NCBI RefSeq assembly: GCF_041886205.1
Contig: NZ_CP169029.1
Direction: 5' to 3' (one strand)
Length of the DNA: 64,000 nucleotides
Origin: Escherichia coli
GTDB taxonomy: Bacteria; Pseudomonadota; Gammaproteobacteria; Enterobacterales; Enterobacteriaceae
Shown: piece after piece, positions 1-64,000 of the stretch
How positions within the stretch are numbered: the first letter of the stretch is position 1
Layout of the letters: the number at the start of each line of letters is the position of its first letter
Notes under the pieces: generated by a model
Database searches by the model: none
Seen by the model: only the letters and a program-made list of their open reading frames with translations
Told to the model about the DNA's origin: nothing
Position numbers and translations under genes: made by a program

Positions 1-1861
1 CGATACCTCGCGTCTGACGCTGGATATCACTAATCTTACCGATAAACCGCAAAAACTGAACGTTGCCCTGACCGCCAGTGGTTTGCTTGAACTGGTCAGC
101 GATTCACCCGCAGCCGTTGAATTAGCGCCAGGTGTGCGTACTACGCTGTTTATCCCGGTGCGAGCATTGCCGGGTTATGGCGATGGAGAAATTCAGGCCA
201 CCATTAGCGGGTTAGCGTTACCGGGTGAAACCGTTGCCGATCAGCATAAGCAGTGGAAAATCGGCGTCCGTCCGGCGTTCCCGGCACAAACGGTTAATTA
301 CGGTACGGCGTTACAGCCTGGTGAGACATGGGCGATTCCGGCGGATGGATTGCAAAACTTCTCGCCTGTTACGCTGGAAGGGCAATTGTTGTTGAGCGGC
401 AAACCACCGCTGAACATCGCACGTTATATCAAAGAGTTAAAAGCGTATCCGTACGGCTGTCTTGAGCAAACCGCCAGCGGCCTGTTCCCGTCACTTTATA
501 CCAACGCAGCCCAACTGCAGGCGTTGGGCATCAAAGGCGACAGTGATGAGAAACGCCGTGCATCGGTCGATATCGGCATTTCCCGTTTGCTGCAAATGCA
601 ACGTGATAACGGCGGCTTTGCGCTGTGGGATAAAAACGGTGACGAAGAGTACTGGCTGACGGCTTACGTGATGGATTTCCTGGTCCGCGCAGGCGAACAG
701 GGTTACAGCGTGCCGACAGACGCCATTAACCGGGGTAATGAGCGTCTGCTGCGCTATTTACAAGATCCGGGCATGATGTCGATCCCGTACGCGGATAATC
801 TCAAAGCCAGTAAATTCGCCGTACAGTCTTACGCTGCGCTGGTGTTGGCCCGTCAGCAAAAGGCTCCGCTGGGTGCGCTGCGTGAAATCTGGGAGCATCG
901 TGCAGATGCCGCTTCTGGTTTACCGCTGCTGCAACTTGGCGTTGCGCTGAAAACCATGGGTGATGCAACGCGTGGTGAAGAAGCGATTGTGCTGGCGCTG
1001 AAAACGCCGAGAAATAGTGATGAGCGGATATGGCTGGGTGATTACGGTAGTCCACTGCGCGACAACGCGTTAATGCTCTCCTTGCTGGAAGAAAATAAAC
1101 TGCTACCCGATGAGCAGTACACTTTGCTAGACACACTTTCGCAGCAGGCGTTTGGTGAACGCTGGCTATCGACGCAGGAAAGTAACGCGTTGTTCCTGGC
1201 TGCCCGTACGATTCAGGATTTACCGGGTAAATGGCAGGCGCAAACCTCTTTCTCAACTGAGCCGCTGACAGGCGAGAAAGCGCAAAACAGCAATCTGAAT
1301 AGCGATCAACTTGCCACCTTGCAGGTGACCAACAGTGGCGATCAGCCGTTATGGCTGCGTGTGGATGCCAGCGGTTATCCGCAATCCGCACCTTTACCGG
1401 CGAACAATGTGCTGCAAATCGAGCGTCATATTCTTGGTACTGATGGTAAGAGCAAATCGCTGGACTCGTTACGTAGCGGCGATCTGGTGCTGGTCTGGTT
1501 GCAGGTAAAAGCCAGTAACAGCGTGCCGGATGCGTTAGTCGTGGATCTGCTGCCTGCGGGTCTGGAACTGGAAAACCAGAATCTGGCGAACGGTAGCGCC
1601 AGCCTGGAGCAAAGTGGTGGCGAAGTGCAGAACTTACTGAACCAGATGCAGCAGGCGAGTATTAAGCACATTGAGTTCCGTGACGATCGCTTTGTGGCGG
1701 CGGTTGCCGTTGATGAATACCAACCGGTAACGCTGATGTATCTGGCGCGGGCGGTGACGCCGGGAACGTATCAGGTACCGCAACCGATGGTGGAATCAAT
1801 GTATGTTCCCCAATGGCGGGCGACCGGCGCGGCTGAAGATTTGCTGATTGTCAGACCGTAA
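1..1861 (+). CDS. yfhM: alpha-2-macroglobulin family protein, C-terminal part (gene starts upstream of the window)
   Basis: Frame is open from position 2 to the TAA at 1859-1861; the M at 83 is internal. Thioester motif CLEQ present in the sequence YPYGCLEQTASG. Sits immediately upstream of pbpC as in E. coli. Confidence 0.85.
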   Translation, partial: DTSRLTLDITNLTDKPQKLNVALTASGLLELVSDSPAAVELAPGVRTTLFIPVRALPGYGDGEIQATISGLALPGETVADQHKQWKIGVRPAFPAQTVNYGTALQPGETWAIPADGLQNFSPVTLEGQLLLSGKPPLNIARYIKELKAYPYGCLEQTASGLFPSLYTNAAQLQALGIKGDSDEKRRASVDIGISRLLQMQRDNGGFALWDKNGDEEYWLTAYVMDFLVRAGEQGYSVPTDAINRGNERLLRYLQDPGMMSIPYADNLKASKFAVQSYAALVLARQQKAPLGALREIWEHRADAASGLPLLQLGVALKTMGDATRGEEAIVLALKTPRNSDERIWLGDYGSPLRDNALMLSLLEENKLLPDEQYTLLDTLSQQAFGERWLSTQESNALFLAARTIQDLPGKWQAQTSFSTEPLTGEKAQNSNLNSDQLATLQVTNSGDQPLWLRVDASGYPQSAPLPANNVLQIERHILGTDGKSKSLDSLRSGDLVLVWLQVKASNSVPDALVVDLLPAGLELENQNLANGSASLEQSGGEVQNLLNQMQQASIKHIEFRDDRFVAAVAVDEYQPVTLMYLARAVTPGTYQVPQPMVESMYVPQWRATGAAEDLLIVRP

Positions 1862-4174
1862 ATGCCTCGCTTGTTAACCAAACGCGGCTGCTGGATAACG
1901 CTGGCAGCTGCGCCATTTCTCCTTTTTCTTGCAGCGTGGGGAGCAGATAAACTCTGGCCTCTACCGCTGCATGAAGTCAATCCCGCACGAGTGGTCGTGG
2001 CGCAGGATGGTACGCCGCTCTGGCGCTTCGCCGATGCTGACGGCATCTGGCGTTATCCGGTAACAATCGAAGATGTTTCTCCACGTTACCTTGAAGCGCT
2101 GATCAATTATGAAGATCGCTGGTTCTGGAAGCATCCGGGGGTGAATCCATTCTCGGTGGCGCGCGCAGCATGGCAAGATCTCACTTCGGGACGGGTTATT
2201 TCCGGTGGCAGCACGCTCACTATGCAGGTTGCTCGTCTGCTTGATCCTCACCCCAAAACATTTGGCGGCAAAATTCGCCAGCTCTGGCGCGCGTTACAAC
2301 TGGAATGGCATCTGTCTAAGCGTGAAATTCTGACCTTGTATCTTAACCGCGCTCCGTTTGGCGGTACGTTGCAGGGGATCGGTGCGGCAAGTTGGGCTTA
2401 TCTCGGAAAGTCGCCTGCGAATTTAAGCTATTCCGAGGCGGCAATGCTGGCGGTTTTGCCGCAAGCGCCCAGCCGTCTTCGCCCGGATCGTTGGCCGGAG
2501 CGTGCCGAAGCCGCGCGTAATAAAGTGCTCGAACGGATGGCCGTGCAAGGTGTGTGGTCCCGTGAGCAGGTAAAAGAGTCAAGGGAAGAACCCATCTGGC
2601 TGGCACCCCGACAAATGCCGCAACTGGCACCGCTGTTTTCGCGCATGATGCTCGGTAAAAGCAAAAGCGACAAAATCGTTACTACGCTGGATGCCGGTCT
2701 TCAACGACGTCTGGAAGAACTGGCGCAAAACTGGAAAGGGCGGTTGCCACCGCGCAGCTCACTGGCGATGATCGTGGTTGATCATACAGATATGCGTGTT
2801 CGCGGCTGGGTGGGATCGGTTGATCACAACGATGATTCACGCTTTGGTCATGTTGATATGGTCAATGCGATCCGATCGCCAGGATCGGTGCTCAAACCGT
2901 TTGTTTATGGTCTGGCGCTGGATGAAGGCTTGATCCACCCGGCATCACTGCTGCAAGACGTCCCCCGGCGCACCGGTGATTATCGACCAGGTAACTTTGA
3001 TAGCGGTTTTCATGGCCCGATCAGCATGAGCGAGGCGCTGGTGCGCTCGCTGAACTTACCTGCTGTGCAGGTGCTGGAAGCTTATGGACCGAAACGGTTT
3101 GCGGCAAAGTTACGCAATGTTGGATTGCCGTTATATTTGCCCAACGGCGCTGCGCCGAATCTTTCACTCATTCTCGGCGGCGCTGGTGCAAAACTGGAAG
3201 ATATGGCGGCAGCGTATACCGCGTTTGCTCGCCACGGCAAGGCAGGCAAATTGCGCTTACAGCCTGACGATCCGCTGCTTGAACGGCCTTTAATGTCGTC
3301 GGGGGCGGCGTGGATCATTCGCCGGATTATGGCTGATGAAGCGCAACCCTTGCCGGATAGTGCCTTGCCACGCGTCGCCCCACTGGCATGGAAAACGGGC
3401 ACCAGCTATGGCTATCGTGACGCCTGGGCGATTGGGGTTAACGCTCGCTATGTCATTGGGATCTGGACTGGCAGACCTGACGGCACGCCCGTTGTTGGTC
3501 AGTTTGGCTTTGCCAGTGCCGTACCATTGTTGAATCAGGTCAATAATATCTTACTGTCGCGCAGTGCGAATCTGCCGGAAGACCCGCGCCCGAACTCAGT
3601 CACTCGTGGCGTTATCTGCTGGCCGGGCGGACAGTCTTTGCCGGAAGGTGACGGTAACTGTCGCCGCCGCCTGGCAACCTGGCTGCTGGACGGGAGTCAG
3701 CCGCCAACTCTATTACTGCCGGAGCAGGAAGGCATTAATGGCATTCGTTTCCCCATCTGGCTGGATGAAAATGGCAAACGTGTTGCCGCTGATTGCCCGC
3801 AAGCGCGACAAGAAATGATAAATGTCTGGCCGCTACCGCTGGAACCCTGGTTGCCCGCATCAGAACGTCGCGCTGTGCGCTTACCACCGGCCTCGACAAT
3901 TTGCCCGCCATACGGTCACGATGCCCAGCTCCCTCTGCAGCTGACAGGCGTTCGCGATGGCGCGATTATTAAACGTTTACCGGGCGCAGCGGAAGCGACT
4001 TTGCCGTTGCAATCAAGTGGAGGGGCAGGTGAACGCTGGTGGTTTCTGAATGGCGAACCGTTAACTGAACGCGGGCGCAACGTGACCCTGCATTTGACGG
4101 ATAAAGGTGATTATCAATTGCTGGTGATGGATGACGTAGGGCAAATCGCGTCAGTACATTTTTCATTTCAGTGA
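1862..4174 (+). CDS. pbpC: penicillin-binding protein 1C (peptidoglycan glycosyltransferase)
   Basis: 770-aa ORF with an N-terminal membrane anchor and a glycosyltransferase-type N-domain; ATG abuts the yfhM stop (TAAATG). Confidence 0.9.
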   Translation: MPRLLTKRGCWITLAAAPFLLFLAAWGADKLWPLPLHEVNPARVVVAQDGTPLWRFADADGIWRYPVTIEDVSPRYLEALINYEDRWFWKHPGVNPFSVARAAWQDLTSGRVISGGSTLTMQVARLLDPHPKTFGGKIRQLWRALQLEWHLSKREILTLYLNRAPFGGTLQGIGAASWAYLGKSPANLSYSEAAMLAVLPQAPSRLRPDRWPERAEAARNKVLERMAVQGVWSREQVKESREEPIWLAPRQMPQLAPLFSRMMLGKSKSDKIVTTLDAGLQRRLEELAQNWKGRLPPRSSLAMIVVDHTDMRVRGWVGSVDHNDDSRFGHVDMVNAIRSPGSVLKPFVYGLALDEGLIHPASLLQDVPRRTGDYRPGNFDSGFHGPISMSEALVRSLNLPAVQVLEAYGPKRFAAKLRNVGLPLYLPNGAAPNLSLILGGAGAKLEDMAAAYTAFARHGKAGKLRLQPDDPLLERPLMSSGAAWIIRRIMADEAQPLPDSALPRVAPLAWKTGTSYGYRDAWAIGVNARYVIGIWTGRPDGTPVVGQFGFASAVPLLNQVNNILLSRSANLPEDPRPNSVTRGVICWPGGQSLPEGDGNCRRRLATWLLDGSQPPTLLLPEQEGINGIRFPIWLDENGKRVAADCPQARQEMINVWPLPLEPWLPASERRAVRLPPASTICPPYGHDAQLPLQLTGVRDGAIIKRLPGAAEATLPLQSSGGAGERWWFLNGEPLTERGRNVTLHLTDKGDYQLLVMDDVGQIASVHFSFQ

Positions 4175-4268
4175 AATATACAAAATATTTATTAATCTAA
4201 TTATGGTATTTATATTTGGAATGCATTAATAATTTAATAATCTCACGTTTTTTTAAACGACTAATTAT

Positions 4269-4282
4269 TTGATTGTTATCAG
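4269..4282. promoter_or_regulatory. FNR-like box (TTGATtgttATCAg, 9/10 match to TTGAT-N4-ATCAA) upstream of the DmsA-like gene
   Basis: Read directly in the AT-rich 160-bp leader; centre lies about 62 bp upstream of the ATG at 4338. Confidence 0.4.
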
Positions 4283-4337
4283 CATTGTTCTCGAATAAAT
4301 ACGTGAATATTTATTTTTTCATTTTCGGGAACGCAAG

Positions 4338-6719
4338 ATGGATACGCCAGACGAAAAGGAACGCATTACATTTCCGCAAGTATCACGACGTAGTTTTTTA
4401 CAAGCGACTTCCGCGCTTATCACTTTGCCTTTTATTTCTTCTGCCGCAAAGGCGCAATCTTCAGATGCGTCGCCAGAAGTTACAGCTCCGGTGGCTGATA
4501 AAGTCGTGCCCACCTGTAGCACATTTGACTGTGGTGGTAAGTGCGATATTCGGGCGCATATGCGCGACGGTGTGGTGACGCAAATTACCACGCTTCCCGA
4601 TAACGAACTGGATCCACAAATGCCGATTATGCGCGCCTGTGTTCGTGGTCGCGGCTATCGTAAATTTGTTTATCATCCAGACCGCCTGAAATATCCGATG
4701 AAACGGGTCGGTAAACGGGGCGAGGGTAAATTTGAGCGTATTTCATGGGATGAGGCGACGACCTTAATTGCCGATAACCTGAAAAGGATCACGCAACAAT
4801 ATGGCCCGGCTTCACGTTATGTCCATGTCGGGACGGCTGTTTCTGGTGGAACATTTTCTGGTGATGCGATGGCACGTCGGCTGTTAAATTTAACCGGTGG
4901 TTATCTTGAATATTATCACTCAGTTAGTCTGGGTAATACTGCGGCCGCAACGCCTTACACGTATGGCGTGGCGGCCAGCGGTAACTCGATGGACACTCTT
5001 CTGGATACCAAACTGGTGATCCTCTGGGGGCATAACCCAACGGAAACCATCTTCGGTCACACCAATTACTTTTTTCAAAAAATGAAGCAAAACGGTACGC
5101 GTTTTATCGTGGTGGATCCGCGTTATTCCGACACTGTATCTTCGCTTGCCGATCAGTGGATCCCGCTGCTGCCGACCACGGACAATGCGTTGATGGACGC
5201 GATGATGTACGTGATTATCAGCGAAAATCTCCACGATAAGCAGTTTATCGAAACTTACACGCTCGGTTTTGATGAAGATTCCATGCCTGAGGGCGTACCG
5301 GCGAACGAGTCGCTGTATGCCTACCTGTTCGGCGCGAAAGATGGCGTGCGCAAAACGCCGGAATGGGCAGAAAAAATTACCCACGTTCCGGCACAAACTA
5401 TTCGTCAACTGGCACGCGATTACGCCACTACAAAACCTGCGGCGCTGATTCAGGGTTGGGGGCCACAGCGACATATTTGCGGCGAACGTACCGCCCGAGG
5501 TTCAACTTTACTGGCCTCGATTACCGGTAACGTCGGCATCAAAGGTGGCTGGGCGGCAGGTTATGGCGGTAGTTCTAATCGTAAATTCTGCGTTGGACCA
5601 GATATGCCAGAAAATCCGGTACAAGCGAAAATCTCGATTATGAACTGGATGCAGGCGGCGGATGATGCTTCTAAAGTTACGCCGCAAGATGGGCTTAAAG
5701 GTGTCGATAAACTCGACAGTAATATCCGCCTGCTGTTCTCACTGGCAGGTAATTATCTGGCGAACCAGAACCCGGACGTCCACCAGGCCGCGAAGCTCCT
5801 TGAAGACGAATCTAAAATAGAATTCATCGTACTCAGCGATCTGTTCATGACTCCGAGCGCGAAATATGCCGATGTGTTGCTGCCGGAAACCAGCTTTATG
5901 GAACGCTGGAATATCGGCGAAACATGGGGAACAGCGAGCTATCTTATTCTGTCAGAAAAACTGATTGAGCCGGAGTTTGAACGTCGCACGGATTATGACT
6001 GGTTGCGTGACGTGGCGAAAAAACTGGGTGTCGAAGCCGAGTTCAGTCAGGGACGTGATGAGAAGCAATGGATTGAGCATATCTGGGAGCAAACTCGTCT
6101 GGCGATGCCGGATGAAAATTTGCCGGACTTCGCGACCCTGCAAAAAACACGTCGCCATCTTTTCAAAAGTGCGCCGCACATCGCTTTCGAAGCAAATATT
6201 CGCGATCCGCAGAATAATCCTTTCCCGACGCCTTCCGGCAAAATTGAGATCTTCTCTAAGCGTCTTTTTGATATGCAAGATCCAGAAATTCCCGCGCTTT
6301 CGCACTATGTCCCTGCCTTTGAAGGGCCAGAAGATAAACTGACGGCGAAATACCCGTTGCAGCTCATCACCTGGAAAGGGAAAAACCGTGCTAATTCCAC
6401 CCAGTATGCTAACCCATGGCTGCAAGAAGTTCAGACGCAAAAACTCTGGCTGAATCCGCAAGATGCAAAACAGCGCGGGATTAGCGAAGGAGATAGCGTA
6501 AAAATTTATAACGATCGTGGTGTGAGCATTATCCCGGTGGAAATAACCCCCCGTATCATCCCTGGCGTAGTTGCTATGCAGGCGGGGGCATGGTGGCAAC
6601 CGGATGCACAAGGTATCGATCGCGGAGGCTGTGCCAATGTACTGAGTTCGACCCGCATTACGGCGCTGGCGAAAGGGAATTCGCATCAAACAATGCTGGT
6701 GGAGGTTGAGAAAGCATGA
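4338..6719 (+). CDS. Tat-exported molybdopterin (bis-MGD) oxidoreductase catalytic subunit, DMSO reductase (DmsA) family
   Basis: 793 aa; twin-arginine signal SRRSFLQATSA followed by an AxA-type cleavage region; N-terminal Cys cluster C-x4-C-x3-C...C; length and architecture match DmsA/YnfE-type enzymes; stop overlaps the next ATG. Confidence 0.85.
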   Translation: MDTPDEKERITFPQVSRRSFLQATSALITLPFISSAAKAQSSDASPEVTAPVADKVVPTCSTFDCGGKCDIRAHMRDGVVTQITTLPDNELDPQMPIMRACVRGRGYRKFVYHPDRLKYPMKRVGKRGEGKFERISWDEATTLIADNLKRITQQYGPASRYVHVGTAVSGGTFSGDAMARRLLNLTGGYLEYYHSVSLGNTAAATPYTYGVAASGNSMDTLLDTKLVILWGHNPTETIFGHTNYFFQKMKQNGTRFIVVDPRYSDTVSSLADQWIPLLPTTDNALMDAMMYVIISENLHDKQFIETYTLGFDEDSMPEGVPANESLYAYLFGAKDGVRKTPEWAEKITHVPAQTIRQLARDYATTKPAALIQGWGPQRHICGERTARGSTLLASITGNVGIKGGWAAGYGGSSNRKFCVGPDMPENPVQAKISIMNWMQAADDASKVTPQDGLKGVDKLDSNIRLLFSLAGNYLANQNPDVHQAAKLLEDESKIEFIVLSDLFMTPSAKYADVLLPETSFMERWNIGETWGTASYLILSEKLIEPEFERRTDYDWLRDVAKKLGVEAEFSQGRDEKQWIEHIWEQTRLAMPDENLPDFATLQKTRRHLFKSAPHIAFEANIRDPQNNPFPTPSGKIEIFSKRLFDMQDPEIPALSHYVPAFEGPEDKLTAKYPLQLITWKGKNRANSTQYANPWLQEVQTQKLWLNPQDAKQRGISEGDSVKIYNDRGVSIIPVEITPRIIPGVVAMQAGAWWQPDAQGIDRGGCANVLSSTRITALAKGNSHQTMLVEVEKA

Positions 6720-7345
6720 GCCAATTTAAAGAATTTGCATCTGTCAGCGACAAACAATTAGGGTTCTTCATTGACTCTTCGCGTTGTTCTGGCTGTAAAG
6801 CGTGTCAGGTGGCCTGTAAAGACAAAAATAACCTTGAGGTTGGGCGACGTTTTCGCCGCGTGTATGAAGTGAACGGCGGTGGCTTCATCGCCACTGGAGA
6901 GGGCGGTGTGAGTCATAATGTCTTTGCTTATACCCTTTCTATTTCCTGTAACCATTGCGCGGATCCGATCTGTATCAAAAATTGCCCGACGATGGCGATG
7001 CATAAGCGTCCCGGAGACGGTATTGTGCGCGTGAATACTGATAAGTGCGTCGGTTGCGGTTACTGCGCCTGGTCCTGTCCTTACGGCGCACCGCAAATGA
7101 ATGAGCAGACCGGGCAGATGTCGAAATGCGATTTCTGTATTGATCTGCAAGCTAAAGGAGAACAACCCATTTGCGTGGCAACGTGCCCGTTGGGGGCGAT
7201 TAAGTTCGGCCCTATTGATGAGTTGCGTGAAAAGTATGGCGATGTCAGTGATGTGAAAGGTTTACCTGATTCGTCGATTACGCAGCCAAATCTGGTGATT
7301 AAACCGCATCAGGGCGCGGAAAAGGAGGCGTCACATCATGCATGA
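6716..7345 (+). CDS. 4Fe-4S electron-transfer subunit, DmsB-like
   Basis: 209 aa with four ferredoxin-type Cys clusters (e.g. CSGCKACQVAC, CNHCADPICIKNCP, CVGCGYCAWSCP, CDFCIDL...CVATCP); translationally coupled to neighbours. Confidence 0.85.
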   Translation: MSQFKEFASVSDKQLGFFIDSSRCSGCKACQVACKDKNNLEVGRRFRRVYEVNGGGFIATGEGGVSHNVFAYTLSISCNHCADPICIKNCPTMAMHKRPGDGIVRVNTDKCVGCGYCAWSCPYGAPQMNEQTGQMSKCDFCIDLQAKGEQPICVATCPLGAIKFGPIDELREKYGDVSDVKGLPDSSITQPNLVIKPHQGAEKEASHHA

Positions 7346-8159
7346 ATTACCGTTAATGGCTTTTACGCTGTTGTTACAGGCATCGGTCGGTATGACCTTG
7401 TGGCTGGCGTTTCTTCATCGTCATATTTTAATCACCTCCAGCGCCCGCCCGGTTATGCGGCCGCCATTACTGTTGGCTTTTTTGGCAGGTGCCGTAGGGT
7501 TACTGATTTCTACCTTACATCTGGGTTATCCACTTAATGCGATGCATGCGCTAAGCCACTTTTCCAGTTCATGGCTGAGTCGGGAAATTATCTTTGGTGC
7601 GCTGTATCTGGCGCTATTGGGTTTATCCACATTACTGGTCATGTTACGCAAAGGCGGCTGGCAACTCCTGCTTATGCTAGCGGCAGTGGTCGGGATTGTT
7701 GATGTTTTCTGCATGGCGCAAGTTTACATCCATACGTCGATTATCACCTGGCAGCATTACAACACGCTGATTATGTTCTTAGGTACAGTGGGAATTCTCG
7801 GTTCAGCGCTGGTAGCAGTGTTTCGTATTAGCGGAATTTTGCCGCAGATTGATGCCCTGCGTAATGGATGCGTGTTGGTGATCGCTTTCCTGGTTCTGTT
7901 GCGTTTGTTGGTTCAGCCGTTGTGGATAGGGGATTTAACGGCAAATGCGATGCAGATAGCCACATTGCCACATGCGCCATTAGCGATGCTGGGACAGTTA
8001 AAACCCATACTGACACTAAGCTGGGGAATTTCCGTCATTGGGATGATGTTCTTTGCTGTCGGTGGTTGTAAAAAGAATATCCCGGCGGCGTTATTCGGTA
8101 GCGTAATGCTAGTGGGGAGTGAAGTTATGCTGCGTTTTGTCTTTTTTAGTATCAGCTAA
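7338..8159 (+). CDS. integral membrane anchor subunit, DmsC-like
   Basis: 273 aa, highly hydrophobic with about 8 predicted transmembrane segments; position after the A and B homologues. Confidence 0.7.
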   Translation: MHELPLMAFTLLLQASVGMTLWLAFLHRHILITSSARPVMRPPLLLAFLAGAVGLLISTLHLGYPLNAMHALSHFSSSWLSREIIFGALYLALLGLSTLLVMLRKGGWQLLLMLAAVVGIVDVFCMAQVYIHTSIITWQHYNTLIMFLGTVGILGSALVAVFRISGILPQIDALRNGCVLVIAFLVLLRLLVQPLWIGDLTANAMQIATLPHAPLAMLGQLKPILTLSWGISVIGMMFFAVGGCKKNIPAALFGSVMLVGSEVMLRFVFFSIS

Positions 8160-9013
8160 TGTTAAGTCATAACATAACGATTGGCGCGGAATGCGCGCGC
8201 CAACGCTTTCGTTTTGCAACATGTCATGCCTGTGTCGAGGCTTGCCCGGCACAGGCGCTAACGCTGACAGAAGAGGGCGTAGCGGTCGACGCGGAACAAT
8301 GTATTGAGTGTGCGGTTTGCCAGTTTATTTGCCCGCAAGAGGCTATTCGTGGCGTTAATTCCCCTTTACGTTATTTTCGCAATCACACCCTGGTCGCACC
8401 TTTCACCACTATTGCGCCGACGCTGGAAGAACTTTTGCTATGGCATAAAGAGCAGGGGATCACAGCGATCGCGATTGATCTGAGTCAGGCGAAGGCATGG
8501 GAGCGCGCATTATTGCTGTTAAACGAACGCTTACGGCAATATGGCGAGGAAGGCTGGTCTGTGGTATCTCCACATACCAGTGAGGTGAATGTTTCCCGGC
8601 GTCGTTTGTTCCATGTGCAGCGTGCGGATGTTCAGATGACACAAATACAGCCAGGATTACGTCGGTTACATTATTTTTGGCCCCAGATTAGTGATGCTCG
8701 CCCGATGATGGATCCTCAAAAGTGTCAGCTTTGCGGTGCATGCTGGCGGGCCTGCGGGCAACAGGTCTTTTCGCTTAACGAAGGCCATTTACAAATCAAT
8801 GATGCCTTGTGTACCGGATGCCAAAATTGTATTGCTGTTTGTTTTCATCAGGCAATGACCGTTGAATTGACGATTCTACCGGCAAAAATTGTGAATCTTC
8901 ATGCTAATCGCAAAGTCTGTAAAACCTGTCAAAAATCCTTTCTTACTTTTCAGCAAAATGCGCAAAATTGTCTTTATTGCCAACGTCATCGCTATGGGAT
9001 GAGAGCATCATAA
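8159..9013 (+). CDS. polyferredoxin-like protein (four 4Fe-4S-type Cys motifs plus C-terminal CxxC-x14-CxxC)
   Basis: 284 aa; motifs CHACVEACP, CIECAVCQFICP, CQLCGACWRAC, CTGCQNCIAVC and CKTCQ...CLYCQ; start overlaps the previous stop (TAATG). Confidence 0.7.
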   Translation: MLSHNITIGAECARQRFRFATCHACVEACPAQALTLTEEGVAVDAEQCIECAVCQFICPQEAIRGVNSPLRYFRNHTLVAPFTTIAPTLEELLLWHKEQGITAIAIDLSQAKAWERALLLLNERLRQYGEEGWSVVSPHTSEVNVSRRRLFHVQRADVQMTQIQPGLRRLHYFWPQISDARPMMDPQKCQLCGACWRACGQQVFSLNEGHLQINDALCTGCQNCIAVCFHQAMTVELTILPAKIVNLHANRKVCKTCQKSFLTFQQNAQNCLYCQRHRYGMRAS

Positions 9014-9153
9014 AAGTCGAGTTGTTGCTAAAACTCATTTTATTTTAAAAAAATGTTACCTTCATCAATAGTCAACGGCCCTGTTGCTCATTATAATCCG
9101 CGCCATCTCGTACGCTGGTACAGACAACAACAGAATAATTTACAGAGGTAAAA

Positions 9154-9585
9154 ATGGCTATTGAACGTACTTTTTCCATCATCAAACCGAACGCGGTAGC
9201 AAAAAACGTCATTGGTAATATCTTTGCGCGCTTTGAAGCTGCGGGGTTCAAAATTGTCGGCACCAAAATGCTGCACCTGACCGTTGAACAGGCACGTGGC
9301 TTTTATGCTGAACACGATGGAAAACCGTTCTTTGATGGTCTGGTTGAATTCATGACCTCTGGCCCGATCGTGGTTTCCGTGCTGGAAGGTGAAAACGCCG
9401 TTCAGCGTCACCGCGATCTGCTGGGCGCGACCAATCCGGCAAACGCACTGGCCGGTACTCTGCGCGCTGATTACGCTGACAGCCTGACCGAAAACGGTAC
9501 CCACGGTTCTGACTCCGTCGAATCTGCCGCTCGCGAAATCGCTTATTTCTTCGGCGAAGGCGAAGTGTGCCCGCGCACCCGTTAA
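9154..9585 (+). CDS. ndk: nucleoside diphosphate kinase
   Basis: 143 aa, [15 protein letters not shown]..., with the NDK active-site His region (NGTHGSDS). Confidence 0.95.
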
Positions 9586-9645
9586 TAATTTCGTAAATGC
9601 CGCGTGCAAACGTGGCATCCGTGCGCCAGAATTTGTACAATGCAG

Positions 9646-9690
9646 CGCCCCCGGACGAGCAGCCGCTCACCGGGGCGTTTCTTTTTTCAA
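9646..9690 (+). terminator. possible rho-independent terminator after ndk
   Basis: GC-rich imperfect hairpin (cgcccccgg ... ccggggcg) followed by tttcttttttc. Confidence 0.4.
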
Positions 9691-9734
9691 CCCTCCAGGG
9701 GCCATAACGTGTAATAACGAGGCCGGAATAGCAT

Positions 9735-10889
9735 ATGTCTGAACAATTAGTCACACCTGAAAACGTCACCACCAAAGATGGAAAAATCAACCTGCTGGAT
9801 CTCAATCGTCAGCAGATGCGGGAGTTTTTTAAAGATTTAGGTGAAAAACCCTTCCGCGCCGATCAGGTGATGAAGTGGATGTATCACTATTGCTGCGACA
9901 ATTTTGATGAGATGACTGACATCAACAAAGTGTTGCGCGGCAAGCTGAAAGAGGTGGCGGAAATCCGCGCACCGGAAGTGGTTGAAGAACAGCGTTCATC
10001 TGACGGCACCATTAAATGGGCGATTGCCGTGGGTGACCAGCGTGTCGAAACGGTGTACATCCCGGAAGACGACCGCGCTACGCTCTGCGTCTCTTCACAG
10101 GTGGGGTGTGCGCTGGAGTGTAAATTCTGTTCCACCGCCCAGCAGGGCTTTAACCGCAACCTGCGGGTATCGGAAATTATTGGCCAGGTGTGGCGTGCGG
10201 CGAAAATCGTCGGCGCAGCAAAAGTCACCGGTCAGCGTCCGATCACTAACGTAGTAATGATGGGCATGGGCGAGCCGCTGCTCAACCTGAACAACGTCGT
10301 TCCGGCGATGGAAATTATGCTTGATGATTTCGGTTTTGGTCTGTCAAAACGTCGCGTTACCCTGTCGACCTCTGGCGTGGTTCCGGCACTGGATAAACTC
10401 GGCGATATGATCGACGTTGCACTGGCAATTTCCCTGCACGCGCCGAACGACGAAATTCGTGACGAAATTGTGCCGATCAACAAAAAGTACAATATCGAAA
10501 CGTTCCTTGCTGCGGTGCGCCGTTATCTGGAGAAATCCAACGCCAATCAGGGCCGAGTCACTATTGAATACGTGATGCTTGACCACGTTAACGATGGCAC
10601 TGAACACGCGCACCAACTGGCGGAGCTGCTGAAAGATACGCCGTGTAAGATCAACCTGATCCCGTGGAACCCGTTCCCGGGTGCGCCGTATGGACGCAGC
10701 TCGAACAGCCGTATCGACCGTTTCTCAAAAGTGCTGATGAGCTACGGTTTCACCACTATTGTGCGTAAAACGCGTGGTGATGATATCGATGCTGCCTGTG
10801 GTCAGTTGGCGGGCGATGTTATCGACCGTACGAAACGTACCCTGCGTAAACGGATGCAGGGTGAAGCCATCGACATTAAAGCGGTCTGA
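9735..10889 (+). CDS. rlmN: 23S rRNA m2A2503 / tRNA m2A37 methyltransferase (radical SAM)
   Basis: 384 aa; radical-SAM Cys motif [10 protein letters not shown]; conserved neighbour of ndk and rodZ. Confidence 0.95.
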
Positions 10890-10893
10890 TAGC

Positions 10894-10937
10894 CATTACG
10901 CCACGGTTACTTTATGTACCGTGGCGTAATGTTTTAT
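10894..10937 (+). terminator. rho-independent terminator after rlmN
   Basis: 14-bp perfect stem (cattacgccacggt / accgtggcgtaatg), 10-nt loop, then TTTTAT. Confidence 0.6.
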
Positions 10938-11173
10938 GAATGAAGTATTAAGTTGCAATTGTCTGGTCAATATTAACGGTGCGTTTTTGCTGACTTTAAG
11001 GCAGTATGTAACGATGCAACAGTAAGTTAGCCTTAGTGAATGTGGGCTTTGTCACGAGCACACAGACGGTCTTATACTGTATGATAACGGTTAACTTAAC
11101 GGATGTTTCGCGGTGTGGGTGAGCATGATGGTTCACCGGCATCTCAATTCTCATTTAAACGTACCTGCAGCGA

Positions 11174-12187
11174 ATGAATACTGAAGCCACGCACGACCAA
11201 AATGAAGCACTTACTACCGGCGCTCGCCTGCGTAATGCTCGCGAACAACTAGGACTTAGTCAGCAGGCCGTTGCCGAGCGACTTTGCCTGAAGGTTTCCA
11301 CGGTACGCGACATTGAAGAAGATAAGGCACCCGCCGATCTTGCTTCAACATTCCTGCGCGGATATATCCGCTCTTATGCGCGTCTGGTACATATTCCAGA
11401 AGAAGAACTGCTGCCAGGGCTGGAAAAGCAGGCTCCATTACGGGCTGCAAAAGTTGCGCCGATGCAGAGTTTTTCCCTCGGTAAACGCCGCAAAAAACGT
11501 GACGGCTGGCTGATGACCTTCACCTGGCTGGTGTTGTTTGTGGTTATCGGCCTGAGCGGTGCCTGGTGGTGGCAAGACCACAAAGCTCAGCAGGAAGAGA
11601 TCACCACGATGGCCGATCAATCTTCGGCGGAACTGAGCAGTAATAGCGAGCAGGGGCAGAGTGTTCCGTTAAATACGTCGACAACTACAGACCCGGCTAC
11701 AACGTCCACGCCGCCAGCGTCTGTGGATACTACCGCAACCAACACGCAAACACCTGCCGTAACTGCGCCAGCACCAGCTGTTGATCCGCAACAGAATGCG
11801 GTTGTTTCGCCTTCGCAGGCAAATGTTGATACCGCCGCGACCCCGGCACCAACGGCAACAACAACGCCAGATGGTGCTGCGCCGTTGCCAACCGATCAGG
11901 CAGGCGTGACTACGCCGGCGGCTGATCCGAATGCGCTGGTGATGAACTTTACTGCCGATTGTTGGCTAGAGGTTACTGATGCTACCGGTAAAAAATTGTT
12001 TAGCGGTATGCAGCGTAAAGACGGTAATTTGAACTTAACCGGCCAGGCACCGTACAAACTGAAAATTGGTGCGCCAGCCGCAGTACAGATCCAGTATCAA
12101 GGGAAACCTGTCGATCTGAGTCGTTTTATCAGAACTAACCAGGTTGCGCGTCTGACCCTCAATGCCGAACAATCACCGGCGCAGTAA
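11174..12187 (+). CDS. rodZ: cytoskeleton protein RodZ (HTH, transmembrane, Pro/Thr-rich linker)
   Basis: 337 aa; N-terminal HTH ([12 protein letters not shown]), one transmembrane segment, low-complexity T/P/A-rich periplasmic linker. Confidence 0.9.
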
Positions 12188-12213
12188 CAGACGGGTAACG
12201 CGGGAGATTTTTC

Positions 12214-13332
12214 ATGCATAACCAGGCTCCAATTCAACGTAGAAAATCAACACGTATTTACGTTGGGAATGTGCCGATTGGCGATGGTGCTCCCATCGCC
12301 GTACAGTCCATGACCAATACGCGTACGACAGACGTCGAAGCAACGGTCAATCAAATCAAGGCGCTGGAACGCGTTGGCGCTGATATCGTCCGTGTCTCCG
12401 TACCGACGATGGACGCGGCAGAAGCGTTCAAACTCATCAAACAGCAGGTTAACGTGCCGCTGGTGGCTGACATCCACTTCGACTATCGCATTGCACTGAA
12501 AGTAGCGGAATACGGCGTCGATTGTCTGCGTATTAACCCTGGCAATATCGGTAATGAAGAGCGTATTCGCATGGTGGTTGACTGTGCGCGCGATAAAAAC
12601 ATTCCGATCCGTATTGGCGTTAACGCCGGATCGCTGGAAAAAGATCTGCAAGAAAAGTATGGCGAACCGACGCCGCAGGCGTTGCTGGAATCCGCCATGC
12701 GTCATGTTGATCATCTCGATCGCCTGAACTTCGATCAGTTCAAAGTCAGCGTGAAAGCGTCTGACGTCTTCCTCGCTGTTGAGTCTTATCGTTTGCTGGC
12801 AAAACAGATCGATCAGCCGTTGCATCTGGGGATCACCGAAGCCGGTGGCGCGCGCAGCGGGGCAGTAAAATCCGCCATTGGTTTAGGTCTGCTGCTGTCT
12901 GAAGGCATCGGCGACACGCTGCGCGTATCACTGGCGGCCGATCCGGTCGAAGAGATCAAAGTCGGTTTCGATATTTTGAAATCGCTTCGTATCCGTTCGC
13001 GAGGTATCAACTTCATCGCCTGTCCGACCTGTTCGCGTCAGGAGTTTGATGTTATCGGTACGGTTAACGCGCTGGAGCAACGCCTGGAAGATATCATCAC
13101 TCCGATGGACGTTTCGATTATCGGCTGCGTGGTGAATGGCCCAGGTGAGGCGCTGGTTTCTACACTCGGCGTCACCGGCGGCAACAAGAAAAGCGGCCTC
13201 TATGAAGATGGCGTGCGCAAAGACCGTCTGGACAACAACGATATGATCGACCAGCTGGAAGCACGCATTCGTGCGAAAGCCAGTCAGCTGGACGAAGCGC
13301 GTCGAATTGACGTTCAGCAGGTTGAAAAATAA
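12214..13332 (+). CDS. ispG: 4-hydroxy-3-methylbut-2-en-1-yl diphosphate synthase
   Basis: 372 aa; C-terminal cluster Cys (CPTCSRQ ... GCVVNGPGE). Confidence 0.95.
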
Positions 13333-13442
13333 TAACGTGATGGGAAGCGCCTCGCTTCCCGTGTATGATTGAACCCGCATGGCTCCCGAAACATTGAGGG
13401 AAGCGTTGAGGGTTCATTTTTATATTCAGAAAGAGAATAAAC

Positions 13443-14717
13443 GTGGCAAAAAACATTCAAGCCATTCGCGGCATGAACGATTACCTGCCTGGCGAAACGG
13501 CCATCTGGCAGCGCATTGAAGGCACACTGAAAAACGTGCTCGGCAGCTACGGTTACAGTGAAATCCGCTTGCCGATTGTAGAGCAGACCCCGCTATTCAA
13601 ACGTGCGATTGGTGAAGTCACCGACGTGGTTGAAAAAGAGATGTACACCTTTGAGGATCGCAATGGCGACAGCCTGACTCTGCGCCCTGAAGGGACGGCG
13701 GGCTGTGTACGCGCCGGCATCGAGCATGGTCTTCTGTACAATCAGGAACAGCGTCTGTGGTATATCGGGCCGATGTTCCGTCACGAGCGTCCGCAGAAAG
13801 GGCGTTATCGTCAGTTCCATCAGTTGGGCTGCGAAGTTTTCGGTCTGCAAGGTCCGGATATCGACGCTGAACTGATTATGCTCACTGTCCGCTGGTGGCG
13901 CGCGCTGGGTATTTCCGAGCACGTAACTCTTGAGCTGAACTCTATCGGTTCGCTGGAAGCACGCGCCAATTACCGCGATGCGCTGGTGGCATTCCTTGAG
14001 CAGCATAAAGAAAAGCTGGACGAAGACTGCAAACGCCGCATGTACACTAACCCGCTGCGCGTGCTGGATTCAAAAAATCCGGAAGTGCAGGCGCTTCTCA
14101 ACGATGCTCCGGCATTAGGCGATTATCTGGACGAGGAATCTCGTGAGCATTTTGCCGGTCTGTGCAAACTGCTGGAGAGCGCGGGGATCGCTTACACCGT
14201 CAACCAGCGTCTGGTGCGTGGTCTGGATTACTATAACCGTACCGTTTTCGAGTGGGTGACTAACAGCCTCGGTTCCCAGGGCACCGTGTGTGCAGGCGGT
14301 CGTTATGACGGTCTGGTGGAACAACTGGGCGGTCGTGCAACACCGGCTGTCGGTTTTGCGATGGGCCTCGAACGTCTTGTATTGTTAGTACAGGCCGTTA
14401 ATCCGGAATTTAAAGCCGATCCTGTTGTCGATATATACCTGGTGGCTTCAGGTGCTGATACACAATCTGCGGCTATGGCATTAGCTGAGCGTCTGCGTGA
14501 TGAATTACCGGGCGTGAAATTGATGACCAACCACGGCGGCGGCAACTTTAAGAAACAGTTTGCCCGTGCTGATAAATGGGGTGCCCGCGTTGCTGTGGTG
14601 CTGGGTGAGTCTGAAGTGGCTAACGGCACAGCAGTAGTGAAGGATTTGCGCTCTGGTGAGCAAACGGCAGTTGCGCAGGATAGCGTAGCCGCGCATTTGC
14701 GCACGTTACTGGGTTAA
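13443..14717 (+). CDS. hisS: histidine--tRNA ligase
   Basis: 424 aa, [18 protein letters not shown]...; class II aaRS motifs; apparent GTG start. Confidence 0.95.
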
Positions 14718-14734
14718 GGAAGGAGAAGGACAGC

Positions 14735-15355
14735 GTGGAAATTTACGAGAACGAAAACGACCAGGTAGAAGCGGTTAAACGCTTTTTTGCTGAAAATGGC
14801 AAAGCACTGGCTGTTGGGGTGATTTTGGGCGTTGGCGCACTGATTGGCTGGCGCTACTGGAACAGCCATCAGGTTGATTCTGCACGCTCCGCTTCTCTTG
14901 CCTATCAAAATGCGGTTACCGCAGTGAGCGAAGGCAAACCGGATAGCATCCCGGCGGCGGAAAAATTTGCTGCTGAAAATAAAAATACTTATGGTGCGCT
15001 GGCTTCTTTGGAACTTGCGCAGCAATTTGTTGACAAAAATGAACTAGAGAAAGCTGCCGCCCAGTTACAACAGGGGCTGGCAGACACGAGCGATGAAAAT
15101 CTCAAAGCCGTGATAAATCTGCGTCTTGCTCGCGTTCAGGTACAGCTCAAGCAGGCTGATGCCGCGCTGAAAACCCTTGATACCATCAAAGGTGAAGGGT
15201 GGGCTGCCATTGTTGCCGACCTGCGTGGTGAAGCATTGCTGAGCAAAGGTGATAAGCAAGGTGCGCGTAGTGCATGGGAAGCAGGCGTGAAAAGCGATGT
15301 TACTCCGGCACTGAGCGAAATGATGCAGATGAAAATTAATAATTTGTCCATCTGA
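14735..15355 (+). CDS. yfgM: TPR-like membrane-anchored protein YfgM
   Basis: 206 aa, N-terminal transmembrane helix, conserved position between hisS and bamB. Confidence 0.85.
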   Translation: MEIYENENDQVEAVKRFFAENGKALAVGVILGVGALIGWRYWNSHQVDSARSASLAYQNAVTAVSEGKPDSIPAAEKFAAENKNTYGALASLELAQQFVDKNELEKAAAQLQQGLADTSDENLKAVINLRLARVQVQLKQADAALKTLDTIKGEGWAAIVADLRGEALLSKGDKQGARSAWEAGVKSDVTPALSEMMQMKINNLSI

Positions 15356-15365
15356 GAGGGACCCG

Positions 15366-16544
15366 ATGCAATTGCGTAAATTACTGCTGCCAGGACTGCT
15401 TTCCGTTACCCTTTTAAGCGGCTGTTCGCTGTTTAACAGCGAAGAAGATGTGGTAAAGATGTCCCCATTGCCAACCGTTGAAAACCAGTTTACGCCGACC
15501 ACGGCGTGGAGCACTTCCGTTGGTAGCGGCATTGGCAACTTCTATTCCAATCTTCATCCGGCACTGGCGGACAACGTTGTCTATGCAGCGGACCGCGCTG
15601 GTTTAGTAAAAGCGCTGAATGCGGATGATGGCAAAGAAATCTGGTCTGTCAGCCTGGCCGAGAAAGATGGCTGGTTCTCTAAAGAGCCTGCATTACTTTC
15701 TGGCGGTGTGACCGTGTCTGGTGGGCATGTCTACATTGGCAGCGAAAAGGCGCAGGTTTACGCGCTGAATACCAGCGATGGTACTGTGGCATGGCAAACT
15801 AAAGTCGCGGGTGAAGCACTTTCGCGCCCGGTGGTCAGCGACGGTCTGGTGTTAATCCACACCAGTAACGGTCAGTTACAAGCGCTGAACGAAGCTGACG
15901 GCGCTGTCAAATGGACAGTTAACCTCGATATGCCTTCGCTCTCTTTGCGTGGCGAGTCTGCGCCGGCAACGGCTTTTGGTGCGGCCGTCGTGGGGGGCGA
16001 TAATGGTCGCGTCAGCGCAGTGCTGATGGAACAGGGCCAGATGATTTGGCAGCAGCGTATTTCCCAGGCGACCGGTTCTACCGAAATTGACCGTCTGAGC
16101 GATGTTGACACGACTCCCGTCGTTGTTAACGGCGTTGTTTTCGCGCTGGCCTATAATGGTAACCTGACGGCGCTTGATCTGCGCAGTGGTCAGATTATGT
16201 GGAAACGCGAACTGGGTTCGGTGAATGATTTCATCGTCGACGGCAATCGCATCTATCTGGTCGATCAAAATGACCGGGTGATGGCGTTGACCATTGATGG
16301 CGGCGTTACGCTGTGGACACAAAGCGATCTGCTGCATCGCCTGCTGACTTCTCCGGTGCTGTATAATGGCAACCTGGTGGTCGGTGACAGTGAAGGTTAT
16401 TTGCACTGGATTAACGTCGAAGATGGTCGTTTCGTTGCCCAGCAAAAAGTTGATAGTTCCGGTTTCCAGACTGAACCGGTTGCCGCTGACGGCAAACTGC
16501 TGATCCAGGCAAAAGACGGAACCGTGTACTCTATTACACGTTAA
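15366..16544 (+). CDS. bamB: outer-membrane protein assembly factor BamB (lipoprotein, beta-propeller)
   Basis: 392 aa; lipobox LLSGCS; repeated propeller-blade motifs. Confidence 0.9.
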   Translation: MQLRKLLLPGLLSVTLLSGCSLFNSEEDVVKMSPLPTVENQFTPTTAWSTSVGSGIGNFYSNLHPALADNVVYAADRAGLVKALNADDGKEIWSVSLAEKDGWFSKEPALLSGGVTVSGGHVYIGSEKAQVYALNTSDGTVAWQTKVAGEALSRPVVSDGLVLIHTSNGQLQALNEADGAVKWTVNLDMPSLSLRGESAPATAFGAAVVGGDNGRVSAVLMEQGQMIWQQRISQATGSTEIDRLSDVDTTPVVVNGVVFALAYNGNLTALDLRSGQIMWKRELGSVNDFIVDGNRIYLVDQNDRVMALTIDGGVTLWTQSDLLHRLLTSPVLYNGNLVVGDSEGYLHWINVEDGRFVAQQKVDSSGFQTEPVAADGKLLIQAKDGTVYSITR

Positions 16545-16564
16545 TCGTCTCTGTCGTTCACTTT

Positions 16565-16603
16565 GAAAACGGCTCCTGGACAGGGGCCGTTTTCCTGTTT
16601 TTA
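16565..16603 (+). terminator. rho-independent terminator after bamB
   Basis: Hairpin gaaaacggc...gccgttttc followed by CTGTTTTT. Confidence 0.6.
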
Positions 16604-16661
16604 ACAACGACGCGAATATAGCGTGCGTTGTCTGATGATTTATAAAAATGAGGCTTTAAAC

Positions 16662-18134
16662 ATGGTACCTGTGGTCGCGCTTGTCGGGCGCCCTAACGTA
16701 GGAAAATCCACGTTATTTAACCGTCTAACTCGCACCCGAGATGCGCTGGTTGCGGATTTCCCGGGTCTGACTCGTGACCGTAAGTACGGTCGTGCGGAAA
16801 TTGAAGGCCGTGAGTTTATCTGTATTGATACCGGCGGGATTGATGGCACAGAAGACGGTGTAGAAACCCGCATGGCGGAACAGTCGCTGCTGGCGATTGA
16901 AGAAGCGGACGTCGTACTGTTTATGGTGGATGCGCGCGCGGGCCTGATGCCGGCAGATGAAGCGATTGCCAAACATCTGCGCTCCCGTGAAAAACCGACC
17001 TTCCTGGTGGCAAACAAAACTGACGGTCTGGATCCCGATCAGGCAGTGGTTGATTTCTACTCGCTTGGTTTAGGTGAAATCTACCCGATCGCCGCGTCTC
17101 ACGGTCGTGGCGTATTAAGTCTGCTGGAGCATGTGCTGCTGCCGTGGATGGAAGATCTCGCACCGCAAGAGGAAGTCGACGAAGACGCTGAATACTGGGC
17201 GCAATTTGAAGCGGAAGAGAACGGCGAAGAAGAAGAGGAAGACGACTTCGACCCGCAAAGTCTGCCGATCAAACTGGCGATTGTGGGTCGTCCGAACGTA
17301 GGTAAGTCTACACTCACTAACCGTATTCTTGGTGAAGAGCGCGTTGTTGTTTACGACATGCCTGGCACGACGCGTGACAGCATCTACATCCCAATGGAAC
17401 GCGATGGACGTGAGTATGTGCTCATTGACACCGCTGGCGTACGTAAACGCGGCAAAATCACCGATGCTGTAGAGAAATTCTCCGTAATCAAAACGTTGCA
17501 GGCCATTGAAGACGCCAACGTGGTGATGTTAGTGATTGATGCGCGCGAAGGTATTTCCGATCAGGATCTCTCGCTGCTGGGCTTTATTCTCAATAGTGGG
17601 CGCTCACTTGTCATTGTGGTGAATAAGTGGGATGGCCTGAGTCAGGAAGTGAAAGAGCAGGTGAAAGAAACGCTGGACTTCCGTCTGGGCTTTATCGATT
17701 TTGCTCGAGTGCACTTTATCTCTGCCTTGCACGGCAGTGGTGTTGGTAACTTGTTTGAATCAGTACGTGAAGCGTATGACAGCTCCACCCGTCGTGTGGG
17801 GACCTCTATGCTGACGCGCATCATGACGATGGCTGTTGAAGATCACCAACCGCCGCTGGTACGCGGTCGTCGTGTGAAGCTGAAATATGCCCACGCCGGT
17901 GGTTATAACCCGCCGATTGTGGTGATTCACGGTAATCAGGTGAAAGACCTGCCTGATTCCTACAAGCGCTACTTGATGAACTACTTCCGCAAATCGCTGG
18001 ACGTAATGGGATCGCCGATTCGTATTCAGTTCAAAGAAGGGGAAAACCCGTATGCGAATAAGCGTAACACCCTGACGCCAACTCAGATGCGTAAACGTAA
18101 GCGTCTGATGAAGCACATCAAGAAAAGTAAGTAA
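16662..18134 (+). CDS. der: ribosome-associated GTPase Der (EngA), tandem GTPase domains
   Basis: Two G-domains (GRPNVGKST at both); 490 aa from the ATG at 16662. The ORF-track start at 16623 is an upstream extension. Confidence 0.95.
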
Positions 18135-18193
18135 TTACTTATCTGGTTTCCCTTTTCGCATGGAGAGGGAAACCGAATAACACGCGAGGAGTA

Positions 18194-18412
18194 TTGATGG
18201 AATTCACTTGCCCAACCTGCCATAAACCTCTCGAACACCACGGCGAGACGGCTCACTGCGTAACTTGCGATAAAGATTTCACCATCCAGGCACGTTGCCC
18301 TGACTGCCATCAGCCGCTACAGGTGTTAAAGGCTTGTGGCGCTGTGGACTATTTCTGTCAACATGGTCACGGATTAATTTCTAAAAAACGCGTTGAGTTT
18401 ATTATCGCTTAA
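18194..18412 (+). CDS. yfgJ: zinc-ribbon-like small protein YfgJ
   Basis: 72 aa with two CxxC pairs (CPTCHK...CVTCDK, CPDCHQ...CQHGH). Confidence 0.75.
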   Translation: MMEFTCPTCHKPLEHHGETAHCVTCDKDFTIQARCPDCHQPLQVLKACGAVDYFCQHGHGLISKKRVEFIIA

Positions 18413-18428
18413 TATCATTCGAATGTAT

Positions 18429-18467
18429 GGTTTTATCATTTGTATTTAATATACAAATGATAAAACC
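18429..18467. repeat. perfect 17-bp inverted repeat (ggttttatcatttgtat / atacaaatgataaaacc), hairpin at the core/accessory junction
   Basis: Read directly; 5-nt spacer; followed by T-rich sequence; lies in the AT-rich 190-bp leader of the SinH-like gene. Confidence 0.5.
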
Positions 18468-18621
18468 TTCTCTTATTAGTTAAATCATTAATACATGTGA
18501 GTAAAATTATTTAGATATATTTTTAGGAATATATTTAGTTTTTCTGACGTGCCTTCCTGAATGTTCTGGCATAGAATATTAGAGCTTATTCATCAAATTA
18601 TCATTGCCACAGGGAAAGTGC

Positions 18622-20796
18622 ATGCTGCGATGGAGTCGCTTTATTATGTTACTATTCATCTCTGCTGCAACTCCTGCGGCAGAGATAAATAGTAAGCAAA
18701 ACGAATCGTTACCTGATTTAGGCAGCCAGGCGGCTCAACAAGTAGAACAAACGGATAAGGGTAAATCGTTAAAAGAGCGTGGAGCCGATTACGTCATTGA
18801 TTCTGCTACGCAAGGGTTTGAAAACCTAACCCCCGAGGCGCTGGAATCTCAGGCCAGAAGCTATCTGCAAAGTCAAATCACCTCAACCGCACAATCTTAT
18901 ATTGAAGACACACTCTCTCCCTACGGTAAGGTCCGTTCGAATCTCTCTATTGGTCAGGGTGGCGATCTGGATGGTAGCTCCATCGATTATTTTGTTCCCT
19001 GGTATGATAATCAAACGACCGTTTATTTCAGTCAATTTTCTGCGCAACGAAAAGAGGATCGTACGATCGGGAATATCGGAATTGGAGTAAGACATAATTT
19101 CGATGAATGGCTTTTGGGTGGGAATATATTTTACGATTATGATTTCACCCGTGGGCATCGTCGTTTAGGTTTAGGGACAGAAGCCTGGACCAATTATTTA
19201 AAATTTTCTGGCAACTATTATCATCCGCTCTCTGACTGGAAAAACTCTGAGGATTTCGACTTTTATGAAGAGCGTCCGGCGCGCGGTTGGGATATTCGTG
19301 CTGAAGCCTGGTTACCTTCTTATCCACAACTGGGGGGCAAGATTGTCTTCGAGCAATATTACGGTGATGAAGTCGCCCTTTTTGGTACGGATAATTTAGA
19401 GAAAGATCCCTATGCGGTGACGCTAGGACTAAATTATCAACCGGTACCGTTACTGACAGTTGGAACGGATTATAAAGCGGGGACCGGAGATAACAGCGAT
19501 GTCAGCATTAATGCCACTCTTAATTATCAGTTCGGCGTTCCGCTAAAAGATCAACTCGACAGCGATAAAGTAAAAGCAGTCCACTCGTTGATGGGTAGCC
19601 GACAGGACTTTGTCGAGCGTAATAACTTTATCGTCCTGGAATATAAAGAGAAAGACCCTCTGGATGTGACGTTGTGGCTGAAAGCGGATGCGACCAACGA
19701 GCATCCAGAGTGCGTCATTAAGGACACTCCTGAAGCGGCGGTCGGTCTGGAAAAATGTAAGTGGACCATTAACGCACTGATCAATCACCACTACAAAATT
19801 GTCGCTGCGTCATGGCAGGCGAAAAACAATGCCGCCCGCACGCTGGTGATGCCGGTCATCAAAGAAAATACCATCACTGAAGGCAACAACAACCACTGGA
19901 ATCTGATACTGCCAGCCTGGCAGTACAGCTCTGACAAAGCTGAGCAGGAAAAACTCAATACCTGGCGGGTACGGCTGGCGCTGGAAGATGAAAAAGGTAA
20001 TCGGCAAAACTCCGGCCTGGTGGAAATCACTGTTCAGCAGGACCGTAAAATAGAGCTTATCGTCAATAACATTGCCGATGCGCCTGCCGAGAATAACCAC
20101 AGCCATGAAGCCAGCGCTCAGGCGGATGGCGTTGATGGTGTAGTCATGGACCTCGAGGTGACGGACAGTTTTGGCGATAACACGGACCGCAACGGTGATG
20201 CTCTGCCAGAAGATAATCTTGCACCGCAGCTCTACGACGCTCAGGACAAAAAAGTCACGCTAACCAATAAACCCTGCTCGACCGACAACCCCTGCGTGTT
20301 TATTGCCAAACAAGATAAAGAAAAGGGAACGGTAACCCTCTCCAGTACATTGCCAGGCGTTTTCCGCTGGAAAGCGAAAGCGGCTCCCTACGATGACAGT
20401 AACTATGTGGATGTCACGTTTATTGGATCTGATATCGGCGGGCTTAATGCTTTCATTTACCGGCTTGGGGTAGCGAAGCCAGTCAATTTGATCGGCAATG
20501 ATAAAGACCCCCTGCCGCTGGGCAACACGTACCGATTTGTGTTGTGGCGTGATGCCAACAAAGACGGCGTTTTTCAGCAGTCGGAAAAACTAACCGATGA
20601 AGAGATGACTCAGTACGACTACAAGTGGGAATTTACCGGCAAGAGCATCAATGGCGAAGTAGGTGCGCAGGCGAACACATCCAATGCAGACATTGTAATA
20701 CCGGCGACCAACCGTGAAGCGGCGCAATCCTATGGTGCAAAAGTGGAAGATGGCTTGCAGGGATACGGTTTACGCGTGCTGTACACCAAAAAATAA
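18622..20796 (+). CDS. sinH: intimin/invasin-family inverse autotransporter adhesin (SinH-like)
   Basis: 724 aa from the ATG at 18622 (ORF-track start 18604 is an alternative upstream start); signal peptide MLRWSRFIMLLFISAATPAA; N-terminal beta-barrel-type region with alternating aromatic motifs (WTNYLKFSGNYYHPL, TLGLNYQPVP), then C-terminal passenger; position and architecture as recalled for Salmonella sinH. Confidence 0.75.
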   Translation: MLRWSRFIMLLFISAATPAAEINSKQNESLPDLGSQAAQQVEQTDKGKSLKERGADYVIDSATQGFENLTPEALESQARSYLQSQITSTAQSYIEDTLSPYGKVRSNLSIGQGGDLDGSSIDYFVPWYDNQTTVYFSQFSAQRKEDRTIGNIGIGVRHNFDEWLLGGNIFYDYDFTRGHRRLGLGTEAWTNYLKFSGNYYHPLSDWKNSEDFDFYEERPARGWDIRAEAWLPSYPQLGGKIVFEQYYGDEVALFGTDNLEKDPYAVTLGLNYQPVPLLTVGTDYKAGTGDNSDVSINATLNYQFGVPLKDQLDSDKVKAVHSLMGSRQDFVERNNFIVLEYKEKDPLDVTLWLKADATNEHPECVIKDTPEAAVGLEKCKWTINALINHHYKIVAASWQAKNNAARTLVMPVIKENTITEGNNNHWNLILPAWQYSSDKAEQEKLNTWRVRLALEDEKGNRQNSGLVEITVQQDRKIELIVNNIADAPAENNHSHEASAQADGVDGVVMDLEVTDSFGDNTDRNGDALPEDNLAPQLYDAQDKKVTLTNKPCSTDNPCVFIAKQDKEKGTVTLSSTLPGVFRWKAKAAPYDDSNYVDVTFIGSDIGGLNAFIYRLGVAKPVNLIGNDKDPLPLGNTYRFVLWRDANKDGVFQQSEKLTDEEMTQYDYKWEFTGKSINGEVGAQANTSNADIVIPATNREAAQSYGAKVEDGLQGYGLRVLYTKK

Positions 20797-20850
20797 GATT
20801 GGCGTAAGGCCAGTCGGCCAGTCGCTGAAGATTCATTAAGGAGAGACTCA

Positions 20851-21828
20851 ATGAAGCAGGACAAAAGACGCGGTCTGACCCGGATCGCATTGGCGCTGGC
20901 ACTGGCGGGTTACTGCGTGACGCCCCTTGCGCTGGCGGAAGACAGCGCGTGGATCGAGAGCGGCGAGACCAATATTTTCCAGGGGACTATTCCGTGGCTC
21001 TATTCGGAAGGAGGAAATGCTACGACAGATGCCGACCATGTAACGTTGACTTCTGATCTAAAAGGCGCTCGCCCGCAAGGCAGTGAAACGGACAAGCGTC
21101 TTTACTCGGGTGATAAACTAACCGTAAGCTGGGAGATTGGCGATACTGAAGGCGACGTCGATCTTGGTACGGCGGGTAAAGATGCAAAAACCATCGATAC
21201 CATCCGCTGGATGAGCTACAAGGACGCCCAGGGGGGCGATCCAAAAGAGCTGGCAACGAAGGTGACCACTTACACCCTTACCGATGCCGACCGTGGACGC
21301 TATATCGGTATTGAAATTACCCCAACCACCCAGACGGGTACGCCATACGTTGGGACTGCGCTGCATCTTTATGATGTTTCAAATGCTAACGGCGGGGGAA
21401 GCGATGAAGATAACGTTGATCCAGGACCGGTAGTTAACCAGAACCTGAAAGTCGCCATCTTTGTTAAAGACACTACGACCAACCTTATTAACGGCAATAC
21501 GCCAATCCAGTTGGGCAAAACGTACGTCGCCAAACTGTACTCGGATGAGAACAAAAACGGTCGGTATGACGCGGGTACTGACGTTGATGTTACCACCAAT
21601 TATGACTACCGTTGGGTACTCTCTGGCAGCAGCCAACAGCTCAGCACCTCGGGTGGTATCGTTAACTCAAGCTTCGATAATCAAAACCTGGTCATCCCTG
21701 CGACCAACGACGAAGCCAGAACCAACCTTAACGGCCCTGCTCGTGATGGCAAAGAGGCTCTTGCGATCCCGACCAACGGCGATGGGGTTCAGGGTTACAA
21801 ACTGCAAATTATCTACAAACACAAATAA
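20851..21828 (+). CDS. sinI: secreted protein sharing a C-terminal module with the SinH-like passenger (SinI-like)
   Basis: 325 aa; signal peptide with AEDSAW cleavage region; C-terminal ~110 aa align to the SinH-like C-terminus (VIPATN-EA, DG-QGY-L-Y-K, YDY-W--G-S). Confidence 0.65.
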   Translation: MKQDKRRGLTRIALALALAGYCVTPLALAEDSAWIESGETNIFQGTIPWLYSEGGNATTDADHVTLTSDLKGARPQGSETDKRLYSGDKLTVSWEIGDTEGDVDLGTAGKDAKTIDTIRWMSYKDAQGGDPKELATKVTTYTLTDADRGRYIGIEITPTTQTGTPYVGTALHLYDVSNANGGGSDEDNVDPGPVVNQNLKVAIFVKDTTTNLINGNTPIQLGKTYVAKLYSDENKNGRYDAGTDVDVTTNYDYRWVLSGSSQQLSTSGGIVNSSFDNQNLVIPATNDEARTNLNGPARDGKEALAIPTNGDGVQGYKLQIIYKHK

Positions 21829-21839
21829 CACTTGCTCAA

Positions 21840-21870
21840 CAGCATTCCCGCGTGGGAATGCTGTTTCCGC
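21840..21870 (+). terminator. possible rho-independent terminator after the SinI-like gene
   Basis: Hairpin cagcattccc gcgt gggaatgctg followed by TTTCCGCATATTTT. Confidence 0.5.
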
Positions 21871-21903
21871 ATATTTTGCTTAATTCAGGATTAAGCAAAA
21901 TAT
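21871..21903. promoter_or_regulatory. perfect 14-bp-arm palindrome (atattttgcttaat-tcagg-attaagcaaaatat) 45 bp upstream of the giant ORF; candidate operator
   Basis: Read directly in sequence; function unknown. Confidence 0.35.
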
Positions 21904-21948
21904 GTTGATGCGGTAACCGTTCGTTAAATAACTGGTGGAGTTCTTTTC

Positions 21949-24900
21949 ATGTCCCAGCCCCTGAAACCCGGCACTTTTTATGTTCTGCTTGTATTGCTGC
22001 TAACCGCAATGCTGCCGGGATGGTCATGGGCGGGCTCGTCATGGCAAGACTCATCCGATACGGCGGGAGAATTTAACGGTACCGTCCCCAATGCCGACAG
22101 CGCCAGTATGCCGGTTTATCAGGGCAGTATTTGGCTTGATCCTGCAAAGACCCATGATGTTTCGTTTTCCGCTAAACCCAATGAATTTAGCGTTAATCTG
22201 GATGTGTCGAAGCTGATTGTGACGAACCCGCAGGACCTGGAAGGGGATGTGTTTACCAACCCCCGTTGGGAAAACCAAACGCCGCCAGCGGTCTCTTTAG
22301 TCTGGGCGGATGCGGCGACACCGGAAACCCCACTTAATCCTCAGCCAGTGGCTGGGCGTTCCTTTTGTGCGCAAGGGCTTGCTGGGCGTTCGCTGGTTGT
22401 CTGGCCGCAGCCAGACCCACAGCAGACCATGCCGCAACTTTATCTACGCACCTCGACAGGTTATCCCTATGAAAGTCTTCTGACGCTTGTCGATAAAAAA
22501 GTGACGTTAAATATTGCACCGGCCCAGGGCGACTTAATTTCTGTCAGTGCGGCCGGTTATGACGATACCGTGGGCGGGGCGAAAACTACCGTTGGCGGCA
22601 ATATCACGTTGACCGTTACCACCAAAGACTGCAGCGGCAACGTTGCAGGAAATATTCCTTTTATTATCAAACGCAAAGATGCTGAAAACCGACAGGGTGA
22701 GGTCAACAATGCTTCGCCGGTTGTTCTGGACAAAACTGAACTGACCACTATCGCGACCGAATATCACGGCACCACGGATGCGAACGGCGTTGCGACGATC
22801 ACGGTCACGCAACCCAACGGCCCTGGTGTAAAAACGCCGCTGGTAGCCAGTCTTTCAGGTATTGGTCAAACCAGTGAAACGGCAGTGATCTTTACCGTCC
22901 TTACCAGCCCGGATGTCCCTCAGGCCACGATGTGGGGCCATATGCCCGATACGCTAAAGGCCCATGATTATACGTTCAGTCGGCCAAAATTGGCGGCAGA
23001 AGTCGATAACGAAAATGGTACCGTTAACGATCACAATGAAACCTGGTCTACCTTCACCTGGAGCGGGGCGGATAAACATTGCGACATTTTGCCCGGTATG
23101 CGCCAGTTTGGCGCGTTGGCAACGGTGGTGCCCACGACAGTTCAGGATCTCGTTGGTTGGCCGATACAGGGTAACTACTACTGGTCATCACTGGCGGGGA
23201 TGACCGGACAGCACCATGCGGCGGATGTTTCCAACCGTAGCGAAGCGCAAAAACCGGACGATACGACGTTTATTGTCAGTTGTGTCGATAAAGAAGCTCC
23301 TGACGTTGAACCGAAACTGGTGCTAACACCGGGAAGCTATGATTCGACGTTAAAGGCGATGAAAGTAAAGGTGGGGGAAGAAGCGTCTCTGCGTGTAACC
23401 ATCACCGATAATAAAAACAATAATCAACCGCTGGCGTATTACTACTTTTCGTTACATCTGGATGACGGCATCAACCGTAAAAATCCATCGGATGCGGCAT
23501 GGGAAGCGCATCCGGTGCAGATAGCGGGTGGCAGCAATGTCCATCAGGTTGACGCGCATACCTATGAAGGCATTACGGATGTAAATGGTCAGGCATCACT
23601 GACGCTAACGCAACCGGGCGGCGCGGGCGTGAAAACACACATTACTGCGAAAATGCGCAGCGACTTCACCACGTCGGATGAGAAAGACGTGATTTTTACA
23701 GTCATTACCAGCCCCGATACTGACAAAGCCCGGATGTGGGGGCATATGCAGGGTATTATTGATTCTAATAATATCTTTAAACGTCCACGGCTGGCAGATG
23801 AAACCGACCATGAACTCGGTTCAGTGCGGGAGAACAACGAAGACTGGGCGCTGTTCGACCAAAATAGCAGCATGCAGGCTGAATGCGGTGTAGGTCATAT
23901 TCCGAGCCAGAATCAATTACAGGGTCTGTTCACGGCGCATCCTGGCAATGCGATTGGCACCGAATATGGCTGGCCGACGGCGCAAAAAGATTACCTTAGT
24001 GCGGTACAACAAGAGCCACACTCCTCCGTGAACCTGGGCACAGGTAACATCGACACCTATTCAGGCTTTAAGCAGAACTATCTCTCCTGTTCCGGTAATG
24101 AGATGGTTGCTCAGATTACCGCAACGACCGATCATGACGTTTCCGTGGGCAGCAGGGCGCAGGCTAAAGTTGGAGAAACCGTCACCATGACGGTGCATAC
24201 CTTCAATGCACTGAATAATGCGCCCGTGCCGTTTACCGCCTTCAGCATCACAAAGGAGATGGGTAAAAACCGTCAGGGGCAGACTACCGGATATACCGAT
24301 CCGACGAGTGGCGCAATTGAGATGAATGGCACGCTCTACGGAACATCCCAGGCCTCGGTGGTTTATTCCGGGACTACGGATGCACAGGGCTACGCAACGG
24401 TGGAGATTGAACAACCCCAGGGCGTGGGCTTAATTACGCCGCTAAATATTGCGCCTGTGAACTCCTATATTCCCAATACAGTAAATTACAACGTGATTTT
24501 CACCACGCCTACCAGCCCGGATGTGGTGGCGGCGCAGATGTGGGGGCATATGGATGAGACTATTACAGTCGATTCTTTAACCTTCACCCGGCCTAAACTG
24601 GCAGCGGAAGTTTCCAGCCCGGATGCGACATTGACAGAAAATAATGAAGTCTGGGCACGTGTGAGTCAGGCGAATACGTCCAGTATAAGTAAAGGTGGCT
24701 GTGGAGCGAATATGCTGCCGCGTCGATCCCAGCTTAGCGCGCTCTATGAGGCTAATAACGGTAATGCTGTACAAACAGTACACGGCTGGCCAACCCTGCG
24801 TGAGCCGTACTGGAGTAGTTCCCCAGCGGATAAAGTTCCTCATTTTTACACCATTGCACTCAATGATGGCGCACAGGCTATTGGCGGTAGCAACGCGGTT

Positions 24901-27900
24901 TATGTCAGCTGCCTGACGACGGCAAATAGTCCTGCTAACGCTATTACCTTAGAGGTGGTGGATCAGGCGCAATGGAACGCGACGGCGAAAGCGGCGAAGC
25001 TGAAAAAAGGCGAAACACTCCAGGTTAAGGTAACGGTGAAGGATGCTCAGGGCAATGCACTGTCGGATATGCCATTCACCCTGAAACGTGGCGATGGTTA
25101 TACCCGCTCAAATGAAAAACATATTGCTGGCAGCGGGGATGCGCTGGTTGCGCCAGTCATCGTCAACGGAGGCCTGGCGGATGAAACTTCACTGAATGAT
25201 ACCGCGACAGCATACGTTGCCATGACCGGCAGCGACGGCACTAAAATACTTACCATAACCCGCCCGGAGACGCATGGCACCAAAACGGCGCTGATCGCTG
25301 CGCTGTATTCTGATGCAACGAAAAACGCCAGCCTCGACACCATTTTTACCGTTGCGACCAGCCCGGACAGCGATAAGGCGAAAATGTGGGGGCACATGGC
25401 GGAAACGGTGACGGCTACTGACGGCACGGTATTTAAACGCCCGCGCTTACTGAAAGAGTGGTCAACTCAGTCCTCTCTTACTGAAGATAATGAGGTCTGG
25501 GGGTTGTATAACATCAGCGATGCAAAATCTACCAGCGATGGCTGTGGCGCTAATTATGTTCCTGCGCAGGTTGGGCTGGAGTCATTGTTTGACAATAACC
25601 GCAGCAACGCGATGAAAACCGTACAAGGTTGGCCGGTAAATACTCATTATCTTTCAAGCACCTCGAGTACGGACAGTTTATCGCAGCATAATTATAAAGC
25701 CGTCGATCTGGGCAATGGAACCAGTACCTCAATATCCGCTTCCGAGAGGAAGTTGTTAACCTGCCAGACGACCGAGGTGTTACAGGCAAGCCAGATTCTG
25801 CTGGACGCAGCGGATCCAACCACCTTCGACAGCACAAATAATGTTGTCAAAGTTAAAAAAGGCGAAGCGGCAGTGGTGCGTGTAACCACGAAGGATTCGC
25901 AGGGGAATCCTGTAGGAAATACCGCATTTACCCTCAAACGAAACTACAGCGTGAACAGGGCTAATGCGTCGAATACCACGTCGATTGCTTCATTGGTGGT
26001 AACGGATGCATGGGGAAATACTCAGGACAGTTTTCTTTCCACGTCCCTGGTCATTTATGGCGTAACGGGGGCCGATGGCACCACCACCTTTACACTGAAA
26101 CAAGACCAGTCTACCGGCTTAAAAACGGAACTCACGGCAGCGCTGGACTCCTCCAGCAGCATTACATCGTCGCTTCCCGTCGTCTTTACGGTGCTTACCA
26201 GCCCGGATTCGCCAAAAGCCAAATTCTGGGGGCATATGGCTGAAACGGCGACAGGCGATGACGGTCTCATTTATAAAAGGCCATTGCTGAGAGACGAGAT
26301 TAGCGCCTCTAGCGGTATCAGCACCCTGACAGAAGAGGGGGAAAGCTGGTCTATGTTCCGGGCGGACAATGCTAATGATACTTCGATAAGTGGTTGTGGC
26401 GCGGAGTATGTTCCAACTGACAGTGAACTTAAGGCCATTTATGCGCACCAGGGGGGGAGCGCATTGCATGGTGCTATCGGCTGGCCCGTTTCGAAGCCCT
26501 ATATCTCGAATACCGTCGCAGATGCATTCACTCAACTCTTTAAGTTTGATGTCGTTTCGTTGAACACGGGAGATGAAACACAGATTTCATCAACTAGTGT
26601 AGGGCCTCTTAGCTGCCGTACCACGCCTGTCGCCGTTGCCAGTCAGATTATTGTTGAGGCGAACGATGCGGCGCAATTTGTCAAAGTTGACGATACCTTG
26701 AGTGCGCTGAAAGTGAAAAAAGGTGAAGACGCGGTGATTCGCGTGGTGACCAAAGATGCGCAGGGGAATACCGTGCCCAATGTTCCCTTTATTCTCAAGC
26801 GAGAGGGTTCAACGAATCGTCAAAATGTCACGATGATAAATAAGTCGATTACGGTGATTAACGCGGCAGGGACTTCTACGAATGTGCTTAGTTCGTCAAC
26901 ACTGCTTTATGGGGTAACGGGCGCGGACGGGACTACCACGTTTACGGTAAAACAAGATGATTCTATGGGTCTGATGACCAATATGTACGCTCAGTTGTAT
27001 CAGTCGACGATAGAATCCAACAAATTACCGGTGATGTTTACCGTTATAACCAGCCCGGATACGCCTCTGGCAAACTACTGGGGGCATATGTCTGAAACCT
27101 TCACGACAAGGTCGGGGGTTGTCTTCAAGCGGCCAATGCTTAGTGCCGAGCATCCAGCGGGGCAGTCAACCGTGGATAATAATGAATCCTGGCTTTCCTT
27201 AAATACAGCAGCAAAAAATGATGTCAGCAAATCAGGCTGTGACGAACCTTATCAACCGTTATTAAGCGAACTTCAGGATTTGTACAGTGAACATCCTAAT
27301 GGTGCGATAGGAACCGATTTAGGCCTTCCGTTGACGAAAACCTGGTGGGCTTACGATAAAGTGGCCTATGCGAACGCCTGGTACGATCAGTCTGTTAATT
27401 TGTCGAATGGGTCAAGCGCCAGGGCGTCGTCAACCACCGTTGCGTTTGTGCCCTGTCTGGTAAACCCTCATGCAGTGGCTGCTTCTATTGAGATAACCTC
27501 CACGGCACTGGATGCGGAGAAAACGGCCAGTAACGATGGTCGCCCCAGCGCAACCGCACCGAAAGGTACGGCGATCCGGATGACGGTGATTGTGCGGGAT
27601 AGCGCAGGAAATCCATTGCCCGGCGCCAACTTTAACCTCGTACGCGGGACGGCATTGGATCGTGCAAAATACAGTGTCGATAGTTCGGCTGATGATCTGA
27701 CCCTCGTGCCTGTCACACCTGCTGGCGTAAATATGACTCTCACGAGTAATACATCAAAAGCACTGTTGACGACAGGCAGTGATGGTAAAGTGACCTTTGA
27801 TGTGACGCAAAACGGGACTTATGGGCTCGCAACCCCGCTCACTGCAACATTGCTACGCGACACTTCAATAAGCGCCACGATGGATGTCATTTTCACGGTG

Positions 27901-30000
27901 ATAACCAGTCCCGACTCACCGAAAGCAAAATACTGGGGTCATATGGCCGACACGTTTACCAGCAGTGCGGGGGTGACCTTTAAACGACCACTACTGGCAG
28001 CGGAAGCGACCTCCGGGTCCTCGGTTGGCAGTAATAATGAGTCGTGGTCATACCTTAATGTTAACGACAGAGCTACGTCGGATTGCTCACTGGAGTATCA
28101 GCCGCGTCTCAATGAGTTACAGGGGTTATATAACGATCATCCTGGCGGGGCCATACAGACGGATCTGGGGTTACCTGTAGCTGCCGGAAGTGGAAACTGG
28201 TGGGCTTATGAAATGAGTATACCTAACCCCAGCGGGTCGGTGTGGTTTTACGGCATCATTAATTTGAAAACGGGACAATCGTCGACCACGTCGAGTGGAT
28301 TCGCTTTAATGCTCTGCCTGACGCAGCCGCATACGGTACCGGCAAGCCTTACACTGTCATCAACCGCCTACGATGAAGGCAGAACCGCCAGCAATGGTGG
28401 CACACCTACGTCATCTGTGAAAAAAGGTGAGACGCTTCCCTTAGTGGTGACGATCAAAGATGCCAATGGTAACCCCGTTGGCGGCGAAGGCGTTACGCTC
28501 AAGCGCGCGCAGGCGAAAAGCCGTTCAGGTATCTCTGTCTCCTCCACTACCGTTGATGATCTTATTTTAAATGAAGTCACACCGGAATCAGCCAGCTTTT
28601 CCTTCGCCGCGGATTTGGCATCATGGAGCGGCATCACCGGCAGTGACGGCACTGTAACGTTCAATATTACACAAAAAAATACCATCGGCCTGGTAACGCC
28701 GTTTACAGCCTCATTGGGGCGAAATCCGCAGGTCACCGCCAACCAGGACCTGATGTTCACGGTGGTAACCAGCCCGGATTCGCCGAAGGCAAACTACTGG
28801 GGGCATATGCCAGCAACCTTGACGGCAGTGAATGGTGCGGTATTTGAACGCCCGAAATTGTGGAGTGAACTGCCATCGACCTCCGGCGTCGGCAAGATCA
28901 ATAACAATAATGAGGACTGGCCGTACTATTCACCGACAAAAAAATCTGATGAGAGTGTGACCCCTTGCGAAGTGGCAAGACAGCCTCTGCTTAGTGATTT
29001 AAATTCGCTGTCTGCGCGTTATCCGGATAACACCTTCGCCGCTGAAACGGGCTGGTCTGTGTATTACACCTGGTGGGCAGAGGATAAATCCGCCGCGGGT
29101 AAAGATCAGTCGGTGGATTTGAGGAATGGCACGCTGTATACGAATGCAACAGGAGCATTTCTGCCATGCCTGGTTAATGCGCGTTCAACCGTTTCCAGCG
29201 TCACGCTCACCTCAACGGCGTTTGACGCTACCACTCAGGCGGCGAAAGTGAAAAAAGGCGAAGCCATGCCCGTTACCGTAACGGTGAAAGACAGCGCCGG
29301 GAAAACGGTGGCGAATGTGGCTTTTACCCTGAAACGCGGTGATGCTGCGCCAAGAAACCCAGGTATGGCCTTGTACGGCGATGTGGATGCGATGGATGAC
29401 ATGACCGTTCAGCCGACATCGGGAGCGGCGGTGACGTGGCCTGACAGTGGCAATGCTTTGCAGGGAACCACCGGTTCTGACGGTACGGCGACGTTTATGG
29501 TTAAACAGAATAATACGCCGGGTTATAAAACGCCGTTGACGGTCACGTTGGACAATAACACCAGCATCACTGCGACAATGGACGCTATTTTCACCGTAGT
29601 GACCAGCCCGAATGTCTCAAGCGCCTATTACTGGGGGCACATGGCAGATACGACCACGGTGAATGGTAAAACATTGCATCGCCCGTTGTTGGCATCGGAG
29701 CTACCTGCGAATGCTTCTTCCCCAGCCACGCCTGACGTAAACAATGAAGCCTGGGCTATGGGGCATATGGTGGATTCAAGGAATTGGGATATCGAGGCGC
29801 AGTGTGGCAGCTTGACCAACGCGCCAAACGATGACGACTTAATGGGTCTGTATACTAACTTTAGTTCGCTGGGTTGGCCTGCATCCCCGAGTTTTCCTTA
29901 CTTATCTTCTCAGAGATGCGGCGTGTTTGAAAACAGTGGACAACAGGACTGCGCTATTGCGCCAGGCAGCACAAAAGGTTTTGTGACTTGTACCCAATAA
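21949..30000 (+). CDS. giant secreted repetitive protein (2683 aa) with about 9 tandem ~280-aa modules containing Ig-like (BIG-type) segments; RatA/RatB/ShdA-family-like
   Basis: Signal peptide at the N-terminus; motif FTV-TSPD...WGHM recurs 9 times with 800-866-bp period (DNA positions about 22895, 23698, 24500, 25341, 26181, 27031, 27888, 28754, 29590); each module also has VKKGE...V.VTVKDA.GN...FTLKR and C(G)..Y.P...L..LY motifs. Confidence 0.8.
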
Positions 30001-30045
30001 GATCAATGTGGGGGGCCGCCTACGGCGGCCATACACAATGGACTT

Positions 30046-31526
<1,481 letters not shown>

Positions 31527-31608
31527 TTATTCAGTCGATAGTAACCCTCCCTCCGGGGATAGCAAGCATTTTTTGCAAAAAGGGGTAGATGCAATCGGTT
31601 ACGCTCTG

Positions 31609-31614
31609 TATAAT
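31609..31614 (+). promoter_or_regulatory. candidate -10 hexamer (TATAAT) of the guaBA promoter
   Basis: Perfect TATAAT 44 bp upstream of the guaB ATG in the xseA-guaB divergent region; -35 not confidently assigned. Confidence 0.4.
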
Positions 31615-31657
31615 GCCGCGGCAATATTTATTAACCACTCTGGTCGAGATATTGCCC

Positions 31658-33124
31658 ATGCTACGTATCGCTAAAGAAGCTCTGACGTTTGACGACGTTC
31701 TCCTCGTTCCTGCTCATTCTACCGTTCTGCCGAATACTGCTGACCTCAGCACCCAGCTGACGAAAACTATTCGTCTGAATATCCCTATGCTTTCCGCAGC
31801 AATGGATACCGTAACGGAAGCGCGCCTGGCTATTGCTCTGGCTCAGGAAGGCGGTATCGGCTTTATCCACAAAAACATGTCCATTGAACGCCAGGCAGAA
31901 GAAGTTCGCCGTGTGAAAAAACACGAATCTGGTGTGGTGACTGATCCGCAGACTGTTCTGCCAACCACGACGCTGCGCGAAGTGAAAGAACTGACCGAGC
32001 GTAACGGTTTTGCGGGCTATCCGGTCGTTACCGAAGAAAACGAACTGGTGGGTATTATCACCGGTCGTGACGTGCGTTTTGTTACCGACCTGAATCAGCC
32101 GGTTAGCGTTTACATGACGCCGAAAGAGCGTCTGGTCACCGTGCGTGAAGGCGAAGCCCGTGAAGTGGTGCTGGCAAAAATGCACGAAAAACGCGTTGAA
32201 AAAGCGCTGGTGGTTGATGACGAATTCCACCTGATCGGCATGATCACCGTGAAAGATTTCCAGAAAGCGGAACGTAAACCGAACGCCTGTAAAGACGAGC
32301 AAGGCCGTCTGCGGGTTGGTGCTGCAGTTGGCGCAGGTGCGGGTAACGAAGAGCGTGTTGATGCGCTGGTTGCCGCTGGCGTTGACGTTCTGCTGATCGA
32401 CTCCTCCCACGGTCACTCAGAAGGTGTTCTGCAGCGTATCCGTGAAACCCGTGCTAAATACCCGAATCTGCAAATTATTGGCGGCAACGTGGCAACAGCT
32501 GCAGGTGCTCGCGCGCTGGCAGAAGCTGGTTGCAGTGCGGTTAAAGTCGGTATCGGCCCAGGCTCTATCTGTACGACTCGTATCGTGACTGGCGTCGGTG
32601 TTCCGCAGATCACCGCCGTTGCTGATGCAGTAGAAGCCCTGGAAGGCACCGGTATTCCGGTTATCGCTGACGGCGGTATCCGTTTCTCAGGCGATATCGC
32701 CAAAGCTATCGCCGCTGGCGCAAGCGCGGTAATGGTGGGTTCCATGCTGGCAGGTACTGAAGAATCTCCGGGGGAAATCGAACTCTACCAGGGCCGTTCT
32801 TACAAATCTTACCGTGGGATGGGCTCTCTGGGCGCGATGTCCAAAGGTTCCTCTGACCGTTACTTCCAGAGCGACAACGCTGCCGACAAACTGGTGCCGG
32901 AAGGTATCGAAGGTCGCGTAGCCTATAAAGGTCGCCTGAAAGAGATCATTCACCAGCAGATGGGCGGCCTGCGCTCCTGTATGGGTCTGACCGGCTGTGG
33001 TACTATCGACGAACTGCGTACTAAAGCGGAGTTTGTACGTATCAGCGGTGCGGGCATTCAGGAAAGCCACGTTCACGACGTGACCATTACTAAAGAGTCC
33101 CCGAACTACCGTCTGGGCTCCTGA
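31658..33124 (+). CDS. guaB: IMP dehydrogenase
   Basis: 488 aa from [24 protein letters not shown] pair and catalytic Cys loop ([11 protein letters not shown]). The ORF-track start at 31589 is an upstream extension. Confidence 0.95.
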
Positions 33125-33192
33125 TTCTCTTCGCCCGACTTCATGTCGGGCGATTTATATTATCTGTTTCACTTGCCTCGGAATAAGCGTCA

Positions 33193-34770
33193 ATGACGGA
33201 AAACATTCATAAGCATCGCATCCTCATTCTGGACTTCGGTTCCCAGTATACTCAACTGGTTGCGCGCCGCGTGCGTGAGCTGGGCGTTTACTGCGAACTG
33301 TGGGCGTGGGATGTGACAGAAGCACAAATTCGTGACTTCAATCCAAGCGGCATTATTCTTTCCGGCGGCCCGGAAAGCACCACCGAAGAAAACAGCCCGC
33401 GTGCGCCGCAGTATGTCTTTGAAGCAGGCGTACCGGTATTCGGCGTTTGCTATGGCATGCAGACAATGGCGATGCAGTTGGGCGGTCACGTTGAAGCCTC
33501 TAACGAACGTGAATTTGGCTACGCGCAGGTTGAAGTCGTAAACGACAGCGCACTGGTTCGCGGTATCGAAGATGCGCTGACCGCAGACGGTAAACCGCTG
33601 CTCGATGTCTGGATGAGCCACGGCGATAAAGTTACCGCTATCCCGTCCGACTTCGTCACCGTAGCCAGCACCGAAAGCTGCCCGTTTGCCATTATGGCTA
33701 ACGAAGAAAAACGCTTCTATGGCGTACAGTTCCACCCGGAAGTGACTCACACCCGCCAGGGTATGCGCATGCTGGAGCGTTTTGTGCGTGATATCTGCCA
33801 GTGTGAAGCCCTGTGGACGCCAGCGAAAATTATCGACGATGCTGTAGCTCGCATCCGCGAGCAGGTAGGCGACGATAAAGTCATCCTCGGCCTCTCTGGT
33901 GGCGTGGATTCCTCCGTAACCGCAATGCTGCTGCACCGCGCTATCGGTAAAAACCTGACTTGCGTATTCGTCGACAACGGCCTGCTGCGTCTCAACGAAG
34001 CAGAGCAGGTTCTGGATATGTTTGGCGATCACTTTGGTCTTAACATTGTTCACGTACCGGCAGAAGATCGCTTCCTGTCAGCGCTGGCTGGCGAAAACGA
34101 TCCGGAAGCAAAACGTAAAATCATCGGTCGCGTTTTCGTTGAAGTATTCGATGAAGAAGCGCTGAAACTTGAAGACGTGAAGTGGCTGGCGCAGGGCACC
34201 ATCTACCCTGACGTTATCGAATCTGCGGCGTCTGCAACCGGTAAAGCACACGTCATCAAATCTCACCACAACGTGGGCGGCCTGCCGAAAGAGATGAAGA
34301 TGGGGCTGGTTGAACCGCTGAAAGAGCTGTTCAAAGACGAAGTGCGTAAGATTGGTCTGGAGCTGGGCCTGCCGTACGACATGTTGTACCGTCACCCGTT
34401 CCCGGGACCAGGCCTTGGCGTTCGTGTTCTGGGTGAAGTGAAGAAAGAGTACTGTGACCTGCTGCGCCGTGCTGACGCCATCTTCATTGAAGAACTGCGT
34501 AAAGCGGACCTGTACGACAAAGTCAGCCAGGCGTTCACCGTCTTCCTGCCGGTACGTTCCGTTGGCGTAATGGGCGATGGTCGTAAGTATGACTGGGTTG
34601 TCTCTCTGCGTGCTGTCGAAACCATCGACTTTATGACCGCACACTGGGCGCATCTGCCGTACGATTTCCTCGGTCGCGTTTCCAACCGCATTATCAATGA
34701 AGTGAACGGTATTTCCCGCGTGGTGTATGACATCAGCGGCAAGCCGCCAGCTACCATTGAGTGGGAATGA
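33193..34770 (+). CDS. guaA: GMP synthase (glutamine-hydrolysing)
   Basis: 525 aa; GATase (CYGMQ) and ATP-PPase (SGGVDSSV) motifs. Confidence 0.95.
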
Positions 34771-34794
34771 TTTGACCCTGCACTATGAATGAAC

Positions 34795-34826
34795 AAAACC
34801 CTCTGTTACTACAGAGGGTTTTTTAT
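34795..34826. terminator. bidirectional rho-independent terminator between guaA and yfgI
   Basis: aaaaccctctgt-tact-acagagggtttt with flanking A and T runs. Confidence 0.75.
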
Positions 34827-34862
34827 CTTCAAGAATTATAGGCTTGAAGTTACTTACATCGA

Positions 34863-35402
34863 TTAATTAAACCAGCTGTCCGATTTGTTCTCTTCTGCTT
34901 TGCCCACGCTTTTCATCAGATCGCGACCGCCTTCAGTCATATTTCTGTTGGCGTCAGCTTCAGATTGCACCACATCGGTTTGCGCAGCTTTGTGCTTCAG
35001 TTCCTGATCGATAAATTCGTTTTCTCGCTTAACGCGGGCTTCTTCTTTCGCCAGCGCCAGTTTTTGTTTCTGAATCTCTAAGCTGCGTAGCTCATCTTCA
35101 TAACTTTGATCGCGTTTTTTGTCCGCAGAGGCTTCGGCGTCCAGTTTATCCTGACGAGCTTTCTTATTTGCTGCTGCCGTGGCCGCTCTTTTGTTAGCGG
35201 CGGCCTGGGCATTTGCGCGACGTTGCTTCTCTTGCTGGATTTCCCTGTTGCGCTCCGCGACCCATTCGTCATGCTGCCTTTGCTCTTCATTTTTACCTTG
35301 CTGTTCCGCTTCTGCGACAGCAGAGAGTTGATCCTGCAATGATGAGGCGATAGCCGGATAGCTTAAGGAGGCCAAGATGGCGCAAAGAAAAACTTTCTTC
35401 AT
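34863..35402 (-). CDS. yfgI: secreted Lys/Glu/Ala-rich coiled-coil protein YfgI
   Basis: 179 aa, signal peptide MKKVFLCAILASLSYPAIA, charged low-complexity repeats. Confidence 0.75.
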   Translation of the reverse strand: MKKVFLCAILASLSYPAIASSLQDQLSAVAEAEQQGKNEEQRQHDEWVAERNREIQQEKQRRANAQAAANKRAATAAANKKARQDKLDAEASADKKRDQSYEDELRSLEIQKQKLALAKEEARVKRENEFIDQELKHKAAQTDVVQSEADANRNMTEGGRDLMKSVGKAEENKSDSWFN

Positions 35403-35417
35403 GACTCCTCCTGATTA

Positions 35418-35936
35418 TTAGCTCTTTTCAGGACATTTAGTATTTGGCTGAATACGCGTTTCGTTATACGTTGTGGTAATAACAACGGCTAAACCTGTCG
35501 TAAACTGGCACTCTTTACCCACCTGGGTGGAGGTATACACTTTGGTGCCTTCCTTATACGTTAAAGAAACACCTTCCACTAAGGTTTTATCATTCACCAT
35601 AGAACCCGCTGCCGCGCCTACAGCTCCGCCGCCAACTGCACCTGCCGTCGTTCCGGAATTGCTGCCAGACCCGACGTTGTGGCCGATAACACCGCCAGCG
35701 ACCGCGCCAATAAGCGCGCCGAAGGCTTGTGCGTTCCGTTTATTTTGGGAGTTGTCTACGGCAACTTTTGCGGGAAGAATGGAAATAATATTAACGGTTT
35801 TAGTTTCTTGTTTGGTATTCAGTTGATCGGTTTGATAAACATCGGCGGCATGATCATCAGCATTTGACTGGCATCCTGCCAGAGTGAATGACGCTAACAT
35901 TGCCACAGGCAGAAGACATTTTTTAAATTTCATCAC
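35418..35936 (-). CDS. yfgH: outer-membrane lipoprotein with glycine-zipper domain YfgH
   Basis: 172 aa; lipobox LAGC; Gly-rich GxxxG zipper (GALIGAVAGGVIGHNVGSG...). Confidence 0.75.
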   Translation of the reverse strand: MMKFKKCLLPVAMLASFTLAGCQSNADDHAADVYQTDQLNTKQETKTVNIISILPAKVAVDNSQNKRNAQAFGALIGAVAGGVIGHNVGSGSNSGTTAGAVGGGAVGAAAGSMVNDKTLVEGVSLTYKEGTKVYTSTQVGKECQFTTGLAVVITTTYNETRIQPNTKCPEKS

Positions 35937-36246
35937 TATTCCTTGTTATACACATTACGAAAAATAAGACATTTAAGATCATCAAAAGAGGAAAGTAAAT
36001 GTATTGCGTATAAAGGGATAGATTAAATTTATTAAAATTCACTCGGGGAATAATTTATAAAAATACATCATTACAACATATATATTAATTTTATATTTAT
36101 TTCGCAGCCAAACAGGATAAACATCAGTCAGGACAAAGACGTAAAACTTAAGATGGAAGAATATCTGCCGCTTTGATAATCCCAAAGAGCAAAAGCATCC
36201 GACAGCGAAGTGCCGTTATGTTCTGTGAAAGTGGAGAAGGTAACCG

Positions 36247-36438
36247 CTAACGTTGTACCGGTGATTCGACAGAGAGTGTGGATTGCTGAGCTTCTTTTTT
36301 GCTCTGATGGTGCTGCCAGGCACCGACGGACGAGTAGATAAAACGGCCAAAGAAGAAGATAAAGCTGATGAGCAGTACGATACGGGTCATGCGACTGTTA
36401 AATCGGTGTCGTTTTCGCATACTGGTTGCCTGACTCAC
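36247..36438 (-). CDS. yfgG: small membrane protein YfgG
   Basis: 63-aa ORF with one hydrophobic segment, in the conserved position between yfgH and pdeF. Confidence 0.55.
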   Translation of the reverse strand: MSQATSMRKRHRFNSRMTRIVLLISFIFFFGRFIYSSVGAWQHHQSKKEAQQSTLSVESPVQR

Positions 36439-36648
36439 AAAAGGTTCCTTGAAGTATGTCCCACGCTGTGGACGGTACTTACATTAAGGCACAACAGGAC
36501 AAAATGGTCAATTCTTCGTTATGTAAAAAAGCGTCAGTGGATACATATTTTAATGTTATGGAAGTTAATTTAATTATTTACAATGATGATGTAATAATGA
36601 TGAATTAACATGATAAACGTAATAATTCATTAATCAGGGTTATTTTGT

Positions 36649-36662
36649 TTGATATATATCAA
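36649..36662. promoter_or_regulatory. perfect FNR box TTGAT-atat-ATCAA upstream of pdeF (yfgF)
   Basis: Exact match to the FNR consensus, read directly; about 130 bp upstream of the pdeF ATG. pdeF is reported to be anaerobically (FNR) induced. Confidence 0.6.
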
Positions 36663-36789
36663 TTGGAACTTTCATATGACACTTAGAATCAATGCTCTCT
36701 ATAGTGATGAATAATCATCATTCGAAGTCAGGTGGGATGCCTGTCTGAATACACCTCCTTCAGGATGTGGGGGATTCTGCTGAGCATCT

Positions 36790-39033
36790 ATGAAACTGAA
36801 TGCAACTTATATAAAAATACGTGATAAATGGTGGGGGCTTCCGCTGTTCCTGCCTTCTTTAATCTTGCCCATTTTCGCTCACATTAATACTTTTGCGCAT
36901 ATTTCTTCCGGTGAGGTTTTTCTCTTTTATCTGCCTTTGGCACTGATGATCAGCATGATGATGTTTTTCAGCTGGGCGGCATTGCCAGGGATCGCCTTAG
37001 GGATTTTTGTCCGCAAATATGCAGAGCTTGGTTTTTACGAAACGCTCTCATTAACGGCTAATTTTATTATCATTATCATTCTCTGTTGGGGTGGTTACAG
37101 GGTCTTTACTCCCCGGCGTAACAACGTTTCACATGGTGATACCCGTTTAATTTCCCAGCGTATATTCTGGCAGATTGTGTTTCCTGCAACGCTGTTTCTG
37201 ATACTTTTTCAGTTTGCTGCGTTTGTAGGATTACTGGCGAGCAGAGAAAATCTGGTCGGCGTCATGCCTTTTAACCTCGGGACCTTAATCAATTATCAGG
37301 CCTTACTGGTGGGCAATCTGATTGGTGTCCCGCTGTGCTACTTCATCATTCGTGTAGTGCGAAATCCATTTTATTTACGTAGCTATTATTCGCAATTAAA
37401 ACAGCAGGTTGATGTCAAAGTCACAAAAAAAGAGTTCGCACTCTGGCTACTGGCACTAGGTGCTTTACTGTTGCTGTTATGCATGCCGTTAAATGAAAAA
37501 AGCACAATTTTTAGCACCAATTATACCTTGTCATTATTGCTGCCCCTGATGATGTGGGGAGCGATGCGCTATGGGTATAAGTTGATTTCGCTGCTCTGGG
37601 CGGTCGTGCTGATGATCAGCATCCACAGCTATCAAAATTACATTCCCATTTATCCTGGCTATACCACTCAGCTGACCATAACCTCCTCCAGTTATCTGGT
37701 ATTCTCTTTTATTGTCAATTATATGGCTGTACTGGCAACCCGTCAGCGAGCGGTAGTCAGACGCATTCAGCGACTTGCGTATGTGGACCCGGTGGTTCAT
37801 CTGCCAAATGTTCGCGCCCTGAATCGCGCGTTGCGTGATGCCCCCTGGTCTGCGCTTTGTTATTTACGCATCCCTGGCATGGAAATGCTGGTTAAAAACT
37901 ATGGCATCATGCTGCGGATTCAATACAAGCAAAAACTTTCTCACTGGCTGTCACCCTTGCTGGAACCGGGTGAAGATGTTTATCAGCTTTCGGGTAACGA
38001 TCTCGCGCTGCGACTGAATACAGAATCGCACCAGGAGCGCATTGCCGCACTGGATAGCCATCTCAAGCAATTTCGTTTCTTTTGGGATGGCATGCCGATG
38101 CAACCGCAGATTGGCGTCAGTTACTGCTATGTGCGCTCGCCAGTGAATCATATCTACCTGCTGCTGGGAGAGCTAAATACGGTCGCCGAACTTTCCATCG
38201 TGACCAACGCCCCGGAAAATATGCAGCGTCGCGGGGCAATGTATTTGCAACGCGAATTGAAAGATAAAGTCGCGATGATGAATCGGCTACAGCAGGCGCT
38301 GGAACACAACCATTTTTTCCTGATGGCCCAGCCGATTACCGGTATGCGTGGTGATGTTTACCATGAAATTCTTCTGCGCATGAAAGGTGAGAATGATGAA
38401 CTGATCAGCCCCGATAGCTTCTTGCCGGTCGCGCACGAATTTGGTTTATCGTCGAGTATCGACATGTGGGTCATTGAGCATACGCTGCAATTTATGGCTA
38501 AAAACAGAGCGAAGATGCCCGCTCACCGTTTTGCTATTAATCTGTCTCCAACCTCGGTATGTCAGGCGCGTTTTCCTGTTGAAGTCAGTCAACTGCTGGC
38601 TAAATATCAGATTGAAGCGTGGCAACTTATTTTTGAAGTCACCGAAAGTAATGCTCTGACCAATGTTAAGCAGGCGCAAATCACCTTGCAGCATCTTCAG
38701 GAATTAGGCTGCCAGATTGCGATTGATGATTTCGGCACCGGCTACGCCAGCTATGCGCGGCTTAAAAATGTGAATGCCGATCTGCTTAAAATTGACGGCA
38801 GTTTTATCCGCAATATTGTGTCAAATAGTCTGGATTATCAGATTGTGGCGTCGATTTGCCACCTGGCGCGAATGAAGAAAATGCGGGTAGTGGCAGAGTA
38901 CGTTGAAAACGAAGAGATCCGCGAGGCGGTGCTCTCTTTGGGGATCGATTATATGCAGGGTTATCTTATTGGTAAGCCGCAACCGTTAATTGATACGCTG
39001 AATGAAATCGAACCCATTCGCGAAAGTGCCTGA
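36790..39033 (+). CDS. pdeF: cyclic-di-GMP phosphodiesterase PdeF (MASE1 - degenerate GGDEF - EAL)
   Basis: 747 aa; N-terminal polytopic membrane domain; EAL-domain motifs (EVTE, DDFGTGYAS, EYVE) at the C-terminus. Confidence 0.9.
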   Translation: MKLNATYIKIRDKWWGLPLFLPSLILPIFAHINTFAHISSGEVFLFYLPLALMISMMMFFSWAALPGIALGIFVRKYAELGFYETLSLTANFIIIIILCWGGYRVFTPRRNNVSHGDTRLISQRIFWQIVFPATLFLILFQFAAFVGLLASRENLVGVMPFNLGTLINYQALLVGNLIGVPLCYFIIRVVRNPFYLRSYYSQLKQQVDVKVTKKEFALWLLALGALLLLLCMPLNEKSTIFSTNYTLSLLLPLMMWGAMRYGYKLISLLWAVVLMISIHSYQNYIPIYPGYTTQLTITSSSYLVFSFIVNYMAVLATRQRAVVRRIQRLAYVDPVVHLPNVRALNRALRDAPWSALCYLRIPGMEMLVKNYGIMLRIQYKQKLSHWLSPLLEPGEDVYQLSGNDLALRLNTESHQERIAALDSHLKQFRFFWDGMPMQPQIGVSYCYVRSPVNHIYLLLGELNTVAELSIVTNAPENMQRRGAMYLQRELKDKVAMMNRLQQALEHNHFFLMAQPITGMRGDVYHEILLRMKGENDELISPDSFLPVAHEFGLSSSIDMWVIEHTLQFMAKNRAKMPAHRFAINLSPTSVCQARFPVEVSQLLAKYQIEAWQLIFEVTESNALTNVKQAQITLQHLQELGCQIAIDDFGTGYASYARLKNVNADLLKIDGSFIRNIVSNSLDYQIVASICHLARMKKMRVVAEYVENEEIREAVLSLGIDYMQGYLIGKPQPLIDTLNEIEPIRESA

Positions 39034-39038
39034 ATAAT

Positions 39039-39065
39039 GCGGGCCGACATTTCTCGTCGGCCCGC
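39039..39065. terminator. bidirectional terminator between convergent pdeF and ppx
   Basis: Perfect 10-bp GC-rich stem gcgggccgac / gtcggcccgc with 7-nt loop. Confidence 0.6.
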
Positions 39066-39071
39066 AAAGCA

Positions 39072-42684
<3,613 letters not shown>

Positions 42685-42811
42685 TACCACTTTTACTCCG
42701 TTTTATTCACGGGACACTGCCTGGATATTATGGCGAGCAATATTGGCAGATGTCCAACTATGCCAGAAAAGGGGGAAAAAAACTGCTGGAGCTTGCGATT
42801 TACAGGTGAAT

Positions 42812-42840
42812 TGAAAAACGCCAGCGGCAGAGCTGGCGCT
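42812..42840 (-). terminator. rho-independent terminator after purN
   Basis: Hairpin cgccagc-ggcaga-gctggcg followed on the minus strand by TTTTTCAA. Confidence 0.6.
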
Positions 42841-42855
42841 TTAATTACGGGGGTA

Positions 42856-43493
42856 TTACTCGTCGGCAGCGTAGCCCTGCGGCGGCAGACGTTGACCATC
42901 CAGCCACGCGGCGTTTTCGTGCATTTTCAGACGACCATCGGCAAACCAGCTAATCACCAGTGGATAAATGGCGTGTTCCTGGGTTTGCACGCGGGCGGTG
43001 ACGTCATCTTCCGTATCACCAGCAAATACCGGGACTTTCGCCTGTAAAATAACCGGGCCACCGTCCAGTTCATCGGTGACGAAATGCACCGATGTACCGT
43101 GCTCTTCATCACCATTTTCCAGCGCCTGACGATGGGTGTGTAATCCGGGATATTTCGGCAGCAGAGAAGGGTGAATGTTCAGCAAACGCCCGGCATAGTG
43201 GGAGACAAACGCCGGGCTGAGAATGCGCATAAAACCAGCCAGCACGACCACATCGGGTGCGTACATGTCGATTTCATGAATCAACTCCCGGTCATAGGCT
43301 TCACGACTGTCAAACGCGCTGGCGATGAGCGTATGTGTTGCAATACCCGCCTGGCGGGCGCGTTCAAGGCCGAACGCGTCGGCCTTATTGCTGAAAACTG
43401 CCCGTACGGTGCCTTTAATTTTGTTGGTTTTACAGGCGTCAATAATTGCCTGTAAATTACTTCCGTTACCGGAAATAAGCACCACAATATTCA

Positions 43494-43494
<1 letters not shown>
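42856..43494 (-). CDS. purN: phosphoribosylglycinamide formyltransferase 1
   Basis: 212 aa, MNIVVLISGNGSNLQAIIDA... Confidence 0.95.
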
Positions 43495-44549
<1,055 letters not shown>

Positions 44550-44594
44550 TTACTTGCGGTAGAAAAATAAAATTCGGCGCAATTCTAACAGGGA

Positions 44595-44610
44595 AAGCAA
44601 ACGTTTGCGA
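44595..44610. promoter_or_regulatory. PurR operator (PUR box) AAGCAAACGTTTGCGA in the purM/upp divergent region
   Basis: Palindrome GCAAACGTTTGC matches the PurR consensus; about 65 bp upstream of the purM start. Confidence 0.7.
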
Positions 44611-44807
44611 GACTGCTTTACACAACCTTTTTGCACGTCTTTTGCCCAGGCGCGCGGCGAAAGAAGACTTGTGCCAGGGCAAAGGTTAGTTTTCGGATGG
44701 AATAATCTTCTTTCATAACCATTTGAATATAAAATAACTTTATCTCAAACTGTTATCATTTTGACTAAAGTCAACGAAAATAATATTGCCGCCTTGAAGA
44801 AAGGAGG

Positions 44808-44829
44808 TATAATCCGTCGATTTTTTTTG
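44808..44829 (+). promoter_or_regulatory. upp promoter -10 (TATAAT) and initially transcribed T8 tract (GATTTTTTTTG) for UTP-sensitive reiterative transcription
   Basis: TATAAT at 44808-44813 followed by CCGTCGA and a run of 8 T; matches the described upp leader architecture. Confidence 0.55.
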
Positions 44830-44855
44830 TGGCTGCCCCTCAAAGGAGAAAGAGT

Positions 44856-45482
44856 ATGAAGATCGTGGAAGTCAAACACCCACTCGTCAAACACAAGCTG
44901 GGACTGATGCGTGAGCAAGATATCAGCACCAAGCGCTTTCGCGAACTCGCTTCCGAAGTGGGTAGCCTGCTGACTTACGAAGCGACCGCCGACCTCGAAA
45001 CGGAAAAAGTAACTATCGAAGGCTGGAACGGCCCGGTAGAAATCGACCAGATCAAAGGTAAGAAAATTACCGTTGTGCCAATTCTGCGTGCGGGTCTTGG
45101 TATGATGGACGGTGTGCTGGAAAACGTTCCGAGCGCGCGCATCAGCGTTGTCGGTATGTACCGTAATGAAGAAACGCTGGAGCCGGTACCGTACTTCCAG
45201 AAACTGGTTTCTAACATCGATGAGCGTATGGCGCTGATCGTTGACCCAATGCTGGCAACCGGTGGTTCCGTTATCGCGACCATCGACCTGCTGAAAAAAG
45301 CGGGCTGCAGCAGCATCAAAGTTCTGGTGCTGGTCGCTGCGCCAGAAGGTATCGCTGCGCTGGAAAAAGCGCACCCGGACGTCGAACTGTATACCGCATC
45401 GATTGATCAGGGACTGAACGAGCACGGATACATTATTCCGGGCCTCGGCGATGCCGGTGACAAAATCTTTGGTACGAAATAA
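44856..45482 (+). CDS. upp: uracil phosphoribosyltransferase
   Basis: 208 aa from [20 protein letters not shown] with RBS AAAGGAGA; the ORF-track GTG start at 44829 is an upstream extension. Confidence 0.95.
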
Positions 45483-45497
45483 AGAATAAAAATAATT

Positions 45498-45528
45498 AAA
45501 GCCGACTTTAAGAGTCGGCTTTTTTTTG
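45498..45528 (+). terminator. rho-independent terminator after upp
   Basis: aaagccgact-ttaag-agtcggcttt then TTTTTTTT. Confidence 0.75.
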
Positions 45529-45567
45529 AGTAAAGCGCCTATAACACATAATACAGAGGATAATACT

Positions 45568-46857
45568 ATGACGCGCCGTGCTATCGGGGTGAGTGAAAGA
45601 CCGCCACTTTTACAGACAATCCCGCTTAGTTTGCAACATTTGTTCGCCATGTTTGGTGCAACCGTCCTGGTGCCCGTCTTATTTCATATTAACCCGGCGA
45701 CTGTACTGTTATTTAACGGTATTGGAACGCTGCTGTATCTCTTCATCTGTAAAGGGAAAATTCCGGCTTATCTTGGTTCCAGCTTTGCCTTTATTTCACC
45801 GGTATTGTTACTGTTGCCGTTAGGGTATGAAGTCGCGCTGGGCGGCTTTATTATGTGCGGCGTGCTGTTCTGCCTGGTTTCTTTTATCGTGAAGAAAGCG
45901 GGGACCGGCTGGCTGGACGTGCTGTTTCCACCTGCGGCAATGGGCGCAATCGTTGCCGTCATCGGTCTGGAGCTGGCGGGCGTAGCTGCCGGTATGGCGG
46001 GTTTACTCCCGGCTGAAGGGCAAACGCCAGACTCCAAAACCATCATCATCTCTATTACCACCCTGGCGGTCACGGTTTTAGGTTCCGTGCTGTTTCGTGG
46101 TTTCCTGGCAATTATCCCGATTTTAATTGGCGTGCTGGTGGGGTACGCGCTCTCTTTCGCAATGGGAATTGTCGATACCACGCCGATTATTAATGCTCAC
46201 TGGTTTGCGCTGCCAACCCTCTATACGCCGCGCTTCGAGTGGTTTGCCATTCTGACAATTCTGCCAGCGGCGTTAGTGGTTATTGCCGAACACGTAGGGC
46301 ACCTGGTAGTAACGGCTAATATCGTCAAAAAAGATCTGCTGCGCGATCCAGGTCTGCACCGTTCGATGTTTGCTAACGGCTTGTCGACCGTGATCTCCGG
46401 CTTCTTTGGCTCCACGCCAAATACCACTTACGGAGAAAACATTGGCGTGATGGCGATCACCCGTGTTTACAGTACCTGGGTTATCGGTGGGGCGGCGATT
46501 TTCGCTATCCTGCTTTCCTGCGTCGGTAAACTGGCTGCCGCTATCCAGATGATCCCATTGCCGGTGATGGGCGGCGTTTCGCTGCTGCTTTATGGTGTCA
46601 TCGGTGCTTCCGGTATTCGTGTTTTGATCGAATCGAAAGTGGATTACAACAAAGCACAGAACCTGATCCTGACTTCCGTGATTTTGATCATCGGCGTCAG
46701 TGGCGCGAAGGTAAACATCGGCGCGGCGGAGTTGAAAGGTATGGCGCTGGCGACCATCGTCGGTATCGGCTTAAGTTTGATCTTCAAACTGATCAGTGTG
46801 CTGCGCCCTGAAGAAGTGGTGCTGGACGCAGAAGACGCGGATATAACAGACAAATAA
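45568..46857 (+). CDS. uraA: uracil:proton symporter
   Basis: 429 aa from [36 protein letters not shown]2 family. Confidence 0.95.
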
Positions 46858-46951
46858 TGTACCGACCGGGCAGTGTTGCTGCCCGGTTCAAACATCATGG
46901 GATTCTGTGGTAAACTTCTCGCGATTTTGTGAAATCCTGGTTGAGGTATCT

Positions 46952-47653
46952 CTGAACACACCGGCACAGCTCTCTTTGCCACTTTATCTTCCTGACGACG
47001 AAACCTTTGCAAGTTTCTGGCCGGGGGATAACTCCTCTTTACTGGCTGCGCTGCAAAACGTGCTGCGTCAGGAACATAGCGGTTACATCTATCTCTGGGC
47101 ACGCGAAGGCGCGGGGCGCAGCCATCTGCTGCACGCGGCTTGCGCGGAATTGTCGCAGCGTGGCGATGCGGTGGGCTATGTCCCGCTGGATAAACGCACC
47201 TGGTTTGTTCCGGAAGTGCTCGACGGTATGGAGCATTTGTCGCTGGTCTGTATCGACAACATTGAGTGTATTGCAGGCGATGAGTTGTGGGAGATGGCGA
47301 TTTTCGATCTCTACAATCGAATTCTGGAATCGGGCAAAACACGATTGTTGATCACCGGCGATCGTCCACCGCGGCAGTTGAATCTGGGATTACCGGATCT
47401 CGCGTCGCGACTCGACTGGGGGCAGATCTACAAATTGCAGCCACTTTCTGATGAAGATAAGTTGCAGGCGCTACAGTTACGCGCGCGTTTGCGTGGTTTT
47501 GAACTGCCGGAAGATGTGGGGCGTTTCTTGCTGAAGCGGCTCGACAGAGAAATGCGCACGCTATTTATGACGTTGGATCAGTTGGATCGTGCGTCGATTA
47601 CCGCGCAACGTAAGCTGACCATTCCGTTTGTGAAAGAAATTCTGAAGTTGTAG
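46952..47653 (+). CDS. hda: DnaA-inactivating protein Hda (RIDA)
   Basis: 233 aa if initiated at the CTG at 46952 ([22 protein letters not shown]...), consistent with the reported CUG start; the ORF-track start at 46907 is an in-frame upstream start; AAA+ Walker motifs present. Confidence 0.8.
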
Positions 47654-47668
47654 ATAAGGTGTTTATTG

Positions 47669-47761
47669 TCGGATGCGGCGCGAACGCCTTATCCGAACTA
47701 CGCGAAGTTAATCCATAGTATTCGTAGGCCGGATAAGACGTGGCAAGCGTCGCATCCGGCA
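47669..47761. repeat. BIME: two inverted REP elements between hda and yfgD
   Basis: ggatgcggcgcgaacgccttatccgaact ... gtaggccggataagacgtggcaagcgtcgcatccggc. Confidence 0.7.
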
Positions 47762-47790
47762 ATGTGCTTCAACTAGCGATGGAGCACATC

Positions 47791-48150
47791 TTAACCTACG
47801 ATTTCCAGTACCTGCTCCGGTGGACGACCAATCCGCGCTTTGCCATTCGCGACCACAATCGGGCGCTCCATCAGCTTCGGATTATCCACCATTGCCTGAA
47901 TCAGCGCCTCTTCGCTAAGCGAACTGTCAGCCAGGTTCAGTTCTTTATAAAGATCCTCTTTCTGGCGCATCAATTCACGGGCGCTATTCATCCCCAGCAT
48001 TTTCAGCAAATCGCGCAGCGTTGCCGCATCGGCGGGTGTCTCAAGGTAGAGCACCACTTCTGGCTCCACGCCGTTTTCTTTCAGCAGGTTCAGCGTTTCC
48101 CGGCTCTTTGAACAGCGTGGGTTATGGTAGATTTTTACCTGTTTGGTCAT
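47791..48150 (-). CDS. yfgD: ArsC-family (Spx/ArsC-like) reductase YfgD
   Basis: 119 aa, MTKQVKIYHNPRCSKSRETLNLLK...; N-terminal Cys in the ArsC fold. Confidence 0.8.
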   Translation of the reverse strand: MTKQVKIYHNPRCSKSRETLNLLKENGVEPEVVLYLETPADAATLRDLLKMLGMNSARELMRQKEDLYKELNLADSSLSEEALIQAMVDNPKLMERPIVVANGKARIGRPPEQVLEIVG

Positions 48151-48170
48151 TGTTCTTCCTTTAATGCGAA

Positions 48171-49634
48171 TTACATCTTGGTATAAGGCTTAAAGCGTTC
48201 CTGCAGCTGGCGCAACTGGTCGATGCGCGCATCGTAACGCGCTTGTTGCAGGCTGCCTAATTTCACCTGCGAACTGGCGCTACTCAACAGCGAAATGGCC
48301 TGATCGAGTCGCCCGGCGAGCGCATAACCTTCTGCTCGCGCAGCCAGTTCCTGATCGCTGTTATTTAGCGCGGCTTCCGCCTGTGCCAGTAAATCCCAGC
48401 CGTTGCTGTCATCTTTATTGTTAAAAGTGTAGCGATTGAGAATATTGGCCGCTTCTTGTGGTTGACCGCCTTGTAGATAAGCGTTCGCCAGGTTGAGCTG
48501 CAACACAGGATTGGTGCGCAAATCACGGGCATTTTTCAGGCGATTGATAGCGTCATTGGCTTTGTTTTGCCCAAGATCGATATCGGTAGCCAGATCGAGA
48601 TACCATGCGTTGCCAGGTTCTGCCGCCAGTAACGGTTGCAGCGTTTTACGCGCTTCGTCGTATTTATTGGCTTCCATCGCCTGTAAAGCACGACCATATT
48701 GCGCCGCTCGTTGCTGACGAACGTTTCCTTTCGCCCATTCATCCAGCAAATCACTGGTGAGCTGATTACGTCCGGAATTATACATCCCCAGTGTGCGCGC
48801 TTTCGCCAGATAGAAATCCTCCGACGACTGCACCACCATCGGGCGCATCTGATTAGCACGGTTGCGGGCATCTGCCAGACGACTTTCCGGCAATGGGTGA
48901 GTCAATAAAATTTCCGGCGGACGCGAGGAGTAACGCGCCTGATCGAGTAATTTTTCGAGGAAGGTCGGCATCGCCTGCGGATCGAATCCTGAGCGTTGCA
49001 GCACCTGAATACCTATGCGGTCCGCTTCCTGTTCATTTTGCTGGGTGAAACTGATCATCCCCTGGCGCGTTCCAGCCAGTGTACCGGTCAGCGCCGCCAT
49101 CCCTGCCTGCGGACTGGCCATCGCCAGTAAAATAGAACCTAACGCGCCGACCCAGGTCAGCGGCGCGCTGCGCTGCTGATCTTCCATCGCTCGCGCCAGG
49201 TGACGTTGGGTGACGTGGGAGATTTCGTGCGCCATAACTGAAGCCAGTTGACTTTCGTTATCGGAATAACGGAACAGGGCAGAGTGCAGCACCACGTTGC
49301 CGCCAAAGAAAGCAAAGGCGTTAATTTCGTCGTTGTTGATCAGAAAGAAATGAAACGGTGTCTTAACCGAATTGGCATGCGAAACCAGACGCATCCCCAG
49401 CGAATTAATATATTGCGTTAACAGCGGGTCATTAATTAACGGCGCGCTGCCGCGTAGCTGGCGGACATAATAGTCGCCCATCTGCATTTCCTGACCAATG
49501 GAAAGCGTGCTTCCTGCGGAGGTTCCCATATCCGGCAAGGTGTCTGCGCTGTCGGCAAACGCCGGGGCTACCTGACCAATGGTCATAGCAGCAATGAGGG
49601 TTGCAACCAGGTTTTTTTTCAACTGCCTGAACAT
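48171..49634 (-). CDS. bepA: periplasmic beta-barrel assembly-enhancing protease (M48 metalloprotease with TPR)
   Basis: 487 aa; signal peptide; HEISH zinc motif; C-terminal TPR-like region. Confidence 0.9.
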
Positions 49635-49846
49635 AACCTCTATCCTGTATTTCTGAAGATAGTCATTTGACCGATACTGTGAAATATCGTTCCCACCGCG
49701 CCGCCTTTGAGTGTAACGGCGAAGATTAGCCCACTCAAATGACTTTTCAGTTTCCTGAATCCGTCATAAAAAGCGAAGTCTTTTTTGTGACATTTCGATA
49801 CAATTGCGGATCGCAATCCCGCTCTTGAGGTTCAGGGAAGGTCTTT

Positions 49847-50908
49847 ATGCTCGAAATGTTGATGCAATGGTATCGCCGCCGTTTTAGCGACCCGGAAGCG
49901 ATTGCCTTGCTGGTTATTTTAGTTGCCGGATTTGGCATTATCTTTTTCTTTAGTGGCCTGCTTGCTCCGTTGCTGGTGGCTATTGTGCTGGCCTATTTGC
50001 TGGAATGGCCAACCGTGCGCCTGCAATCTATTGGCTGCTCCCGCCGCTGGGCGACGTCGATTGTATTGGTGGTTTTCGTCGGTATATTGCTACTGATGGC
50101 GTTCGTGGTACTGCCTATCGCCTGGCAGCAGGGCATCTACTTAATCCGCGATATGCCGGGGATGCTCAATAAGCTTTCTGACTTTGCCGCCACGTTGCCG
50201 CGCCGCTATCCGGCGTTAATGGATGCGGGCATTATTGATGCAATGGCCGAAAATATGCGCAGTCGGATGCTGACCATGGGCGATTCGGTGGTGAAAATTT
50301 CCCTCGCCTCGCTGGTCGGTTTGCTGACCATAGCCGTCTATCTGGTGCTGGTGCCATTGATGGTCTTCTTCCTGCTGAAAGACAAAGAGCAGATGCTGAA
50401 CGCCGTTCGTCGGGTGCTGCCGCGTAACCGCGGACTGGCAGGACAGGTGTGGAAGGAGATGAATCAACAAATCACCAACTATATTCGCGGCAAAGTGCTG
50501 GAGATGATCGTGGTGGGGATCGCCACCTGGCTGGGGTTCTTACTCTTCGGGCTGAACTATTCGCTGCTGCTGGCGGTGCTGGTCGGCTTCTCGGTACTTA
50601 TTCCGTATATTGGCGCATTTGTGGTAACCATTCCGGTGGTTGGCGTGGCGCTATTCCAGTTTGGTGCAGGCACGGAATTCTGGAGCTGCTTCGCGGTGTA
50701 TCTGATTATTCAGGCGCTGGACGGCAACCTGTTAGTACCGGTGTTGTTCTCCGAAGCGGTTAACCTGCATCCGCTGGTGATTATTTTATCGGTGGTGATC
50801 TTCGGTGGTTTGTGGGGATTCTGGGGCGTATTCTTCGCCATTCCGTTGGCAACGCTGATCAAAGCCGTGATTCACGCCTGGCCTGATGGGCAAATAGCGC
50901 AAGAATAA
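49847..50908 (+). CDS. perM: AI-2E family transporter PerM (YfgO)
   Basis: 353 aa polytopic membrane protein. Confidence 0.8.
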   Translation: MLEMLMQWYRRRFSDPEAIALLVILVAGFGIIFFFSGLLAPLLVAIVLAYLLEWPTVRLQSIGCSRRWATSIVLVVFVGILLLMAFVVLPIAWQQGIYLIRDMPGMLNKLSDFAATLPRRYPALMDAGIIDAMAENMRSRMLTMGDSVVKISLASLVGLLTIAVYLVLVPLMVFFLLKDKEQMLNAVRRVLPRNRGLAGQVWKEMNQQITNYIRGKVLEMIVVGIATWLGFLLFGLNYSLLLAVLVGFSVLIPYIGAFVVTIPVVGVALFQFGAGTEFWSCFAVYLIIQALDGNLLVPVLFSEAVNLHPLVIILSVVIFGGLWGFWGVFFAIPLATLIKAVIHAWPDGQIAQE

Positions 50909-50910
50909 TC

Positions 50911-50946
50911 TTCAGCCCGACGAACTGTTTCGCCGGGCTGATTTTT
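50911..50946 (+). terminator. rho-independent terminator after perM (overlaps focB 3' end)
   Basis: tcagcccg...cgggctga then TTTTTT. Confidence 0.6.
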
Positions 50947-51794
50947 TAGGGTTCCTGACGTAAATAAATAGCCCGATAACAAATACTCACCAGCACTGCA
51001 CCGCCGATAATATTACCCAGCATCACCGGGAGCAGATTGGCGGTAATAAAATGGCTGACCGTCAGTGCCGGAAAATTGTCTGCGCTACTGTGCGCCAGTT
51101 GCCAGAAGGGGGTTGGGGCAAAATGGCGAATGGCAATGGCGAACGGAATCACAAACAAATTGGCGATACAGTGCTCAAAGCCACTGGCGACAAACAGGGT
51201 GATGGGCAAAATCATGGCGACGATTTTGTCGCATAATGAACGCCCGCAATAACTCATCCACAGCGCCAGGCAAACCATCAGATTGCACATAATGCCGAGG
51301 CTGACAGATTCAGTAAATGTATGATGCATTTTGCCCTCGGCGCAGTGTAAAACCGCGACTCCCCACATCGCGTTTTCACTCATCACCAGCCCGGAAAACC
51401 AGATTAACAAACTGAAACAGGCAATACCTGCCAGATTACCGCAGGCCACCAGAAGTGCGTTAATCAGCCATGTTCGCCAACTAATAACGCCCCGACTTTT
51501 TGCCATCACCGTCATTACCGACGAGGTGAACAGGCTGGTGCCGCAAACCGCCAGCAAAATAAAGCCGAGTGTAAAGCAAAGGCCGCCCACCAGATGGGTT
51601 AATGCTTGTGAAGACGGGGCATCGGCGATAACGGAAAGGTAAAAAGTAAATCCGATCGCCATAAACACGCCAGCGGACATCGCCATTAAAAAGACCGACA
51701 CTTTACTGCGGGCAATTTTATGGGCGGCAATCCGTTCAGCGATTGCCGCTTTTCTGGCGCTCAACTGCAAGTCGAAAGAGAGTTTGTTTCTCAT
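50946..51794 (-). CDS. focB: formate channel FocB (FNT family)
   Basis: 282 aa polytopic membrane protein immediately downstream of hyfR. Confidence 0.85.
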   Translation of the reverse strand: MRNKLSFDLQLSARKAAIAERIAAHKIARSKVSVFLMAMSAGVFMAIGFTFYLSVIADAPSSQALTHLVGGLCFTLGFILLAVCGTSLFTSSVMTVMAKSRGVISWRTWLINALLVACGNLAGIACFSLLIWFSGLVMSENAMWGVAVLHCAEGKMHHTFTESVSLGIMCNLMVCLALWMSYCGRSLCDKIVAMILPITLFVASGFEHCIANLFVIPFAIAIRHFAPTPFWQLAHSSADNFPALTVSHFITANLLPVMLGNIIGGAVLVSICYRAIYLRQEP

Positions 51795-51815
51795 GCATAC
51801 TCCTGCAAAAGCAGA

Positions 51816-53831
51816 TTACAACACCTCGCGAACCGAGATCCCCAGACGCTGCATTCGTGACAGCAGCGTGGTGCGCTTCATCCCTAATCGTGTCGCCGCG
51901 CCACGGGGCCCGGCAACAATGCCATTGGTTTCTCGCAATACCTGAACAATGCGCTGACGTTCTTCTTCGTCATTCTCTGGCGTCGTCGGGTGCAGCAACT
52001 GCGCCATTGAACTGCGAAGCGCTGAATCTTCATTTAGCGTCGGCAGTAAACGGCTTTGTCGGACATTTAGATGTAAATTCAGACTGTTACCACGAGTCAA
52101 CAGTACCGCCCGCTCAATCACGTTTTCCAGCTCGCGCACGTTGCCCGGCCAATCCCACGACATCAACTGGCGTAGTGCCTCGGTCGGGATGGCGTCAATT
52201 GCGCGATTCATATGGCGCGCCATTTTTTGCGTGAAATGCTTTGCTAAAAGAGGGATATCTTCCGGACGGTCGCGTAGCGGCGGCAATTCCAGTGGGAAGA
52301 CATTCAGGCGATAAAAGAGATCGCTGCGAAACTGGCGATCTTCAACCATTTGCCACAAATCACGGTTGGTGGCGGCAATGACTCTGACATTCACCGGGAT
52401 CGTTCTACTCCCGCCGAGACGCTCAATCTCCCGTTCCTGCAATACGCGCAGCAGTTCAGGCTGAAGTTCTAACGGCAGATCGCCAATTTCATCGAGAAAC
52501 AACGTGCCGCCATCGGCAATTTCAAAACGACCACGATGGGTATTAATCGCACCAGTAAACGCCCCTTTGTCATGACCGAATAACTCACTTTCCAGAAGAC
52601 TGGCGGGGATGGCAGCGCAGTTGATTTTGACCAGCGGCTTGTCGTGTCGCGGGCTAAGTTGATGGATCGCTCTGGCGATCACCTCTTTGCCGGTTCCGGT
52701 TTCACCACAAATCAACACTGTACTGTCGCTCTTCGCCACAATATCTACCTGCTGGAGCAGGTCTTCCATTGCCTGGCTTTGATAGATAATGTCACCGACG
52801 CCCAGATTCGAAAGGAGCTGCTCGCTAAGCTGGTGGTTTTCTTGCTGCAAACTTTCCTGCAAATCGGTCATGCTACGCCAGGCATCGGCATTGCCAACGG
52901 CAATAGCGATGCGATCGGCTATGTGTTGTAGTAGCTGGCAGTTTTCCTCACTAAAGAGAGTGGAAGAGGTATGCGCCAGCAACAATGCACCCGGTGTATG
53001 GTTGCCAAAGGTAAGCGGTATCAGGAGCGCAGATTCGCAGCCGTTAGATGCAAGTAAGTGTAATAACGGGTCGCGTTGCCAGAGAAACAGATCGTCTGCA
53101 CGGTGCGTCAAGGTCGGTTGTCGGGTTTGTAGCGTTTGTGTCAGCAATACACTTTCGCCAGGCATACAGCGTGGCAGACACGCACAATGTGAGGCAGAAA
53201 GATCGCTGCACCACAGGCTGAACTTATCGTTCTTTCGATGATCTCCCAGTACCATACTGACTGAAGCCAGACCGAAAAAATGATGGATCTCACGGGCGAC
53301 GTCAGCGATCAGATCGTCGAGATCAAGATGTGACAGCACTGCATTAGTAATATCAACCAGTACCCGATGATGATCGCGATCTTTCTCCAGCAAACGCAGC
53401 GCCACCTGCTGTTCTTCATCATTGAGCCATGATTGCAGAACCGGGGTGATTATCCGCGCCAGCCAGTTAAACAGTGTGCAATCTTGGGGAGTAAAACGGC
53501 TGCCGTGGGTACGAATAAAGCGTAGCTCCGCCATTCCACTACTGCCGAGAAGGACGGCGTGACGCGAATAATCGACCATCTCGCCCTGATACTCTGTTGT
53601 TGCCGTCACATCGCTGCCATCATCATGGTAGCGGTAATAGAAGTTGCTTTTGAGAACATGCAGTTCAATAAGTTGTACCGGGCTGAACGGCGGCGGCAGC
53701 GGGATGAAGGCGCGTAATAAAGACGCCTTACTGTGTTTCTGCGCTAACCGCTCCGCGAGCATTCCGTTTACCGCTTCAATTGTTATTCCTTGCGGCGGGG
53801 CAAACATCGCCTCGTCTGACATAGCCATCAA
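51816..53831 (-). CDS. hyfR: sigma-54-dependent transcriptional activator of the hyf operon
   Basis: 671 aa (670 if the second Met is used); GAF-like N-domain, AAA+ sigma-54 interaction domain ([14 protein letters not shown]), C-terminal HTH. Confidence 0.9.
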
Positions 53832-53857
53832 CAGTCCTTATTAATGAGAAATCCTTC

Positions 53858-54271
53858 TCACGTAATTTTTCTGGCCATCAGATAGATGGCCGGTTCCTGC
53901 ACAATTTCATCCAACAGATGAATGAATTGAATGCTACGCGCCTGCCACACAGACGTCGCGTCATCCGCCAGTGGCGCGAATGCCCGGGTCAACAGGGCGG
54001 TGTGGCTGGCGTCAATAACAATCTCACCAAAAGTCATCACCCCCAGCATCTTACGTCGGGCTTGCTCCTCTTCGACCAGTGCAAGCCAATCTTCGTATTC
54101 CGTCAGTGGGCAGGGGAAGGCGACATTCAGACAATCAATCACGCCAACGTGATGACCGATAGCCAGCGAGTAATACATTACCTGAGAGCTGTGTTCCGGC
54201 ATCTCGTCGCTACTGGCGACAAACTTTTTTCGCAGCGTCCAGAAAACAATTTCCCCGCACTCTTCAGTCAT
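53858..54271 (-). CDS. hyfJ: hydrogenase-4 maturation/assembly protein (HycH-like)
   Basis: 137 aa from [17 protein letters not shown]; the ORF track extends 21 codons upstream. Confidence 0.8.
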
Positions 54272-55021
54272 GTAACCCCCGGAGTACGCGAAAGAGTTGC
54301 TGAACGATACTATTGAGACGTGGATCGTCGGCATCGCGCAACCAGGTGTTAACCCGATTTCCTGTAGGATCGTCGCTTAAATGGCGCAGGAGCCGATCGC
54401 AAATTTCTCGCCCCTGACGATAGCCCGCCAGCCGCCGCGCTTCTCGCTCAATGGCGATACGCTGTGATGGCGGGATCTGCGGCCACAACGGTTGCATAGT
54501 CACCCCGGTGGGATCGCGATAATCCACCGCGTGAATCTTCTGTTGCAGCAAACCGAGCGCCACGGCGAAACCGTGAATGGTGGCGGCCGGTGTTGGCGGG
54601 CAGCCGGGGATCCAAACATCAATGGGGACAATGGTGTCGCTGCCGCCCCAGACGCTGTAGAGATCGTGGAAAATCCGCCGCCGGCACCGCACGCGCCGTA
54701 GGAAACACAGATTTTATGATCGGGGGCAGACTCATACGCCCGAAGTGCAGGCATACGCATCGCCCGGGTGAGTGCGCCAGTAAATAACAAAATATCGGCG
54801 TGACGCGGTGATGAAACAACCTTAATGCCAAAACGTTCTGCGTCGAATACTGGTGTAATGGCGGCAAAAATTTCGATTTCACAGGCGTTGCAGCCACCGC
54901 AATCGACGCGATAAACGTAGGCTGAGCGACGGATATCCTGTAGCAAATGCCGCTTCATCTTTTGCGTTTGCTCGTCCAGCGTGATGGGCTGGCTGACATA
55001 TTGCGTAAGCACTGGACTCAT
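54264..55021 (-). pseudogene. hyfI: hydrogenase-4 small subunit (NuoB-like), disrupted by a -1 frameshift near 54675
   Basis: Two ORFs (54500..55021 and 54264..54692) in different frames. The first reads intact through ...[14 protein letters not shown] and the second resumes at [27 protein letters not shown]; 116 + 136 = 252 aa, matching the NuoB motif spacing (CANGGG-YYHY-SYSVV); locus length 758 bp instead of 759. Confidence 0.75.
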
Positions 55022-55563
55022 AGCTGCTCCTTAGCCACCAGCGGTACATCTGTATCGTCGTTGAGCAGCGTCGCGCGTTGTTTGCACTCCGGGCAGACGC
55101 TCGCTTGCGCCCATAACATTTCGCGGTTTTGTGGCGCATTTTGTTGCTGTGCCAACAATTCAGCAGCCAGTGCGACGGTTTTTTGCGGGGCAAACGGGCG
55201 TTCGCAACGGCTGCAACGTTGTAGATGGAACGTCGCGCGGGTATAGAGATCGGCTTTATTGGTGACGGTCAGTTCAAAGTTATTGGTAAGCTGGATGGCT
55301 CTGGTCGGGCACACTTCTTCACAACGTCCGCAGTAAATACAACGCCCCAGATAGAGCTGCCAGGTGCGCGAATTTTGCTGGTCGTCGGTCTGGATAGTCA
55401 GCGCATTTGCCGGACAAGCACAGGCGCAGGCACCGCAGGCAATACATTGGCTGGGCATCAGGTCCGGTTTCCCGCGAAAGCCTGGGCTGACCTCCAGTGG
55501 CGCGAAGGGATATTTCACCGTCGCGGTTCCGGCGCGCATAATAGTTTTCAGTAACTTCAGCAT
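55018..55563 (-). CDS. hyfH: hydrogenase-4 ferredoxin-like subunit (2x 4Fe-4S)
   Basis: 181 aa; [12 protein letters not shown] and [12 protein letters not shown] motifs. Confidence 0.9.
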
Positions 55564-55572
55564 CTTCTGTCC

Positions 55573-57288
55573 TTACTTCAGCGGCGAACGGTTACGATCA
55601 ATGCCGTAGCGTTCGATCTCTTTATACGGCACGGTTTTTGACTGGCGCTTGCGCACATCTACCAGCGTCACACGGTCGGTACAGGAGTAGCAGGGATCAA
55701 GGCTACCGATAATCAGCGGTGCGTCAGAAACGGTATTGCCGCGCAGCATGTAACGCAACACCGGCCAGTTGGCGTAGGTGGCGGCACGACAGCGCCAGCG
55801 GAACAATTTTTGGTTATCACCGAGCATGCTCCAGTGCACGTCTTCGCCGCGTGGCGCTTCAACAAAGCCCAGCGCGAATGCGTGAGGTTTATAGCTAAAG
55901 CCTTCGGTCAGCAGTGGGGTATCCGGCATGTTGTCGAGGGCAAATTCCAGCATTGCCAGCGAATCAAACGTCTCTTTGACACGGACCATCATGCGGGAGA
56001 AGACATCGCCGCCGGTAAAGGTAAACAGTGTTTTTGGAATATTGCCGTAGTCGGCGTAGGGGTGATCAAAGCGCAAATCACGGGCAAAACCACTGCCGCG
56101 GATCAGCGGCCCTACAGGGCTATAATCACGGGCGATTTGTCGGTCGAGAATGCCAATGCCCTGAGTGCGTTGTTCCATATTCGGCGTAGCAAGCAGCATC
56201 TCTACCAGCTCCGACACGTCGGCGCGCATCTCGCGCACCAGTTTCAGCGTTTGCAGACGTTGCTCTTTGAGAATATCGCGGCGAACACCACCAATCAGAT
56301 TCAGACCGTAGGTTTTACGCGACCCGATCAGCAATTCCGCCATCGTCATCGACTTTTCCCGCACGCGGAAAAATTGCATAAAGCCGGTATCAAAACCAAC
56401 GAAATGGCAGGAGAGGCCAAGGTTAAGCAAATGACTGTGTAGCCGTTCGACTTCCAGCAGAATCGAGCGAATAGTATGTGCTCGTTGCGGCACCTCAATC
56501 CCCAGTGCATTTTCAACCGAGTTGGTATAGGCCACACTGTGGGCAAAACCGCAAATCCCACACACGCGGTCCGATAAGAAGGTCACTTCGTTGTAGCCCA
56601 TCCGCGTTTCTGCCAGTTTCTCCATGCCGCGATGGACATAAAACAGGCGGTAATCAGCATCGACAATTTGCTCGCCATTCACAAACAAGCGGAAGTGACC
56701 CGGTTCATCGGAGGTGATATGCAGCGGGCCGACAGGGATCACCCGCGCATCGCTGTTGCCCTCATTGATAAACGCATACGTTTCGGAATCTGTCGTCGGT
56801 TCAGGGCGCAGTCGATAATCCATCGCATCTTTGCGCAGCGGATGCATATCTTCCGGCCAGTCATCGGGCAACACCAGGCGACGCTGATCCGGCAGGCCAA
56901 CCGGAATCAGCCCGTACATATCGCGAATTTCTCGCTCGCCCCAGACCGCGGCAGGGACGCGCAGTGTGACTGACGGAAACTCCCGACTGTCGGCATCGAC
57001 CAGTGCCTTAACCACGATCCAGCATTTTTCGGCCCCTTCCATAGAAAGGGCATAATAAACGGCGTAATGACCGTTAAGTGTCCGCTCGTCGTTGCCAAAC
57101 AGGACCGGAAGCCAGCCATCATGTTGATAATAAAGATAATGTACAACGTCAGGCAGCAGATTGATTTTCACCGTAATGGTGACCTGTTCAGGCGTTTGTC
57201 GCTCTTCATCCAGCACCGCGCCGGGGAACTGCGTTTTCAGGGCGGCGAGAATCGCTTCGCCACGATTTGACGATGAATTAACGTTCAC
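55573..57288 (-). CDS. hyfG: hydrogenase-4 large (NiFe) subunit
   Basis: About 571 aa from the GTG at 57288 (RBS GAGAAA); NiFe-hydrogenase large-subunit motifs ([12 protein letters not shown]-terminal, [10 protein letters not shown]-terminal); exact start uncertain. Confidence 0.85.
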
Positions 57289-58858
57289 TGTGTTTCTCCG
57301 AAACAGATGCGGTGCCTGAAGGCAAAAAATCATGCCAGGTGCTACGTTGTGCAGGCAGGTCGTGCGTCCCTGAGAGGACTATAGTGGAAGCGCCCGCCAG
57401 GATCCTGATGACAGGTTGTGGAATATGCGTTCCCATCGCCAGCATCATGACCAGCAGAATCACCATTGGCGAGGTGGTCAACCAGCCGAGATCACCCCGG
57501 TTAACGGCCTGCGGCGGTTTCGCCATTAACACCCGCGCAGCCATCCGTACCAGGCCCGCCAGCACCAGCGTTAACAGCAATAACAGCATGACGATAATCA
57601 GCAGGTGATTACGTGCCAGTCCGGCGGTAACGGTCATAAATTCGCTAAGAAAAATGTTGAAGGGCGGCATCCCGGCCAGCGCCAGCGCACCGCCGCCAAA
57701 CAGCACGGCGGTAAATGGCATGATTTTGAGCATCCCGCAGACGACGTTGAGATCGCGCGTGCCGTACTTGAGCAGTACATTGCCGGAACCGCAGAACAGC
57801 AGCGTTTTTGCCAGACTGTGGTTTAAGGTGTGCAGCAGCGCGGCAAAAATTCCCAGCGGCCCGCCAATGCCTAGCGCCACCGCGACCAGTCCCATGTTCT
57901 CCACGCTGGAGTACGCCAGCAGACGCTTAATGTCCCGCTGTACCAGAATGAAAAATGCCGCCACGGCAACCGACAACATGCCGAAGATGAGCAACAACCG
58001 GTTGGGGAAATCGCTGCCGATGGCCTGGCAGATAATGATGTAATAGCGAATCATCACCAACAGCGCGCAGTTCAGCAATACGGCGGAGAGCAGGGCGCTG
58101 ACCGGACTCGGCGCTTCACTGTGAGCATCCGGCAGCCAGGCGTGCATAGGAAATAGCCCGGTTTTGGTACCAAAGCCAATTAGCACAAACACAAAGGCCA
58201 ATAGCATTAATGTTGGGTCAAGCAAGGACTATTGCTTAAGAACCTCGCTCCAGAATATCGCCATTTCTGCCTGCGGCATAACGCTGGCGGCGTTGGCGTA
58301 TACCAGCACGGTACCGAACAGACCAAAAGCGACGCCAACAGTACAAATAATGATGTACTTCCATGCAGCTTCCAGCGATGAACGCTGACCGTAAATGCCT
58401 ACCAGAAACGCCGAGCTTAAGGTGGTGGCTTCGATCGCCGCCCACATCACAATCAGGTTATTGCTGGTAACAACCAGCAGCATGGTGAACAAAAACAGAT
58501 GGAAGAAACCGTAGTAATCGCACAGCGTAACGGGTGAAAGCTCGCCGTGTGCCACTTCATGACGCATGTAGCCAATCGAGTAAACACCGGTGAGAAAGCC
58601 AATCACACCAAGAATGGCGAGGAACAAACCGCCCAGACCATCAATATGAAGCCACAGTCCCGCAGCGAATATTTCTCCCGCACCAGCGGCAGTTTGAACC
58701 AACCAGAGTGCCAGAATCAGCAGCAGTGTGATCCCTAAGCTATGTAATACTGTCACCGCGCGAGTCGCAGAGTGCCCCCGTTTCCGGCAGGCAAAACAGA
58801 GCAGCGAAAAAAGCAGCGGCGTGAGCAGGAGTAAAGCGAACATCACAGAATAACTCAT
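57278..58858 (-). pseudogene. hyfF: hydrogenase-4 membrane subunit (NuoL/M/N-like), interrupted by an in-frame amber codon (TAG at 58229-58231)
   Basis: ORFs 58229..58858 (209 aa) and 57278..58225 (315 aa) are in the same frame, separated by TAG plus one codon; 209 + 1 + 1 + 315 = 526 codons, i.e. one gene with a nonsense mutation. Confidence 0.75.
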
Positions 58859-58862
58859 CTCA

Positions 58863-59513
58863 TTATCCCTTCAGCGCGGTCAAGTTGTTCACGTCCAGCG
58901 TGCCGTGGGTACGCCATATTTTTCTTGCCAGTAACACCATCACAATGACGGCGAAGATGGCGTCGGTAGCGATACCTATTTCCACCAGTTCCGGTGCTCG
59001 CCAGGCAAGAAGCGCCAGCACCAGATGGGAGCCGTTTTCCATCAGGCAGTAACCAAAAATTTGCCGCAGGATATTGCGCTGGCTGACAATGCACAGCAGG
59101 CCAAGCAGAAAATGACCTAACGCTACCGCCAGCGCCGGTTTCAGCCCGGTAGCCATCGGTAGCTTCATGGGCTGAACGACAAATGCGCAAAGCAGGACAA
59201 TTAACGCCGCGAGCAGTGCCATCATTGCCGGACCGAATAACGCTTTTTCCGGGATGTTCTGGGGAATATTTCGTGCAGCGTAAGTCATGATTAACGGTAC
59301 CAGCAGCACTTTGGTGATAAAGGCGCTGGCGGACCAGATCAGCAGTTGCTCTGCGGCGAACAGGCACGAGAGAGTGGCGAAAATAGACACCAGCACCAGC
59401 GACTGGCAGGCGTAAAATCCGCATGACAGGCGATAGCTTTTGACGCTAATCACAAACAGCGATGTCAGCATCATCAGTCCCGCCAGATTATTTACGATCA
59501 TAGAACCGGTCAT
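58863..59513 (-). CDS. hyfE: hydrogenase-4 membrane subunit
   Basis: 216-aa hydrophobic protein in the conserved position. Confidence 0.9.
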
Positions 59514-59524
59514 TCATCATCTCC

Positions 59525-60963
59525 TTACTGCAACCAGGTCGCGGCGATTACGCTGGAAATCAGCGACATCACAATCAGTACAATCAACACCAGGCGCATT
59601 GACCCTGGCAGCGGTGCGGCATCGGCGACGGCCTCGCTCGGTTTGCCAGGCACAACGCGACCAAACCAGCGAATAAACCAGGCGAAACTGGCGACCGATT
59701 CAATCATCAGCAGAATCATGGCGGGCAGCAGGATCCAGTACTCCACTGACAACGCAAAACCGGCAGCAAACAGCGGGAATTTACTGAAGAAGCCGTTGAA
59801 CGGCGGCACACCGGTAATCGCCAGCGCTGCCACGCAGAAACCCACGCCTGGCAACGGCAGGGTGTGCAATACGCCACGCAGACGCGGCAACAAGCGCGTG
59901 CCGCAGCTGTAACTCAGCGCACCTGCTACAAGGAAAAACAGGCTTTTAGCGAACGCGTGGTTGACGATGTAGGCGATGCTACCCTCCAGCGCCAGCCGCG
60001 AGCCGAAGATGGAGAGCGACAAACCGAAGAACATCCAGCCAAGTTGAGTGATGGTCGACCAGGCCAGCAACCGCTTCATATCCTGCTGTGGCAAATACAT
60101 CAGAAAGCCATAAAGAATGGTGACCAGGGCCATGACCATGCCAACGCCGCCAATCACATGCGGGATATTGCCACCGTCGATAATGGCGCGGGCAAAAATG
60201 TAAACGCCCACTTTCACCATCGATGCGGCGTGGAGATAGGCGCTGATCGGTGTTGGCGCTTCCATTGCATCCGGTAGCCACGCTTGCATCGGTAGCTGGG
60301 CCGATTTCCCCCACGCGGCAAACAGGATGCCGCCATAAACCAGATAACGTGCGTCGCCGTGTAACTCGCTCATCGCGCTAAGCGCAAACGTTCCGGTCTG
60401 CAAAAACAGCGTGGCGGCGGCAAGATACAACCCCAACGAGCCGATATGAGTGATAAGTAACGCTTTTAGTGCTGAACGCTGTGCTTTATCGCTCTGGTAA
60501 TAACTGATCAACGCCCAGGAGCAGCCGCCCGTAATTTCAAAAAACAACAACTGACCGAGCAGCGTCGAGGAGAGTACCAGTCCCGCCATCGCGCCGATAA
60601 ACAACAGCAAAAATGCGTAATAACGATTCGTGCCGTTATGCGGGTGTTCGCGATTTTTATCCGTCAGATAACCCGTGGAGTAGATCGTGACCAGCAAACC
60701 GAGAAACACCACCACAAACAGAATCAGCGTACTCACGCGATCAATGAGCAGGCCAAACAACGCCACATCCCCCACGTTGACCAACGTCAACGTGACGGCA
60801 ACTTTATCGGCCTGATAAAACGCGGAGATCAGCGACAACATGCACAGCGTGGTCAGTGCGGCGAACAAAACCCCCATTCGGCGGCCCGACGTTGTGGCGA
60901 AAACGAAACGACCAGTGCGCCGATAAAAGGCAGCATTAACGTCGTCAGAGCAAGATTTTCCAT
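59525..60963 (-). pseudogene. hyfD: hydrogenase-4 membrane subunit (NuoL/M-like), -1 frameshift in a C5 run (plus strand 60871-60875)
   Basis: True start ATG at 60963 with RBS TAAGGAG reads MENLALTTLMLPFIGALVVSFSPQRRAAEWG and then hits TGA. The 450-aa ORF continues in the -1 frame from VLFAALTT; 31 + 448 = 479 aa; locus length 1439 bp is not a multiple of 3. Confidence 0.75.
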
Positions 60964-60979
60964 ATTCCGTCAGTGCTCC

Positions 60980-61927
60980 TTACAGACCGGTTAACCAGAA
61001 GACCCATGCAAGCGCAGCAAGGCTGAAGCCAAGCCAGGTCACATGGTGAATGAGTAAAAAACGCCCGCGTGCCAGCGTGTTTTCTGCGATTGAGGCCAGT
61101 ACAAAAATCAGCAAAACCTTGAGCAGCGTAACGACAAGTGAAGTCAGCAGGCAGGCGAGAGAAAGTTCTTGCGCGCGCCCAAAGGGCAGAAACAGGGCCA
61201 CAAACAGTGCTGCCATCACGACCTGTTTCAGCCCCAGCCCCCATTTCGCTAGCGCCAGCCCGGCACCGGAATATTCGGTCAGCGGGCCTTCCTGTAATTC
61301 CTGTTCTGCTTCAGCAACATCAAAGGGAATTTTTCCCATCTCAATGAAGCAGGCAAAACCACAGGCCAGTAACGCCAGTACGGTGGTTAGCGGCGAGTTC
61401 CAGCCCGTTGCCAGCGTATTGCTGATCATCTCGATATGCGTGGAACCTGCTATCAGCGCCAATACCAGCAGTGAGAGAATGAGCATGGGTTCGACCAGAA
61501 TGCCGAGCGTCAACTCGCGACTGGCACCGACTCCCGCAAACGGGCTTCCGGTATCCAGCCCGGAAAGAGCAAAGAAAAAACGAAACAGGGCAAGAAGATA
61601 GATAAGGGTGATCAGATCGCCGCCGCCCGCAAAAGGGGAAACGGTAATAAAAAGTGGTAGGGCCATCGCCAGCACCAGCATGCTGCTGATTAATACCCAC
61701 GGCATCAGGCGGAACATCAGACCTGAAGATATAGGCGCAACTTCCTGGCGTTTAAACAGTTTGTGGATATCGCGATAATCCTGCCAGATCCCCGGCCCGC
61801 GGCGGGAGTGCATACGCGCGCGTATCTGCCGGGAAATACCCGTAAAAAGCGGGGTTAGCAGCAGCAGAATCACGGCCTGTGCTAACGCAAAAATGACCAG
61901 ATATCCGTCGCAAAGAGTTTGTCTCAT
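60980..61927 (-). CDS. hyfC: hydrogenase-4 membrane subunit (NuoH-like)
   Basis: 315 aa from MRQTLCDGYLVIFALAQAV; the ORF-track start is 7 codons upstream. Confidence 0.9.
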   Translation of the reverse strand: MRQTLCDGYLVIFALAQAVILLLLTPLFTGISRQIRARMHSRRGPGIWQDYRDIHKLFKRQEVAPISSGLMFRLMPWVLISSMLVLAMALPLFITVSPFAGGGDLITLIYLLALFRFFFALSGLDTGSPFAGVGASRELTLGILVEPMLILSLLVLALIAGSTHIEMISNTLATGWNSPLTTVLALLACGFACFIEMGKIPFDVAEAEQELQEGPLTEYSGAGLALAKWGLGLKQVVMAALFVALFLPFGRAQELSLACLLTSLVVTLLKVLLIFVLASIAENTLARGRFLLIHHVTWLGFSLAALAWVFWLTGL

Positions 61928-61937
61928 GGTGATTTCC

Positions 61938-63955
61938 TTAGACGGCAATAGCGATTAGCAGCACAACCAGTGCGGCGACCACATACAGGCAATAGAGACG
62001 AAAGTCGCCGCTTTGCAGATGCTGTATTTCTTTGGCCAGCCGTTGGGTGGCGCTCACGATGGGGCGGATCACCCGCTCATCCCAGAAGGGTTCTGTGCTC
62101 TGAGCCCTGGCGGTGACGTGCGCAAGACCTTTATTTAGCCTCAGCGTAGGGTCGAGCTGTTGTCGTAGACGAAATAGCGCAGAAAAGACCACACGCAGCG
62201 GCTGCATCACGCCATTGCCTGACGGGGCCATCGCATTTTCCCAGCCGTAGCCGCATGCCCAGGCATCTCCTGTGCGACGAAACGCTGCGCGGCGCGAACG
62301 ACACCACAGCCAGTAAAGGCCAGGCAGCAAAGGCATCGCCAGTAGTAACAGCAACAGTAATGAGGGTGTGACCCGTGTATGAAACGTGCCGGGTACAAGT
62401 GCTATTCCGCTGGCGACAGTGACGGGAGGGGTATTGGTAAACGCATGGGCAATGTGCATTATCTTCGGTGCCAGCCAACTGGCACTGAGCGCAATTAATA
62501 CGCAGAGTGCCGCGAGCAGTAGCATGGCGACGATCATTGTATTTGGCACTTCCTGTGCCTCTTCAGCGTGTGTGCTGCGCGGCGCACCACAGAAAGTAAT
62601 ACCGTAGATTTTGACGAAGCACATTACTGCCAGCCCACCAGTGACTGCCAGCATTACCATAGCAATAGGACCCGCAAGTTGTAGCGCTACGGCTTCCACA
62701 CGACTTAGTGAGAACAGCAACTGCCAGGTGTACCATTCGCTGATAAAACCATTCAGCGGAGGAATGGCTGATATCGCGAGGCAACCAATCAGGCATGCTG
62801 CGGCTGTCCACGGCATCCGTTTCGCCAGTGCCCCCATTTTTTCCATGTCGTGGGTATGCAAACGCGAAATAATCGCACCCGCGCCGAGAAATAGCAGCCC
62901 TTTGAACAGCGCATGGTTGAGCAGATGAAACAGTGCGCCGAGCAGTCCAACCACGGTGAGCAGCGGGTCGTGCAGTGACAGACCGTCCATCGCCACACCG
63001 ACCGCCAGCAAAATAATGCCGACGTTTTCGACGGTACTCCAGGCCAGCAGCCGTTTGATATCCTGTTCCGCCAGTGCATACAGCACGCCCAGGAGCGCGG
63101 AGATTGCGCCGATCGCCATCACCAGAGTGCCCCACCACAGAGGCAAACCCGTTTGCGCCAGCAGATCCATCGCTACTTTCAGGATGCCGAAAATACCGAT
63201 TTTGACCATTACGCCAGACATCAACGCCGAAGCGTGCGATGGTGCGGCAGGGTGAGCGCGCGGCAACCAGCTGTGCAACGGCATCATCCCGGCTTTCGCG
63301 CCAAAACCGAAAAAGGCCAGCAGAAACACCGCCGACGCCAGCCCCGGAGAAAGTGAAAGCGTGCGAAACTGGCAAAATCGAGGCTGCCGCTTTCGCGCCC
63401 CATCAGCAAGAAGGCGATCATAATCAGCACCGATCCGGCGTGGGCGATAAAAAAGTAGAGCATGCCAGCGTTGATCGACGTTTTATCCTGCCTGGCAATG
63501 ACCAGAAACCAGGAAGACAGCGACATCATTTCAAACAGCACGATGAACCAAAAAGCGTTGTCCATCACCAGCAGGGCAACCATCGATGCGATGAAAAGAT
63601 TCATAAAGAAGCCCATCGCCGCCGCGCCTTTGCCCTCGTATTCGCGCATATAAGTCAATGAATAGAGCGAACAAACCACCACCAGCAAGGAGATAACCAG
63701 CACCATAAATGCCGAGAGGCTATCCATTCGCAGGGTTAAATCGGCAAAGTCAAAAGGGGTGGCAAAATGGGCGACTAAAGTTACACCAGCATGTAATTGC
63801 GTAATTCCGCTGATGATGCCAATCACGCCGCCCACCAGCGATGTGATGCCGGAAAGCTTAATAGCCAGTCTGTCCAGACCGAGTAAAAACAGCGAAGCCA
63901 GACTGGCAAACAGATAGAGGATCAGCGACCAGGTTAATAATTGCAGGGCATCCAT
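61938..63955 (-). pseudogene. hyfB: hydrogenase-4 membrane subunit (NuoL-like), -1 frameshift around 63360-63370
   Basis: ORFs 63284..63955 (real through ...GSLDFASF) and 61938..63329 (resuming RTLSLSPGLAS-VFLLAFFGFGAKAGMMPLHSWLP) are in different frames; 197 + 475 = 672 codons with one shared nucleotide. Confidence 0.75.
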
Positions 63956-64000
63956 TAGTGTTGCTCCTGAGTGAGGGAAAGGGGATCCTCCCCGCCATTG
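63955..64000 (-). CDS. hyfA: 3' end of the upstream hyf gene (presumably hyfA), partial
   Basis: An open frame enters from the window edge and ends at a TAA overlapping the hyfB ATG (TAATG), with AGGAG serving as the hyfB RBS; identity inferred from operon order only. Confidence 0.35.
   Translation of the reverse strand, partial: NGGEDPLSLTQEQH

Follow-up and report, generated by a model that had tools for sequence, protein, structure and literature searches.

A DmsABC-Type Reductase Operon with an Additional Polyferredoxin at the pbpC-ndk Site of Escherichia coli, the Counterpart of Salmonella STM2530-STM2527

Organization of the pbpC-ndk Locus

The question raised by this locus is which enzyme is encoded by the genes lying between pbpC and ndk, and whether they were gained at this site or lost from it in other strains. 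In K-12, ndk (b2518) adjoins pbpC (b2519), as originally stated, and the four genes are absent between them. In the window (the whole 64,000-nt stretch of E. coli DNA analysed), the pbpC-ndk interval contains four overlapping genes, designated A, B, C, and D, at positions 4338-9013. Gene coordinates were obtained from ORF calls and the RefSeq annotation of strain 6EVA (100% identical):

1862..4174, + strand: pbpC, left flank (ORF and RefSeq annotation)
4175..4337, + strand: operon promoter region, intergenic, AT-rich (GC about 0.40)
4338..6719, + strand: A subunit, 793 aa, Tat-exported Mo-bisPGD catalytic subunit
6716..7345, + strand: B subunit, 209 aa, DmsB-type ferredoxin
7338..8159, + strand: C subunit, 273 aa, DmsC-family membrane anchor
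8159..9013, + strand: D, 284 aa, polyferredoxin
9014..9153, + strand: D-ndk spacer
9154..9585, + strand: ndk, right flank

The ORFs, the annotation, and the family matches confirmed the block of Tat-exported catalytic, DmsB-like, DmsC-like, and polyferredoxin genes described in the original prediction, together with its overlapping stop and start codons throughout (4, 8, and 1 nt). The operon is already known and annotated and is the counterpart of Salmonella STM2530-2527; no mention of ECs3381-3384 was found in the literature searched. The four genes very probably form the E. coli orthologue of STM2530-STM2527, an operon old at its site, predicted to be activated by FNR, and encoding a DmsABC-type reductase with D as a presumed accessory protein.

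Subunits and Predicted Electron Path

The A subunit matched TIGR02166 with 1130 bits (cut-off 777.7). Its scores against the NCBIfam DmsA, YnfE, and YnfF models were 707, 669, and 692 bits, far under the cut-offs of about 1600-1675, and its identity to the three proteins was 41-44%, which supports the original view of a paralogue distinct from dmsABC and ynfEFGH. The Tat motif SRRSFLQ is located at residues 16-22 (nt 4383-4403). The FS0 cysteines C60, C65, C69, and C101 (nt 4515-4640) have the C-x4-C-x3-C spacing, a motif found in all 80 of 80 related loci. The predicted Mo ligand, Ser197 (nt 4926-4928), aligns with Ser147, the Mo ligand of Rhodobacter DMSO reductase, and neither this serine nor the overall Mo-bisPGD fold varies within the clade. 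The whole A clade has replaced the tyrosine that corresponds to Tyr114 of Rhodobacter DorA and is conserved in DmsA, YnfE, and YnfF, and the residues beside the serine ligand differ (SVS-x-GNT versus DYS-[ST]-AQI). The closest solved structures are those of Rhodobacter DorA (PDB 4DMR, 1EU1; E = 3e-84), whose Mo-ligand serine aligns with that of A; however, DorA lacks FS0 and is a soluble monomer, and its Tyr114 and Trp116 correspond to Val and Thr in A. In the alignment, the A clade also lacks the loop of DmsA that contains T148-R149.

The B subunit matched TIGR02951 with 268 bits (cut-off 214.1) and contains 16 cysteines in four groups, indicating four [4Fe-4S] clusters. No signal peptide was found in B, which is presumably exported while bound to A. 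The C subunit gave a full-length match to Pfam DmsC (PF04976; E = 2e-23) and has eight hydrophobic segments; by homology, it is a DmsC-family anchor and would be the site of quinol oxidation. By analogy with its homologues, electrons would pass from quinol at C through the four [4Fe-4S] clusters of B and FS0 of A to a serine-ligated, periplasmic Mo-bisPGD, with A and B exported folded via Tat. A preprint on Salmonella argues for catalysis entirely without the Mo cofactor; if true, the last of these electron steps would be wrong (PMC12636705).

The three-subunit architecture, Tat export, FS0 and Mo-bisPGD with a serine ligand, the four-cluster B subunit, the DmsC anchor, and FNR-type control are shared with E. 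coli DmsABC. The differences are the low identity of A (44%; DmsA-model score 707 bits, cut-off 1600), the FS0 spacing (C-x4-C in A versus C-x3-C in DmsA), and the additional D gene. YnfEFGH-DmsD, a putative selenate reductase, is likewise encoded by a DmsABC paralogue operon ending in an extra gene, but the identity is 41-43%, and the extra ynf gene encodes the TorD-family chaperone DmsD, whereas D is a polyferredoxin without a TorD domain.

Candidate Substrates

DMSO or methionine sulfoxide (MetSO) is probably not the physiological acceptor. Salmonella STM2530 supplied in trans did not restore DMSO-dependent growth in a published study, and Salmonella deletion mutants respired DMSO and MetSO normally (PMC12636705). 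The missing T148-R149 loop of DmsA points the same way. Both Salmonella results, together with the clade-wide replacement of the tyrosine and the altered neighbours of the serine ligand, speak against a third, redundant DMSO/S-oxide/N-oxide (or selenate) reductase whose specificity overlaps those of DmsABC and YnfEFGH. Such redundancy is possible but rather doubtful; it is suggested by the best NCBIfam family ("DMSO/selenate family reductase"), by the serine Mo ligand as in S- and N-oxide reductases, by the nearest solved relatives (DMSO and TMAO reductases), and by the Sakai annotation "S- and N-oxide reductase subunit A". Since the Salmonella tests covered DMSO and MetSO among the S-, N-, and Se-oxides, a different oxo-compound remains a likely acceptor.

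The Salmonella orthologue was named periplasmic sulfate reductase, psr1, in a 2025 Res Sq preprint (PMC12636705). According to this proposal, which we consider unlikely for the enzyme of the window, the FS0 [4Fe-4S] cluster of A would convert sulfate to sulfite, with the Mo cofactor uninvolved, and the activity would feed sulfur assimilation and oxidative-stress resistance. Benzyl-viologen:sulfate activity was lost in membranes of a Salmonella mutant without four dmsA paralogues and was intermediate in membranes with a single paralogue; mutants grew poorly when sulfate was the only sulfur source, and the Mo-ligand serine was dispensable in Psr1A, Psr2A, and Psr3A (PMC12636705). The A subunit of the window has the Psr1A-type C-x4-C-x3-C FS0, and its identity to the orthologue from Salmonella enterica is 84%. 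However, the EPR, the moa mutant, and the FS0 variants all concerned Psr3 (STM14_1809) and not Psr1 (PMC12636705), and the sole source for the claim found in the literature search is this one preprint, which lacks peer review. Moreover, most E. coli lack the operon yet grow on sulfate, and if the cofactor played no part, the invariance of the Mo-ligand serine and Mo-bisPGD fold under strong purifying selection would be difficult to account for. The E0' values of sulfate/sulfite and menaquinone are about -516 mV and about -74 mV, respectively, so the reduction of unactivated sulfate by quinol would be strongly endergonic.

The statement in the original prediction that the substrate is unknown is not overturned by the sulfate claim, which still falls short of a well-characterised function. 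It should be qualified by the two Salmonella studies that found no DMSO/MetSO role and by the sulfate preprint.

Distribution and Age of the Operon

A survey of 5,426 complete genomes of E. coli found the operon in 379, invariably at the pbpC-ndk site; it is missing from about 93% of the species. Carriers lie in patchy lineages; about three quarters are O157:H7 (Sakai ECs_3381-3384), and the rest belong to a few others. One operon-free haplotype family is common to 5,043 genomes (junction identity 95-100%), and one independent IS1-mediated loss was seen as an IS1-truncated remnant. The pbpC-ABCD-ndk order was found in six genera, among them Salmonella, Enterobacter, Superficieibacter, Huaxiibacter, Lelliottia, and cryptic Escherichia; its orientation is identical in the five other genera and in three Escherichia-like lineages. 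Salmonella was represented in the comparison by two subspecies of S. enterica, arizonae and diarizonae; both have pbpC-ABCD-ndk with A 84% identical, so the similar cluster originally expected at the equivalent Salmonella locus does exist. As judged from these two subspecies, the site, the four genes, their order, the C-x4-C-x3-C FS0 motif (the Psr1A signature of the preprint), the serine ligand, and the FNR box are shared with STM2530-STM2527 (STM14_3103-3100; "psr1ABC" and a fourth gene). The identity to the window proteins is 84% for A and 87% for B, but about 50% for C and about 39% for D, a divergence seen between all genera, and the E. coli copy, unlike that of Salmonella, is a presence/absence polymorphism.

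The divergence of A was graded along with that of pbpC (pbpC/A: 97/98, 92/94, 86/89, and 82/84%); between Salmonella and Enterobacter, however, A was closer (89%) than pbpC (79%). As originally noted, no tRNA was found at the operon boundaries and no integrase or IS ORF at the operon; flanking repeats did not exceed the chance level, and no Rfam match was obtained at the locus. The coding GC of the operon is ~0.49-0.52. From 9022 on, the D-ndk spacer shows no differences from the sequence between pbpC and ndk in operon-free strains. The sole flank stretch strongly unlike these strains is the ~21 nt at the pbpC 3' end (4154-4174), where about half of the positions differ between filled and empty alleles within flanks ~99% identical, and PbpC ends in ...ASVHFSFQ here versus ...ATVKFVMQ in empty strains. 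The rest of the flanks showed 0-3 mismatches per 100 nt relative to K-12. Since the divergence of the operon follows that of its flanks and marks of mobile elements are missing, the operon is a long resident of the pbpC-ndk site that was probably lost from most E. coli, and not a recent insertion. The multi-genus synteny and the parallel divergence from pbpC thus favor the "ancestral and lost" part of the original prediction over the word "inserted" in its title, which is misleading; the deletion proposed for K-12 would be a loss that is not K-12-specific, the operon-free haplotype being common to 5,043 genomes. The ancestor shared by the Escherichia/Salmonella/Enterobacter group would already have carried the operon here, and ~93% of sequenced E. 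coli would carry one old operon-free allele, with the operon persisting in O157:H7 and a few others; within E. coli, this direction of change is suggested by sequence comparison.

The opposite direction, in which the ancestor lacked the operon and a horizontally acquired island was inserted or recombined in from another Escherichia lineage, is quite improbable. Carriage by just 7% of genomes in patchy lineages, an old empty allele spanning the diversity of the species, and the sharply unlike pbpC ends of the two alleles are compatible with it, and Cruz et al. proposed gain after the Salmonella/Escherichia split. In addition, pbpC is a recombination mosaic and, in the comparison of the window with Escherichia sp. 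E1V33, is less similar than B, C, and D are. The dS values of B, C, and D against a cryptic Escherichia clade were lower than that of pbpC, which indicates that homologous recombination between lineages moved the region; recombination back into the same ancestral site would, however, leave the locus ancestral to the genus. Identical site, order, and orientation in the five other genera named above and in the three Escherichia-like lineages, divergence following the flanks, normal composition, and the absence of mobility genes, tRNA, and repeats argue against acquisition.

All operon genes are intact in each of the seven loci (Escherichia and related) with which the window was compared, and they are under purifying selection, with dN/dS values of 0.04-0.10 for A, 0.02-0.11 for B, 0.08-0.24 for C, and 0.11-0.12 for D (the latter in more distant comparisons). 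A decaying relic without function in E. coli, as might be suspected from the loss in 93% of genomes, the IS1-truncated remnant, the fast divergence of C and D between genera, and the published frameshifts of the orthologue in S. Typhi and S. Paratyphi A, is already disfavoured and highly improbable given four intact genes in every compared Escherichia allele, dN/dS well below 1, the invariance of 20 of 20 cysteines of D and of all cofactor ligands, and a conserved promoter element.

Promoter Region

An FNR-box-like site, TTGATTGTTATCAG (4269..4282, + strand), agrees with 9 of 10 consensus positions and begins 69 nt ahead of the start codon of A; a -10-like hexamer, GAATAT, lies at 4305-4310, where a class II FNR promoter would have one. 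Taken alone, a box of this quality occurs in the window about as often as chance would give (3 hits versus 2.5 expected). A box recurs at equal distance in 16 of the 18 syntenic loci compared from other genera, with the perfect TTGAT-N4-ATCAA in several, and in syntenic loci it is followed by a conserved GAGAAT...TTTTTATTT. From the conservation of the box, anaerobic induction and activation of the operon by FNR are predicted. In Salmonella, the preprint places STM14_3103 with the loci under the strongest FNR activation (PMC12636705). A promoter-like site for ndk was found within the D-ndk spacer at 9069-9097.

The Additional Polyferredoxin

The D protein contains two Fer4 dicluster domains, a central alpha/beta domain (ELLxWH), and 20 invariant cysteines arranged in four CxxCxxCxxxC-type groups and a C-terminal CxxC...CxxC-x2-H. 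No signal peptide or hydrophobic/TM segment was detected in D. Within a low-confidence loop, D also carries the internal motif S-R-R-R-L-F (residues 146-151, nt 8594-8611). D is possibly NapF-like. NapF, the cytoplasmic four-cluster ferredoxin of periplasmic nitrate reductase, is partly dispensable. Like NapF, D contains four tetra-cysteine motifs as well as a twin-arginine-like S-R-R-x-x-L motif, lacks an export signal, would be cytoplasmic, and is encoded alongside a Tat-exported Mo-bisPGD enzyme without being universal. However, the similarity is limited to generic ferredoxin motifs, D is 120 residues longer, with the central domain and the C-terminal CxxC...CxxC-H module, and the RR motif is internal in D and N-terminal in NapF. 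Predicted to be cytoplasmic with four cluster-binding motifs, D may act before export in enzyme maturation or redox conditioning, by analogy with NapF for NapA, and would not be a member of the quinol-to-substrate chain. D is missing in 27 of 80 related operons, and the Salmonella complementation construct was named 3103-3101, i.e., the fourth gene was excluded (PMC12636705).

D is a member of an undescribed polyferredoxin family tied to Mo-bisPGD reductases. All five resolvable contexts of its distant relatives lie inside Mo-bisPGD reductase operons, four of which also encode a TorD-like chaperone. A radical-SAM gene is located between the D relative and the chaperone gene in two contexts, and a TatA-family gene directly follows the D relative in one.

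Gene Content and Layout

The operon (window positions 4338-9013) consists of genes A (catalytic subunit), B (Fe-S subunit), C (membrane anchor), and D (polyferredoxin). The window was 100% identical to E. coli strain 6EVA across 5.8 kb of the chromosome, and the gene calls from the ORF listing of the window and the RefSeq annotation of 6EVA were concordant.

Genes of the operon and its flanks (ORF listing and 6EVA RefSeq annotation)
pbpC: 1862-4174, left flank
A: 4338-6719, 793 aa
B: 6716-7345, 209 aa
C: 7338-8159, 273 aa
D: 8159-9013, 284 aa
ndk: 9154-9585, right flank

Stops and starts overlap by 4, 8, and 1 nt at the A-B, B-C, and C-D junctions, respectively. In K-12, ndk (b2518) is directly beside pbpC (b2519). 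The original prediction of a four-gene DmsABC-like block between pbpC and ndk, absent from K-12, matched the ORFs, the 6EVA annotation, and the K-12 gene order in every detail, and its interpretation was essentially right overall. This is an ordinary accessory operon, already known and annotated in O157:H7 strain Sakai (ECs_3381-3384, between ndk (ECs_3380) and pbpC (ECs_3385)) as DMSO reductase chains and one 'hypothetical protein', and there are studies of its Salmonella orthologue. A literature-library search for the E. coli operon genes found no paper mentioning them.

Family Assignment of A, B, and C

Protein A matched TIGR02166 (DMSO/selenate family A subunit) over its full length with 1130.1 bits (curated cut-off 777.7). 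It fell below the cut-offs of NF011566 (DmsA; 707.4 bits, cut-off 1600), NF041885 (YnfE; 668.7 bits, cut-off 1675), and NF041884 (YnfF; 692.5 bits, cut-off 1650). Since these scores are far under the exception-level NCBIfam cut-offs, A is not DmsA, YnfE, or YnfF proper; its identities of 44, 41, and 43% to the respective K-12 proteins agree with the earlier proposal of a separate paralogue. A twin-arginine signal peptide (S16-R-R-S-F-L-Q22, a hydrophobic stretch, then AKA-QS) makes A a predicted Tat export substrate. The cysteines of its [4Fe-4S] cluster (FS0), C60, C65, C69, and C101, have the clade-specific spacing C-x4-C-x3-C, in contrast to C-x3-C-x3-C in DmsA. Ser197 aligned with the Mo-ligand Ser147 in the solved structure of DorA, the Rhodobacter DMSO reductase, and with the ligand Ser of DmsA. 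By sequence matches, the nearest solved structures were soluble DMSO and TMAO reductases, with no DmsABC-type complex among the solved-structure matches of A at E <= 1e-20.

Protein B scored 268 bits against TIGR02951 (cut-off 214.1), and its 16 Cys in four groups correspond to four [4Fe-4S] motifs. Protein C, with eight hydrophobic segments, matched Pfam DmsC (PF04976) at E = 2e-23 over residues 1-270 (full length) and gave zero matches to NCBIfam models. On all five sequence criteria, the predicted products belong to the DmsABC-type complex iron-sulfur molybdoenzyme class.

Distribution in E. coli

The operon was found in 379 of 5,426 complete E. coli genomes, always as a single chromosomal copy at pbpC-ndk. 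About three quarters of the carriers were O157:H7 or O157-like, as estimated from a 1-in-6 sample of carriers. A contiguous empty junction, with pbpC and ndk adjoining, was detected with 95-100% identity in 5,043 genomes; the empty site is a single old allele and not the product of many separate deletions. Strain ZF8-1, the only one with IS1 at the locus, represents a recent, independent loss: IS1A stands in place of most of the destroyed operon (L083 3131-4305), with ~36 codons left from the start of A and ~105 from the end of D.

Synteny, Age, and Recombination

The scan for relatives of A, with one genome per species, returned 112 loci, of which 80 (67-98% identity) were kept, and their flanking genes were located by tblastn. 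The order yfhM-pbpC-ABCD-ndk-rlmN was found in two cryptic Escherichia species, S. enterica subsp. arizonae and diarizonae, several Enterobacter, Superficieibacter, Huaxiibacter, and Lelliottia. The operon occupied other sites in Citrobacter, Leclercia, Rahnella, Proteus, and others, and a search for conserved neighbours there, as a substrate clue, found none in common. At the same locus and in the same order, the arizonae and diarizonae proteins were 84% (A) and 86-87% (B) identical to those of the window, in agreement with the earlier expectation of a similar cluster at the equivalent Salmonella locus. Through these subspecies, we infer that STM2530-2527 (STM14_3103-3100; Psr1) of S. enterica is the orthologous operon; by the STM numbering, STM2527-2530 would lie beside ndk and pbpC. 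Two further relatives with the same synteny, found through D, bridge the divergence between Escherichia and Salmonella: one is from a Logan assembly, the other from an assembly with a D protein labelled C. freundii at NCBI.

Identity of window proteins to those of syntenic relatives
Escherichia sp. E1V33 (L003): pbpC 97%, A 98%, C 97%, D 98%
L086: pbpC 92%, A 94%, C 79%, D 72%
Citrobacter-labelled relative (L088): pbpC 86%, A 89%, C 62%, D 53%
Salmonella: pbpC 82%, A 84%, C 50%, D 39%

These graded values indicate that operon divergence tracks flank divergence. Replacement of C and D only in Escherichia was rejected, since C and D diverge fast among all genera (Salmonella vs Enterobacter: C 63%, D 52%, A 89%) and intermediates bridge the gap. 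Neither tRNA, IS, nor integrase was seen at the operon site, as had been noted before, nor was any flanking repeat, and the coding GC content was normal. Because divergence tracks the flanks, mobility marks are absent, and GC is normal, the best reading is that the operon is ancestral at the pbpC-ndk site and was lost from most E. coli. Together with the synteny in several genera, this favours the original view of an ancestral operon deleted in K-12 rather than recently acquired.

A caveat is that recombination may have re-introduced the operon into some E. coli lineages. The flanks differ from K-12 by 0-3 mismatches per 100 nt as far as the last ~21 nt of pbpC (window 4154-4174 vs L002 1755-1791), where about half of the positions differ between the filled and empty alleles, giving homologous but different C-termini (VHFSFQ* vs VKFVMQ*); outside this stretch, flank identity between the two alleles is ~99%. 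The empty spacer contains 16 nt without a counterpart in the filled allele, and a search for the origin of this 16-19 nt filler found no match in the window. In comparison with E1V33, dS was 0.29 for pbpC and 0.05-0.09 for B and C; mismatches in pbpC amounted to 10-20 per 100 nt at window 3175-3675 and to 2-3 per 100 nt at positions closer to the operon, so that pbpC reads as a recombination mosaic. The uneven dS, this mosaic, and the divergent pbpC end show that the region was reshuffled by homologous recombination between lineages. At its pbpC end, the empty allele resembles the Citrobacter-labelled L088 more than the filled allele of E. coli.

Using K-12 as the sole comparison, Cruz et al. 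(bioRxiv 10.1101/2022.11.29.517730) suggested acquisition by Salmonella after its split from Escherichia; the occurrence of the operon at this very site in a part of E. coli and several further genera contradicts this for STM2530-2527 and agrees with ancestral presence. A mobile genomic island was dismissed for want of an integrase, a transposase, a tRNA target, direct repeats, and deviant composition.

None of the four genes was disrupted in the seven Escherichia-like alleles under comparison, with dN/dS values of 0.04-0.10 (A), 0.02-0.11 (B), 0.08-0.24 (C), and 0.11-0.12 (D, informative comparisons). The operon is thus being maintained and is not decaying.

Several relatives showed peculiarities. 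The A proteins of Salmonella and Enterobacter were 89% identical and their pbpC 79% (L010/L013 vs L012), each A being only 81-83% identical to that of E. coli, which suggests exchange between those genera or quicker change in Escherichia. In Photorhabdus (L041-L048, L074), an A homologue (75% identity) had no B, C, or D downstream and was followed by a gap and an aldehyde-dehydrogenase-like ORF. In Proteus mirabilis (L050 5626-6396), the operon immediately follows, in divergent orientation, an fnr-like gene with a product that matches the FNR cysteine motif at its N-terminus. Budvicia (L035 6932-15723) carries two tandem DmsABC-type operons, a window-type A-B-C without D and then A'-B'-C' with further ORFs downstream. 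In a metagenome relative with the same synteny (L090 4167-6561), two ORFs of 236 and 545 aa take the place of A, probably through a frameshift or an error in assembly. The contig assigned to Chryseobacterium sp. 18061 equals one from Citrobacter sp. 18056 in the hit coordinates and identities of A-D (L021/L022), and probably reflects contamination or mislabelling in a public assembly.

Active Site and Electron Acceptor

The position equivalent to DorA Tyr114 was occupied by Val, Asn, Leu, Ala, Thr, or Ser across all 80 related loci, whereas DmsA, YnfE, and YnfF retain Tyr. A five-residue DmsA loop was missing from the operon clade; we take it to be the site of T148 and R149, for which a role in tuning substrate specificity has been reported. 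The surroundings of the ligand Ser read YHSVS-x-GNT in the operon clade vs Y-G-[DS]-Y-S-[ST]-A-Q-I in DmsA, YnfE, and YnfF. These changes in the Tyr, loop, and ligand motif point to an acceptor differing from that of DmsABC. In Salmonella, STM2530 was reported as 43% identical to DmsA and without a known substrate; it failed to rescue anaerobic growth on DMSO, and S. Typhi and S. Paratyphi A carry it with a frameshift (Cruz et al., bioRxiv 10.1101/2022.11.29.517730); deletion mutants showed normal DMSO and MetSO respiration (Kim et al., Res Sq preprint, PMC12636705).

The same preprint (Kim et al., PMC12636705) renamed STM14_3103 psr1A, a 'periplasmic sulfate reductase', stated the C-4X-C-3X-C motif for the Psr1A clade, and proposed FS0-based catalysis without Moco; its detailed biochemistry concerns Psr3. 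The FS0 motif CSTFDCGGKC was present in window A and all 80 related loci. Moco-independent membrane sulfate reductase activity is treated here as an unconfirmed claim of one preprint, because by textbook potentials the reduction of sulfate directly by quinol is strongly endergonic and the Mo-binding features of A are invariant and under purifying selection. Natural E. coli pairs with and without the operon, together with a clean K-12 host, could be used for testing this claim and finding the real acceptor.

Gene D

Protein D contains two ferredoxin dicluster domains, with no hydrophobic segment and no signal peptide. A Pfam scan gave Fer4 families only; PF02613 (Nitrate_red_del), the domain of the TorD/DmsD/NarJ maturation proteins, was absent. 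Among 21 aligned orthologues (29-71% identity to the window protein), 20 Cys were invariant, arranged as four cluster motifs and a C-terminal CxxC...CxxC-x2-H, and a central domain (ELLxWH) was conserved. A profile-based search across 1.8 billion representatives returned ~50 full-length relatives (E = 1e-35 to 1e-54), in which all 20 Cys were again invariant. All five resolvable contexts of this wider family lay inside Mo-bisPGD membrane reductase operons.

Gene orders around D
[A]-B-DmsC-D
TorD-A-B-DmsC-D
A-B-NrfD-TorD-D-TatA
D-radical SAM-TorD-A-B-DmsC (seen twice)

At the distant loci L099 (7001-14047), L102 (5750-12728), L101 (2022-8121), and L103 (2307-7867), the D-family polyferredoxins neighbour TorD-like chaperones within other molybdoenzyme operons. 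A 440-aa radical-SAM protein was encoded in two distant loci and a TatA-family gene in one, and one distant operon had an NrfD-type instead of a DmsC-type anchor.

An internal motif, [ST]-[RK]-R-x-[LF]-[LF], was invariant in the wider set (S146-RRRLF in the window, residues 146-151, nt 8594-8611). It resembles the Tat consensus, inside a predicted cytoplasmic protein, and falls in the sole low-confidence loop of the model. Gene D was missing in 27 of the 80 related operons, and the Salmonella complementation construct, as named by Kim et al. (PMC12636705), is without D. A link between D and the C-x4-C FS0 motif was rejected, since all 80 loci have the motif whether or not they have D.

According to the literature, NapF is a cytoplasmic protein with four clusters, implicated in NapA Fe-S maturation and variable in presence and dispensability; the N-terminus of E. 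coli NapF reads SRRGIL. Homology of D to NapF was rejected, the similarity being that of generic ferredoxin motifs: BLASTP against K-12 NapF aligned 25-51-residue Fer4 stretches only (lowest E-value 2e-4, from one pairwise comparison), and TIGR00402 was not in the best 25 of 38 D matches. By analogy, the lack of an export signal, the family contexts, the Tat-like motif, the NapF precedent, and the patchy presence lead us to propose a NapF-like role before export. D would act in the pre-export maturation or 'gate-keeping' of Tat-exported Mo-bisPGD reductases with DmsC or NrfD anchors, and its internal motif may be a Tat-signal mimic docking D on the chaperone or precursor. As an unnamed, conserved polyferredoxin family tied to molybdoenzyme operons, D may bear on maturation before Tat export. 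The joint reading, that D is an undescribed cytoplasmic polyferredoxin family with this maturation or 'gate-keeping' role and, separately, that the operon would, if the preprint is right, be an E. coli polymorphism for a Moco-independent FS0 sulfate reductase, is considered unlikely.

Regulation

The spacer upstream of A is 163 nt long and AT-rich. An FNR-box-like sequence, TTGATTGTTATCAG, lies at 4269-4282, starting 69 nt ahead of the A start codon, and a GAATAT hexamer sits at the -10 position expected for a class II FNR promoter. Sites of this quality numbered 3 vs 2.5 expected in 64 kb, which is chance level for a single site. Of 18 syntenic loci, 16 had a box at the same distance, several with a perfect TTGAT-N4-ATCAA, and the box was followed by a conserved -10-like block in spacers otherwise unalignable. 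Kim et al. (PMC12636705) list Salmonella STM14_3103 with the loci that FNR activates most strongly. A consensus scan for promoters and terminators within the operon gave nothing above shuffles, and an Rfam scan for riboswitches (e.g., Moco) gave zero matches. The ndk promoter-like site lies within the part of the spacer common to empty strains. Elsewhere in the window, a perfect FNR consensus, TTGATATATATCAA, occurs at 36649-36662, and ~128 nt downstream of it lies a 747-aa ORF (36790-39033) that corresponds to the c-di-GMP phosphodiesterase gene yfgF/pdeF (Sakai ECs_3365), which we take to be FNR-dependent.

Follow-up and report, generated by a model that had tools for sequence, protein, structure and literature searches.

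What controls the accessory molybdoenzyme operon that some Escherichia coli strains carry between pbpC and ndk, and is the FNR-like sequence in front of it a functional site or an accident of AT-rich DNA? The window, by which we mean the whole stretch of 64,000 nucleotides analysed here, belongs to the E. coli chromosome and contains, in order, a partial yfhM, pbpC (1862-4174), the four-gene operon, ndk (9154-9585), rlmN and rodZ; positions 4100-4500 are identical at 100% in seven complete genomes. An earlier note on this DNA had described a half-perfect FNR box scoring 9/10, about 60 bp before the first start codon of the operon. Reading the sequence confirms its coordinates and score. The box TTGATTGTTATCAG departs from TTGATnnnnATCAA only at the last position, where G replaces A; its end and its centre stand 55 nt and 62.5 bp, respectively, ahead of the ATG with which the operon begins (4338). 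It is very probably a genuine FNR site that would switch on the operon when oxygen is lacking, a view that rests on comparison of orthologous promoters. The region is best explained as a class II FNR promoter serving an accessory DmsABC-like operon, a reading to which we assign a probability of roughly 80%; conservation and geometry are observed directly and FNR dependence is taken from the literature on the Salmonella orthologue, while the transcription start, FNR occupancy and anaerobic induction in E. coli are what we infer from them.

The accessory operon and its enzyme

The features discussed here are collected in Table 1. Alignment with the pbpC-ndk spacer of K-12 delimits a variable segment of about 4.9 kb, made up of the last pbpC codons, an AT-rich promoter region and the four-gene operon; at its left end it substitutes its own codons for the last few of pbpC. 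It was found in 380 of 5426 complete E. coli genomes (~7%), many O157:H7 strains among them. The order pbpC-operon-ndk is common to Escherichia, Salmonella, Enterobacter, Superficieibacter, Huaxiibacter and one Lelliottia, and since Salmonella, Enterobacter and their relatives share it, loss of the segment from most E. coli is as likely as gain. The spacer between pbpC and the operon (4175-4337) measures 163 bp and has 22% GC. It holds no intrinsic terminator in E. coli, nor does the corresponding interval in Enterobacter wuhouensis, and an Rfam search of 4000-4600 returned only chance-level matches (E above 1), hence no known riboswitch or leader RNA. For a Moco riboswitch in particular, the predicted leader would be too short.

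Table 1. Coordinates of the features of the operon and its promoter region (positions in the window)
Feature	Position	Strand	Basis
Variable segment without counterpart in K-12	4156-9021	+	Alignment against K-12 pbpC-ndk spacer
FNR box TTGATTGTTATCAG	4269-4282	.	9/10 to TTGAT-N4-ATCAA; centre 4275.5
-35 position, GCATTG, no usable -35	4282-4287	+	Sequence; sigma-70 consensus scan
5' arm GTTCTCGAA of imperfect palindrome, between box and -10	4287-4295	+	RNA fold
Predicted -10 hexamer GAATAT, begins 22 nt after box	4305-4310	+	Conserved nAnAAT block in 29 orthologues
Predicted transcription start, about 4317	4315-4319	+	Inferred from -10 position
3' arm TTCGGGAAC, over Shine-Dalgarno	4324-4332	+	RNA fold, accessibility
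Shine-Dalgarno-like GGGAA, 6 nt before ATG 4338	4327-4331	+	Sequence; purine-rich block at same place in orthologues
Catalytic subunit, DmsA/YnfE-family molybdopterin oxidoreductase	4338-6719	+	TIGR02166, 1130 bits vs cut-off 778
Iron-sulfur subunit, DmsB type	6716-7345	+	TIGR02951, 268 bits vs cut-off 214
Membrane anchor subunit, DmsC type	7338-8159	+	PF04976, 83.9 bits; RefSeq annotation
Fourth gene, two 4Fe-4S dicluster domains	8159-9013	+	Domain search, annotation

The catalytic subunit carries a twin-arginine signal, with the motif SRRSFL near its N-terminus; its Pfam domains agree with a molybdopterin oxidoreductase, and it is the orthologue of Salmonella STM2530. The operon thus has the composition of the DmsABC or YnfEFGH type, that is, an A subunit of the dmsA_ynfE subfamily with a Tat signal and subunits of the DmsB and DmsC types downstream. 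The scores against the specific models nevertheless fall below all three cut-offs (DmsA 707 vs 1600 bits, YnfF 692 vs 1650, YnfE 669 vs 1675), which rules out DmsA proper as well as YnfE or YnfF proper. The catalytic subunit of the operon, which had been described as Dms-like, is a distinct paralogue within the DmsA family, and the Salmonella counterpart gave no DMSO phenotype. The product of the fourth gene is a protein of 284 residues without a close named family.

What is recorded of this enzyme comes from Salmonella. STM2530 showed no DMSO growth phenotype under the conditions tried, and the authors raised lack of expression as one reason; in 2022 the expression conditions of the operon were still described as unknown. 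A 2025 preprint (PMC12636705) renames the Salmonella operon psr1 and proposes that it encodes a periplasmic sulfate reductase.

Promoter architecture and its conservation

Taken as an isolated match, the box is weak evidence. Sequences with at most one mismatch to the FNR consensus occur three times in the window against 2.5 expected, and 4.1% of 5000 dinucleotide shuffles of the spacer hold a match at least as good (P ~0.04). Another 9/10 match, TTGATGAATACCAA at 1710-1723, lies within the yfhM coding sequence and is taken as a chance match.

Orthologous promoters were compared by a scan of one genome per species, which gave 80 loci with close relatives of the catalytic subunit (67-98% identical). 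The N-terminus was located at each locus and the DNA upstream of it scanned, yielding 76 distinct upstream regions in which a 110-nt interval at the equivalent position was considered. A box with no more than one mismatch was present at that position in 43 of the 76 (29 perfect, 14 with one mismatch), whereas shuffles of the same upstream regions held 0.8 boxes on average and at most 4 in 300 trials; because of this excess a chance origin of the box is rejected. The genera that bear it include Salmonella, Enterobacter, Citrobacter, Leclercia, Lelliottia, Pluralibacter and Franconibacter, and also Budvicia, Proteus, Morganella and Photorhabdus. When 29 sequences with mutual identities below 80% were stacked without gaps, the box serving as anchor, the information content came to 1.3-2.0 bits in the ten half-site columns, against less than 0.6 bits in the N4 spacer and both flanks. 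The same stack reveals a second conserved block, nAnAAT, at box positions 37-42 (A in 22/29, A in 24/29, A in 20/29 and T in 26/29).

This second block is the predicted -10 hexamer, the first base of which lies 29.5 bp from the box centre. With the hexamer at -12 to -7, the box would be centred at about -41.5, which is the geometry of class II FNR promoters and one of the class positions that the earlier note had named as a criterion for its reading; the fixed gap of 22 nt to the conserved -10 is what predicts it. Together with this spacing, the repeat of TTGAT-N4-ATCAA type and the weak or absent -35 are the sequence features of the class. A sigma-70 consensus scan of 4050-4450 found no promoter, which is consistent with dependence on an activator. 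From the start of the box to the start codon there are 66-69 nt in most genera, which would leave a transcribed leader of only about 20 nt. On this prediction the box does not lie in the leader of the operon, as had been supposed, but in its promoter. Around the predicted start the sequence is a conserved run rich in T, in which no purine stands out.

The model that follows from this layout can be stated briefly. When oxygen is absent, a [4Fe-4S] FNR dimer would bind TTGATTGTTATCAG, whose centre precedes the predicted start near 4317 by some 41.5 bp; placed over the -35 position, FNR would recruit sigma-70 RNA polymerase to GAATAT, a weak -10; and the resulting short leader of ~20 nt would carry the ribosome site of the first gene of the four-gene DmsABC-like operon, the counterpart of STM2530-2527.

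Among Escherichia sequences, the window, O157:H7, a urinary isolate and Escherichia sp. E1V33 all have the same box. It scores 8/10 in the cryptic-clade Escherichia MOD1-EC7003 (TTGATTGTTGTCAG) and likewise in a metagenomic relative with an A subunit 93% identical. The Escherichia box is a somewhat decayed version of one that is perfect in most other genera, and the -10 is weaker too. The mismatch of the E. coli box falls on the outermost base of the half-site, the base read by Ser212 of FNR. In E. coli strain 4FM (locus L084, 713-1508) an IS1 element sits directly after the FNR box, flanked by a 9-bp duplication (TCAGCATTG), and parts the box from the -10 and the operon, a natural disruption of the promoter.

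Other regulators were sought by consensus scans of 4140-4345 on both strands. Sites for NarL and ModE, which had been suggested for this region, are absent there: neither a NarL heptamer TACYYMT (or 7-2-7 pair) nor a ModE motif TATAT-N7-TAYAT occurs. The same scans gave no CRP, Fur or high-affinity H-NS motif and, for ArcA, only a string with four mismatches. The minus strand holds an IHF core match (WATCAANNNNTTR, 4262-4274) that shares bases with the left half-site and is a by-product of ATCAA. In K-12 the dmsA promoter is repressed by NarL as well and modulated by ModE, and the lack of both motifs here is one point of difference from it. In Enterobacter species only, a NarL-type heptamer stands ~12 nt upstream of the FNR box (TACTCCT at about 5886-5892 of locus L011 and equivalently in L028, TACTCCA in L008), and E. 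coli has nothing comparable. At eight loci of Proteus species a second FNR-like box, TTGATACAACTTAA, scoring 8/10, lies 105 bp upstream of the perfect one, and the pair may form a tandem arrangement. Fourteen loci in Proteus, Providencia and Morganella hold a more distant copy of the catalytic gene, ~69% identical and without an equivalent box, which is probably a differently regulated paralogue.

Three promoters offer points of comparison. The window itself contains a single perfect FNR box, TTGATATATATCAA at 36649-36662, with TAGAAT beginning 21 nt later (36649-36689 in all); it stands ~130 bp upstream of a 747-codon gene (36790-39033), and its sequence matches the published yfgF (pdeF) promoter, which is assigned to class II of the FNR promoters, its box being at -41.5 and its -10 TAGAAT (PMC3718329). 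We used it as an internal positive control, with a centre-to--10 spacing of 28.5 bp. Both promoters combine a TTGAT-N4-ATCAA box with an nAnAAT-type -10 21-22 nt further on and no -35; yfgF differs in its perfect box, in a long leader of about 90 nt and in the unrelated function of the gene. More generally, activating FNR sites in E. coli K-12 cluster at -40.5 to -42.5, with that of dmsABC at -41.5 (PMC3688515). The P1 promoter of E. coli dmsABC resembles the present one in serving a Tat-exported molybdoenzyme operon of DmsABC type from a single FNR box at about -41.5, over the -35 position (PMC3688515), but here the catalytic subunit is a separate paralogue below the DmsA cut-off and a fourth, ferredoxin-like gene is added.

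The closest comparison is with Salmonella enterica STM2530-2527 (STM14_3103-3100, 'psr1'), an orthologous operon in the same position between pbpC and ndk, with an A subunit ~84-85% identical. Its promoter, taken from the dominant protein cluster (13,070 members), reads TTGATAAATATCAA, 22 nt, GAGAAT, 25 nt, ATG, and so repeats the box, the gap, the -10 and the short leader. The two differ in that Salmonella has a perfect box with GAGAAT where E. coli has a 9/10 box with GAATAT, and the DNA upstream of the box is unrelated. STM14_3103 (= STM2530) is listed among the loci most activated by FNR in the 2025 preprint, which cites Fink 2007 for this and also mentions some aerobic activity (PMC12636705). 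A promoter reported as FNR-activated in Salmonella thus shows the same layout, and the architecture proposed for E. coli matches it. On these grounds, the conserved half-sites, the class II geometry and the Salmonella literature, the proposal that the box is an FNR site for anaerobic activation of a respiratory-type reductase operon appears sound. The PLoS Biology supplements contain no start-site data for the Salmonella orthologue and name the gene only in a SNP table. The S. enterica gene is annotated with 801 residues, from an ATG that overlaps the predicted -10 (GAGAATG; locus L087, 1501-1530), and the conserved start with its ribosome site lies 27 nt further downstream, so that the annotation probably has the wrong start.

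An imperfect palindrome enclosing the predicted -10

The predicted -10 is enclosed by the arms of an imperfect palindrome, the second of which covers the Shine-Dalgarno sequence. The arm GTTCTCGAA is complementary to TTCGGGAAC, and the predicted duplex of upstream sequence and ribosome-site region has an energy of -12.6 kcal/mol (z -2.9 and p 0.013 relative to shuffles of the upstream part). In a set of 34 orthologous promoters the folding z-score averages -2.4, with a significant duplex between upstream DNA and ribosome site in 13; the strongest cases are those Enterobacter species whose pbpC stops only 22 nt ahead of the box. Predicted accessibility of the ribosome site in the window is 0.57 for a transcript from 4317, as against 0.01-0.22 for longer transcripts. 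It is 0.19 with the native upstream part and 0.44 when this part is shuffled (p 0.049), a test that was significant at only 7 of 27 loci, Salmonella not being one of them. Three variants within Escherichia retain the pairing (CTCG/CGGG, CCTG/CGGG and CCTG/CAGG, with a G-U intermediate).

RNAalifold nevertheless found no consensus structure in 16 promoters of the clade with the pbpC context, the register of the arms differing from genus to genus. The two strands fold with similar energies (sense is favoured in 20 of 34), and an RNA element is not separated in this way from a palindrome of the DNA. A canonical terminator was rejected as the identity of the palindrome, there being no intrinsic terminator in E. 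coli or E. wuhouensis.

For Escherichia and the Enterobacter group it is conceivable, though we think it unlikely, that the palindrome hides the ribosome site in read-through from the co-directional pbpC gene and that the reductase would be translated only when FNR has initiated transcription; transcripts from the FNR promoter would lack the upstream arm and be translatable. Fold-back inhibition of read-through transcripts has reportedly been demonstrated by experiment for IS10, by Davis, Simons and Kleckner in 1985. The likeness is that a sequence preceding the native start can pair with the ribosome site, and only transcripts from the element's own promoter would be translatable; the difference is that the present case is a statistical tendency in part of the family, without a consensus structure.

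Alternative readings and biological meaning

Among the other readings of the box, the one with most in its favour, although still improbable, is that E. coli has inherited a true FNR box that is now largely silent, with box and -10 decayed, the spacer coated by H-NS and FNR rarely bound, and the operon expressed only under special conditions or never. Escherichia is indeed the only sampled lineage with boxes of 9/10 or 8/10 and with GAATAT in place of GAGAAT, the AT-richness of the spacer would suit such a coat, and the Salmonella work described above found no conditions in which STM2530 matters for growth on DMSO and itself raised lack of expression. Against it, divergent E. coli lineages, O157:H7 included, all keep an intact box, an intact -10 and intact reading frames, without variation among them. 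Boxes of 9/10 function elsewhere, and that of E. coli dmsA is itself imperfect. The K-12 data cut both ways (PMC3688515): FNR left 124 of its 187 predicted sites empty, most of these being masked by H-NS, IHF or Fis, which speaks for silence, but occupancy did not track the match to consensus, which speaks against it. Partial masking of the site in vivo, for instance by H-NS, may apply to the class II promoter as well and is the main caveat to it, given a spacer of 22% GC.

A different function for the box would be very surprising. It might be a site for repression by FNR, a class I site for a promoter further upstream, or a sequence read by CRP, ArcA or IHF, and the overlapping IHF core match, the many -10-like strings that the AT-rich upstream region offers and the possibility of a start upstream of 4287, should the palindrome be an RNA element, all lend this some colour. 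Yet CRP has no match, the ArcA-like string is poor and the IHF match arises merely from the half-site; in Enterobacter, where the pbpC stop codon precedes the box by just 22 nt, an upstream promoter would have no space; and the feature kept at a fixed distance is the -10 downstream. The orthologue, moreover, is reported as activated by FNR, not repressed (PMC12636705). That the box is a mere coincidence without a regulatory role would fit the unremarkable count in the window and the share of spacer shuffles that do equally well, but a position conserved far beyond expectation, a variable N4 spacer between conserved half-sites and the fixed distance to a conserved -10 make this barely credible.

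As a regulatory mechanism, the class II FNR promoter favoured here is already known and indeed of the textbook kind. Its value lies in providing a testable promoter model, with a box, a -10, a start near 4317 and a short leader, for an accessory operon of ~7% of complete E. coli genomes. If expression is strictly driven by FNR, experiments on the role of the enzyme in the gut would belong under anaerobic conditions, and mutation of this one box would supply a clean regulatory knockout.

Follow-up and report, generated by a model that had tools for sequence, protein, structure and literature searches.

The stretch of DNA analysed here, referred to as the window (64 kb at full length), belongs to the E. 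coli chromosome and contains, at positions 4167-9021, an optional segment of about 4.86 kb with a four-gene operon between pbpC and ndk. In E. coli genomes that are free of the operon, homology extends up to window position 4166 and resumes at position 9022; among the 5426 complete genomes surveyed, 379 contain the segment in full. The operon, which is accessory in E. coli, is located between pbpC and ndk in Salmonella as well (STM2530-2527), and likewise in Enterobacter, Lelliottia and others.

The first gene (4338-6719, +) encodes a DmsA-like protein with a Tat signal peptide, which matches TIGR02166 with 1130 bits, scores under the exception cut-offs for DmsA, YnfE and YnfF, and has STM2530 as its Salmonella counterpart. 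It is followed by genes for a DmsB-like four-cluster iron-sulfur subunit of 209 aa (6716-7345, +; TIGR02951, 268 bits; PF13247) and a DmsC-like membrane anchor of 273 aa (7338-8159, +; PF04976, E = 1.7e-23). A putative FNR-type box, TTGATtgttATCAg (4269-4282, +), agrees with TTGAT-N4-ATCAA at 9 of 10 positions, and begins 69 nt before the start codon of the dmsA-like gene. The 64-kb window holds only three sites with at least 9/10 matches, and boxes with 8-10/10 matches were present at offsets of -67 to -82 in 13 of the 14 related loci checked. The operon in the window has no dmsD gene of its own.

The fourth gene (8159-9013, +) encodes a NapF-like iron-sulfur protein of 284 aa, termed X here, that is predicted to be cytoplasmic. 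Its ATG overlaps the stop codon of dmsC in a TAATG junction, and it is translationally coupled to dmsC. The sequence-only reading of this DNA had proposed X as a real fourth gene that lacks a counterpart in the canonical dmsABC and ynfEFGH operons, and both claims are borne out: the open reading frame is annotated in RefSeq (WP_000948593, "4Fe-4S dicluster domain-containing protein"), it is conserved, and the canonical E. coli operons dmsABC and ynfEFGH-dmsD contain no counterpart of X. The dN/dS ratio within Escherichia is 0.11-0.13 (about 0.12), and thus X is under purifying selection. In a set of 65 divergent homologues, none has lost any of the 16 ferredoxin cysteines, and 64 retain the four remaining cysteines, which form a C-terminal ribbon motif, so that all 20 predicted metal-binding cysteines are conserved across homologues with about 25% identity. 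The retention of the cysteines and the low dN/dS indicate that the motifs are more than chance occurrences.

X is built from four parts. The N-terminal two-cluster ferredoxin domain (aa 3-65; 8165-8353, +; Pfam Fer4_7 and Fer4), which resembles the C-terminal half of NapF, contains the motifs C-x9-C-x2-C-x3-C-P and C-x2-C-x2-C-x3-C-P. It is followed by a small α/β domain (aa 66-140; 8354-8578, +) that is Cys-free in the subfamily of X and has R71, L78, E91-L92-L93, N122 and L125 as conserved residues, and, further downstream, by a second two-cluster ferredoxin domain (aa 181-237; 8699-8869, +; Pfam Fer4_21 and Fer4_10) with two canonical CxxCxxCxxxC motifs. The C-terminus is formed by a Cys4 ribbon and a conserved tail, QRHxxGMR (aa 254-284; 8918-9010, +). 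Two pairs of ferredoxin-like motifs and a C-terminal Cys4 motif had already been read from the sequence, and the profile search for iron-sulfur domains that had been proposed as a check confirmed them, with Fer4-type Pfam matches above the cut-offs at about aa 20-64 and aa 183-232. Three of the four ferredoxin motifs are canonical (C48/51/54/58, C189/192/195/199 and C218/221/224/228), but the first one, C12-x9-C22-x2-C25-x3-C29-P, is not. Two spacings have to be corrected: the Cys-free stretch between the motif pairs spans 130 aa (C58 to C189) instead of roughly 100 aa, and the ribbon motif is C254-x2-C257-x13-C271-x2-C274, with a spacer of 13 rather than 14 residues. What had been called a linker includes the α/β domain, which is folded according to the structural model.

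Neither the α/β domain nor the ribbon scored above a Pfam cut-off. The ribbon, which forms short β-strands in the AF2 model, reached sub-threshold scores of 13.5 bits with HypA and, in a relative, 21.6 bits with zf-ChsH2 (cut-off 23.2), and no fold match was found for the α/β domain. A fold search with the model of the whole protein retrieved only generic ferredoxin modules, and a sequence search of solved structures likewise yielded ferredoxin modules and no full-length relative of X. Its N-terminal segment matched the DmsB-type model TIGR02951 / PF13247 only weakly, via generic iron-sulfur motifs (26.9 bits versus a cut-off of 214), and X did not match the models for the TorD/DmsD/NarJ maturation proteins (PF02613 and NF008632).

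Between the α/β domain and the second ferredoxin domain lies an internal twin-arginine-like motif, SRRRLF (aa 146-151; 8594-8611, +), within a flexible linker that the AF2 model predicts with low confidence (pLDDT <50 at the motif). It is among the best-kept non-Cys features of the protein: of the 65 homologues, 63 retain R148 and 62 have R or K at position 147, and 55/60 and 37/38 family representatives possess the motif, as against 7/39 other polyferredoxins. Conservation of such a motif in a low-pLDDT linker fits the expectation for a short docking peptide. The motif, the α/β domain and the accessory segment shared with Salmonella had escaped the sequence-only reading. X was found to have no N-terminal signal peptide and no hydrophobic stretch, while the DmsA-like partners, in the window and in the related operons, all carry canonical Tat signals. 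X as a Tat substrate can be rejected, because the RR motif is internal, starting at residue 146, and is followed by hydrophilic sequence rather than by a hydrophobic h-region; an N-terminal combination of RR, h-region and cleavage site is absent.

The family of X, which has no name, comprises about 98 representative clusters, with members from enteric bacteria, Bacillaceae and environmental bacteria that are uncultured and known from metagenomes alone. Related loci were retrieved through one peptide pattern, which gives partial taxonomic coverage. All relatives examined are encoded in or near an operon for a DmsA-type molybdoenzyme, often next to a DmsD/TorD chaperone gene. Presence of the gene in orthologous operons, the other check that had been suggested, was established for the close family, in which the order dmsA-dmsB-dmsC-X was found at every locus examined (about 16 distinct loci in at least four chromosomal neighbourhoods). 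A DmsD/TorD-type gene follows the gene for X at five loci (L004, L006, L019, L020 and L023), and the one at L004 encodes a true DmsD (176 bits, cut-off 162); this co-occurrence leads us to reject X as a substitute for DmsD. At two further loci, L008 and L022, the order is X, a radical-SAM gene, a TorD-like gene and then the A-B-C structural genes, which places X in a group with maturation genes. Between genera, X shows identities of 33-44%, compared with 76-88% for DmsA and DmsB. The distance matrix of X follows that of DmsC and not those of DmsA and DmsB (partial r 0.50-0.86, permutation p = 2e-4, 13 taxa), a correlation for which the fast evolution of the two genes may be the sole cause.

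The closest specific likeness is to NapF. Profile alignment with hhalign matched aa 2-69 of X to residues 92-162 of NapF (probability 98.7%, E = 1.7e-16) and aa 141-262 to residues 1-118 (probability 97.7%), an alignment in which the RR motifs coincide, although much of this signal is generic ferredoxin similarity. The NapF profile was built from 26 sequences, all of which have an N-terminal [STP]RRx[ILF][LF] motif, and SRRRLF of X was aligned to the N-terminal SRRGIL of NapF with a posterior of 0.8-0.9. Both proteins contain four Cys motifs, one of them long-spaced (C-x7/9-C-x2-C-x3-C) and preceded by "TIG", and the long-spaced motif of X aligns to C102-x7-C110-x2-C113-x3-C117 of NapF. Both have a conserved twin-arginine-like motif that lacks a hydrophobic h-region, neither has an export signal, and each is encoded beside a Mo-bisPGD enzyme with a [4Fe-4S] cluster and Tat-dependent export. 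They differ in size (284 aa versus about 164 aa, the membership range of NapF being about 160-185 aa), in operon type (dms-type versus nap), and in the order of their halves, which are swapped so that the RR motif, N-terminal in NapF, comes to lie in the interior of X; in addition, only X has the α/β domain of 75 aa and the C-terminal ribbon. The comparison indicates that X is a permuted and enlarged NapF, as judged from sequence. It should be noted that TIGR00402 (NapF) was absent among the 25 best hmmscan families, both for whole X and for either half, and that X falls far below the NapF cut-off of 102.2 bits, the lowest of the scores listed being about 20-31 bits; E. coli NapF, by comparison, reaches 248 bits.

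According to a review, NapF is a cytoplasmic protein that binds NapA and is required for reconstitution of the [4Fe-4S] cluster of NapA, but its mechanism is disputed and it is dispensable in some organisms (PMC10609526). By analogy, X is probably a cytoplasmic protein of the NapF type that promotes maturation of the exported molybdenum enzyme, a reading to which we assign a probability of roughly 0.6, and it most likely is not a carrier of respiratory electrons. This role is favoured because X lacks a signal peptide while DmsA is Tat-exported, because its profile resembles that of NapF including the twin-arginine-like motif, and because the gene adjoins DmsD/TorD genes in relatives and, at two loci, forms a cluster with chaperone and radical-SAM genes ahead of the structural genes. 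The fast evolution of X also counts for an accessory role, since accessory proteins often evolve fast. Conserved motifs and ferredoxin-fold models suggest that X would bind about four [4Fe-4S] clusters in its two ferredoxin domains and a further metal, probably zinc, in the ribbon. Retained in the cytoplasm, as the missing signal peptide implies, X would work on the DmsA-like/DmsB-like precursor ahead of Tat export; the NapF analogy and the gene neighbourhood suggest that it probably aids the insertion or repair of iron-sulfur clusters, namely FS0 of DmsA and perhaps the clusters of DmsB, or alternatively that it might keep the precursor reduced, which are the roles reported for NapF toward NapA. 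Transfer of clusters in vitro has reportedly been tested with NapF of R. sphaeroides.

More speculatively, SRRxLF could, in the manner of a signal peptide, dock onto a proofreading chaperone of the DmsD/TorD type or onto TatBC and could thereby deliver X to the chaperone-bound precursor, while X might reside at the cytoplasmic face of DmsC, comparable to NapF on NapH in W. succinogenes. The internal motif would then functionally imitate a Tat signal peptide, and X, possibly tethered to DmsC, would be part of a dedicated assembly station for DmsA-type enzymes. This may be the case, the arguments being motif conservation and analogy, but we regard this extension as tentative and somewhat doubtful.

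The sequence-only reading had offered three functions for X, an electron-transfer module, a redox sensor and a maturation factor; the absence of a signal peptide, the NapF profile and the chaperone neighbours speak for the third alone. As an extra subunit of the mature enzyme, X would either be exported as a hitchhiker together with DmsA and extend a periplasmic iron-sulfur wire, or feed in electrons from a cytoplasmic donor. Its four predicted [4Fe-4S] clusters are reminiscent of the polyferredoxin modules of HycF, FwdF and MvhB, its translation is coupled to that of dmsC, and DmsB provides a precedent for co-export without a signal of its own. However, the nearest specific likeness of X is the cytoplasmic NapF, at L008 and L022 X sits with chaperone and radical-SAM genes apart from A-B-C, X diverges much more rapidly than DmsA and DmsB, and the path from quinol via DmsB to DmsA is already complete in DmsABC. 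Furthermore, periplasmic proteins rarely have Cys4 zinc ribbons, and DmsC is not known to have a cofactor that could move electrons across the membrane, so that we consider an extra subunit unlikely. A general low-potential ferredoxin that reduces maturation enzymes, for example the adjacent radical-SAM protein, and does not act on DmsA directly would agree with the 440-aa radical-SAM gene immediately downstream of X at L008 and L022 and with a radical-SAM/SPASM gene close to X at L007, but a radical-SAM gene is missing from the operon at most loci, the one in the window among them, and the conserved RR motif and the α/β domain would be left unexplained; its probability appears low.

Labile iron-sulfur clusters can sense oxygen or the redox state, and nucleic-acid binding by a Cys4 ribbon is conceivable, yet X as a sensor or regulator of the operon is very improbable: no DNA-binding or signalling domain was detected in it, the putative FNR-type box would already account for anaerobic control, and the gene is the last of a structural operon, translationally coupled and linked to chaperone genes. 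A spurious or decaying open reading frame, for which nothing but the generic annotation speaks, has a negligible probability and is rejected on the conservation data, i.e. dN/dS, the 20 conserved cysteines, synteny at about 16 loci and the RefSeq annotation.

Molybdoenzymes exported by the Tat pathway need every cofactor before export, but the delivery of iron-sulfur clusters and its timing with signal-peptide proofreading are poorly understood, and NapF is the sole dedicated iron-sulfur helper proposed so far. The X family carries this idea over to DmsA-type enzymes of enteric bacteria, Bacillaceae and uncultured bacteria from metagenomes, and it offers an experimental handle in the form of a nearly invariant RR peptide within a flexible linker, encoded in operons that also contain a gene for DmsD. 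If the docking reading were true, the family, with its about 98 representative clusters, would be a new and widespread class of redox-enzyme maturation proteins, a NapF superfamily of permuted and expanded form, and the enigmatic RR motif of NapF would gain a testable function.

Several known systems invite comparison. The modules of HycF, FwdF and MvhB are electron wires in large complexes; their likeness to X is generic, and they lack its RR motif, α/β domain and ribbon. In H. influenzae dmsABCDE, DmsE (HI1043 / C645_RS06105) has been described as a "NapF homologue" and putative chaperone or maturation factor (Dhouib et al. 2021, Kappler's group, PMC8340005). DmsE and X, likened here by description, are both accessory iron-sulfur proteins whose genes come after dmsABC, at the operon's end and next to dmsD, but the order is dmsABC-dmsD-dmsE in H. 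influenzae versus dmsABC-X here and dmsABC-X-dmsD in relatives of X. The stated region of 6 kb would, we infer, accommodate a dmsE gene of about 0.85 kb; no Pasteurellaceae were present among the named matches of the X family, and the literature yielded nothing under the locus tags. The positional counterpart of X in Salmonella Typhimurium is STM2527, the fourth gene of the homologous pbpC-ndk operon, and identity to X is 39-40% at the loci of S. arizonae and S. diarizonae. In the Salmonella study, STM2527 is mentioned only as a "fourth gene", STM2530 had no DMSO phenotype, and complementation with STM2530 alone gave no activity. For STM2530-2527 and the E. coli operon, hunts for the substrate may require co-expression of the fourth gene. 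A further parallel concerns the RR motif itself. The N-terminus of NarG is a remnant twin-arginine peptide that is bound by NarJ, a chaperone of the TorD family. NarG and X thus both keep, on a cytoplasmic protein, an RR-type motif that has no export function, although in NarG it is N-terminal on a catalytic subunit, whereas in X it is internal, on an accessory protein whose binding to a chaperone is hypothetical.

The protein X, a 284-aa iron-sulfur protein encoded by the fourth gene of the DmsA/B/C-like operon (window 8159-9013, + strand), is the product of a real gene. Comparison with two other Escherichia lineages yielded a dN/dS of 0.11-0.13, similar to that of dmsC, and none of the 16 ferredoxin cysteines varies among 65 divergent homologues (down to ~25% identity), of which 64 also retain the four cysteines of the C-terminal ribbon; these two results refute a spurious ORF. 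Pfam Fer4-type models match above cut-off at aa 20-64 and aa 183-232, supporting Fe-S domains, and the cysteines fall into four ferredoxin motifs (C12-x9-C22-x2-C25-x3-C29-P, C48/51/54/58, C189/192/195/199 and C218/221/224/228) and the ribbon C254-x2-C257-x13-C271-x2-C274. Thus, the sequence-only reading, which had described ferredoxin-like pairs of cysteine motifs followed by a C-terminal Cys4 ribbon, was right apart from small errors: the ferredoxin motifs are present but the first is long-spaced, the cysteine-free stretch is 130 aa rather than about 100, and the ribbon spacer is x13 instead of x14.

The AF2 model of X (pLDDT 76) contains two ferredoxin domains and a closing β-ribbon at the end of the chain, with a small, confidently predicted α/β domain (aa 66-140) between the ferredoxin domains, followed by a low-confidence linker (aa 144-154); no signal peptide was found on X. 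A sister group of 330-360 aa (representatives P0103-P0165, for example, at 7001-8077 of the related locus L009) shares this architecture and has a further four conserved cysteines in its middle domain, at about C94, C109 and C136-x2-C139. Therefore, the α/β domain may once have bound metal, as a fifth site that was lost in the subfamily of the window.

In the window, a piece of E. coli chromosome, the gene order is yfhM, pbpC, the four-gene operon, ndk, rlmN, rodZ, ispG, hisS, and the operon comprises genes for a DmsA-like catalytic subunit (4338-6719; 1130 bits on TIGR02166), a DmsB-like subunit (6716-7345), a DmsC-like anchor (7338-8159) and X, annotated in RefSeq as '4Fe-4S dicluster domain-containing protein', the ATG of which overlaps the dmsC stop codon (TAATG). 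Just past this coupled start, within codons 8-15 of X, lies a GC-rich inverted repeat (TTGGCGCGgaatgcgCGCGCCAA, 8181-8203) that was flagged on both strands by a terminator scan; it is a candidate mRNA hairpin that could affect translational coupling. At the other end of the operon, an FNR-type box of the TTGAT-N4-ATCAA type (TTGATtgttATCAg, 4269-4282) begins 69 nt upstream of the dmsA-like start codon. The 64-kb window has just two further sites that match at 9/10 positions or better (starting at 1710 and 36649), and 13 of the 14 related loci checked carry a box with 8-10/10 matches at a comparable distance (-67 to -82), which suggests anaerobic expression of the operon. The DmsA-like protein, the first cysteine group of which is C-x4-C-x3-C (CSTFDCGGKC), passes the TIGR02166 subfamily model but falls far below the exception cut-offs for DmsA, YnfE and YnfF, and it represents a third clade, apart from DmsA and YnfE/F.

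The operon is an accessory segment (4167-9021) that is either present or absent between pbpC and ndk: it is carried by 379 of 5426 complete E. coli genomes, among which strain 6EVA is 100% identical to the window across the region, and in non-carriers, homology ends at 4166 and restarts at 9022. The same site holds a homologous operon in other Escherichia lineages, Pseudocitrobacter, Enterobacter, Lelliottia and Huaxiibacter, as well as in Salmonella arizonae and diarizonae. Given this shared site, the operon is probably ancestral to the group and was lost from most E. coli. Its counterpart in Salmonella Typhimurium is STM2530-2527, and the catalytic subunit STM2530 is reported to confer no DMSO-dependent growth.

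An exhaustive profile search recovered 76 representatives of the X family at E < 1e-30; the full architecture is common to 98 representative clusters, named members carry only generic annotation, and no Pfam or NCBIfam model spans the whole protein. All close-family loci examined have the order dmsA-dmsB-dmsC-X, although their chromosomal surroundings are of at least four unrelated kinds, and in five of them a DmsD/TorD-type gene follows X, the one in L004 being a true DmsD (NF008632, 176 bits; cut-off 162). More distant loci include a metagenome contig (L008, 5750-12728) and Candidatus Symbiopectobacterium (L022, 8001-15047), where X is followed by a 440-aa radical-SAM protein without a close named family, a TorD-like protein, a divergent 861-aa DmsA-type enzyme, an iron-sulfur subunit and DmsC, an arrangement that suggests a radical-SAM-dependent maturation step for this enzyme. 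In L009, the gene for X comes after genes for a DmsA-type enzyme, an iron-sulfur subunit, a TorD-like protein and a cytochrome c. Among Bacillaceae (Mesobacillus and Bacillus species; L007, 7001-14918), X stands alone; genes for a sensor kinase and a sigma-54 activator lie downstream of it, followed, 5 kb from X, by a set encoding FeS, NrfD and a 1031-aa molybdoenzyme in an apparently srdBCA-like order. These neighbourhoods tie X consistently to Tat-dependent DmsA-type molybdoenzymes and their chaperones.

The most striking feature of the anatomy of X is the motif SRRRLF (aa 146-151) in the linker, which fits the Tat consensus S/T-R-R-x-F-L and is followed by hydrophilic sequence; true N-terminal Tat signals are found on the cognate DmsA-like proteins. 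R148 is retained in 63/65 homologues and R or K at position 147 in 62/65; such a motif occurs internally in 55/60 and 37/38 representatives of the family, versus 7/39 of the other polyferredoxins retrieved by the same search. More speculatively, this flexible RR peptide might serve a DmsD/TorD chaperone or TatBC as a docking site.

The analogy to NapF, the cytoplasmic accessory protein of periplasmic nitrate reductase, and the gene neighbourhoods make a cytoplasmic helper for the DmsA/DmsB precursor the most likely role of X; it would load, repair or keep reduced the iron-sulfur centres of this precursor before Tat export. X might instead be an extra electron-wire subunit that hitchhikes to the periplasm or feeds in electrons from the cytoplasm, but three points make this less likely: X resembles NapF, it is grouped with maturation genes, and it evolves fast compared with DmsA and DmsB. 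Between genera (window and relatives L002-L023), identity is 33-44% for X and about 40-54% for DmsC, versus 76-88% for DmsA and DmsB. Supplying reductant to a radical-SAM enzyme would account for just the few loci that have such a gene, and nothing supports a sensor or regulator, including the redox sensor that had been considered from the sequence. Also more tentatively, the helper may be located on DmsC. Pairwise distances of X co-vary with those of DmsC even once DmsA and DmsB are accounted for (partial r 0.50-0.86, permutation p = 2e-4), whereas against DmsA or DmsB partial r is about 0; with just 13 taxa and a pair of fast-evolving genes, this amounts to no more than a hint.

For the comparison, the sequence of NapF from E. 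coli was validated (248 bits on TIGR00402; 99% identity with the NapF cluster representative). Profile-profile alignment matched X aa 2-69 to NapF 92-162 (probability 98.7%, E = 1.7e-16) and X aa 141-262 to NapF 1-118 (probability 97.7%, E = 2.4e-12), a signal that is in part generic ferredoxin similarity; thus, X looks like a NapF with swapped halves, an inserted α/β domain and an appended ribbon. Both proteins share the odd motif TIGxxC-x7/9-C-x2-C-x3-C, and the RR motif of X aligns (posterior 0.8-0.9) with that of NapF, where [STP]RRx[ILF][LF] opens all 26 sequences. TIGR00402 was missing from the top hmmscan hits of X, and identity as a NapF equivalog was rejected. NapF reportedly is cytoplasmic, binds NapA and is needed for the reconstitution of the NapA [4Fe-4S] cluster (PMC10609526).

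The notion that dms operons encode an iron-sulfur helper has precedents: 'dmsE' of the H. influenzae dmsABCDE operon has been named a NapF-homologous chaperone gene by Kappler's group (PMC8340005), and an unexplained 'fer4' gene appears in the legend of NarJ-subfamily operon maps in a REMP survey. The new points are a distinct, widespread and unnamed family, with H. influenzae DmsE compared by description only; an architecture that looks like a permuted NapF; an internal twin-arginine-like motif that is conserved; an orphan α/β domain and a ribbon; and a connection of this family with the E. coli accessory operon and Salmonella STM2527.

Follow-up and report, generated by a model that had tools for sequence, protein, structure and literature searches.

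Is the perfect inverted repeat that follows yfgJ in this Escherichia coli DNA the terminator of that gene, or do its length and perfection, at the point where the gene order departs from that of K-12, mark it as an operator or as the scar of a recombination event? The original prediction left these three readings side by side. They were compared by analysing the repeat in a stretch of 64,000 nucleotides, referred to below as the window, together with the corresponding segments of other genomes.

The inverted repeat and its genetic surroundings

The repeat lies on the + strand at 18429-18467 and consists, as read from the sequence and from folding, of the 5' arm GGTTTTATCATTTGTAT (18429-18445), the 5-nt loop TTAAT (18446-18450) and the 3' arm ATACAAATGATAAAACC (18451-18467). 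The arms are complementary at 17 of 17 positions, and seven of the ten bases in the stretch directly 3' of the 3' arm, TTCTCTTATT, are T, which agrees with the perfect 17-bp repeat, TTAAT loop and T-rich tail originally described. An interrupted U-rich tail, TTCTCTTATTAG, extends over 18468-18479; it was recognized as a terminator-like match in a consensus scan and in alignments A1 and A2. Four of the 17 pairs are G-C, and two G-C pairs stand at the base of the stem. The folding energy, proposed earlier as a check, was -19.9 kcal/mol for RNA of the + strand and -19.5 kcal/mol for the - strand, with z-scores of -8.6 and -8.3, respectively, relative to dinucleotide-preserving shuffles. Among the perfect short-range inverted repeats of the window this is the longest, and the 17-mer arm, even at up to three mismatches, matched the 64 kb window at the two arms alone (0.15 matches expected). 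The hairpin is real and far beyond chance.

A direct partial repeat was also noticed, TATCATTCGAATGTA at 18413-18427 and TATCATTTGTATTTA at 18434-18448, at a distance of 21 nt. The first of these copies, which overlaps yfgJ at its end, could pair at 10 of 12 positions with the 3' arm of the hairpin. This repeat may be a trace of how the palindrome originated, or may provide an alternative pairing.

On the upstream side the hairpin is preceded by der (16662-18134, + strand) and by yfgJ (18197-18412, + strand), which encodes a zinc-ribbon protein and is the last gene of the der-yfgJ unit. These assignments come from the ORF list of the window and from the RefSeq annotation of strain LHM10-1, which carries an identical segment and whose annotation agrees with that list. 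The stop codon of yfgJ occupies 18410-18412, and the hairpin begins 16 nt after it. Downstream, 154 nt separate the end of the hairpin from the start codon of sinH (18622-20796, + strand), which encodes an intimin-like inverse autotransporter and is both the first island gene and the next transcription unit. It is followed on the same strand by sinI (20851-21828) and by a ratA-like gene for an adhesin of 2,683 aa (21949-30000), beyond which xseA (30120-31496) lies on the - strand. The GC content of the yfgJ-sinH spacer is 24%. A sinH-sinI-ratA island (ila/CS54-like) between xseA and yfgJ has been described in ExPEC and in Salmonella (PMC12928451, PMC4943183, PMC6714894). In the window the island contains sinH, sinI and the ratA-like gene alone, and no integrase or transposase was found in it.

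Some features of the island genes were recorded on the way. In some strains sinH is annotated as a pseudogene (internal stop in LHM10-1, frameshift in O145:H28 RM13514); the window ORF, 18604-20796, is uninterrupted. In two Logan assemblies, L011 (SRR13622845) and L012 (SRR25947434), a yfgJ-like zinc-ribbon gene is followed by sinH, sinI and a ratA-like gene, and the neighbour of the cluster is an MFS/PTR2 transporter gene, not der. This layout suggests that a yfgJ-type gene is able to travel with the adhesin cluster.

Two further hairpins stand in tandem in the sinI-ratA spacer (21829-21948), before the giant ratA-like gene. The first (21839-21866) is GC-rich and terminator-like, AACAGCATTCCC-GCGT-GGGAATGCTGTT, and is followed by TCCG; the second (21870-21904) is AT-rich and has perfectly matching arms of 15 bp, CATATTTTGCTTAAT / ATTAAGCAAAATATG. 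ST131-like E. coli, Salmonella and L011 retain both helices through numerous compensatory changes (counterparts at L014 5475-5583, L008 5567-5685 and L011 5748-5908), and the core TTTGCTTA...TAAGCAAA of the second is common to E. coli and Salmonella. Judged from these sequences, the pair could be an attenuator or a processing element.

Comparison with K-12 and with island-less enterobacteria

In K-12 strain MG1655 the convergent genes xseA and yfgJ end at 2635602 and 2635599, respectively, and so overlap by 4 bp (TTAA); the junction contains neither intergenic DNA nor a hairpin. The repeat is accordingly not the native K-12 terminator of yfgJ, a simple explanation that an identical K-12 hairpin would have offered. 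The K-12 xseA-yfgJ pair is listed among the overlapping-transcript excludons (PMC12288877). The same two genes flank the island in the window, and the excludon represents an alternative end of yfgJ transcription in island-less strains (PMC12288877); the difference is that K-12 has the 4-bp overlap and no hairpin, whereas in the window the genes are 11.7 kb apart and yfgJ has a hairpin of its own.

DNA alignable with K-12 ends at 18413, and homology resumes at 30202, inside xseA. The claim that the repeat stands exactly at the break of K-12 synteny holds approximately, the repeat lying within 16 nt of that break, but near-identity with K-12 stops much earlier, at the stop codon of der (18134). 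Divergence is strong in the spacer between der and yfgJ and in the 5' half of yfgJ; the window and K-12 proteins agree at 10 of 33 residues in the N-terminal half of YfgJ, compared to 36 of 38 in the C-terminal half. Since the divergence begins after der, the variable segment linked to the island has its start at the end of der and not at that of yfgJ. Divergence from K-12 is likewise seen in the final ~80 nt of xseA (30120-30201).

The der-yfgJ spacer has a hairpin of its own, TTATCTGGTTTCCCT...AGGGAAACCGAATAA, at 18139-18180 of the window, and K-12 has a hairpin of other sequence, GCCATTCCCTCTA...TAGAGGGAATGGC, in the same place (L001 3825-3870, - strand). This spacer is another case in which the position is kept and the sequence is not.

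Among the island-less enterobacteria of the species-representative collection, no ancestral AT-rich palindrome was found between yfgJ and xseA: either the two genes are spaced by -93 to +6 nt, or GC-rich or REP hairpins lie between them. Because the hairpin is absent both from K-12 and from these island-less relatives, it belongs to island-side DNA. The junction at the other end of the island, the ratA-xseA spacer (30001-30119), consists of GC-rich REP/BIME-like palindromes such as GTAGGCCTGATAAGCGAAGCGCCATCAGGCAT and GGCCGCCTACGGCGGCC.

Distribution of the hairpin

The window version of the segment was found at an identity of at least 95% in 10 of 5,426 complete E. coli genomes, and the perfect form of the hairpin in approximately nine of the 5,426. 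With a 49-nt hairpin query, 1,609 of the 5,426 genomes gave a match; these were diverged versions, always chromosomal and at one locus. Where a record gave two places, the second is presumably the palindrome matching itself on the other strand, and the suggested search for the repeat elsewhere in the genome turned up no additional copy. A 431-bp junction query used at lower stringency detected the yfgJ-spacer-sinH junction at 76-81% identity in 1,742 genomes. No true match was obtained in the plasmid collection, where the two matches were 4.9-Mb chromosomes filed as plasmids, and the phage search yielded no match to the hairpin. The perfection of the hairpin is a peculiarity of a rare lineage. 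Hairpins related to that of the window (type 1) were not found in Salmonella or in the other sampled genera that carry sinH; with type 1 missing from these samples, covariation between genera could not be used as evidence.

E. coli strain 200164 (L020, NZ_CM128590.1, 330-420) carries an IS1 insertion precisely within the hairpin loop, so that the two arms are separated. This split hairpin is a natural knock-out allele.

RNA pairing and DNA symmetry among type-1 alleles

Nine distinct type-1 alleles from 16 sources, which share ancestry and are thus not independent, were aligned; eight distinct alleles make up alignment A2. The genomes from which the nine were taken have an identity of only 76-81% over the 431-bp junction query. 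The DNA dyad symmetry is broken by transitions in eight of the nine alleles. The pairing of the + strand RNA is largely retained: across the eight alleles of A2, 96% of the pair cells remain standard pairs, although the excess over column shuffles is modest (96.0% vs 92.2%). Three pairs of A2 change on both sides, from G:C to U:A, from U:A to C:G and from G:C to A:U. Of 14 distinct departures by a single transition, 12 give G:U in the + strand RNA and two give A:C (binomial p = 0.013). An A:C departure in the + strand RNA corresponds to G:U in the - strand. As the flanking spacer has a bias of the same kind (A/G vs T/C polymorphisms 18:13 in the flanks and 9:2 in the hairpin), the wobble asymmetry, modestly above the flank bias, is by itself suggestive only.

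Folding energies showed the same asymmetry. In all type-1 alleles but the perfect one of the window the + strand is the more stable, with -12.4 to -27.2 kcal/mol compared to -5.9 to -14.0 kcal/mol for the - strand. The individual values (+ strand and - strand, in kcal/mol) were -22.4 and -7.7 for the H8 allele, -27.2 and -14.0 for ST131, and -23.1 and -12.8 for GF4-3. The window hairpin was also mutated randomly in a simulation in which the number and type of substitutions were matched to those of the real alleles. The simulated mutants averaged -5 to -14 kcal/mol, compared to -10 to -21 kcal/mol for the real alleles, and the fraction of simulations at least as stable as the real alleles was 0.005-0.10; the - strand energies of the real alleles equalled the random expectation. 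This simulation is clearer than the contrast between wobble pairs and flanks. To judge from the alignments and predicted folds, the yfgJ-sense RNA seems to keep its helix even as the palindrome is lost from the DNA. Retention of RNA pairing with loss of DNA symmetry is the opposite of what an operator or a recombination site predicts.

Other hairpins at the same position

Some relatives carry an unrelated hairpin after the same stop codon. The type-2 hairpin, another AT-rich sequence located directly 3' of TAATATCAC, has the form GGAATATATGAT-loop-ATTATATATTCC and z-scores of -3 to -4. It occurs in E. whittamii, Escherichia sp. E1V33, E69 and SCPM-O-B-8794 (both titled E. coli), and 47 complete E. 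coli genomes including O145:H28. The type-2 spacer is collinear with the spacer of the window, and the helix is formed from shifted segments. G:U pairs are again found on the + strand. For two E. coli type-2 alleles, folding of the whole 86-nt segment gave about equal energies on both strands (-13.5 vs -13.6 and -13.0 vs -12.0 kcal/mol). Several type-2 hairpins are followed by UAAUUUAAAU or UGGUAUAAAU, not by a U run.

In Salmonella enterica a GC-rich helix stands after yfgJ, but the segment folds no better than its shuffles (z -0.3). In the enterobacterium L099, GGGGTG...CACCCC with a T-rich tract behind it makes up a textbook terminator, and E. albertii has no significant hairpin at this position (z -0.2). 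The forms present in the different lineages are thus a perfect 17-bp stem, a wobble-rich 19-bp stem, the 12-bp type 2 and GC-rich helices. The recurrence of non-homologous hairpins after the same stop codon fits a generic function at the transcript end.

The sinH control region

To locate the hairpin relative to the control region of sinH, the 150 nt upstream of sinH were aligned from Escherichia, Salmonella, Superficieibacter and L011 (alignment A3). Three elements are conserved: the block TTTTTAGGAATATATTTAG, a -10-like hexamer ATAnAAT and the ribosome-binding region ACAGGGA. In the window the block lies at 18523-18541 (+ strand) and is presumed, from its conservation in A3, to be an activator or UP-type site of the sinH promoter, where the next unit starts. 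The presumed -10 hexamer, which matches the ATAnAAT invariant in A3, is TAGAAT at 18572-18577 (+ strand) in the window and TATAAT, TACAAT or TAAAAT in relatives; a strict two-hexamer promoter scan did not detect it. Together, the block and the hexamer are likely to represent the sinH promoter with an activator site.

Transcription of sinH (iatB) is silent in laboratory culture and needs overexpression of LeuO (PMC6714894), which raises iatB/sinH transcripts ~15-fold; no LeuO binding site was mapped (PMC6714894). The region of the block at 18523-18541 is, by its position and conservation, a candidate for this site. The silence of sinH in culture fits an insulated unit. In the literature on the yfgJ-sinH spacer no mapped transcript end, promoter or binding site was found.

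The conserved block begins 56 nt after the end of the hairpin, which has not been kept along with it and lies 105-143 nt upstream of the presumed -10. Being outside the conserved block and not kept with it, the hairpin is unlikely to be part of the sinH promoter or leader.

Features of a probable transcript-end hairpin

Several features expected of a terminator are present. In the yfgJ sense strand the repeat forms a stable RNA stem-loop (-19.9 kcal/mol, z -8.6) whose pairing is kept across alleles, and it stands at the end of the unit, 16 nt after the yfgJ stop and 56 nt before the sinH block. The picture for the U run is mixed: the tail 3' of the stem is U-rich in every type-1 allele of the alignments, and the window tail TTCTCTTATT passes the 5-of-8 U rule of the consensus terminator scan, in which the yfgJ hairpin was the only terminator-like match directly after yfgJ, but at the hairpin the scan called no site in the ST131, H8 and E. 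whittamii type-2 alleles. A G+C-rich stem is not found: G-C pairs make up 4 of the 17 in the window, and of the 19 alignment positions only two have G-C or C-G as their commonest pair. Because alleles other than that of the window fail the scan, the stem is AT-rich and the U-tract is interrupted, the hairpin is not called a canonical intrinsic terminator, and with such a stem and U-tract it may terminate weakly.

Comparison with known systems leads to the same point. Like the Rho-independent terminators of Enterobacteriaceae, the yfgJ hairpin is a sense-strand stem-loop right after a stop codon, with G-C pairs at the base of the stem, a U-rich 3' tail, a strong folding energy and evolution by wobble and compensatory change. 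It is unlike them in its unusually long (17-19 bp) and AT-rich (4/17 G-C) stem, in its interrupted U-tract and in the failure of most alleles in the consensus scan. With the protective 3'-end stem-loops of Rho-terminated or processed mRNAs, a class that REP elements also serve, it shares a stable 3'-UTR helix that tolerates sequence change as long as the pairing is preserved, and a location bordering on an AT-rich spacer that is presumably bound by H-NS and prone to Rho action. Unlike REP/BIME elements it is AT-rich, single-copy and without the REP consensus; REP-like palindromes are found at the other junction (30001-30119). The Salmonella CS54 and ExPEC ila clusters share the yfgJ-xseA locus and the gene set (PMC12928451, PMC4943183, PMC6714894), but in CS54 the spacer is longer and yfgJ is followed by another structure, rich in GC, and the AT-rich type-1 hairpin is specific to E. 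coli alleles.

Of the readings considered, these features favour the terminator-type hairpin of yfgJ that was among those first proposed: it follows the stop codon by 16 nt, on the sense strand, with a U-rich tail and with pairing that is kept only in the sense RNA. Judged from sequence comparison, the repeat probably functions in the yfgJ-sense RNA, as a stem-loop that marks where the der-yfgJ message has its 3' end. The stem-loop would form 16 nt after the yfgJ stop and would set this 3' end in one of two ways. It could be a weak, AT-rich, non-canonical intrinsic terminator that halts RNA polymerase; alternatively, by analogy with the protective stem-loops, transcripts could be stopped by Rho or H-NS farther along the AT-rich spacer and then be shortened by 3' exonucleases as far as this stable hairpin. 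With either option, housekeeping transcription of der-yfgJ would be kept from running into sinH. The sequences themselves show the hairpin with its position and strand, the retention of its pairing in the sense RNA, and other hairpins taking its place in relatives; from these we infer that transcripts end at the hairpin and that sinH is insulated as a result.

Alternative explanations

A regulatory RNA element was considered as the first alternative. The hairpin would terminate transcription conditionally, or would be processed by RNase III within RNA that reads through from der-yfgJ into sinH, tuning the entry of housekeeping transcription into the island. The conservation of pairing in the sense-strand RNA applies to this explanation equally, the weak U-tract implies leaky termination, and the upstream partial copy TATCATTCGAATGTA (18413-18427) could pair alternatively with the 3' arm. 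With the outer extension, moreover, the H8 and ST131 stems comprise 26-27 predicted pairs. Helices of 26-27 pairs are long enough to be substrates of RNase III. The alternative pairing, however, extends to only 10 of 12 positions in the window allele, and the hairpin is followed by a separate promoter-like block of sinH that several genera share. The wholesale replacement of the hairpin sequence between lineages is unlike a specific regulatory RNA, and there was no match to an Rfam family: generic miRNA-hairpin models alone responded, at 20-23 bits vs thresholds of 80-90. A regulatory element of this kind is rather unlikely.

The repeat might also have no selected function, being an AT-rich quasi-palindrome that was made, and occasionally perfected, by template-switch mutation in acquired AT-rich DNA, with foldability as a by-product. 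Inverted repeats arise more easily in a spacer of 24% GC, and hairpin and flanks have changed at the same pace (17 of 43 columns variable in the hairpin vs 61 of 155 in the flanks). The perfect form is restricted to a rare lineage, E. albertii is without a clear hairpin, and the excess of pairing over column shuffles is modest, as described above. Template switching would, however, restore symmetry on both strands equally, whereas the type-1 alleles keep the sense pairing only. In addition, several genera have hairpins at this position that are unrelated in sequence, and the fold z-scores of -3 to -8.6 relative to dinucleotide shuffles already allow for AT-richness. These observations make the absence of any function distinctly unlikely.

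A DNA operator, one of the readings originally raised, would be a palindrome bound by a sinH regulator that acts as a dimer or tetramer, for example the LTTR LeuO, which recognizes a T-N11-A dyad, or a nucleation site for H-NS. The palindrome is perfect in the window, its centre, TGTA-N7-TACA, holds a T-N11-A dyad, the DNA is AT-rich as H-NS prefers, and the site of the LeuO effect on iatB/sinH is unmapped (PMC6714894). The symmetry of the DNA is nevertheless broken in most alleles (the centre in ST131 is TGTAT vs GTGCA), where RNA pairing alone survives, and the 17-bp arms are much longer than operator half-sites. The repeat lies 105-143 nt upstream of the presumed -10 and outside the block conserved across genera, and the hairpin is missing from Salmonella and other genera with sinH, while the promoter block is kept in Salmonella, Superficieibacter and L011. 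As regards other regulators, no Fur box was found in the window at up to three mismatches, and none of the four window matches to the IHF consensus is near the hairpin. With the dyad lost in most alleles and the RNA pairing kept, the operator is very unlikely.

A recombination scar, attachment site or mobile-element terminal repeat left by insertion of the sinH-sinI-ratA island, suggested by the location of the hairpin within 16 nt of the break in K-12 gene order, is extremely improbable, as the window contains no second copy, the xseA-side junction included, each genome has a single locus, the plasmid and phage searches gave no true match, the island is without integrase or transposase, divergence from K-12 starts at the der stop and not at the hairpin, and yfgJ and xseA converge tightly in island-less enterobacteria with no AT-rich remnant.

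A more elaborate version of the transcript-end function can also be envisaged, in which the hairpin would insulate, to a tunable degree, an adhesin island acquired by horizontal transfer and silenced by H-NS from the housekeeping operon that precedes it. It would be a processing site or a leaky terminator that differs in strength from lineage to lineage, sets the read-through from der-yfgJ to sinH, and has been re-invented several times at the same position. We regard this as quite improbable.

Implications

The hairpin, which is not annotated, varies with the lineage and borders a known island, most likely forms the end of the der-yfgJ message. It is striking as a statistical feature, but its biology is ordinary. 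The practical value is small; a candidate operator or att site is removed from consideration. The locus provides an example of a decaying DNA palindrome whose helix appears to be preserved in the RNA, and of different hairpins swapping at one genomic position, both phenomena being already well known. For the biology of E. coli, the hairpin gives a probable 3' boundary of der-yfgJ in about one third of the species, the carriers of the sinH-sinI-ratA island, and places the control region of sinH downstream of this boundary.

Follow-up and report, generated by a model that had tools for sequence, protein, structure and literature searches.

The question raised by this locus is why an intimin-like inverse autotransporter and the barrel-less protein encoded directly behind it end in the same kind of domain. 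The original prediction for the 64,000-nucleotide stretch of Escherichia coli DNA analysed here (referred to as the window) was that the C-termini of a SinH-like passenger and a SinI-like protein share a module of about 110 residues, which would be either a common receptor-binding domain or a homotypic interaction domain linking the two. The C-terminal similarity of SinH and SinI is already known and was published as early as 2003 (Kingsley 2003, via Heinz 2016, PMC4943183; also Goh 2019, PMC6714894); in this respect our finding is confirmatory and leaves the published picture unchanged. Added here are an old duplication, a small module family, a structure model, pairs of modules matched by system and a common N-terminal motif of the partner proteins.

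The locus and its proteins

The locus is sinH-sinI-ratA, the CS54/ila island of the E. coli chromosome, and is flanked by a zinc-ribbon gene (at the position of yfgJ) and xseA (Table 1). The genes are the same as those for SinH/SinI of Salmonella CS54 and for E. coli IatB and EcSMS35_2660 ("ila" sinH-sinI-ratA), with the same order and the same flanks (der, the zinc-ribbon gene and xseA). The window carries a rare allele: when a 3.9-kb stretch was compared with 5426 complete E. coli genomes, only 8 of them matched with at least 99%, and 1682 with 80-90%. A single hypervariable block extends over the third domain of SinH (D3), the entire sinI gene and ratA up to about codon 217.

Table 1. Features of the sinH-sinI-ratA locus (positions in the window).
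Feature	Position	Strand	Description
sinH ORF	18604..20796	+	730 aa, longest ORF; intimin-like inverse autotransporter
SinH outer-membrane beta-barrel	18805..19626	+	aa 68-341; Pfam IAT_beta PF11924, E 2.5e-107
Module copy 1 (SinH D3)	20440..20793	+	aa 613-730; BLASTP, shuffles, hhalign; module HMM E 1.8e-43
Putative Ca2+ loop DANKDGVFQQSE	20551..20586	+	SinH aa 650-661; 12 residues; like EF-hand/SdrD_B loops
sinH-sinI spacer	20797..20850	+	54 nt; AAGGAG at 20838-20843, seven nt 5' of the sinI ATG
sinI	20851..21828	+	325 aa; SinI-family autotransporter-associated protein
SinI D1 and Gly/Asp-rich linker	20938..21441	+	aa 30-197; partner N-terminal motif at aa 30-52
Module copy 2 (SinI D2)	21442..21825	+	aa 198-325; BLASTP, shuffles, hhalign; module HMM E 8.2e-43
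ratA-like giant adhesin gene	21949..30000	+	2683 aa; 9 stretches BIg21 and 9 stretches InvE_AD (Pfam)

The RefSeq annotation of sinH, which was checked via a 100% identical genome, starts at 18622 (724 aa) instead of 18604, and residue numbers given here are therefore those of RefSeq plus 6. SinH matched the NCBIfam model inverse_SinH (NF033423) with 1466.8 bits (cut-off 999) over profile positions 1-730, and its barrel aligned with the invasin/intimin barrels 4e1t and 4e1s of the PDB (E 3.5e-72 and 7e-63). It is a type Ve inverse autotransporter with an N-terminal barrel, after which the passenger domains D1, D2 and D3 follow.

SinI matched partner_SinI (NF040711) with 342.9 bits (cut-off 165). 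The sequence and the family alignment revealed a signal peptide of the Sec type that covers aa 1-29 and ends LALA|ED, and the Pfam search gave no IAT_beta match and hence no barrel. A lipoprotein was ruled out by inspection, since LAGYC has a Tyr at -1 and there is no lipobox. The RatA-like protein (NCBIfam RatA-like, 5240 bits) has a signal peptide as well, while both the barrel and the shared module are absent according to Pfam and the module HMM. In all 18 loci with enough upstream flank sinI lies directly 3' of sinH, an order which is also found in Salmonella. The scan for terminators detected no terminator-like site within the spacer of the two genes, and their co-transcription has been reported (PMC12525524).

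A comparable arrangement is known from ZirT/ZirS/ZirU of Salmonella (Gal-Mor 2008; Prehna 2012), in which an inverse-autotransporter barrel protein precedes barrel-less proteins that are exported by Sec and have been described as similar to its passenger domains. As in ZirTSU, SinI resembles the passenger of its own autotransporter, in the last domain only (hhalign E 8e-31). Unlike in ZirTSU, SinI is not a member of ZirU, as ZirU_fam scored 23.5 bits, far less than its cut-off (100), and the match lies outside the shared module. This weak match (E 5e-5) falls in D1 of SinI, and 11 of the 24 SinI family members gave such a match (best 3.5e-8), which indicates that D1, and D1 only, is distantly related to ZirU.

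Extent of the shared C-terminal module

The C-termini of SinH and SinI align as clearly as had been predicted, and the motifs quoted in that prediction are present as written. BLASTP aligned SinH 627-730 with SinI 210-325 (34% identity, 119 columns, E 1e-12). Comparison with shuffled controls, named at the outset as the possible refutation, yielded a Smith-Waterman score of 146 for the native pair against 30.6 +/- 5.4 for 2000 shuffles, the highest of which reached 64 (z = 21). Each C-terminus matched the NCBIfam model of the other family (E 1.2e-21 and 7.9e-12), and these reciprocal matches were found in 24 of 24 SinI family members. Alignment of the two family alignments by hhalign paired SinI 198-325 with SinH 613-730 over 111 columns (probability 99.9%, E 8e-31). 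With z = 21, this E-value and the reciprocal matches throughout the SinI family, a chance or merely compositional similarity can be excluded. By their sequences, the last ~115-128 residues of SinH and SinI are paralogous copies of one domain, so that the adhesin and the adjoining barrel-less protein with its signal peptide are connected by homology, which goes beyond the shared fold originally proposed. Regarding SinI as the secreted partner is our inference from the signal peptide and the precedent of ZirT/ZirS.

The C-terminal position of the module was predicted correctly, though its limits have to be shifted: it starts at about residue 613 of SinH (nt 20440), not at 590, and at residue 198 of SinI (nt 21442). 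Positions 20270-20439 encode SinH domain 2, which has no counterpart in SinI. None of the other domain pairs of SinH and SinI gave an hhalign signal, and the likeness is thus confined to the last domain; a resemblance of SinI D1 to SinH D1 or D2, as suggested by wording in the literature, was rejected on the same grounds. Both proteins end at the identical alignment position. SinI D2 of the window includes the 12-residue insertion typical of "type A" SinI alleles, as can be seen in the alignment.

Searching the 64-kb window with the module HMM returned two matches only, SinH and SinI, and the same was true for one Salmonella locus. Neither RatA nor the rest of the window yielded further copies, and none were found on plasmids and phages; the only two matches labelled as plasmids were 4.9-Mb records and evidently chromosomes. 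The module family is small, with 79 matching representatives among 1.84 billion proteins.

Structure of the module and the putative calcium loop

The AlphaFold2 model of SinH D3 was confident (pLDDT 91, pTM 0.80) and had no significant PDB match. Likewise, the PDB and profile searches found no solved structure matching the shared module or SinI. In a model in which SinH D3 and SinI D2 were fused by a linker, the secondary-structure elements of SinI D2 occurred in the same order as in SinH D3. Twenty-one positions are conserved across both paralog families and could all be structural.

The 12-residue pattern D-x-[DN]-x-[DN]-G ... [DE], which is characteristic of calcium-type loops, was present in 18 of 18 SinH modules and in 12 of 20 SinI modules; the loop of the window's SinI is longer by one residue. 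Binding of Ca2+ by the D-x-N-x-D-G loop is putative. Partial matches to SpaA, SdrD_B and CarboxypepD_reg repeat proteins are due to this loop segment. The module and the SdrD_B/SpaA repeats (prealbumin-like, CnaB-type) have in common the succession of strand, D-x-N-x-D-G-x-[FY]-x-x-x-[DE] loop and strand, and hhalign matched the module to the SpaA unit with a probability of 92% and to SdrD_B repeats with 73% (33-37 columns). The alignment with these repeats covers only about one third of the module, and the structural matches are too weak for a fold assignment. The repeat proteins that were matched in several stretches were identified as such by Pfam. SinH and SinI themselves gave no Pfam match to SpaA or SdrD_B. 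The C-type lectin-like tips D3/D5 of intimin and invasin, which bind the receptor, occupy the same place, being the last passenger domain distal to an Ig-like stalk; a C-type lectin-like fold was not recognized at the C-terminus of the SinH passenger.

Evolution of the two copies

The two copies sort by protein type across Escherichia, Salmonella, Citrobacter, Pseudocitrobacter, Superficieibacter and Leminorella, with the split between SinH and SinI modules recovered in 200 of 200 bootstraps. Identity of SinH and SinI modules amounted to 38.0% within the same genome and likewise to 38.0% between genomes. Judged from these sequences the duplication is old, and on the basis of both results gene conversion and concerted evolution were rejected for the Sin clade. 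SinH D3 and SinI D2 (dN/dS 0.14 and 0.21) are both under purifying selection, yet rank with the most rapidly evolving parts of the operon (barrel and D1, 0.04-0.06). The sinI gene has its own history and recombines independently of sinH, with two deep allele types on near-identical SinH scaffolds. A mirror-tree comparison, which is confounded by linkage, did not reveal a coupling specific to SinH D3 and SinI D2 (r = 0.45, partial r = 0.19).

The independent evolution of the copies and the independent recombination of sinI would fit a mere relic of a tandem partial duplication, with copies that are functionally unconnected today. We consider this very improbable, as purifying selection acts on both copies, both proteins end at the same position and the pairing was kept or re-created in at least two more distant operons. 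In one of these (L023) the module was found in the autotransporter as well as in its partner (E 2e-20 and 5e-36). The two modules are 49% identical to each other, compared with 29-33% to SinH or SinI, and form a clade in 93 of 100 bootstraps as each other's closest relatives. In the second operon (L029), the C-terminus of the autotransporter matched that of its own partner with z = 17. This suggests that selection, and not mere descent, keeps tip and partner C-terminus matched in distant operons. No autotransporter gene adjoins one of the SinI-like genes, which is therefore an orphan.

Common binding or mutual docking

We regard a shared distal binding domain as the most likely function of the module, with direct docking as the main rival. 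The module would be the distal binding unit of the system, compact, rich in beta-structure and stabilised by the SdrD_B/SpaA-like D-x-N-x-D-G calcium loop. SinH would present it at the end of a stalk anchored at the surface, and SinI would provide a second copy on a barrel-less accessory protein of the ZirS/ZirU type, whose export would run via Sec and which, on the model of ZirT/ZirS, would be released or associated with the surface. Anchored SinH and unanchored SinI would in this way share one kind of target, and mutual docking via the module would not be needed. Several points were counted in favour: the homology and its restriction to one domain, the presence of just two copies in the window and none in RatA, strict synteny, the old duplication without conversion, purifying selection, the calcium-type loop, the matched pairs, the orphan SinI-like gene and the absence of predicted docking. 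Surface exposure and protective value have been described for SinH domain 3 (PMC9937491), and SinH (IatB) mediates biofilm formation alone, without a partner (PMC6714894). Other points weigh against it: all 21 positions conserved in both paralog families may be structural, ZirTSU has been termed a "multiprotein immunoglobulin adhesion system" in the title of Prehna 2012, a wording which favours a physical association of partners and autotransporter, and the pairing of modules by system is also expected from homotypic contact. As a whole, the mechanism of a common distal binding unit is put forward tentatively, with somewhat less than even confidence.

Alternatively, the module could be a docking domain by which like binds like, with SinI D2 sitting on the SinH D3 tip and the proteins forming a multi-protein adhesin as proposed for ZirT/ZirS/ZirU; perhaps SinI caps, extends or bridges SinH and links RatA as well. 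The closeness of the matched pairs in the two distant operons (49% identity and 93 of 100 bootstraps in one, z = 17 in the other), the precedent of ZirTSU (cited by PMC4943183 and PMC10298799) and the inclusion of SinH D3, sinI and the start of ratA in one hypervariable block are in agreement with such docking. On the other hand, the fused AlphaFold2 model, calculated from a paired alignment, contained two well-folded domains without a confident packing (pTM 0.48), although this is a weak test with 18 paired sequences, monomer weights and a linker which blocks the C-terminus of D3. Together with the low mirror-tree correlation, the separate history of sinI, the function of SinH/IatB without a partner and the orphan SinI-like gene, this makes docking possible, but doubtful. 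Both functions named in the original prediction are candidates. The match of tip and partner kept in distant operons indicates that the pairing matters; the fused model (pTM 0.48), the mirror-tree (r = 0.45) and the orphan SinI-like gene speak against a tight docking.

A common N-terminal motif of the partners and its possible role in export

A short common motif immediately follows the signal peptide in every one of the 23 barrel-less partners inspected, RatA and RatB among them. It comprises ~20-25 residues with the pattern [ST]-x-x-[IV]-x-G-x-x-P, often preceded by LKxGxWQ in SinI, RatA and RatB, and it occurs besides these three in Big_1/Big_2 proteins of distant systems. The mature N-terminus of RatA (aa 29-50, nt 22033-22098) exhibits the same motif as SinI. 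Homology of the whole SinI D1 with the N-terminal domain of RatA was rejected, since only the first ~25 mature residues align. The motif co-varies with the allele type and lies inside the single hypervariable recombination block; linkage may explain this co-variation.

In concept the arrangement is like two-partner secretion (FhaC/FHA), in which an outer-membrane barrel is accompanied by separate exoproteins with a conserved N-terminal element. Unlike FhaC/FHA, neither TPS and POTRA domains nor an Omp85 barrel were found in SinH, SinI and RatA by Pfam, and the N-terminal element has merely ~20-25 residues. A two-partner-like export (Heinz 2016) has been spelled out as a model in PMC4943183: SinH would be the translocator, its passenger domains would recognise SinI and RatA in the periplasm, and the shared domain would reflect substrate recognition, not adhesion. 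Secretion of ZirS depends on ZirT (PMC2270342), a feature of ZirS from which export of SinI across the outer membrane is predicted by analogy, and the motif following the signal peptide in 23 of 23 partners is a possible targeting signal. Nevertheless, SinH/IatB has been reported at the surface (Goh 2019, as cited in PMC9937491) and immunisation with domain 3 protects mice (PMC9937491); the passenger is therefore located outside the cell. Moreover, RatA is devoid of the module, which therefore is not a general recognition element. In view of these points and the missing TPS and POTRA domains, we judge an export function of the module quite improbable.

For the inverse autotransporter, this motif may serve as a signal for export or tethering, or it might even dock as a strand onto the module, by which SinH, SinI and the anchor-less RatA would be assembled in series on the surface. 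A two-part "address code", consisting of the conserved N-terminal motif on the partners and a matched C-terminal module on the tip and the SinI-type partner, appears improbable. In the literature searched, no description of the N-terminal motif or the matched module as address elements was found.

Significance for type Ve systems

SinH-3, the "receptor-binding domain" antigen (RefSeq residues 602-724), is equivalent to SinH D3 and is a vaccine antigen against ExPEC in pre-clinical work (PMC9937491). Co-transcribed SinI carries a homologous domain with 33-44% identity to SinH D3 and could be relevant to this vaccine by acting as a decoy, by offering a cross-reacting target or by modulating adhesion. 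For type Ve systems in general, the questions concerned are the role of the SinI-type partner and how barrel-less partners like RatA reach the surface and stay there. The domain limits, the pattern of matched pairs and the common N-terminal motif lead to concrete constructs for studying type Ve partners.

Homology of the SinH and SinI C-termini

The original prediction that the C-termini of the inverse autotransporter SinH and its barrel-less neighbour SinI are alike was borne out by BLASTP (SinH 627-730 against SinI 210-325, 34% identity, E 1e-12), by a shuffle control (Smith-Waterman score 146 versus 30.6 +/- 5.4 for shuffles, z = 21) and by hhalign (E 8e-31, 111 columns). Profile-profile comparison placed the module at SinH 613-730 (domain D3) and SinI 198-325 (D2) and found no similarity between other domain pairs of the two proteins, including SinI D1 against SinH D1 or D2. 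The SinH C-terminus matches the curated NCBIfam profile of SinI and vice versa, and all 24 SinI relatives match the SinH family profile through their C-terminus. With a module HMM only two copies were detected in the window, in SinH and SinI, and none in RatA, as was likewise the case for a Salmonella locus. The similarity is already known: Heinz et al. (PMC4943183) described it and noted a comparable one for Yfr4 and for ZirT/ZirS/ZirU, and the E. coli pair IatB/EcSMS35_2660 was described by Goh et al., 2019 (PMC6714894).

The AlphaFold2 model of the module, based on 30 module sequences (pLDDT 91, pTM 0.80), shows two short helices besides five main strands. When 1.84 billion representatives were searched exhaustively with an HMM, only 79 matched, and these are of three kinds: inverse autotransporters and about 20 clusters of SinI-like proteins (284-406 aa), both with a C-terminal module, and repeat proteins of the SpaA, SdrD_B and CarboxypepD_reg types with partial, repeated matches to a strand-loop-strand segment. 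SpaA and SdrD_B repeats resemble the module over 33-37 columns (hhalign probability 92% and 73%, respectively). A 12-residue D-x-N-x-D-G-x-F/Y-x-x-x-E/D loop is present in 18/18 SinH and 12/20 SinI copies, and owing to the strand-loop-strand matches it is read as a putative calcium site of the SdrD_B type; the module is possibly a derived prealbumin-like sandwich.

Organization of the locus

Within E. coli chromosomal DNA, sinH, sinI and a ratA-like gene are flanked on one side by der and a zinc-ribbon gene at the yfgJ position, on the other by xseA. Strain wlxctx60 matches the 3.9-kb stretch around the module at 100% identity, and the sinH-sinI locus was found in 1751 of 5426 complete E. coli genomes. 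SinH reaches 1466.8 bits against the NCBIfam equivalog (cut-off 999) and SinI 342.9 bits against partner_SinI (cut-off 165). The 54-nt sinH-sinI spacer contains a good ribosome-binding site and, according to a terminator scan, no terminator-like site; both genes are reported to be co-transcribed (PMC12525524).

Features of the sinH-sinI locus and its surroundings
Feature	Position (nt)	Strand	Remarks
DMSO/selenate-reductase-family cluster	4338-9013		four genes, between pbpC and ndk
Hairpin	18429-18467		17-bp stem, T-rich tail, directly 3' of zinc-ribbon gene
sinH	18604-20796	+	RefSeq start 18622; IAT_beta barrel aa 68-341
Hypervariable block	20440-22600		SinH D3, whole sinI, first ~217 ratA codons
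sinI	20851-21828	+	
SinI signal-peptide residues	20908-20925		aa 20-25
Partner N-terminal motif, SinI	20938-21006	+	aa 30-52
Hairpin	21852-21870		weak, terminator-like, between sinI and ratA
ratA-like gene	21949-30000	+	2683 aa
Partner N-terminal motif, RatA-like	22033-22098	+	aa 29-50

The hairpin behind sinI might lower read-through into ratA. The one behind the zinc-ribbon gene lies at the edge of a low-GC stretch (0.42) where the island begins and is probably the core-operon terminator, marking the island boundary. The reductase cluster may be a further accessory insertion, its position being one at which K-12 presumably has nothing. In E. coli E69 (2321-5308 of the comparison locus) sinH is broken into ORFs of 241 and 512 aa upstream of an intact sinI and is probably a pseudogene. 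A 3.1-kb contig (L001) with an 88%-identical sinI and a ratA start, which was assigned to a metagenome-assembled genome of Collinsella (Actinobacteria), is almost certainly an enterobacterial binning contaminant.

Evolution of sinH and sinI

The evolution of the Sin clade was followed in 19 genome loci; sinI lies immediately 3' of sinH in all 18 with enough flank. SinH and SinI modules are 38.0% identical both within and between genomes and their split has 200/200 bootstrap support, thus the duplication is old and the copies were not homogenised. dN/dS climbs along the operon (barrel 0.06, D1 0.035, D2 0.095, SinH D3 0.14, SinI D1 0.14, SinI D2 0.21) and is everywhere well under 1. DNA identity to related loci amounts to 80-87% from the sinH barrel to D2, ~70% in D3 and 51-66% over sinI and into ratA as far as nt ~650, recovering afterwards. 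The single hypervariable block (51-72% versus roughly 68-88% in both flanks) ends at the start of the first BIg21 repeat of RatA.

sinI has a history of its own. Distances of SinI D1 and D2 correlate with r = 0.93, those of SinI D2 and SinH D3 with r = 0.45 (partial 0.19). Two deep sinI allele classes exist, with 928 E. coli genomes at 80-90% identity to the window sinI (e.g., Nissle 1917) and 753 at 60-80% (e.g., ST131), and they are spread independently of the SinH scaffold (window and L001-L019). In the "type A" allele (window, L001-L004, L016) the NLKxG start is missing and 12 residues are inserted in the module.

Matched pairs in distant operons

In the distant operon L023, a 751-aa autotransporter (E 2e-20) and the adjoining 290-aa protein (E 5e-36) each carry the module. 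In operon L029, genes for a regulator and a 751-aa autotransporter occur together with those for two SinI-like proteins, a module-less small protein and a 931-aa Big_1 protein; the last 140 residues of the autotransporter align with those of the first partner at z = 17. L024, L025 and L030 show the same tip-partner pattern more weakly. With 49% identity, the module of the L023 autotransporter is closer to that of its own partner than to SinH or SinI (29-33%), and the L023 pair forms a clade in 93/100 bootstraps (SinH with the L023 autotransporter, 0/100). Modules therefore group by system and not by protein type, which argues that the match was maintained or re-created. In contrast to these paired operons, a 2.6-Mb genome (GCA_011745665.1; L026, 8001-9074) encodes a 357-aa SinI-like protein (module E 2.6e-14) with no inverse autotransporter nearby; the gene lies between slyX and an EamA gene, close to ribosomal protein operons.

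N-terminal motif of the barrel-less partners

The 23 barrel-less partners examined, among them SinI, RatA, RatB and the Big_1/Big_2 proteins encoded in L023 and L029, all share a motif of ~20-25 residues a few residues past the signal-peptide cleavage site ([ST]-x-x-[IVLF]-x-G-x-x-P, often preceded by LKxGxWQ in SinI/RatA/RatB). Outside the window these are RatA and RatB of L021 and proteins of L023, L024, L027, L029 and L030; only 6 of 49 control ORFs matched the loose pattern. An HMM of 28 positions, made from RatA N-termini, recognized the N-terminus of SinI proteins of the common allele class (E 1e-8 to 2.5e-5) and Salmonella SinI (E 1.3e-8; 6e-7 against all ORFs of the locus), and hhalign aligned the SinI and RatA motifs over 25 columns (E 4.7e-7). 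The window SinI has a degenerate form of the motif (2 bits). The motif is a candidate common export or tethering signal.

The larger partners of L023 (4782-5885, also with a SinI-D1-like segment) and L029 (7041-9836) combine the SinI-type motif with Big_1 or Big_2 domains, and their C-termini resemble, by eye, intimin/invasin lectin-type ends. The partners seem to be constant in their N-terminal part and variable in the C-terminal part. Inside the SinI signal peptide, Gly20-Tyr21-Cys22 and Pro25 are invariant in 24 family members, an unusual degree of conservation for a signal peptide, and "LAGY" is kept even in very distant SinI-like proteins; a lipobox was rejected, given Tyr at position -1.

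Possible function of the module

The main rival reading, like-with-like docking of the two modules, is rather unlikely. It is unsupported by a linker-fused AlphaFold2 model of SinH D3 and SinI D2 (18-genome paired alignment), a weak test in which both domains were folded with equal element order and a disordered linker, but pTM was 0.48. Two-partner-like export ranks after docking and is improbable, and that the module is a functionless relic is less probable still. We tentatively favor, as a possibility short of an even chance, a shared distal binding domain on an anchored adhesin and a ZirS/ZirU-type accessory protein, since SinH/IatB is active in biofilm formation without its partner (PMC6714894) and immunisation with SinH D3 protects mice (PMC9937491). 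The anchored adhesin SinH would then carry one copy of this binding domain and the accessory protein SinI would carry the second.

Follow-up and report, generated by a model that had tools for sequence, protein, structure and literature searches.

Introduction

What does an 8052-nt open reading frame built of tandem modules encode in Escherichia coli, is it a genuine gene, and how would its product, which carries no beta-barrel, come to act at the cell surface? We examined these questions in a window of 64,000 nt (the whole stretch of DNA that was analysed) of the E. coli chromosome, in which this frame, ratA, is the third gene of a der–sinH–sinI–ratA–xseA island. Taken as a whole, we consider it probable that the frame encodes the E. 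coli RatA-like protein, third gene product of the ila cluster, in which nine modules of an Ig-like and an adhesion domain form a multivalent adhesin brought to the surface with the aid of SinH and SinI.

Identity and integrity of the ratA-like gene

The gene was taken from the list of open reading frames:
21949..30000, + strand: ratA-like gene, ATG start, 2683 aa plus stop

Its product aligns end to end with the NCBIfam whole-protein HMM NF011844 ‘RatA-like protein’ (aa 5-2683 on profile positions 3-2683 of 2683), with a score of 5240.2 bits for an equivalog cut-off of 3870, and RefSeq names it ‘adhesion domain-containing protein’. It is an already catalogued RatA-like surface adhesin of E. 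coli, and its architecture is not new.

Of 5426 complete E. coli genomes, 936-938 carry the gene, and about 800 others hold the cassette as a more divergent allele. The allele lineage of the window is rare (10 of the 5426 genomes at at least 95% identity); the common alleles share about 83% and 76% identity with it. Scans for promoters and terminators gave nothing exceeding the shuffled expectation.

Since repeat-rich giant genes are frequently mis-assembled, and ratA has an internal stop in some strains, one could suspect an assembly artefact or a decaying pseudogene with an unreliable number of repeats. We regard this as very improbable. Three independent complete E. coli genomes contain the 8052-nt sequence at 100% identity and a fourth differs by at most one base, and there is no long identical DNA repeat that could collapse. 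Moreover, the gene measures 8043-8082 nt in other allele lineages, only a few codons away from the length seen here, and two alleles of identical length that share 81% identity give a dN/dS of 0.16. On the strength of the genome copies, the diverged repeats and this dN/dS value, both the artefact and the pseudogene readings were rejected: ratA is a real gene under constraint. A previous sequence-only reading had likewise judged the frame likely to be real and correctly assembled, which the identical copies in independent genomes and the similar lengths of other alleles confirm.

Nine diverged modules of an Ig-like and an adhesion domain

The same reading had proposed about nine tandem modules with a period of 800-866 bp. 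Indeed, the 2683-aa translation holds exactly nine matches to the expression F[TM][TV]x[TA]SP[DN] and nine to WGHM, and successive WGHM motifs lie 268, 268, 282, 280, 284, 285, 288 and 278 aa apart, i.e. 804-864 nt. An independent search for DNA repeats recovered a single 9-copy family with the same spacing, in which the recognisable repeat is limited to a 61-nt core of 61-74% identity. Tandem Repeats Finder reported no array in the DNA, indicating that the module copies are deeply diverged at this level, as had been anticipated; at the protein level, pairwise identity between modules is 27-43%. The FTV-TSPD/WGHM signature does recur as described, but it does not belong to a single domain. It straddles a domain boundary: FTV forms the final strand of the Ig-like domain, and the next domain begins with TSPD..WGHM.

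The anatomy of the protein is as follows (all on the + strand):
21949..22032, +: Sec-type signal peptide, aa 1-28, read from the translation, without lipobox cysteine
22033..22098, +: mature N-terminal motif, aa 29-50, common to SinI-like proteins (reciprocal HMM searches)
22033..22527, +: family-specific beta-rich head domain, about aa 29-193 (~165 aa), no Pfam family
22462..23265, +: module 1, BIg21 aa 172-318 and InvE_AD aa 319-439 (Pfam; module alignment)
23266..24069, +: module 2, BIg21 aa 440-586 and InvE_AD aa 587-707 (Pfam; module alignment)
24070..24915, +: module 3, BIg21 aa 708-854 and InvE_AD aa 855-989 (Pfam; PDB sequence match 5n40_A, E 1e-26)
24916..25755, +: module 4, BIg21 aa 990-1136 and InvE_AD aa 1137-1269
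25756..26607, +: module 5, BIg21 aa 1270-1416 and InvE_AD aa 1417-1553 (module alignment; Pfam)
26608..27462, +: module 6, BIg21 aa 1554-1700 and InvE_AD aa 1701-1838 (Pfam)
27463..28326, +: module 7, BIg21 aa 1839-1985 and InvE_AD aa 1986-2126 (Pfam)
28327..29160, +: module 8, BIg21 aa 2127-2273 and InvE_AD aa 2274-2404 (Pfam)
29161..29997, +: module 9 (terminal), BIg21 aa 2405-2551 and tip InvE_AD variant aa 2552-2683 (Pfam)

An equivalent hydrophobic leader begins all homologues. Pfam recognises nine BIg21 domains (PF05688, E about 6e-19 to 1e-27) and nine InvE_AD domains (PF05689, ‘Adhesion domain’), families formerly known as DUF823/DUF824. Eight InvE_AD matches have E-values of about 1e-20 to 1e-34, and the ninth (AD4), which spans the junction of two scans, appears as partial matches of E 8.7e-17 and 1.4e-6. 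This significant alternation of BIg21 and InvE_AD places RatA among the repeat adhesins. The BIG-like beta-sandwich that had been suspected in every module is thus BIg21 in all nine, and the segments VKKGE..VTVKD..GN..FTLKR and GTDG..T..V.Q lie within these matches in each module; Big_1 matches have E > 0.09 only.

The part carrying WGHM had been set aside as not assignable, possibly a distinct binding or lectin-like domain. A separate binding domain is indeed present between the Ig segments, and it can be assigned, as InvE_AD belongs to the curated Pfam families and NCBIfam has a curated equivalog for the entire protein. Its fold is that of the adhesion domain at the C-terminus of Yersinia InvE (5N40), and the similarity to the solved InvE structure holds for the domain together with the Ig domain before it. 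Weaker fold matches are to the C-terminal domain of Legionella Lcl and to domains of the FGE/SUMF type, which SCOP places in the C-type-lectin-like fold, so that ‘lectin-like’ was a good guess. The RatA adhesion domain, probably C-type-lectin-like, is of the sort found once at the tip of invasin, intimin and InvE, and RatA has nine copies of it.

Each adhesion domain has one conserved cysteine pair, predicted to form a disulfide, and the last is a distinct tip variant with four cysteines that ends in ...GFVTCTQ. This C-terminal C..C..GF(A/V)xC(x)Q/E tail is kept in several full-length family members, and the tail region is the least conserved between alleles (59%).

The sinH-sinI-ratA locus

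No IAT_beta match was found by Pfam anywhere in the 2683 aa of RatA: it has no beta-barrel of its own and is not an inverse autotransporter (type Ve). It is not a TpsA exoprotein either, a class that has an N-terminal TPS (haemagglutination activity) beta-helix domain and an Omp85-type TpsB partner. The barrel resides upstream of ratA, in sinH, which is intact in the window (its translation has no stop):
18622..20796, + strand: sinH (iatB), intimin-like inverse autotransporter, 724 aa (NF033423, 1467 bits, cut-off 999)
20851..21828, + strand: sinI, barrel-less SinI-family autotransporter-associated protein, 325 aa (NF040711, 343 bits, cut-off 165)

The C-terminal ~115 aa of SinI are 34% identical to the C-terminus of SinH. 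The locus is the published “ila” cluster, the counterpart of the Salmonella CS54 island.

Is this clustering meaningful for RatA export? The order of an IAT_beta gene (~730 aa), a SinI-like gene (~325 aa) and a Rat-like gene is found in the window and at loci L002, L005-L008 and L010-L014, while at L003 and L004 SinI-like and Rat-like genes are followed by the contig end. It persists in relatives whose identity falls to about 46%, elsewhere on the chromosome (L007) and in two tandem cassettes (L010). Full sinH plus sinI occur in 945 E. coli genomes, against 936 for ratA. These observations speak against RatA reaching its destination without SinH and SinI, by another release route or by staying in the envelope, with the clustering reflecting only co-regulation or common descent of Ig-domain genes; so does the N-terminal motif that RatA and SinI have in common. 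Such independence nevertheless has points in its favour. SinH/IatB works alone, forming biofilm without the downstream genes (PMC6714894). Moreover, LHM10-1 has a ratA 100% identical to that of the window and a sinH annotated with an internal stop, and in FDAARGOS_1290 sinH and sinI are intact and ratA has an internal stop, which shows that the genes of the cluster can decay independently, in both directions. Finally, from general knowledge, a folded, disulfide-bonded chain of 280 kDa would be a demanding cargo for the 12-stranded barrel of an inverse autotransporter. We consider this independence unlikely, and still the most serious competitor of the SinH/SinI-aided route.

An N-terminal motif common to RatA-like and SinI-like proteins

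We found a motif of ~20 residues, W-Q/x...T-G-x-I-x-G-T-x-P, that immediately follows the signal peptide in both RatA-like and SinI-like proteins and recurs in diverged cassettes. N-terminal homologues were drawn from a word-indexed protein search with aa 1-314, which returned only fragments of at most 536 aa. With an HMM made from Rat-like N-termini alone, SinI-like ORFs are the next-best matches (E 6e-8 to 2e-4), and the reverse HMM, from SinI-like proteins, finds Rat-like proteins including that of the window (E 3.5e-4). The SinI of the window, which carries a diverged form of the motif, is not reached by the Rat-derived HMM, and a profile comparison of the whole RatA head domain with SinI is not significant. 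In the predicted model of RatA, the motif region (aa 29-50) has low pLDDT.

The motif is a candidate signal for recognition or docking in the SinH/SinI-aided surface step. That it is a previously unrecognised targeting or docking signal, by which cargo lacking a barrel is directed to an inverse autotransporter of the SinH type, is a tentative idea that we consider rather unlikely. If true, it would define a ‘type Ve two-partner’ route of export or anchoring for very large adhesins. The motif is a new, small lead, and it offers a cheap handle on the long-standing hypothesis that inverse autotransporters can have separate substrates.

Proposed function of RatA

We propose the following sequence of events. 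RatA would be exported by Sec, and its disulfides would then form in the periplasm. SinH, encoded alongside it, and the SinI partner would help to bring it to the cell surface or to keep it there, and its role at the surface would be that of a long, multivalent adhesin or of a colonisation factor. In each module, the BIg21 Ig-like domain is rigidly paired with the InvE-type adhesion domain, and the nine non-identical adhesion domains may present different binding surfaces.

The cluster of ratA has been linked with virulence in the urinary tract for E. coli and with gut colonisation for Salmonella. According to a statement in PMC12928451, which cites Shea et al. 2022, ila cluster deletions attenuate UPEC in murine UTI, and according to one in PMC10048834, which cites Kingsley et al. 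2003, a ratB mutant of Salmonella is unable to colonise the mouse caecum. SinH is also a vaccine candidate (PMC9937491). The Ig and adhesion array could be something other than primarily a host-cell adhesin, namely a matrix or biofilm scaffold, a self-association factor or a means of immune evasion (an antibody binder like Yersinia InvD). We hold this to be quite improbable, given that InvE_AD was named and solved as the adhesion domain of an invasin-family adhesin and that the above statements ascribe colonisation phenotypes to ratB and the ila cluster.

Comparison with known systems

The RatA-like protein of E. coli (NF011844/PRK15316) has the same profile length as the protein of the window, 2683, and no architectural difference from it. 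The sinH-sinI-ratA cluster ila of UPEC/APEC occupies the same locus, between der and xseA (PMC12928451). Salmonella RatA (NF011843, 1860 aa) and RatB (NF011842, 2435 aa) of the CS54 island have the same head domain and alternating BIg21/InvE_AD domains, and also adjoin sinH and sinI (PMC4943183, PMC10048834). They differ in the number of modules, and the Salmonella island holds two rat genes plus shdA. The RatA of the window falls under the Salmonella equivalog cut-offs (2058 vs 3700 bits for NF011843 and 2260 vs 4079 for NF011842).

Rat-like proteins have been hypothesised to be substrates of inverse autotransporters (PMC4943183), and Heinz et al. 2016 proposed a two-partner-like model for ZirT/ZirS/ZirU and Rat-like proteins. 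That SinH/IatB is found on the surface and regulated by LeuO (PMC6714894) also counts in favour of the SinH-aided route. Salmonella ZirT/ZirS/ZirU is also the published model for the handling of SinI and Rat proteins by SinH (PMC4943183, PMC6714894). The window has a ZirTSU-like gene order, an IAT_beta gene followed by barrel-less Ig-domain proteins, and SinI matches ZirU_fam weakly (5e-5, 23.5 bits, under the cut-off of 100). ZirS and ZirU are small, whereas RatA is about 280 kDa; RatA is related to the Zir proteins by analogy, and by the same analogy its export might depend on SinH.

Finally, RatA differs from the type Ve adhesins themselves. Unlike intimin and invasin, it has neither IAT_beta barrel nor LysM domain, its Ig domains are BIg21 and not Big_1, and the tip-type domain lies within the chain, in repeated copies. 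InvE of Yersinia pseudotuberculosis (PDB 5N40), an inverse autotransporter by its Pfam/PDB naming as invasin, brings its own beta-barrel and has just one adhesion domain, at its end, whereas RatA has no barrel and the Ig-adhesion pair nine times. As this pair is repeated, the chain must, unlike that of InvE, continue out of each adhesion domain.

A nine-module RatA-like adhesin

The giant ORF is ratA, whose product belongs to the RatA-like equivalog and to the repeat adhesins built of BIg21 and InvE_AD. The gene lies on the E. coli chromosome, in the order hisS-yfgM-bamB-der-(zinc ribbon)-sinH-sinI-ratA-xseA(-)-guaBA. The features discussed below are:

18197-18412: zinc-ribbon ORF, 71 aa; sub-threshold match to the 'dual CXXC motif small (seleno)protein' family (26 bits, cut-off 40)
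18622-20796: sinH, intact; passes its equivalog (1467 bits vs 999)
20851-21828: sinI; passes the SinI-family model
20938-21000: N-terminal motif in SinI, aa 30-50
21949-30000, + strand: ratA, 2683 uninterrupted codons, ATG start
22033-22098: N-terminal motif in RatA, aa 29-50
29602-29997: AD9, the ninth adhesion domain of RatA

In the RatA protein, the signature F-[TM]-[TV]-x-[TA]-S-P-[DN], followed 6 residues on by W-G-H-M, occurs exactly nine times, in keeping with the "about nine" modules of the sequence-only reading. The WGHM copies are spaced by 268, 268, 282, 280, 284, 285, 288 and 278 aa, and these 804-864 nt match the proposed period of 800-866 bp. An independent DNA repeat search of ratA recovered nine copies of a 61-nt core with the same spacing. 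As had been claimed, the modules are diverged at the DNA level: the core copies are only 61-74% identical, and Tandem Repeats Finder reported no array in ratA. The modules are pairwise 27-43% identical in protein alignment, which leaves no long stretch of identical repeat for an assembler to collapse. Moreover, the 8052-nt gene is found at 100% identity in three independent complete E. coli genomes and with at most one base of difference in a fourth, and its length is 8043-8082 nt in other allele lineages. The view that the ORF is real and correctly assembled is therefore upheld.

Pfam scans of RatA aa 1-1199 and aa 1484-2683 revealed BIg21 (PF05688, "Bacterial Immunoglobulin-like 21"; E 6e-19 to 2e-27) and InvE_AD (PF05689, "Adhesion domain"; E 1e-20 to 3e-34 for full matches) in strict alternation, Big_1 being matched only at E > 0.09. 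The predicted Ig-like beta-sandwich segment of each module, VKKGE..FTLKR..GTDG, is the BIg21 domain, of which FTV forms the last strand. The InvE_AD domain spans TSPD..WGHM..RP.L..E..NNE.W..C..P..L..GWP..C. The sequence-only reading had considered the WGHM part not assignable, which does not hold since InvE_AD, formerly DUF824, is a curated Pfam family; its guess of a separate, lectin-like binding domain is sound, and its description of the module repeat was right overall.

A lectin-like assignment of InvE_AD is likely. The fold search used a three-domain query, and its weak matches are to this query as a whole; FdeC was listed beside the other matches. The SUMF2 and OvoA matches are FGE-type domains, placed by SCOP in the C-type-lectin-like fold with the tip domains of invasin and intimin. 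In the module alignment, each adhesion domain has a conserved cysteine pair with a spacing of about 70 residues. AD9 has four cysteines instead and ends in ...GFVTCTQ, and several other family members end in the same kind of tail, C..N..C...GF(A/V)xC(x)Q/E, which designates AD9 as a distinct tip variant.

Distribution and divergence of the locus

By megablast, ratA was detected in 938 of 5426 complete E. coli genomes (≥95% identity in 10, 80-90% in 549 and 60-80% in 379). Full sinH and sinI are present in 945 genomes of this set; sinH has matches in 1747, about 800 further genomes matching sinH only. In the single sinH-only genome examined (L014, NZ_AP022044.1), the entire cassette is a further, more divergent allele, and its Rat-like adhesion-domain gene of 8082 nt lies outside the reach of the megablast ratA query.

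RatA has the same length in the window and in L002, which carries the common B2-type allele, and the two proteins are 81% identical. Identity is lowest in AD4 (62%) and in AD9 (59%), the least conserved domain between alleles. With a dN/dS of 0.16 (dS 0.69), ratA is a constrained coding gene whose alleles are very old. Across window positions 18197-33124, divergence from L002 is greatest on the island and extends into the core flanks: nucleotide identity is 99% for hisS, yfgM and bamB, 85% for the zinc-ribbon gene, 86% for sinH, 88% for sinI, 82% for ratA, 88% for xseA, 96% for guaB and 98% for guaA, with 96.5% identity for der and 77% for the intergenic region. The pattern suggests old allelic lineages or else imported segments.

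In the gap between the zinc-ribbon gene and sinH, an AT-rich, perfect-looking hairpin of 17 bp precedes a T-rich tail (18429-18467); it is probably the terminator parting the der operon from the island. The zinc-ribbon ORF always accompanies the cassette.

The sinH-sinI-ratA cluster is the published "ila" cluster of extraintestinal E. coli, to which the CS54 island corresponds in Salmonella (PMC12928451, citing Shea et al. 2022; PMC4943183; PMC10048834, citing Kingsley et al. 2003). SinH (IatB) is surface-located, biofilm-promoting and LeuO-regulated (PMC6714894), and is a vaccine candidate (PMC9937491). SinI has a weak resemblance to ZirU, and over its last ~115 aa it shares 34% identity with the C-terminus of SinH.

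A possible SinH/SinI-assisted route to the surface

The anatomy of RatA is that of a barrel-less protein with a Sec leader and nine pairs of Ig and adhesion domains. Such pairs form the binding tip of invasin-family adhesins. The lack of an IAT_beta barrel sets RatA apart from the inverse autotransporters, and the lack of a TPS domain from the TpsA proteins. SinH and SinI would likely assist its export to the surface or its retention there, where it could act as a long multivalent adhesin. By analogy with ZirT/ZirS/ZirU, Heinz et al. proposed such an assisted route for Rat-like proteins (PMC4943183).

Two observations support such assisted display. First, in family members retrieved by exact look-up, the order is IAT_beta (~730 aa), SinI-like (~325 aa), Rat-like. 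It is found in a Salmonella-like der/xseA context (L008), at another site beside a polyA-polymerase-family (PolyA_pol/HD) gene and a CYTH/CHAD gene (L007), and in both cassettes of L010, the first ending in a 784-aa two-module Rat-like gene and the second in a 2693-aa one. The conservation of this order in L007, L008 and L010 is new support.

The two complete L010 cassettes lie in tandem (4740-18355), with the zinc-ribbon gene between them. L009 (1-10232) has back-to-back Rat-like genes of at least 3008 aa and 743 aa.

Second, and unexpectedly, a motif of ~20 residues, W-Q..T-G-x-I-x-G-T-x-P, follows straight on the signal peptide in both RatA-like and SinI-like proteins. It reads LKSATWQELRTSTDAINGTVP in a Rat-like protein, LKSGQWQSVTDTTGTIQGTVP in the SinI-like protein of the same locus and EDSAWIESGETNIFQGTIP in the window's SinI, and also occurs in L003, L005, L007, L008 and L010. 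Among 2054 six-frame ORFs, an HMM built solely from Rat-like N-termini retrieved, next after the Rat proteins, SinI-like ORFs as its only other significant matches (E 6e-8, 3e-6, 2e-4). The reverse HMM, from SinI-like N-termini only, retrieved Rat-like proteins alone beyond the SinI set (E 3.5e-4 for the window's RatA). The motif may serve both protein families as a signal for recognition by, or docking to, SinH; its low confidence in the head-domain model would fit an extended partner-binding peptide.

Against tight coupling, sinH and ratA decay independently. Indeed, in LHM10-1 a sinH annotated with an internal stop (L001 8674-10848) lies beside a ratA 100% identical to the window's, and the reverse is seen in FDAARGOS_1290, where ratA has an internal stop (L012 3963-12005) beside intact sinH and sinI. 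SinH also works alone in biofilm assays (PMC6714894).

Comparison with invasin-family adhesins

The repeat architecture already has entries in Pfam, NCBIfam and the PDB and is described in the literature; the motif shared with SinI is the only new lead, and would open the two-partner hypothesis for inverse autotransporters to a direct test. Altogether, RatA is predicted to work like the passenger of an invasin-family adhesin, but with the tip domain iterated nine times and the membrane anchor encoded by a separate gene.
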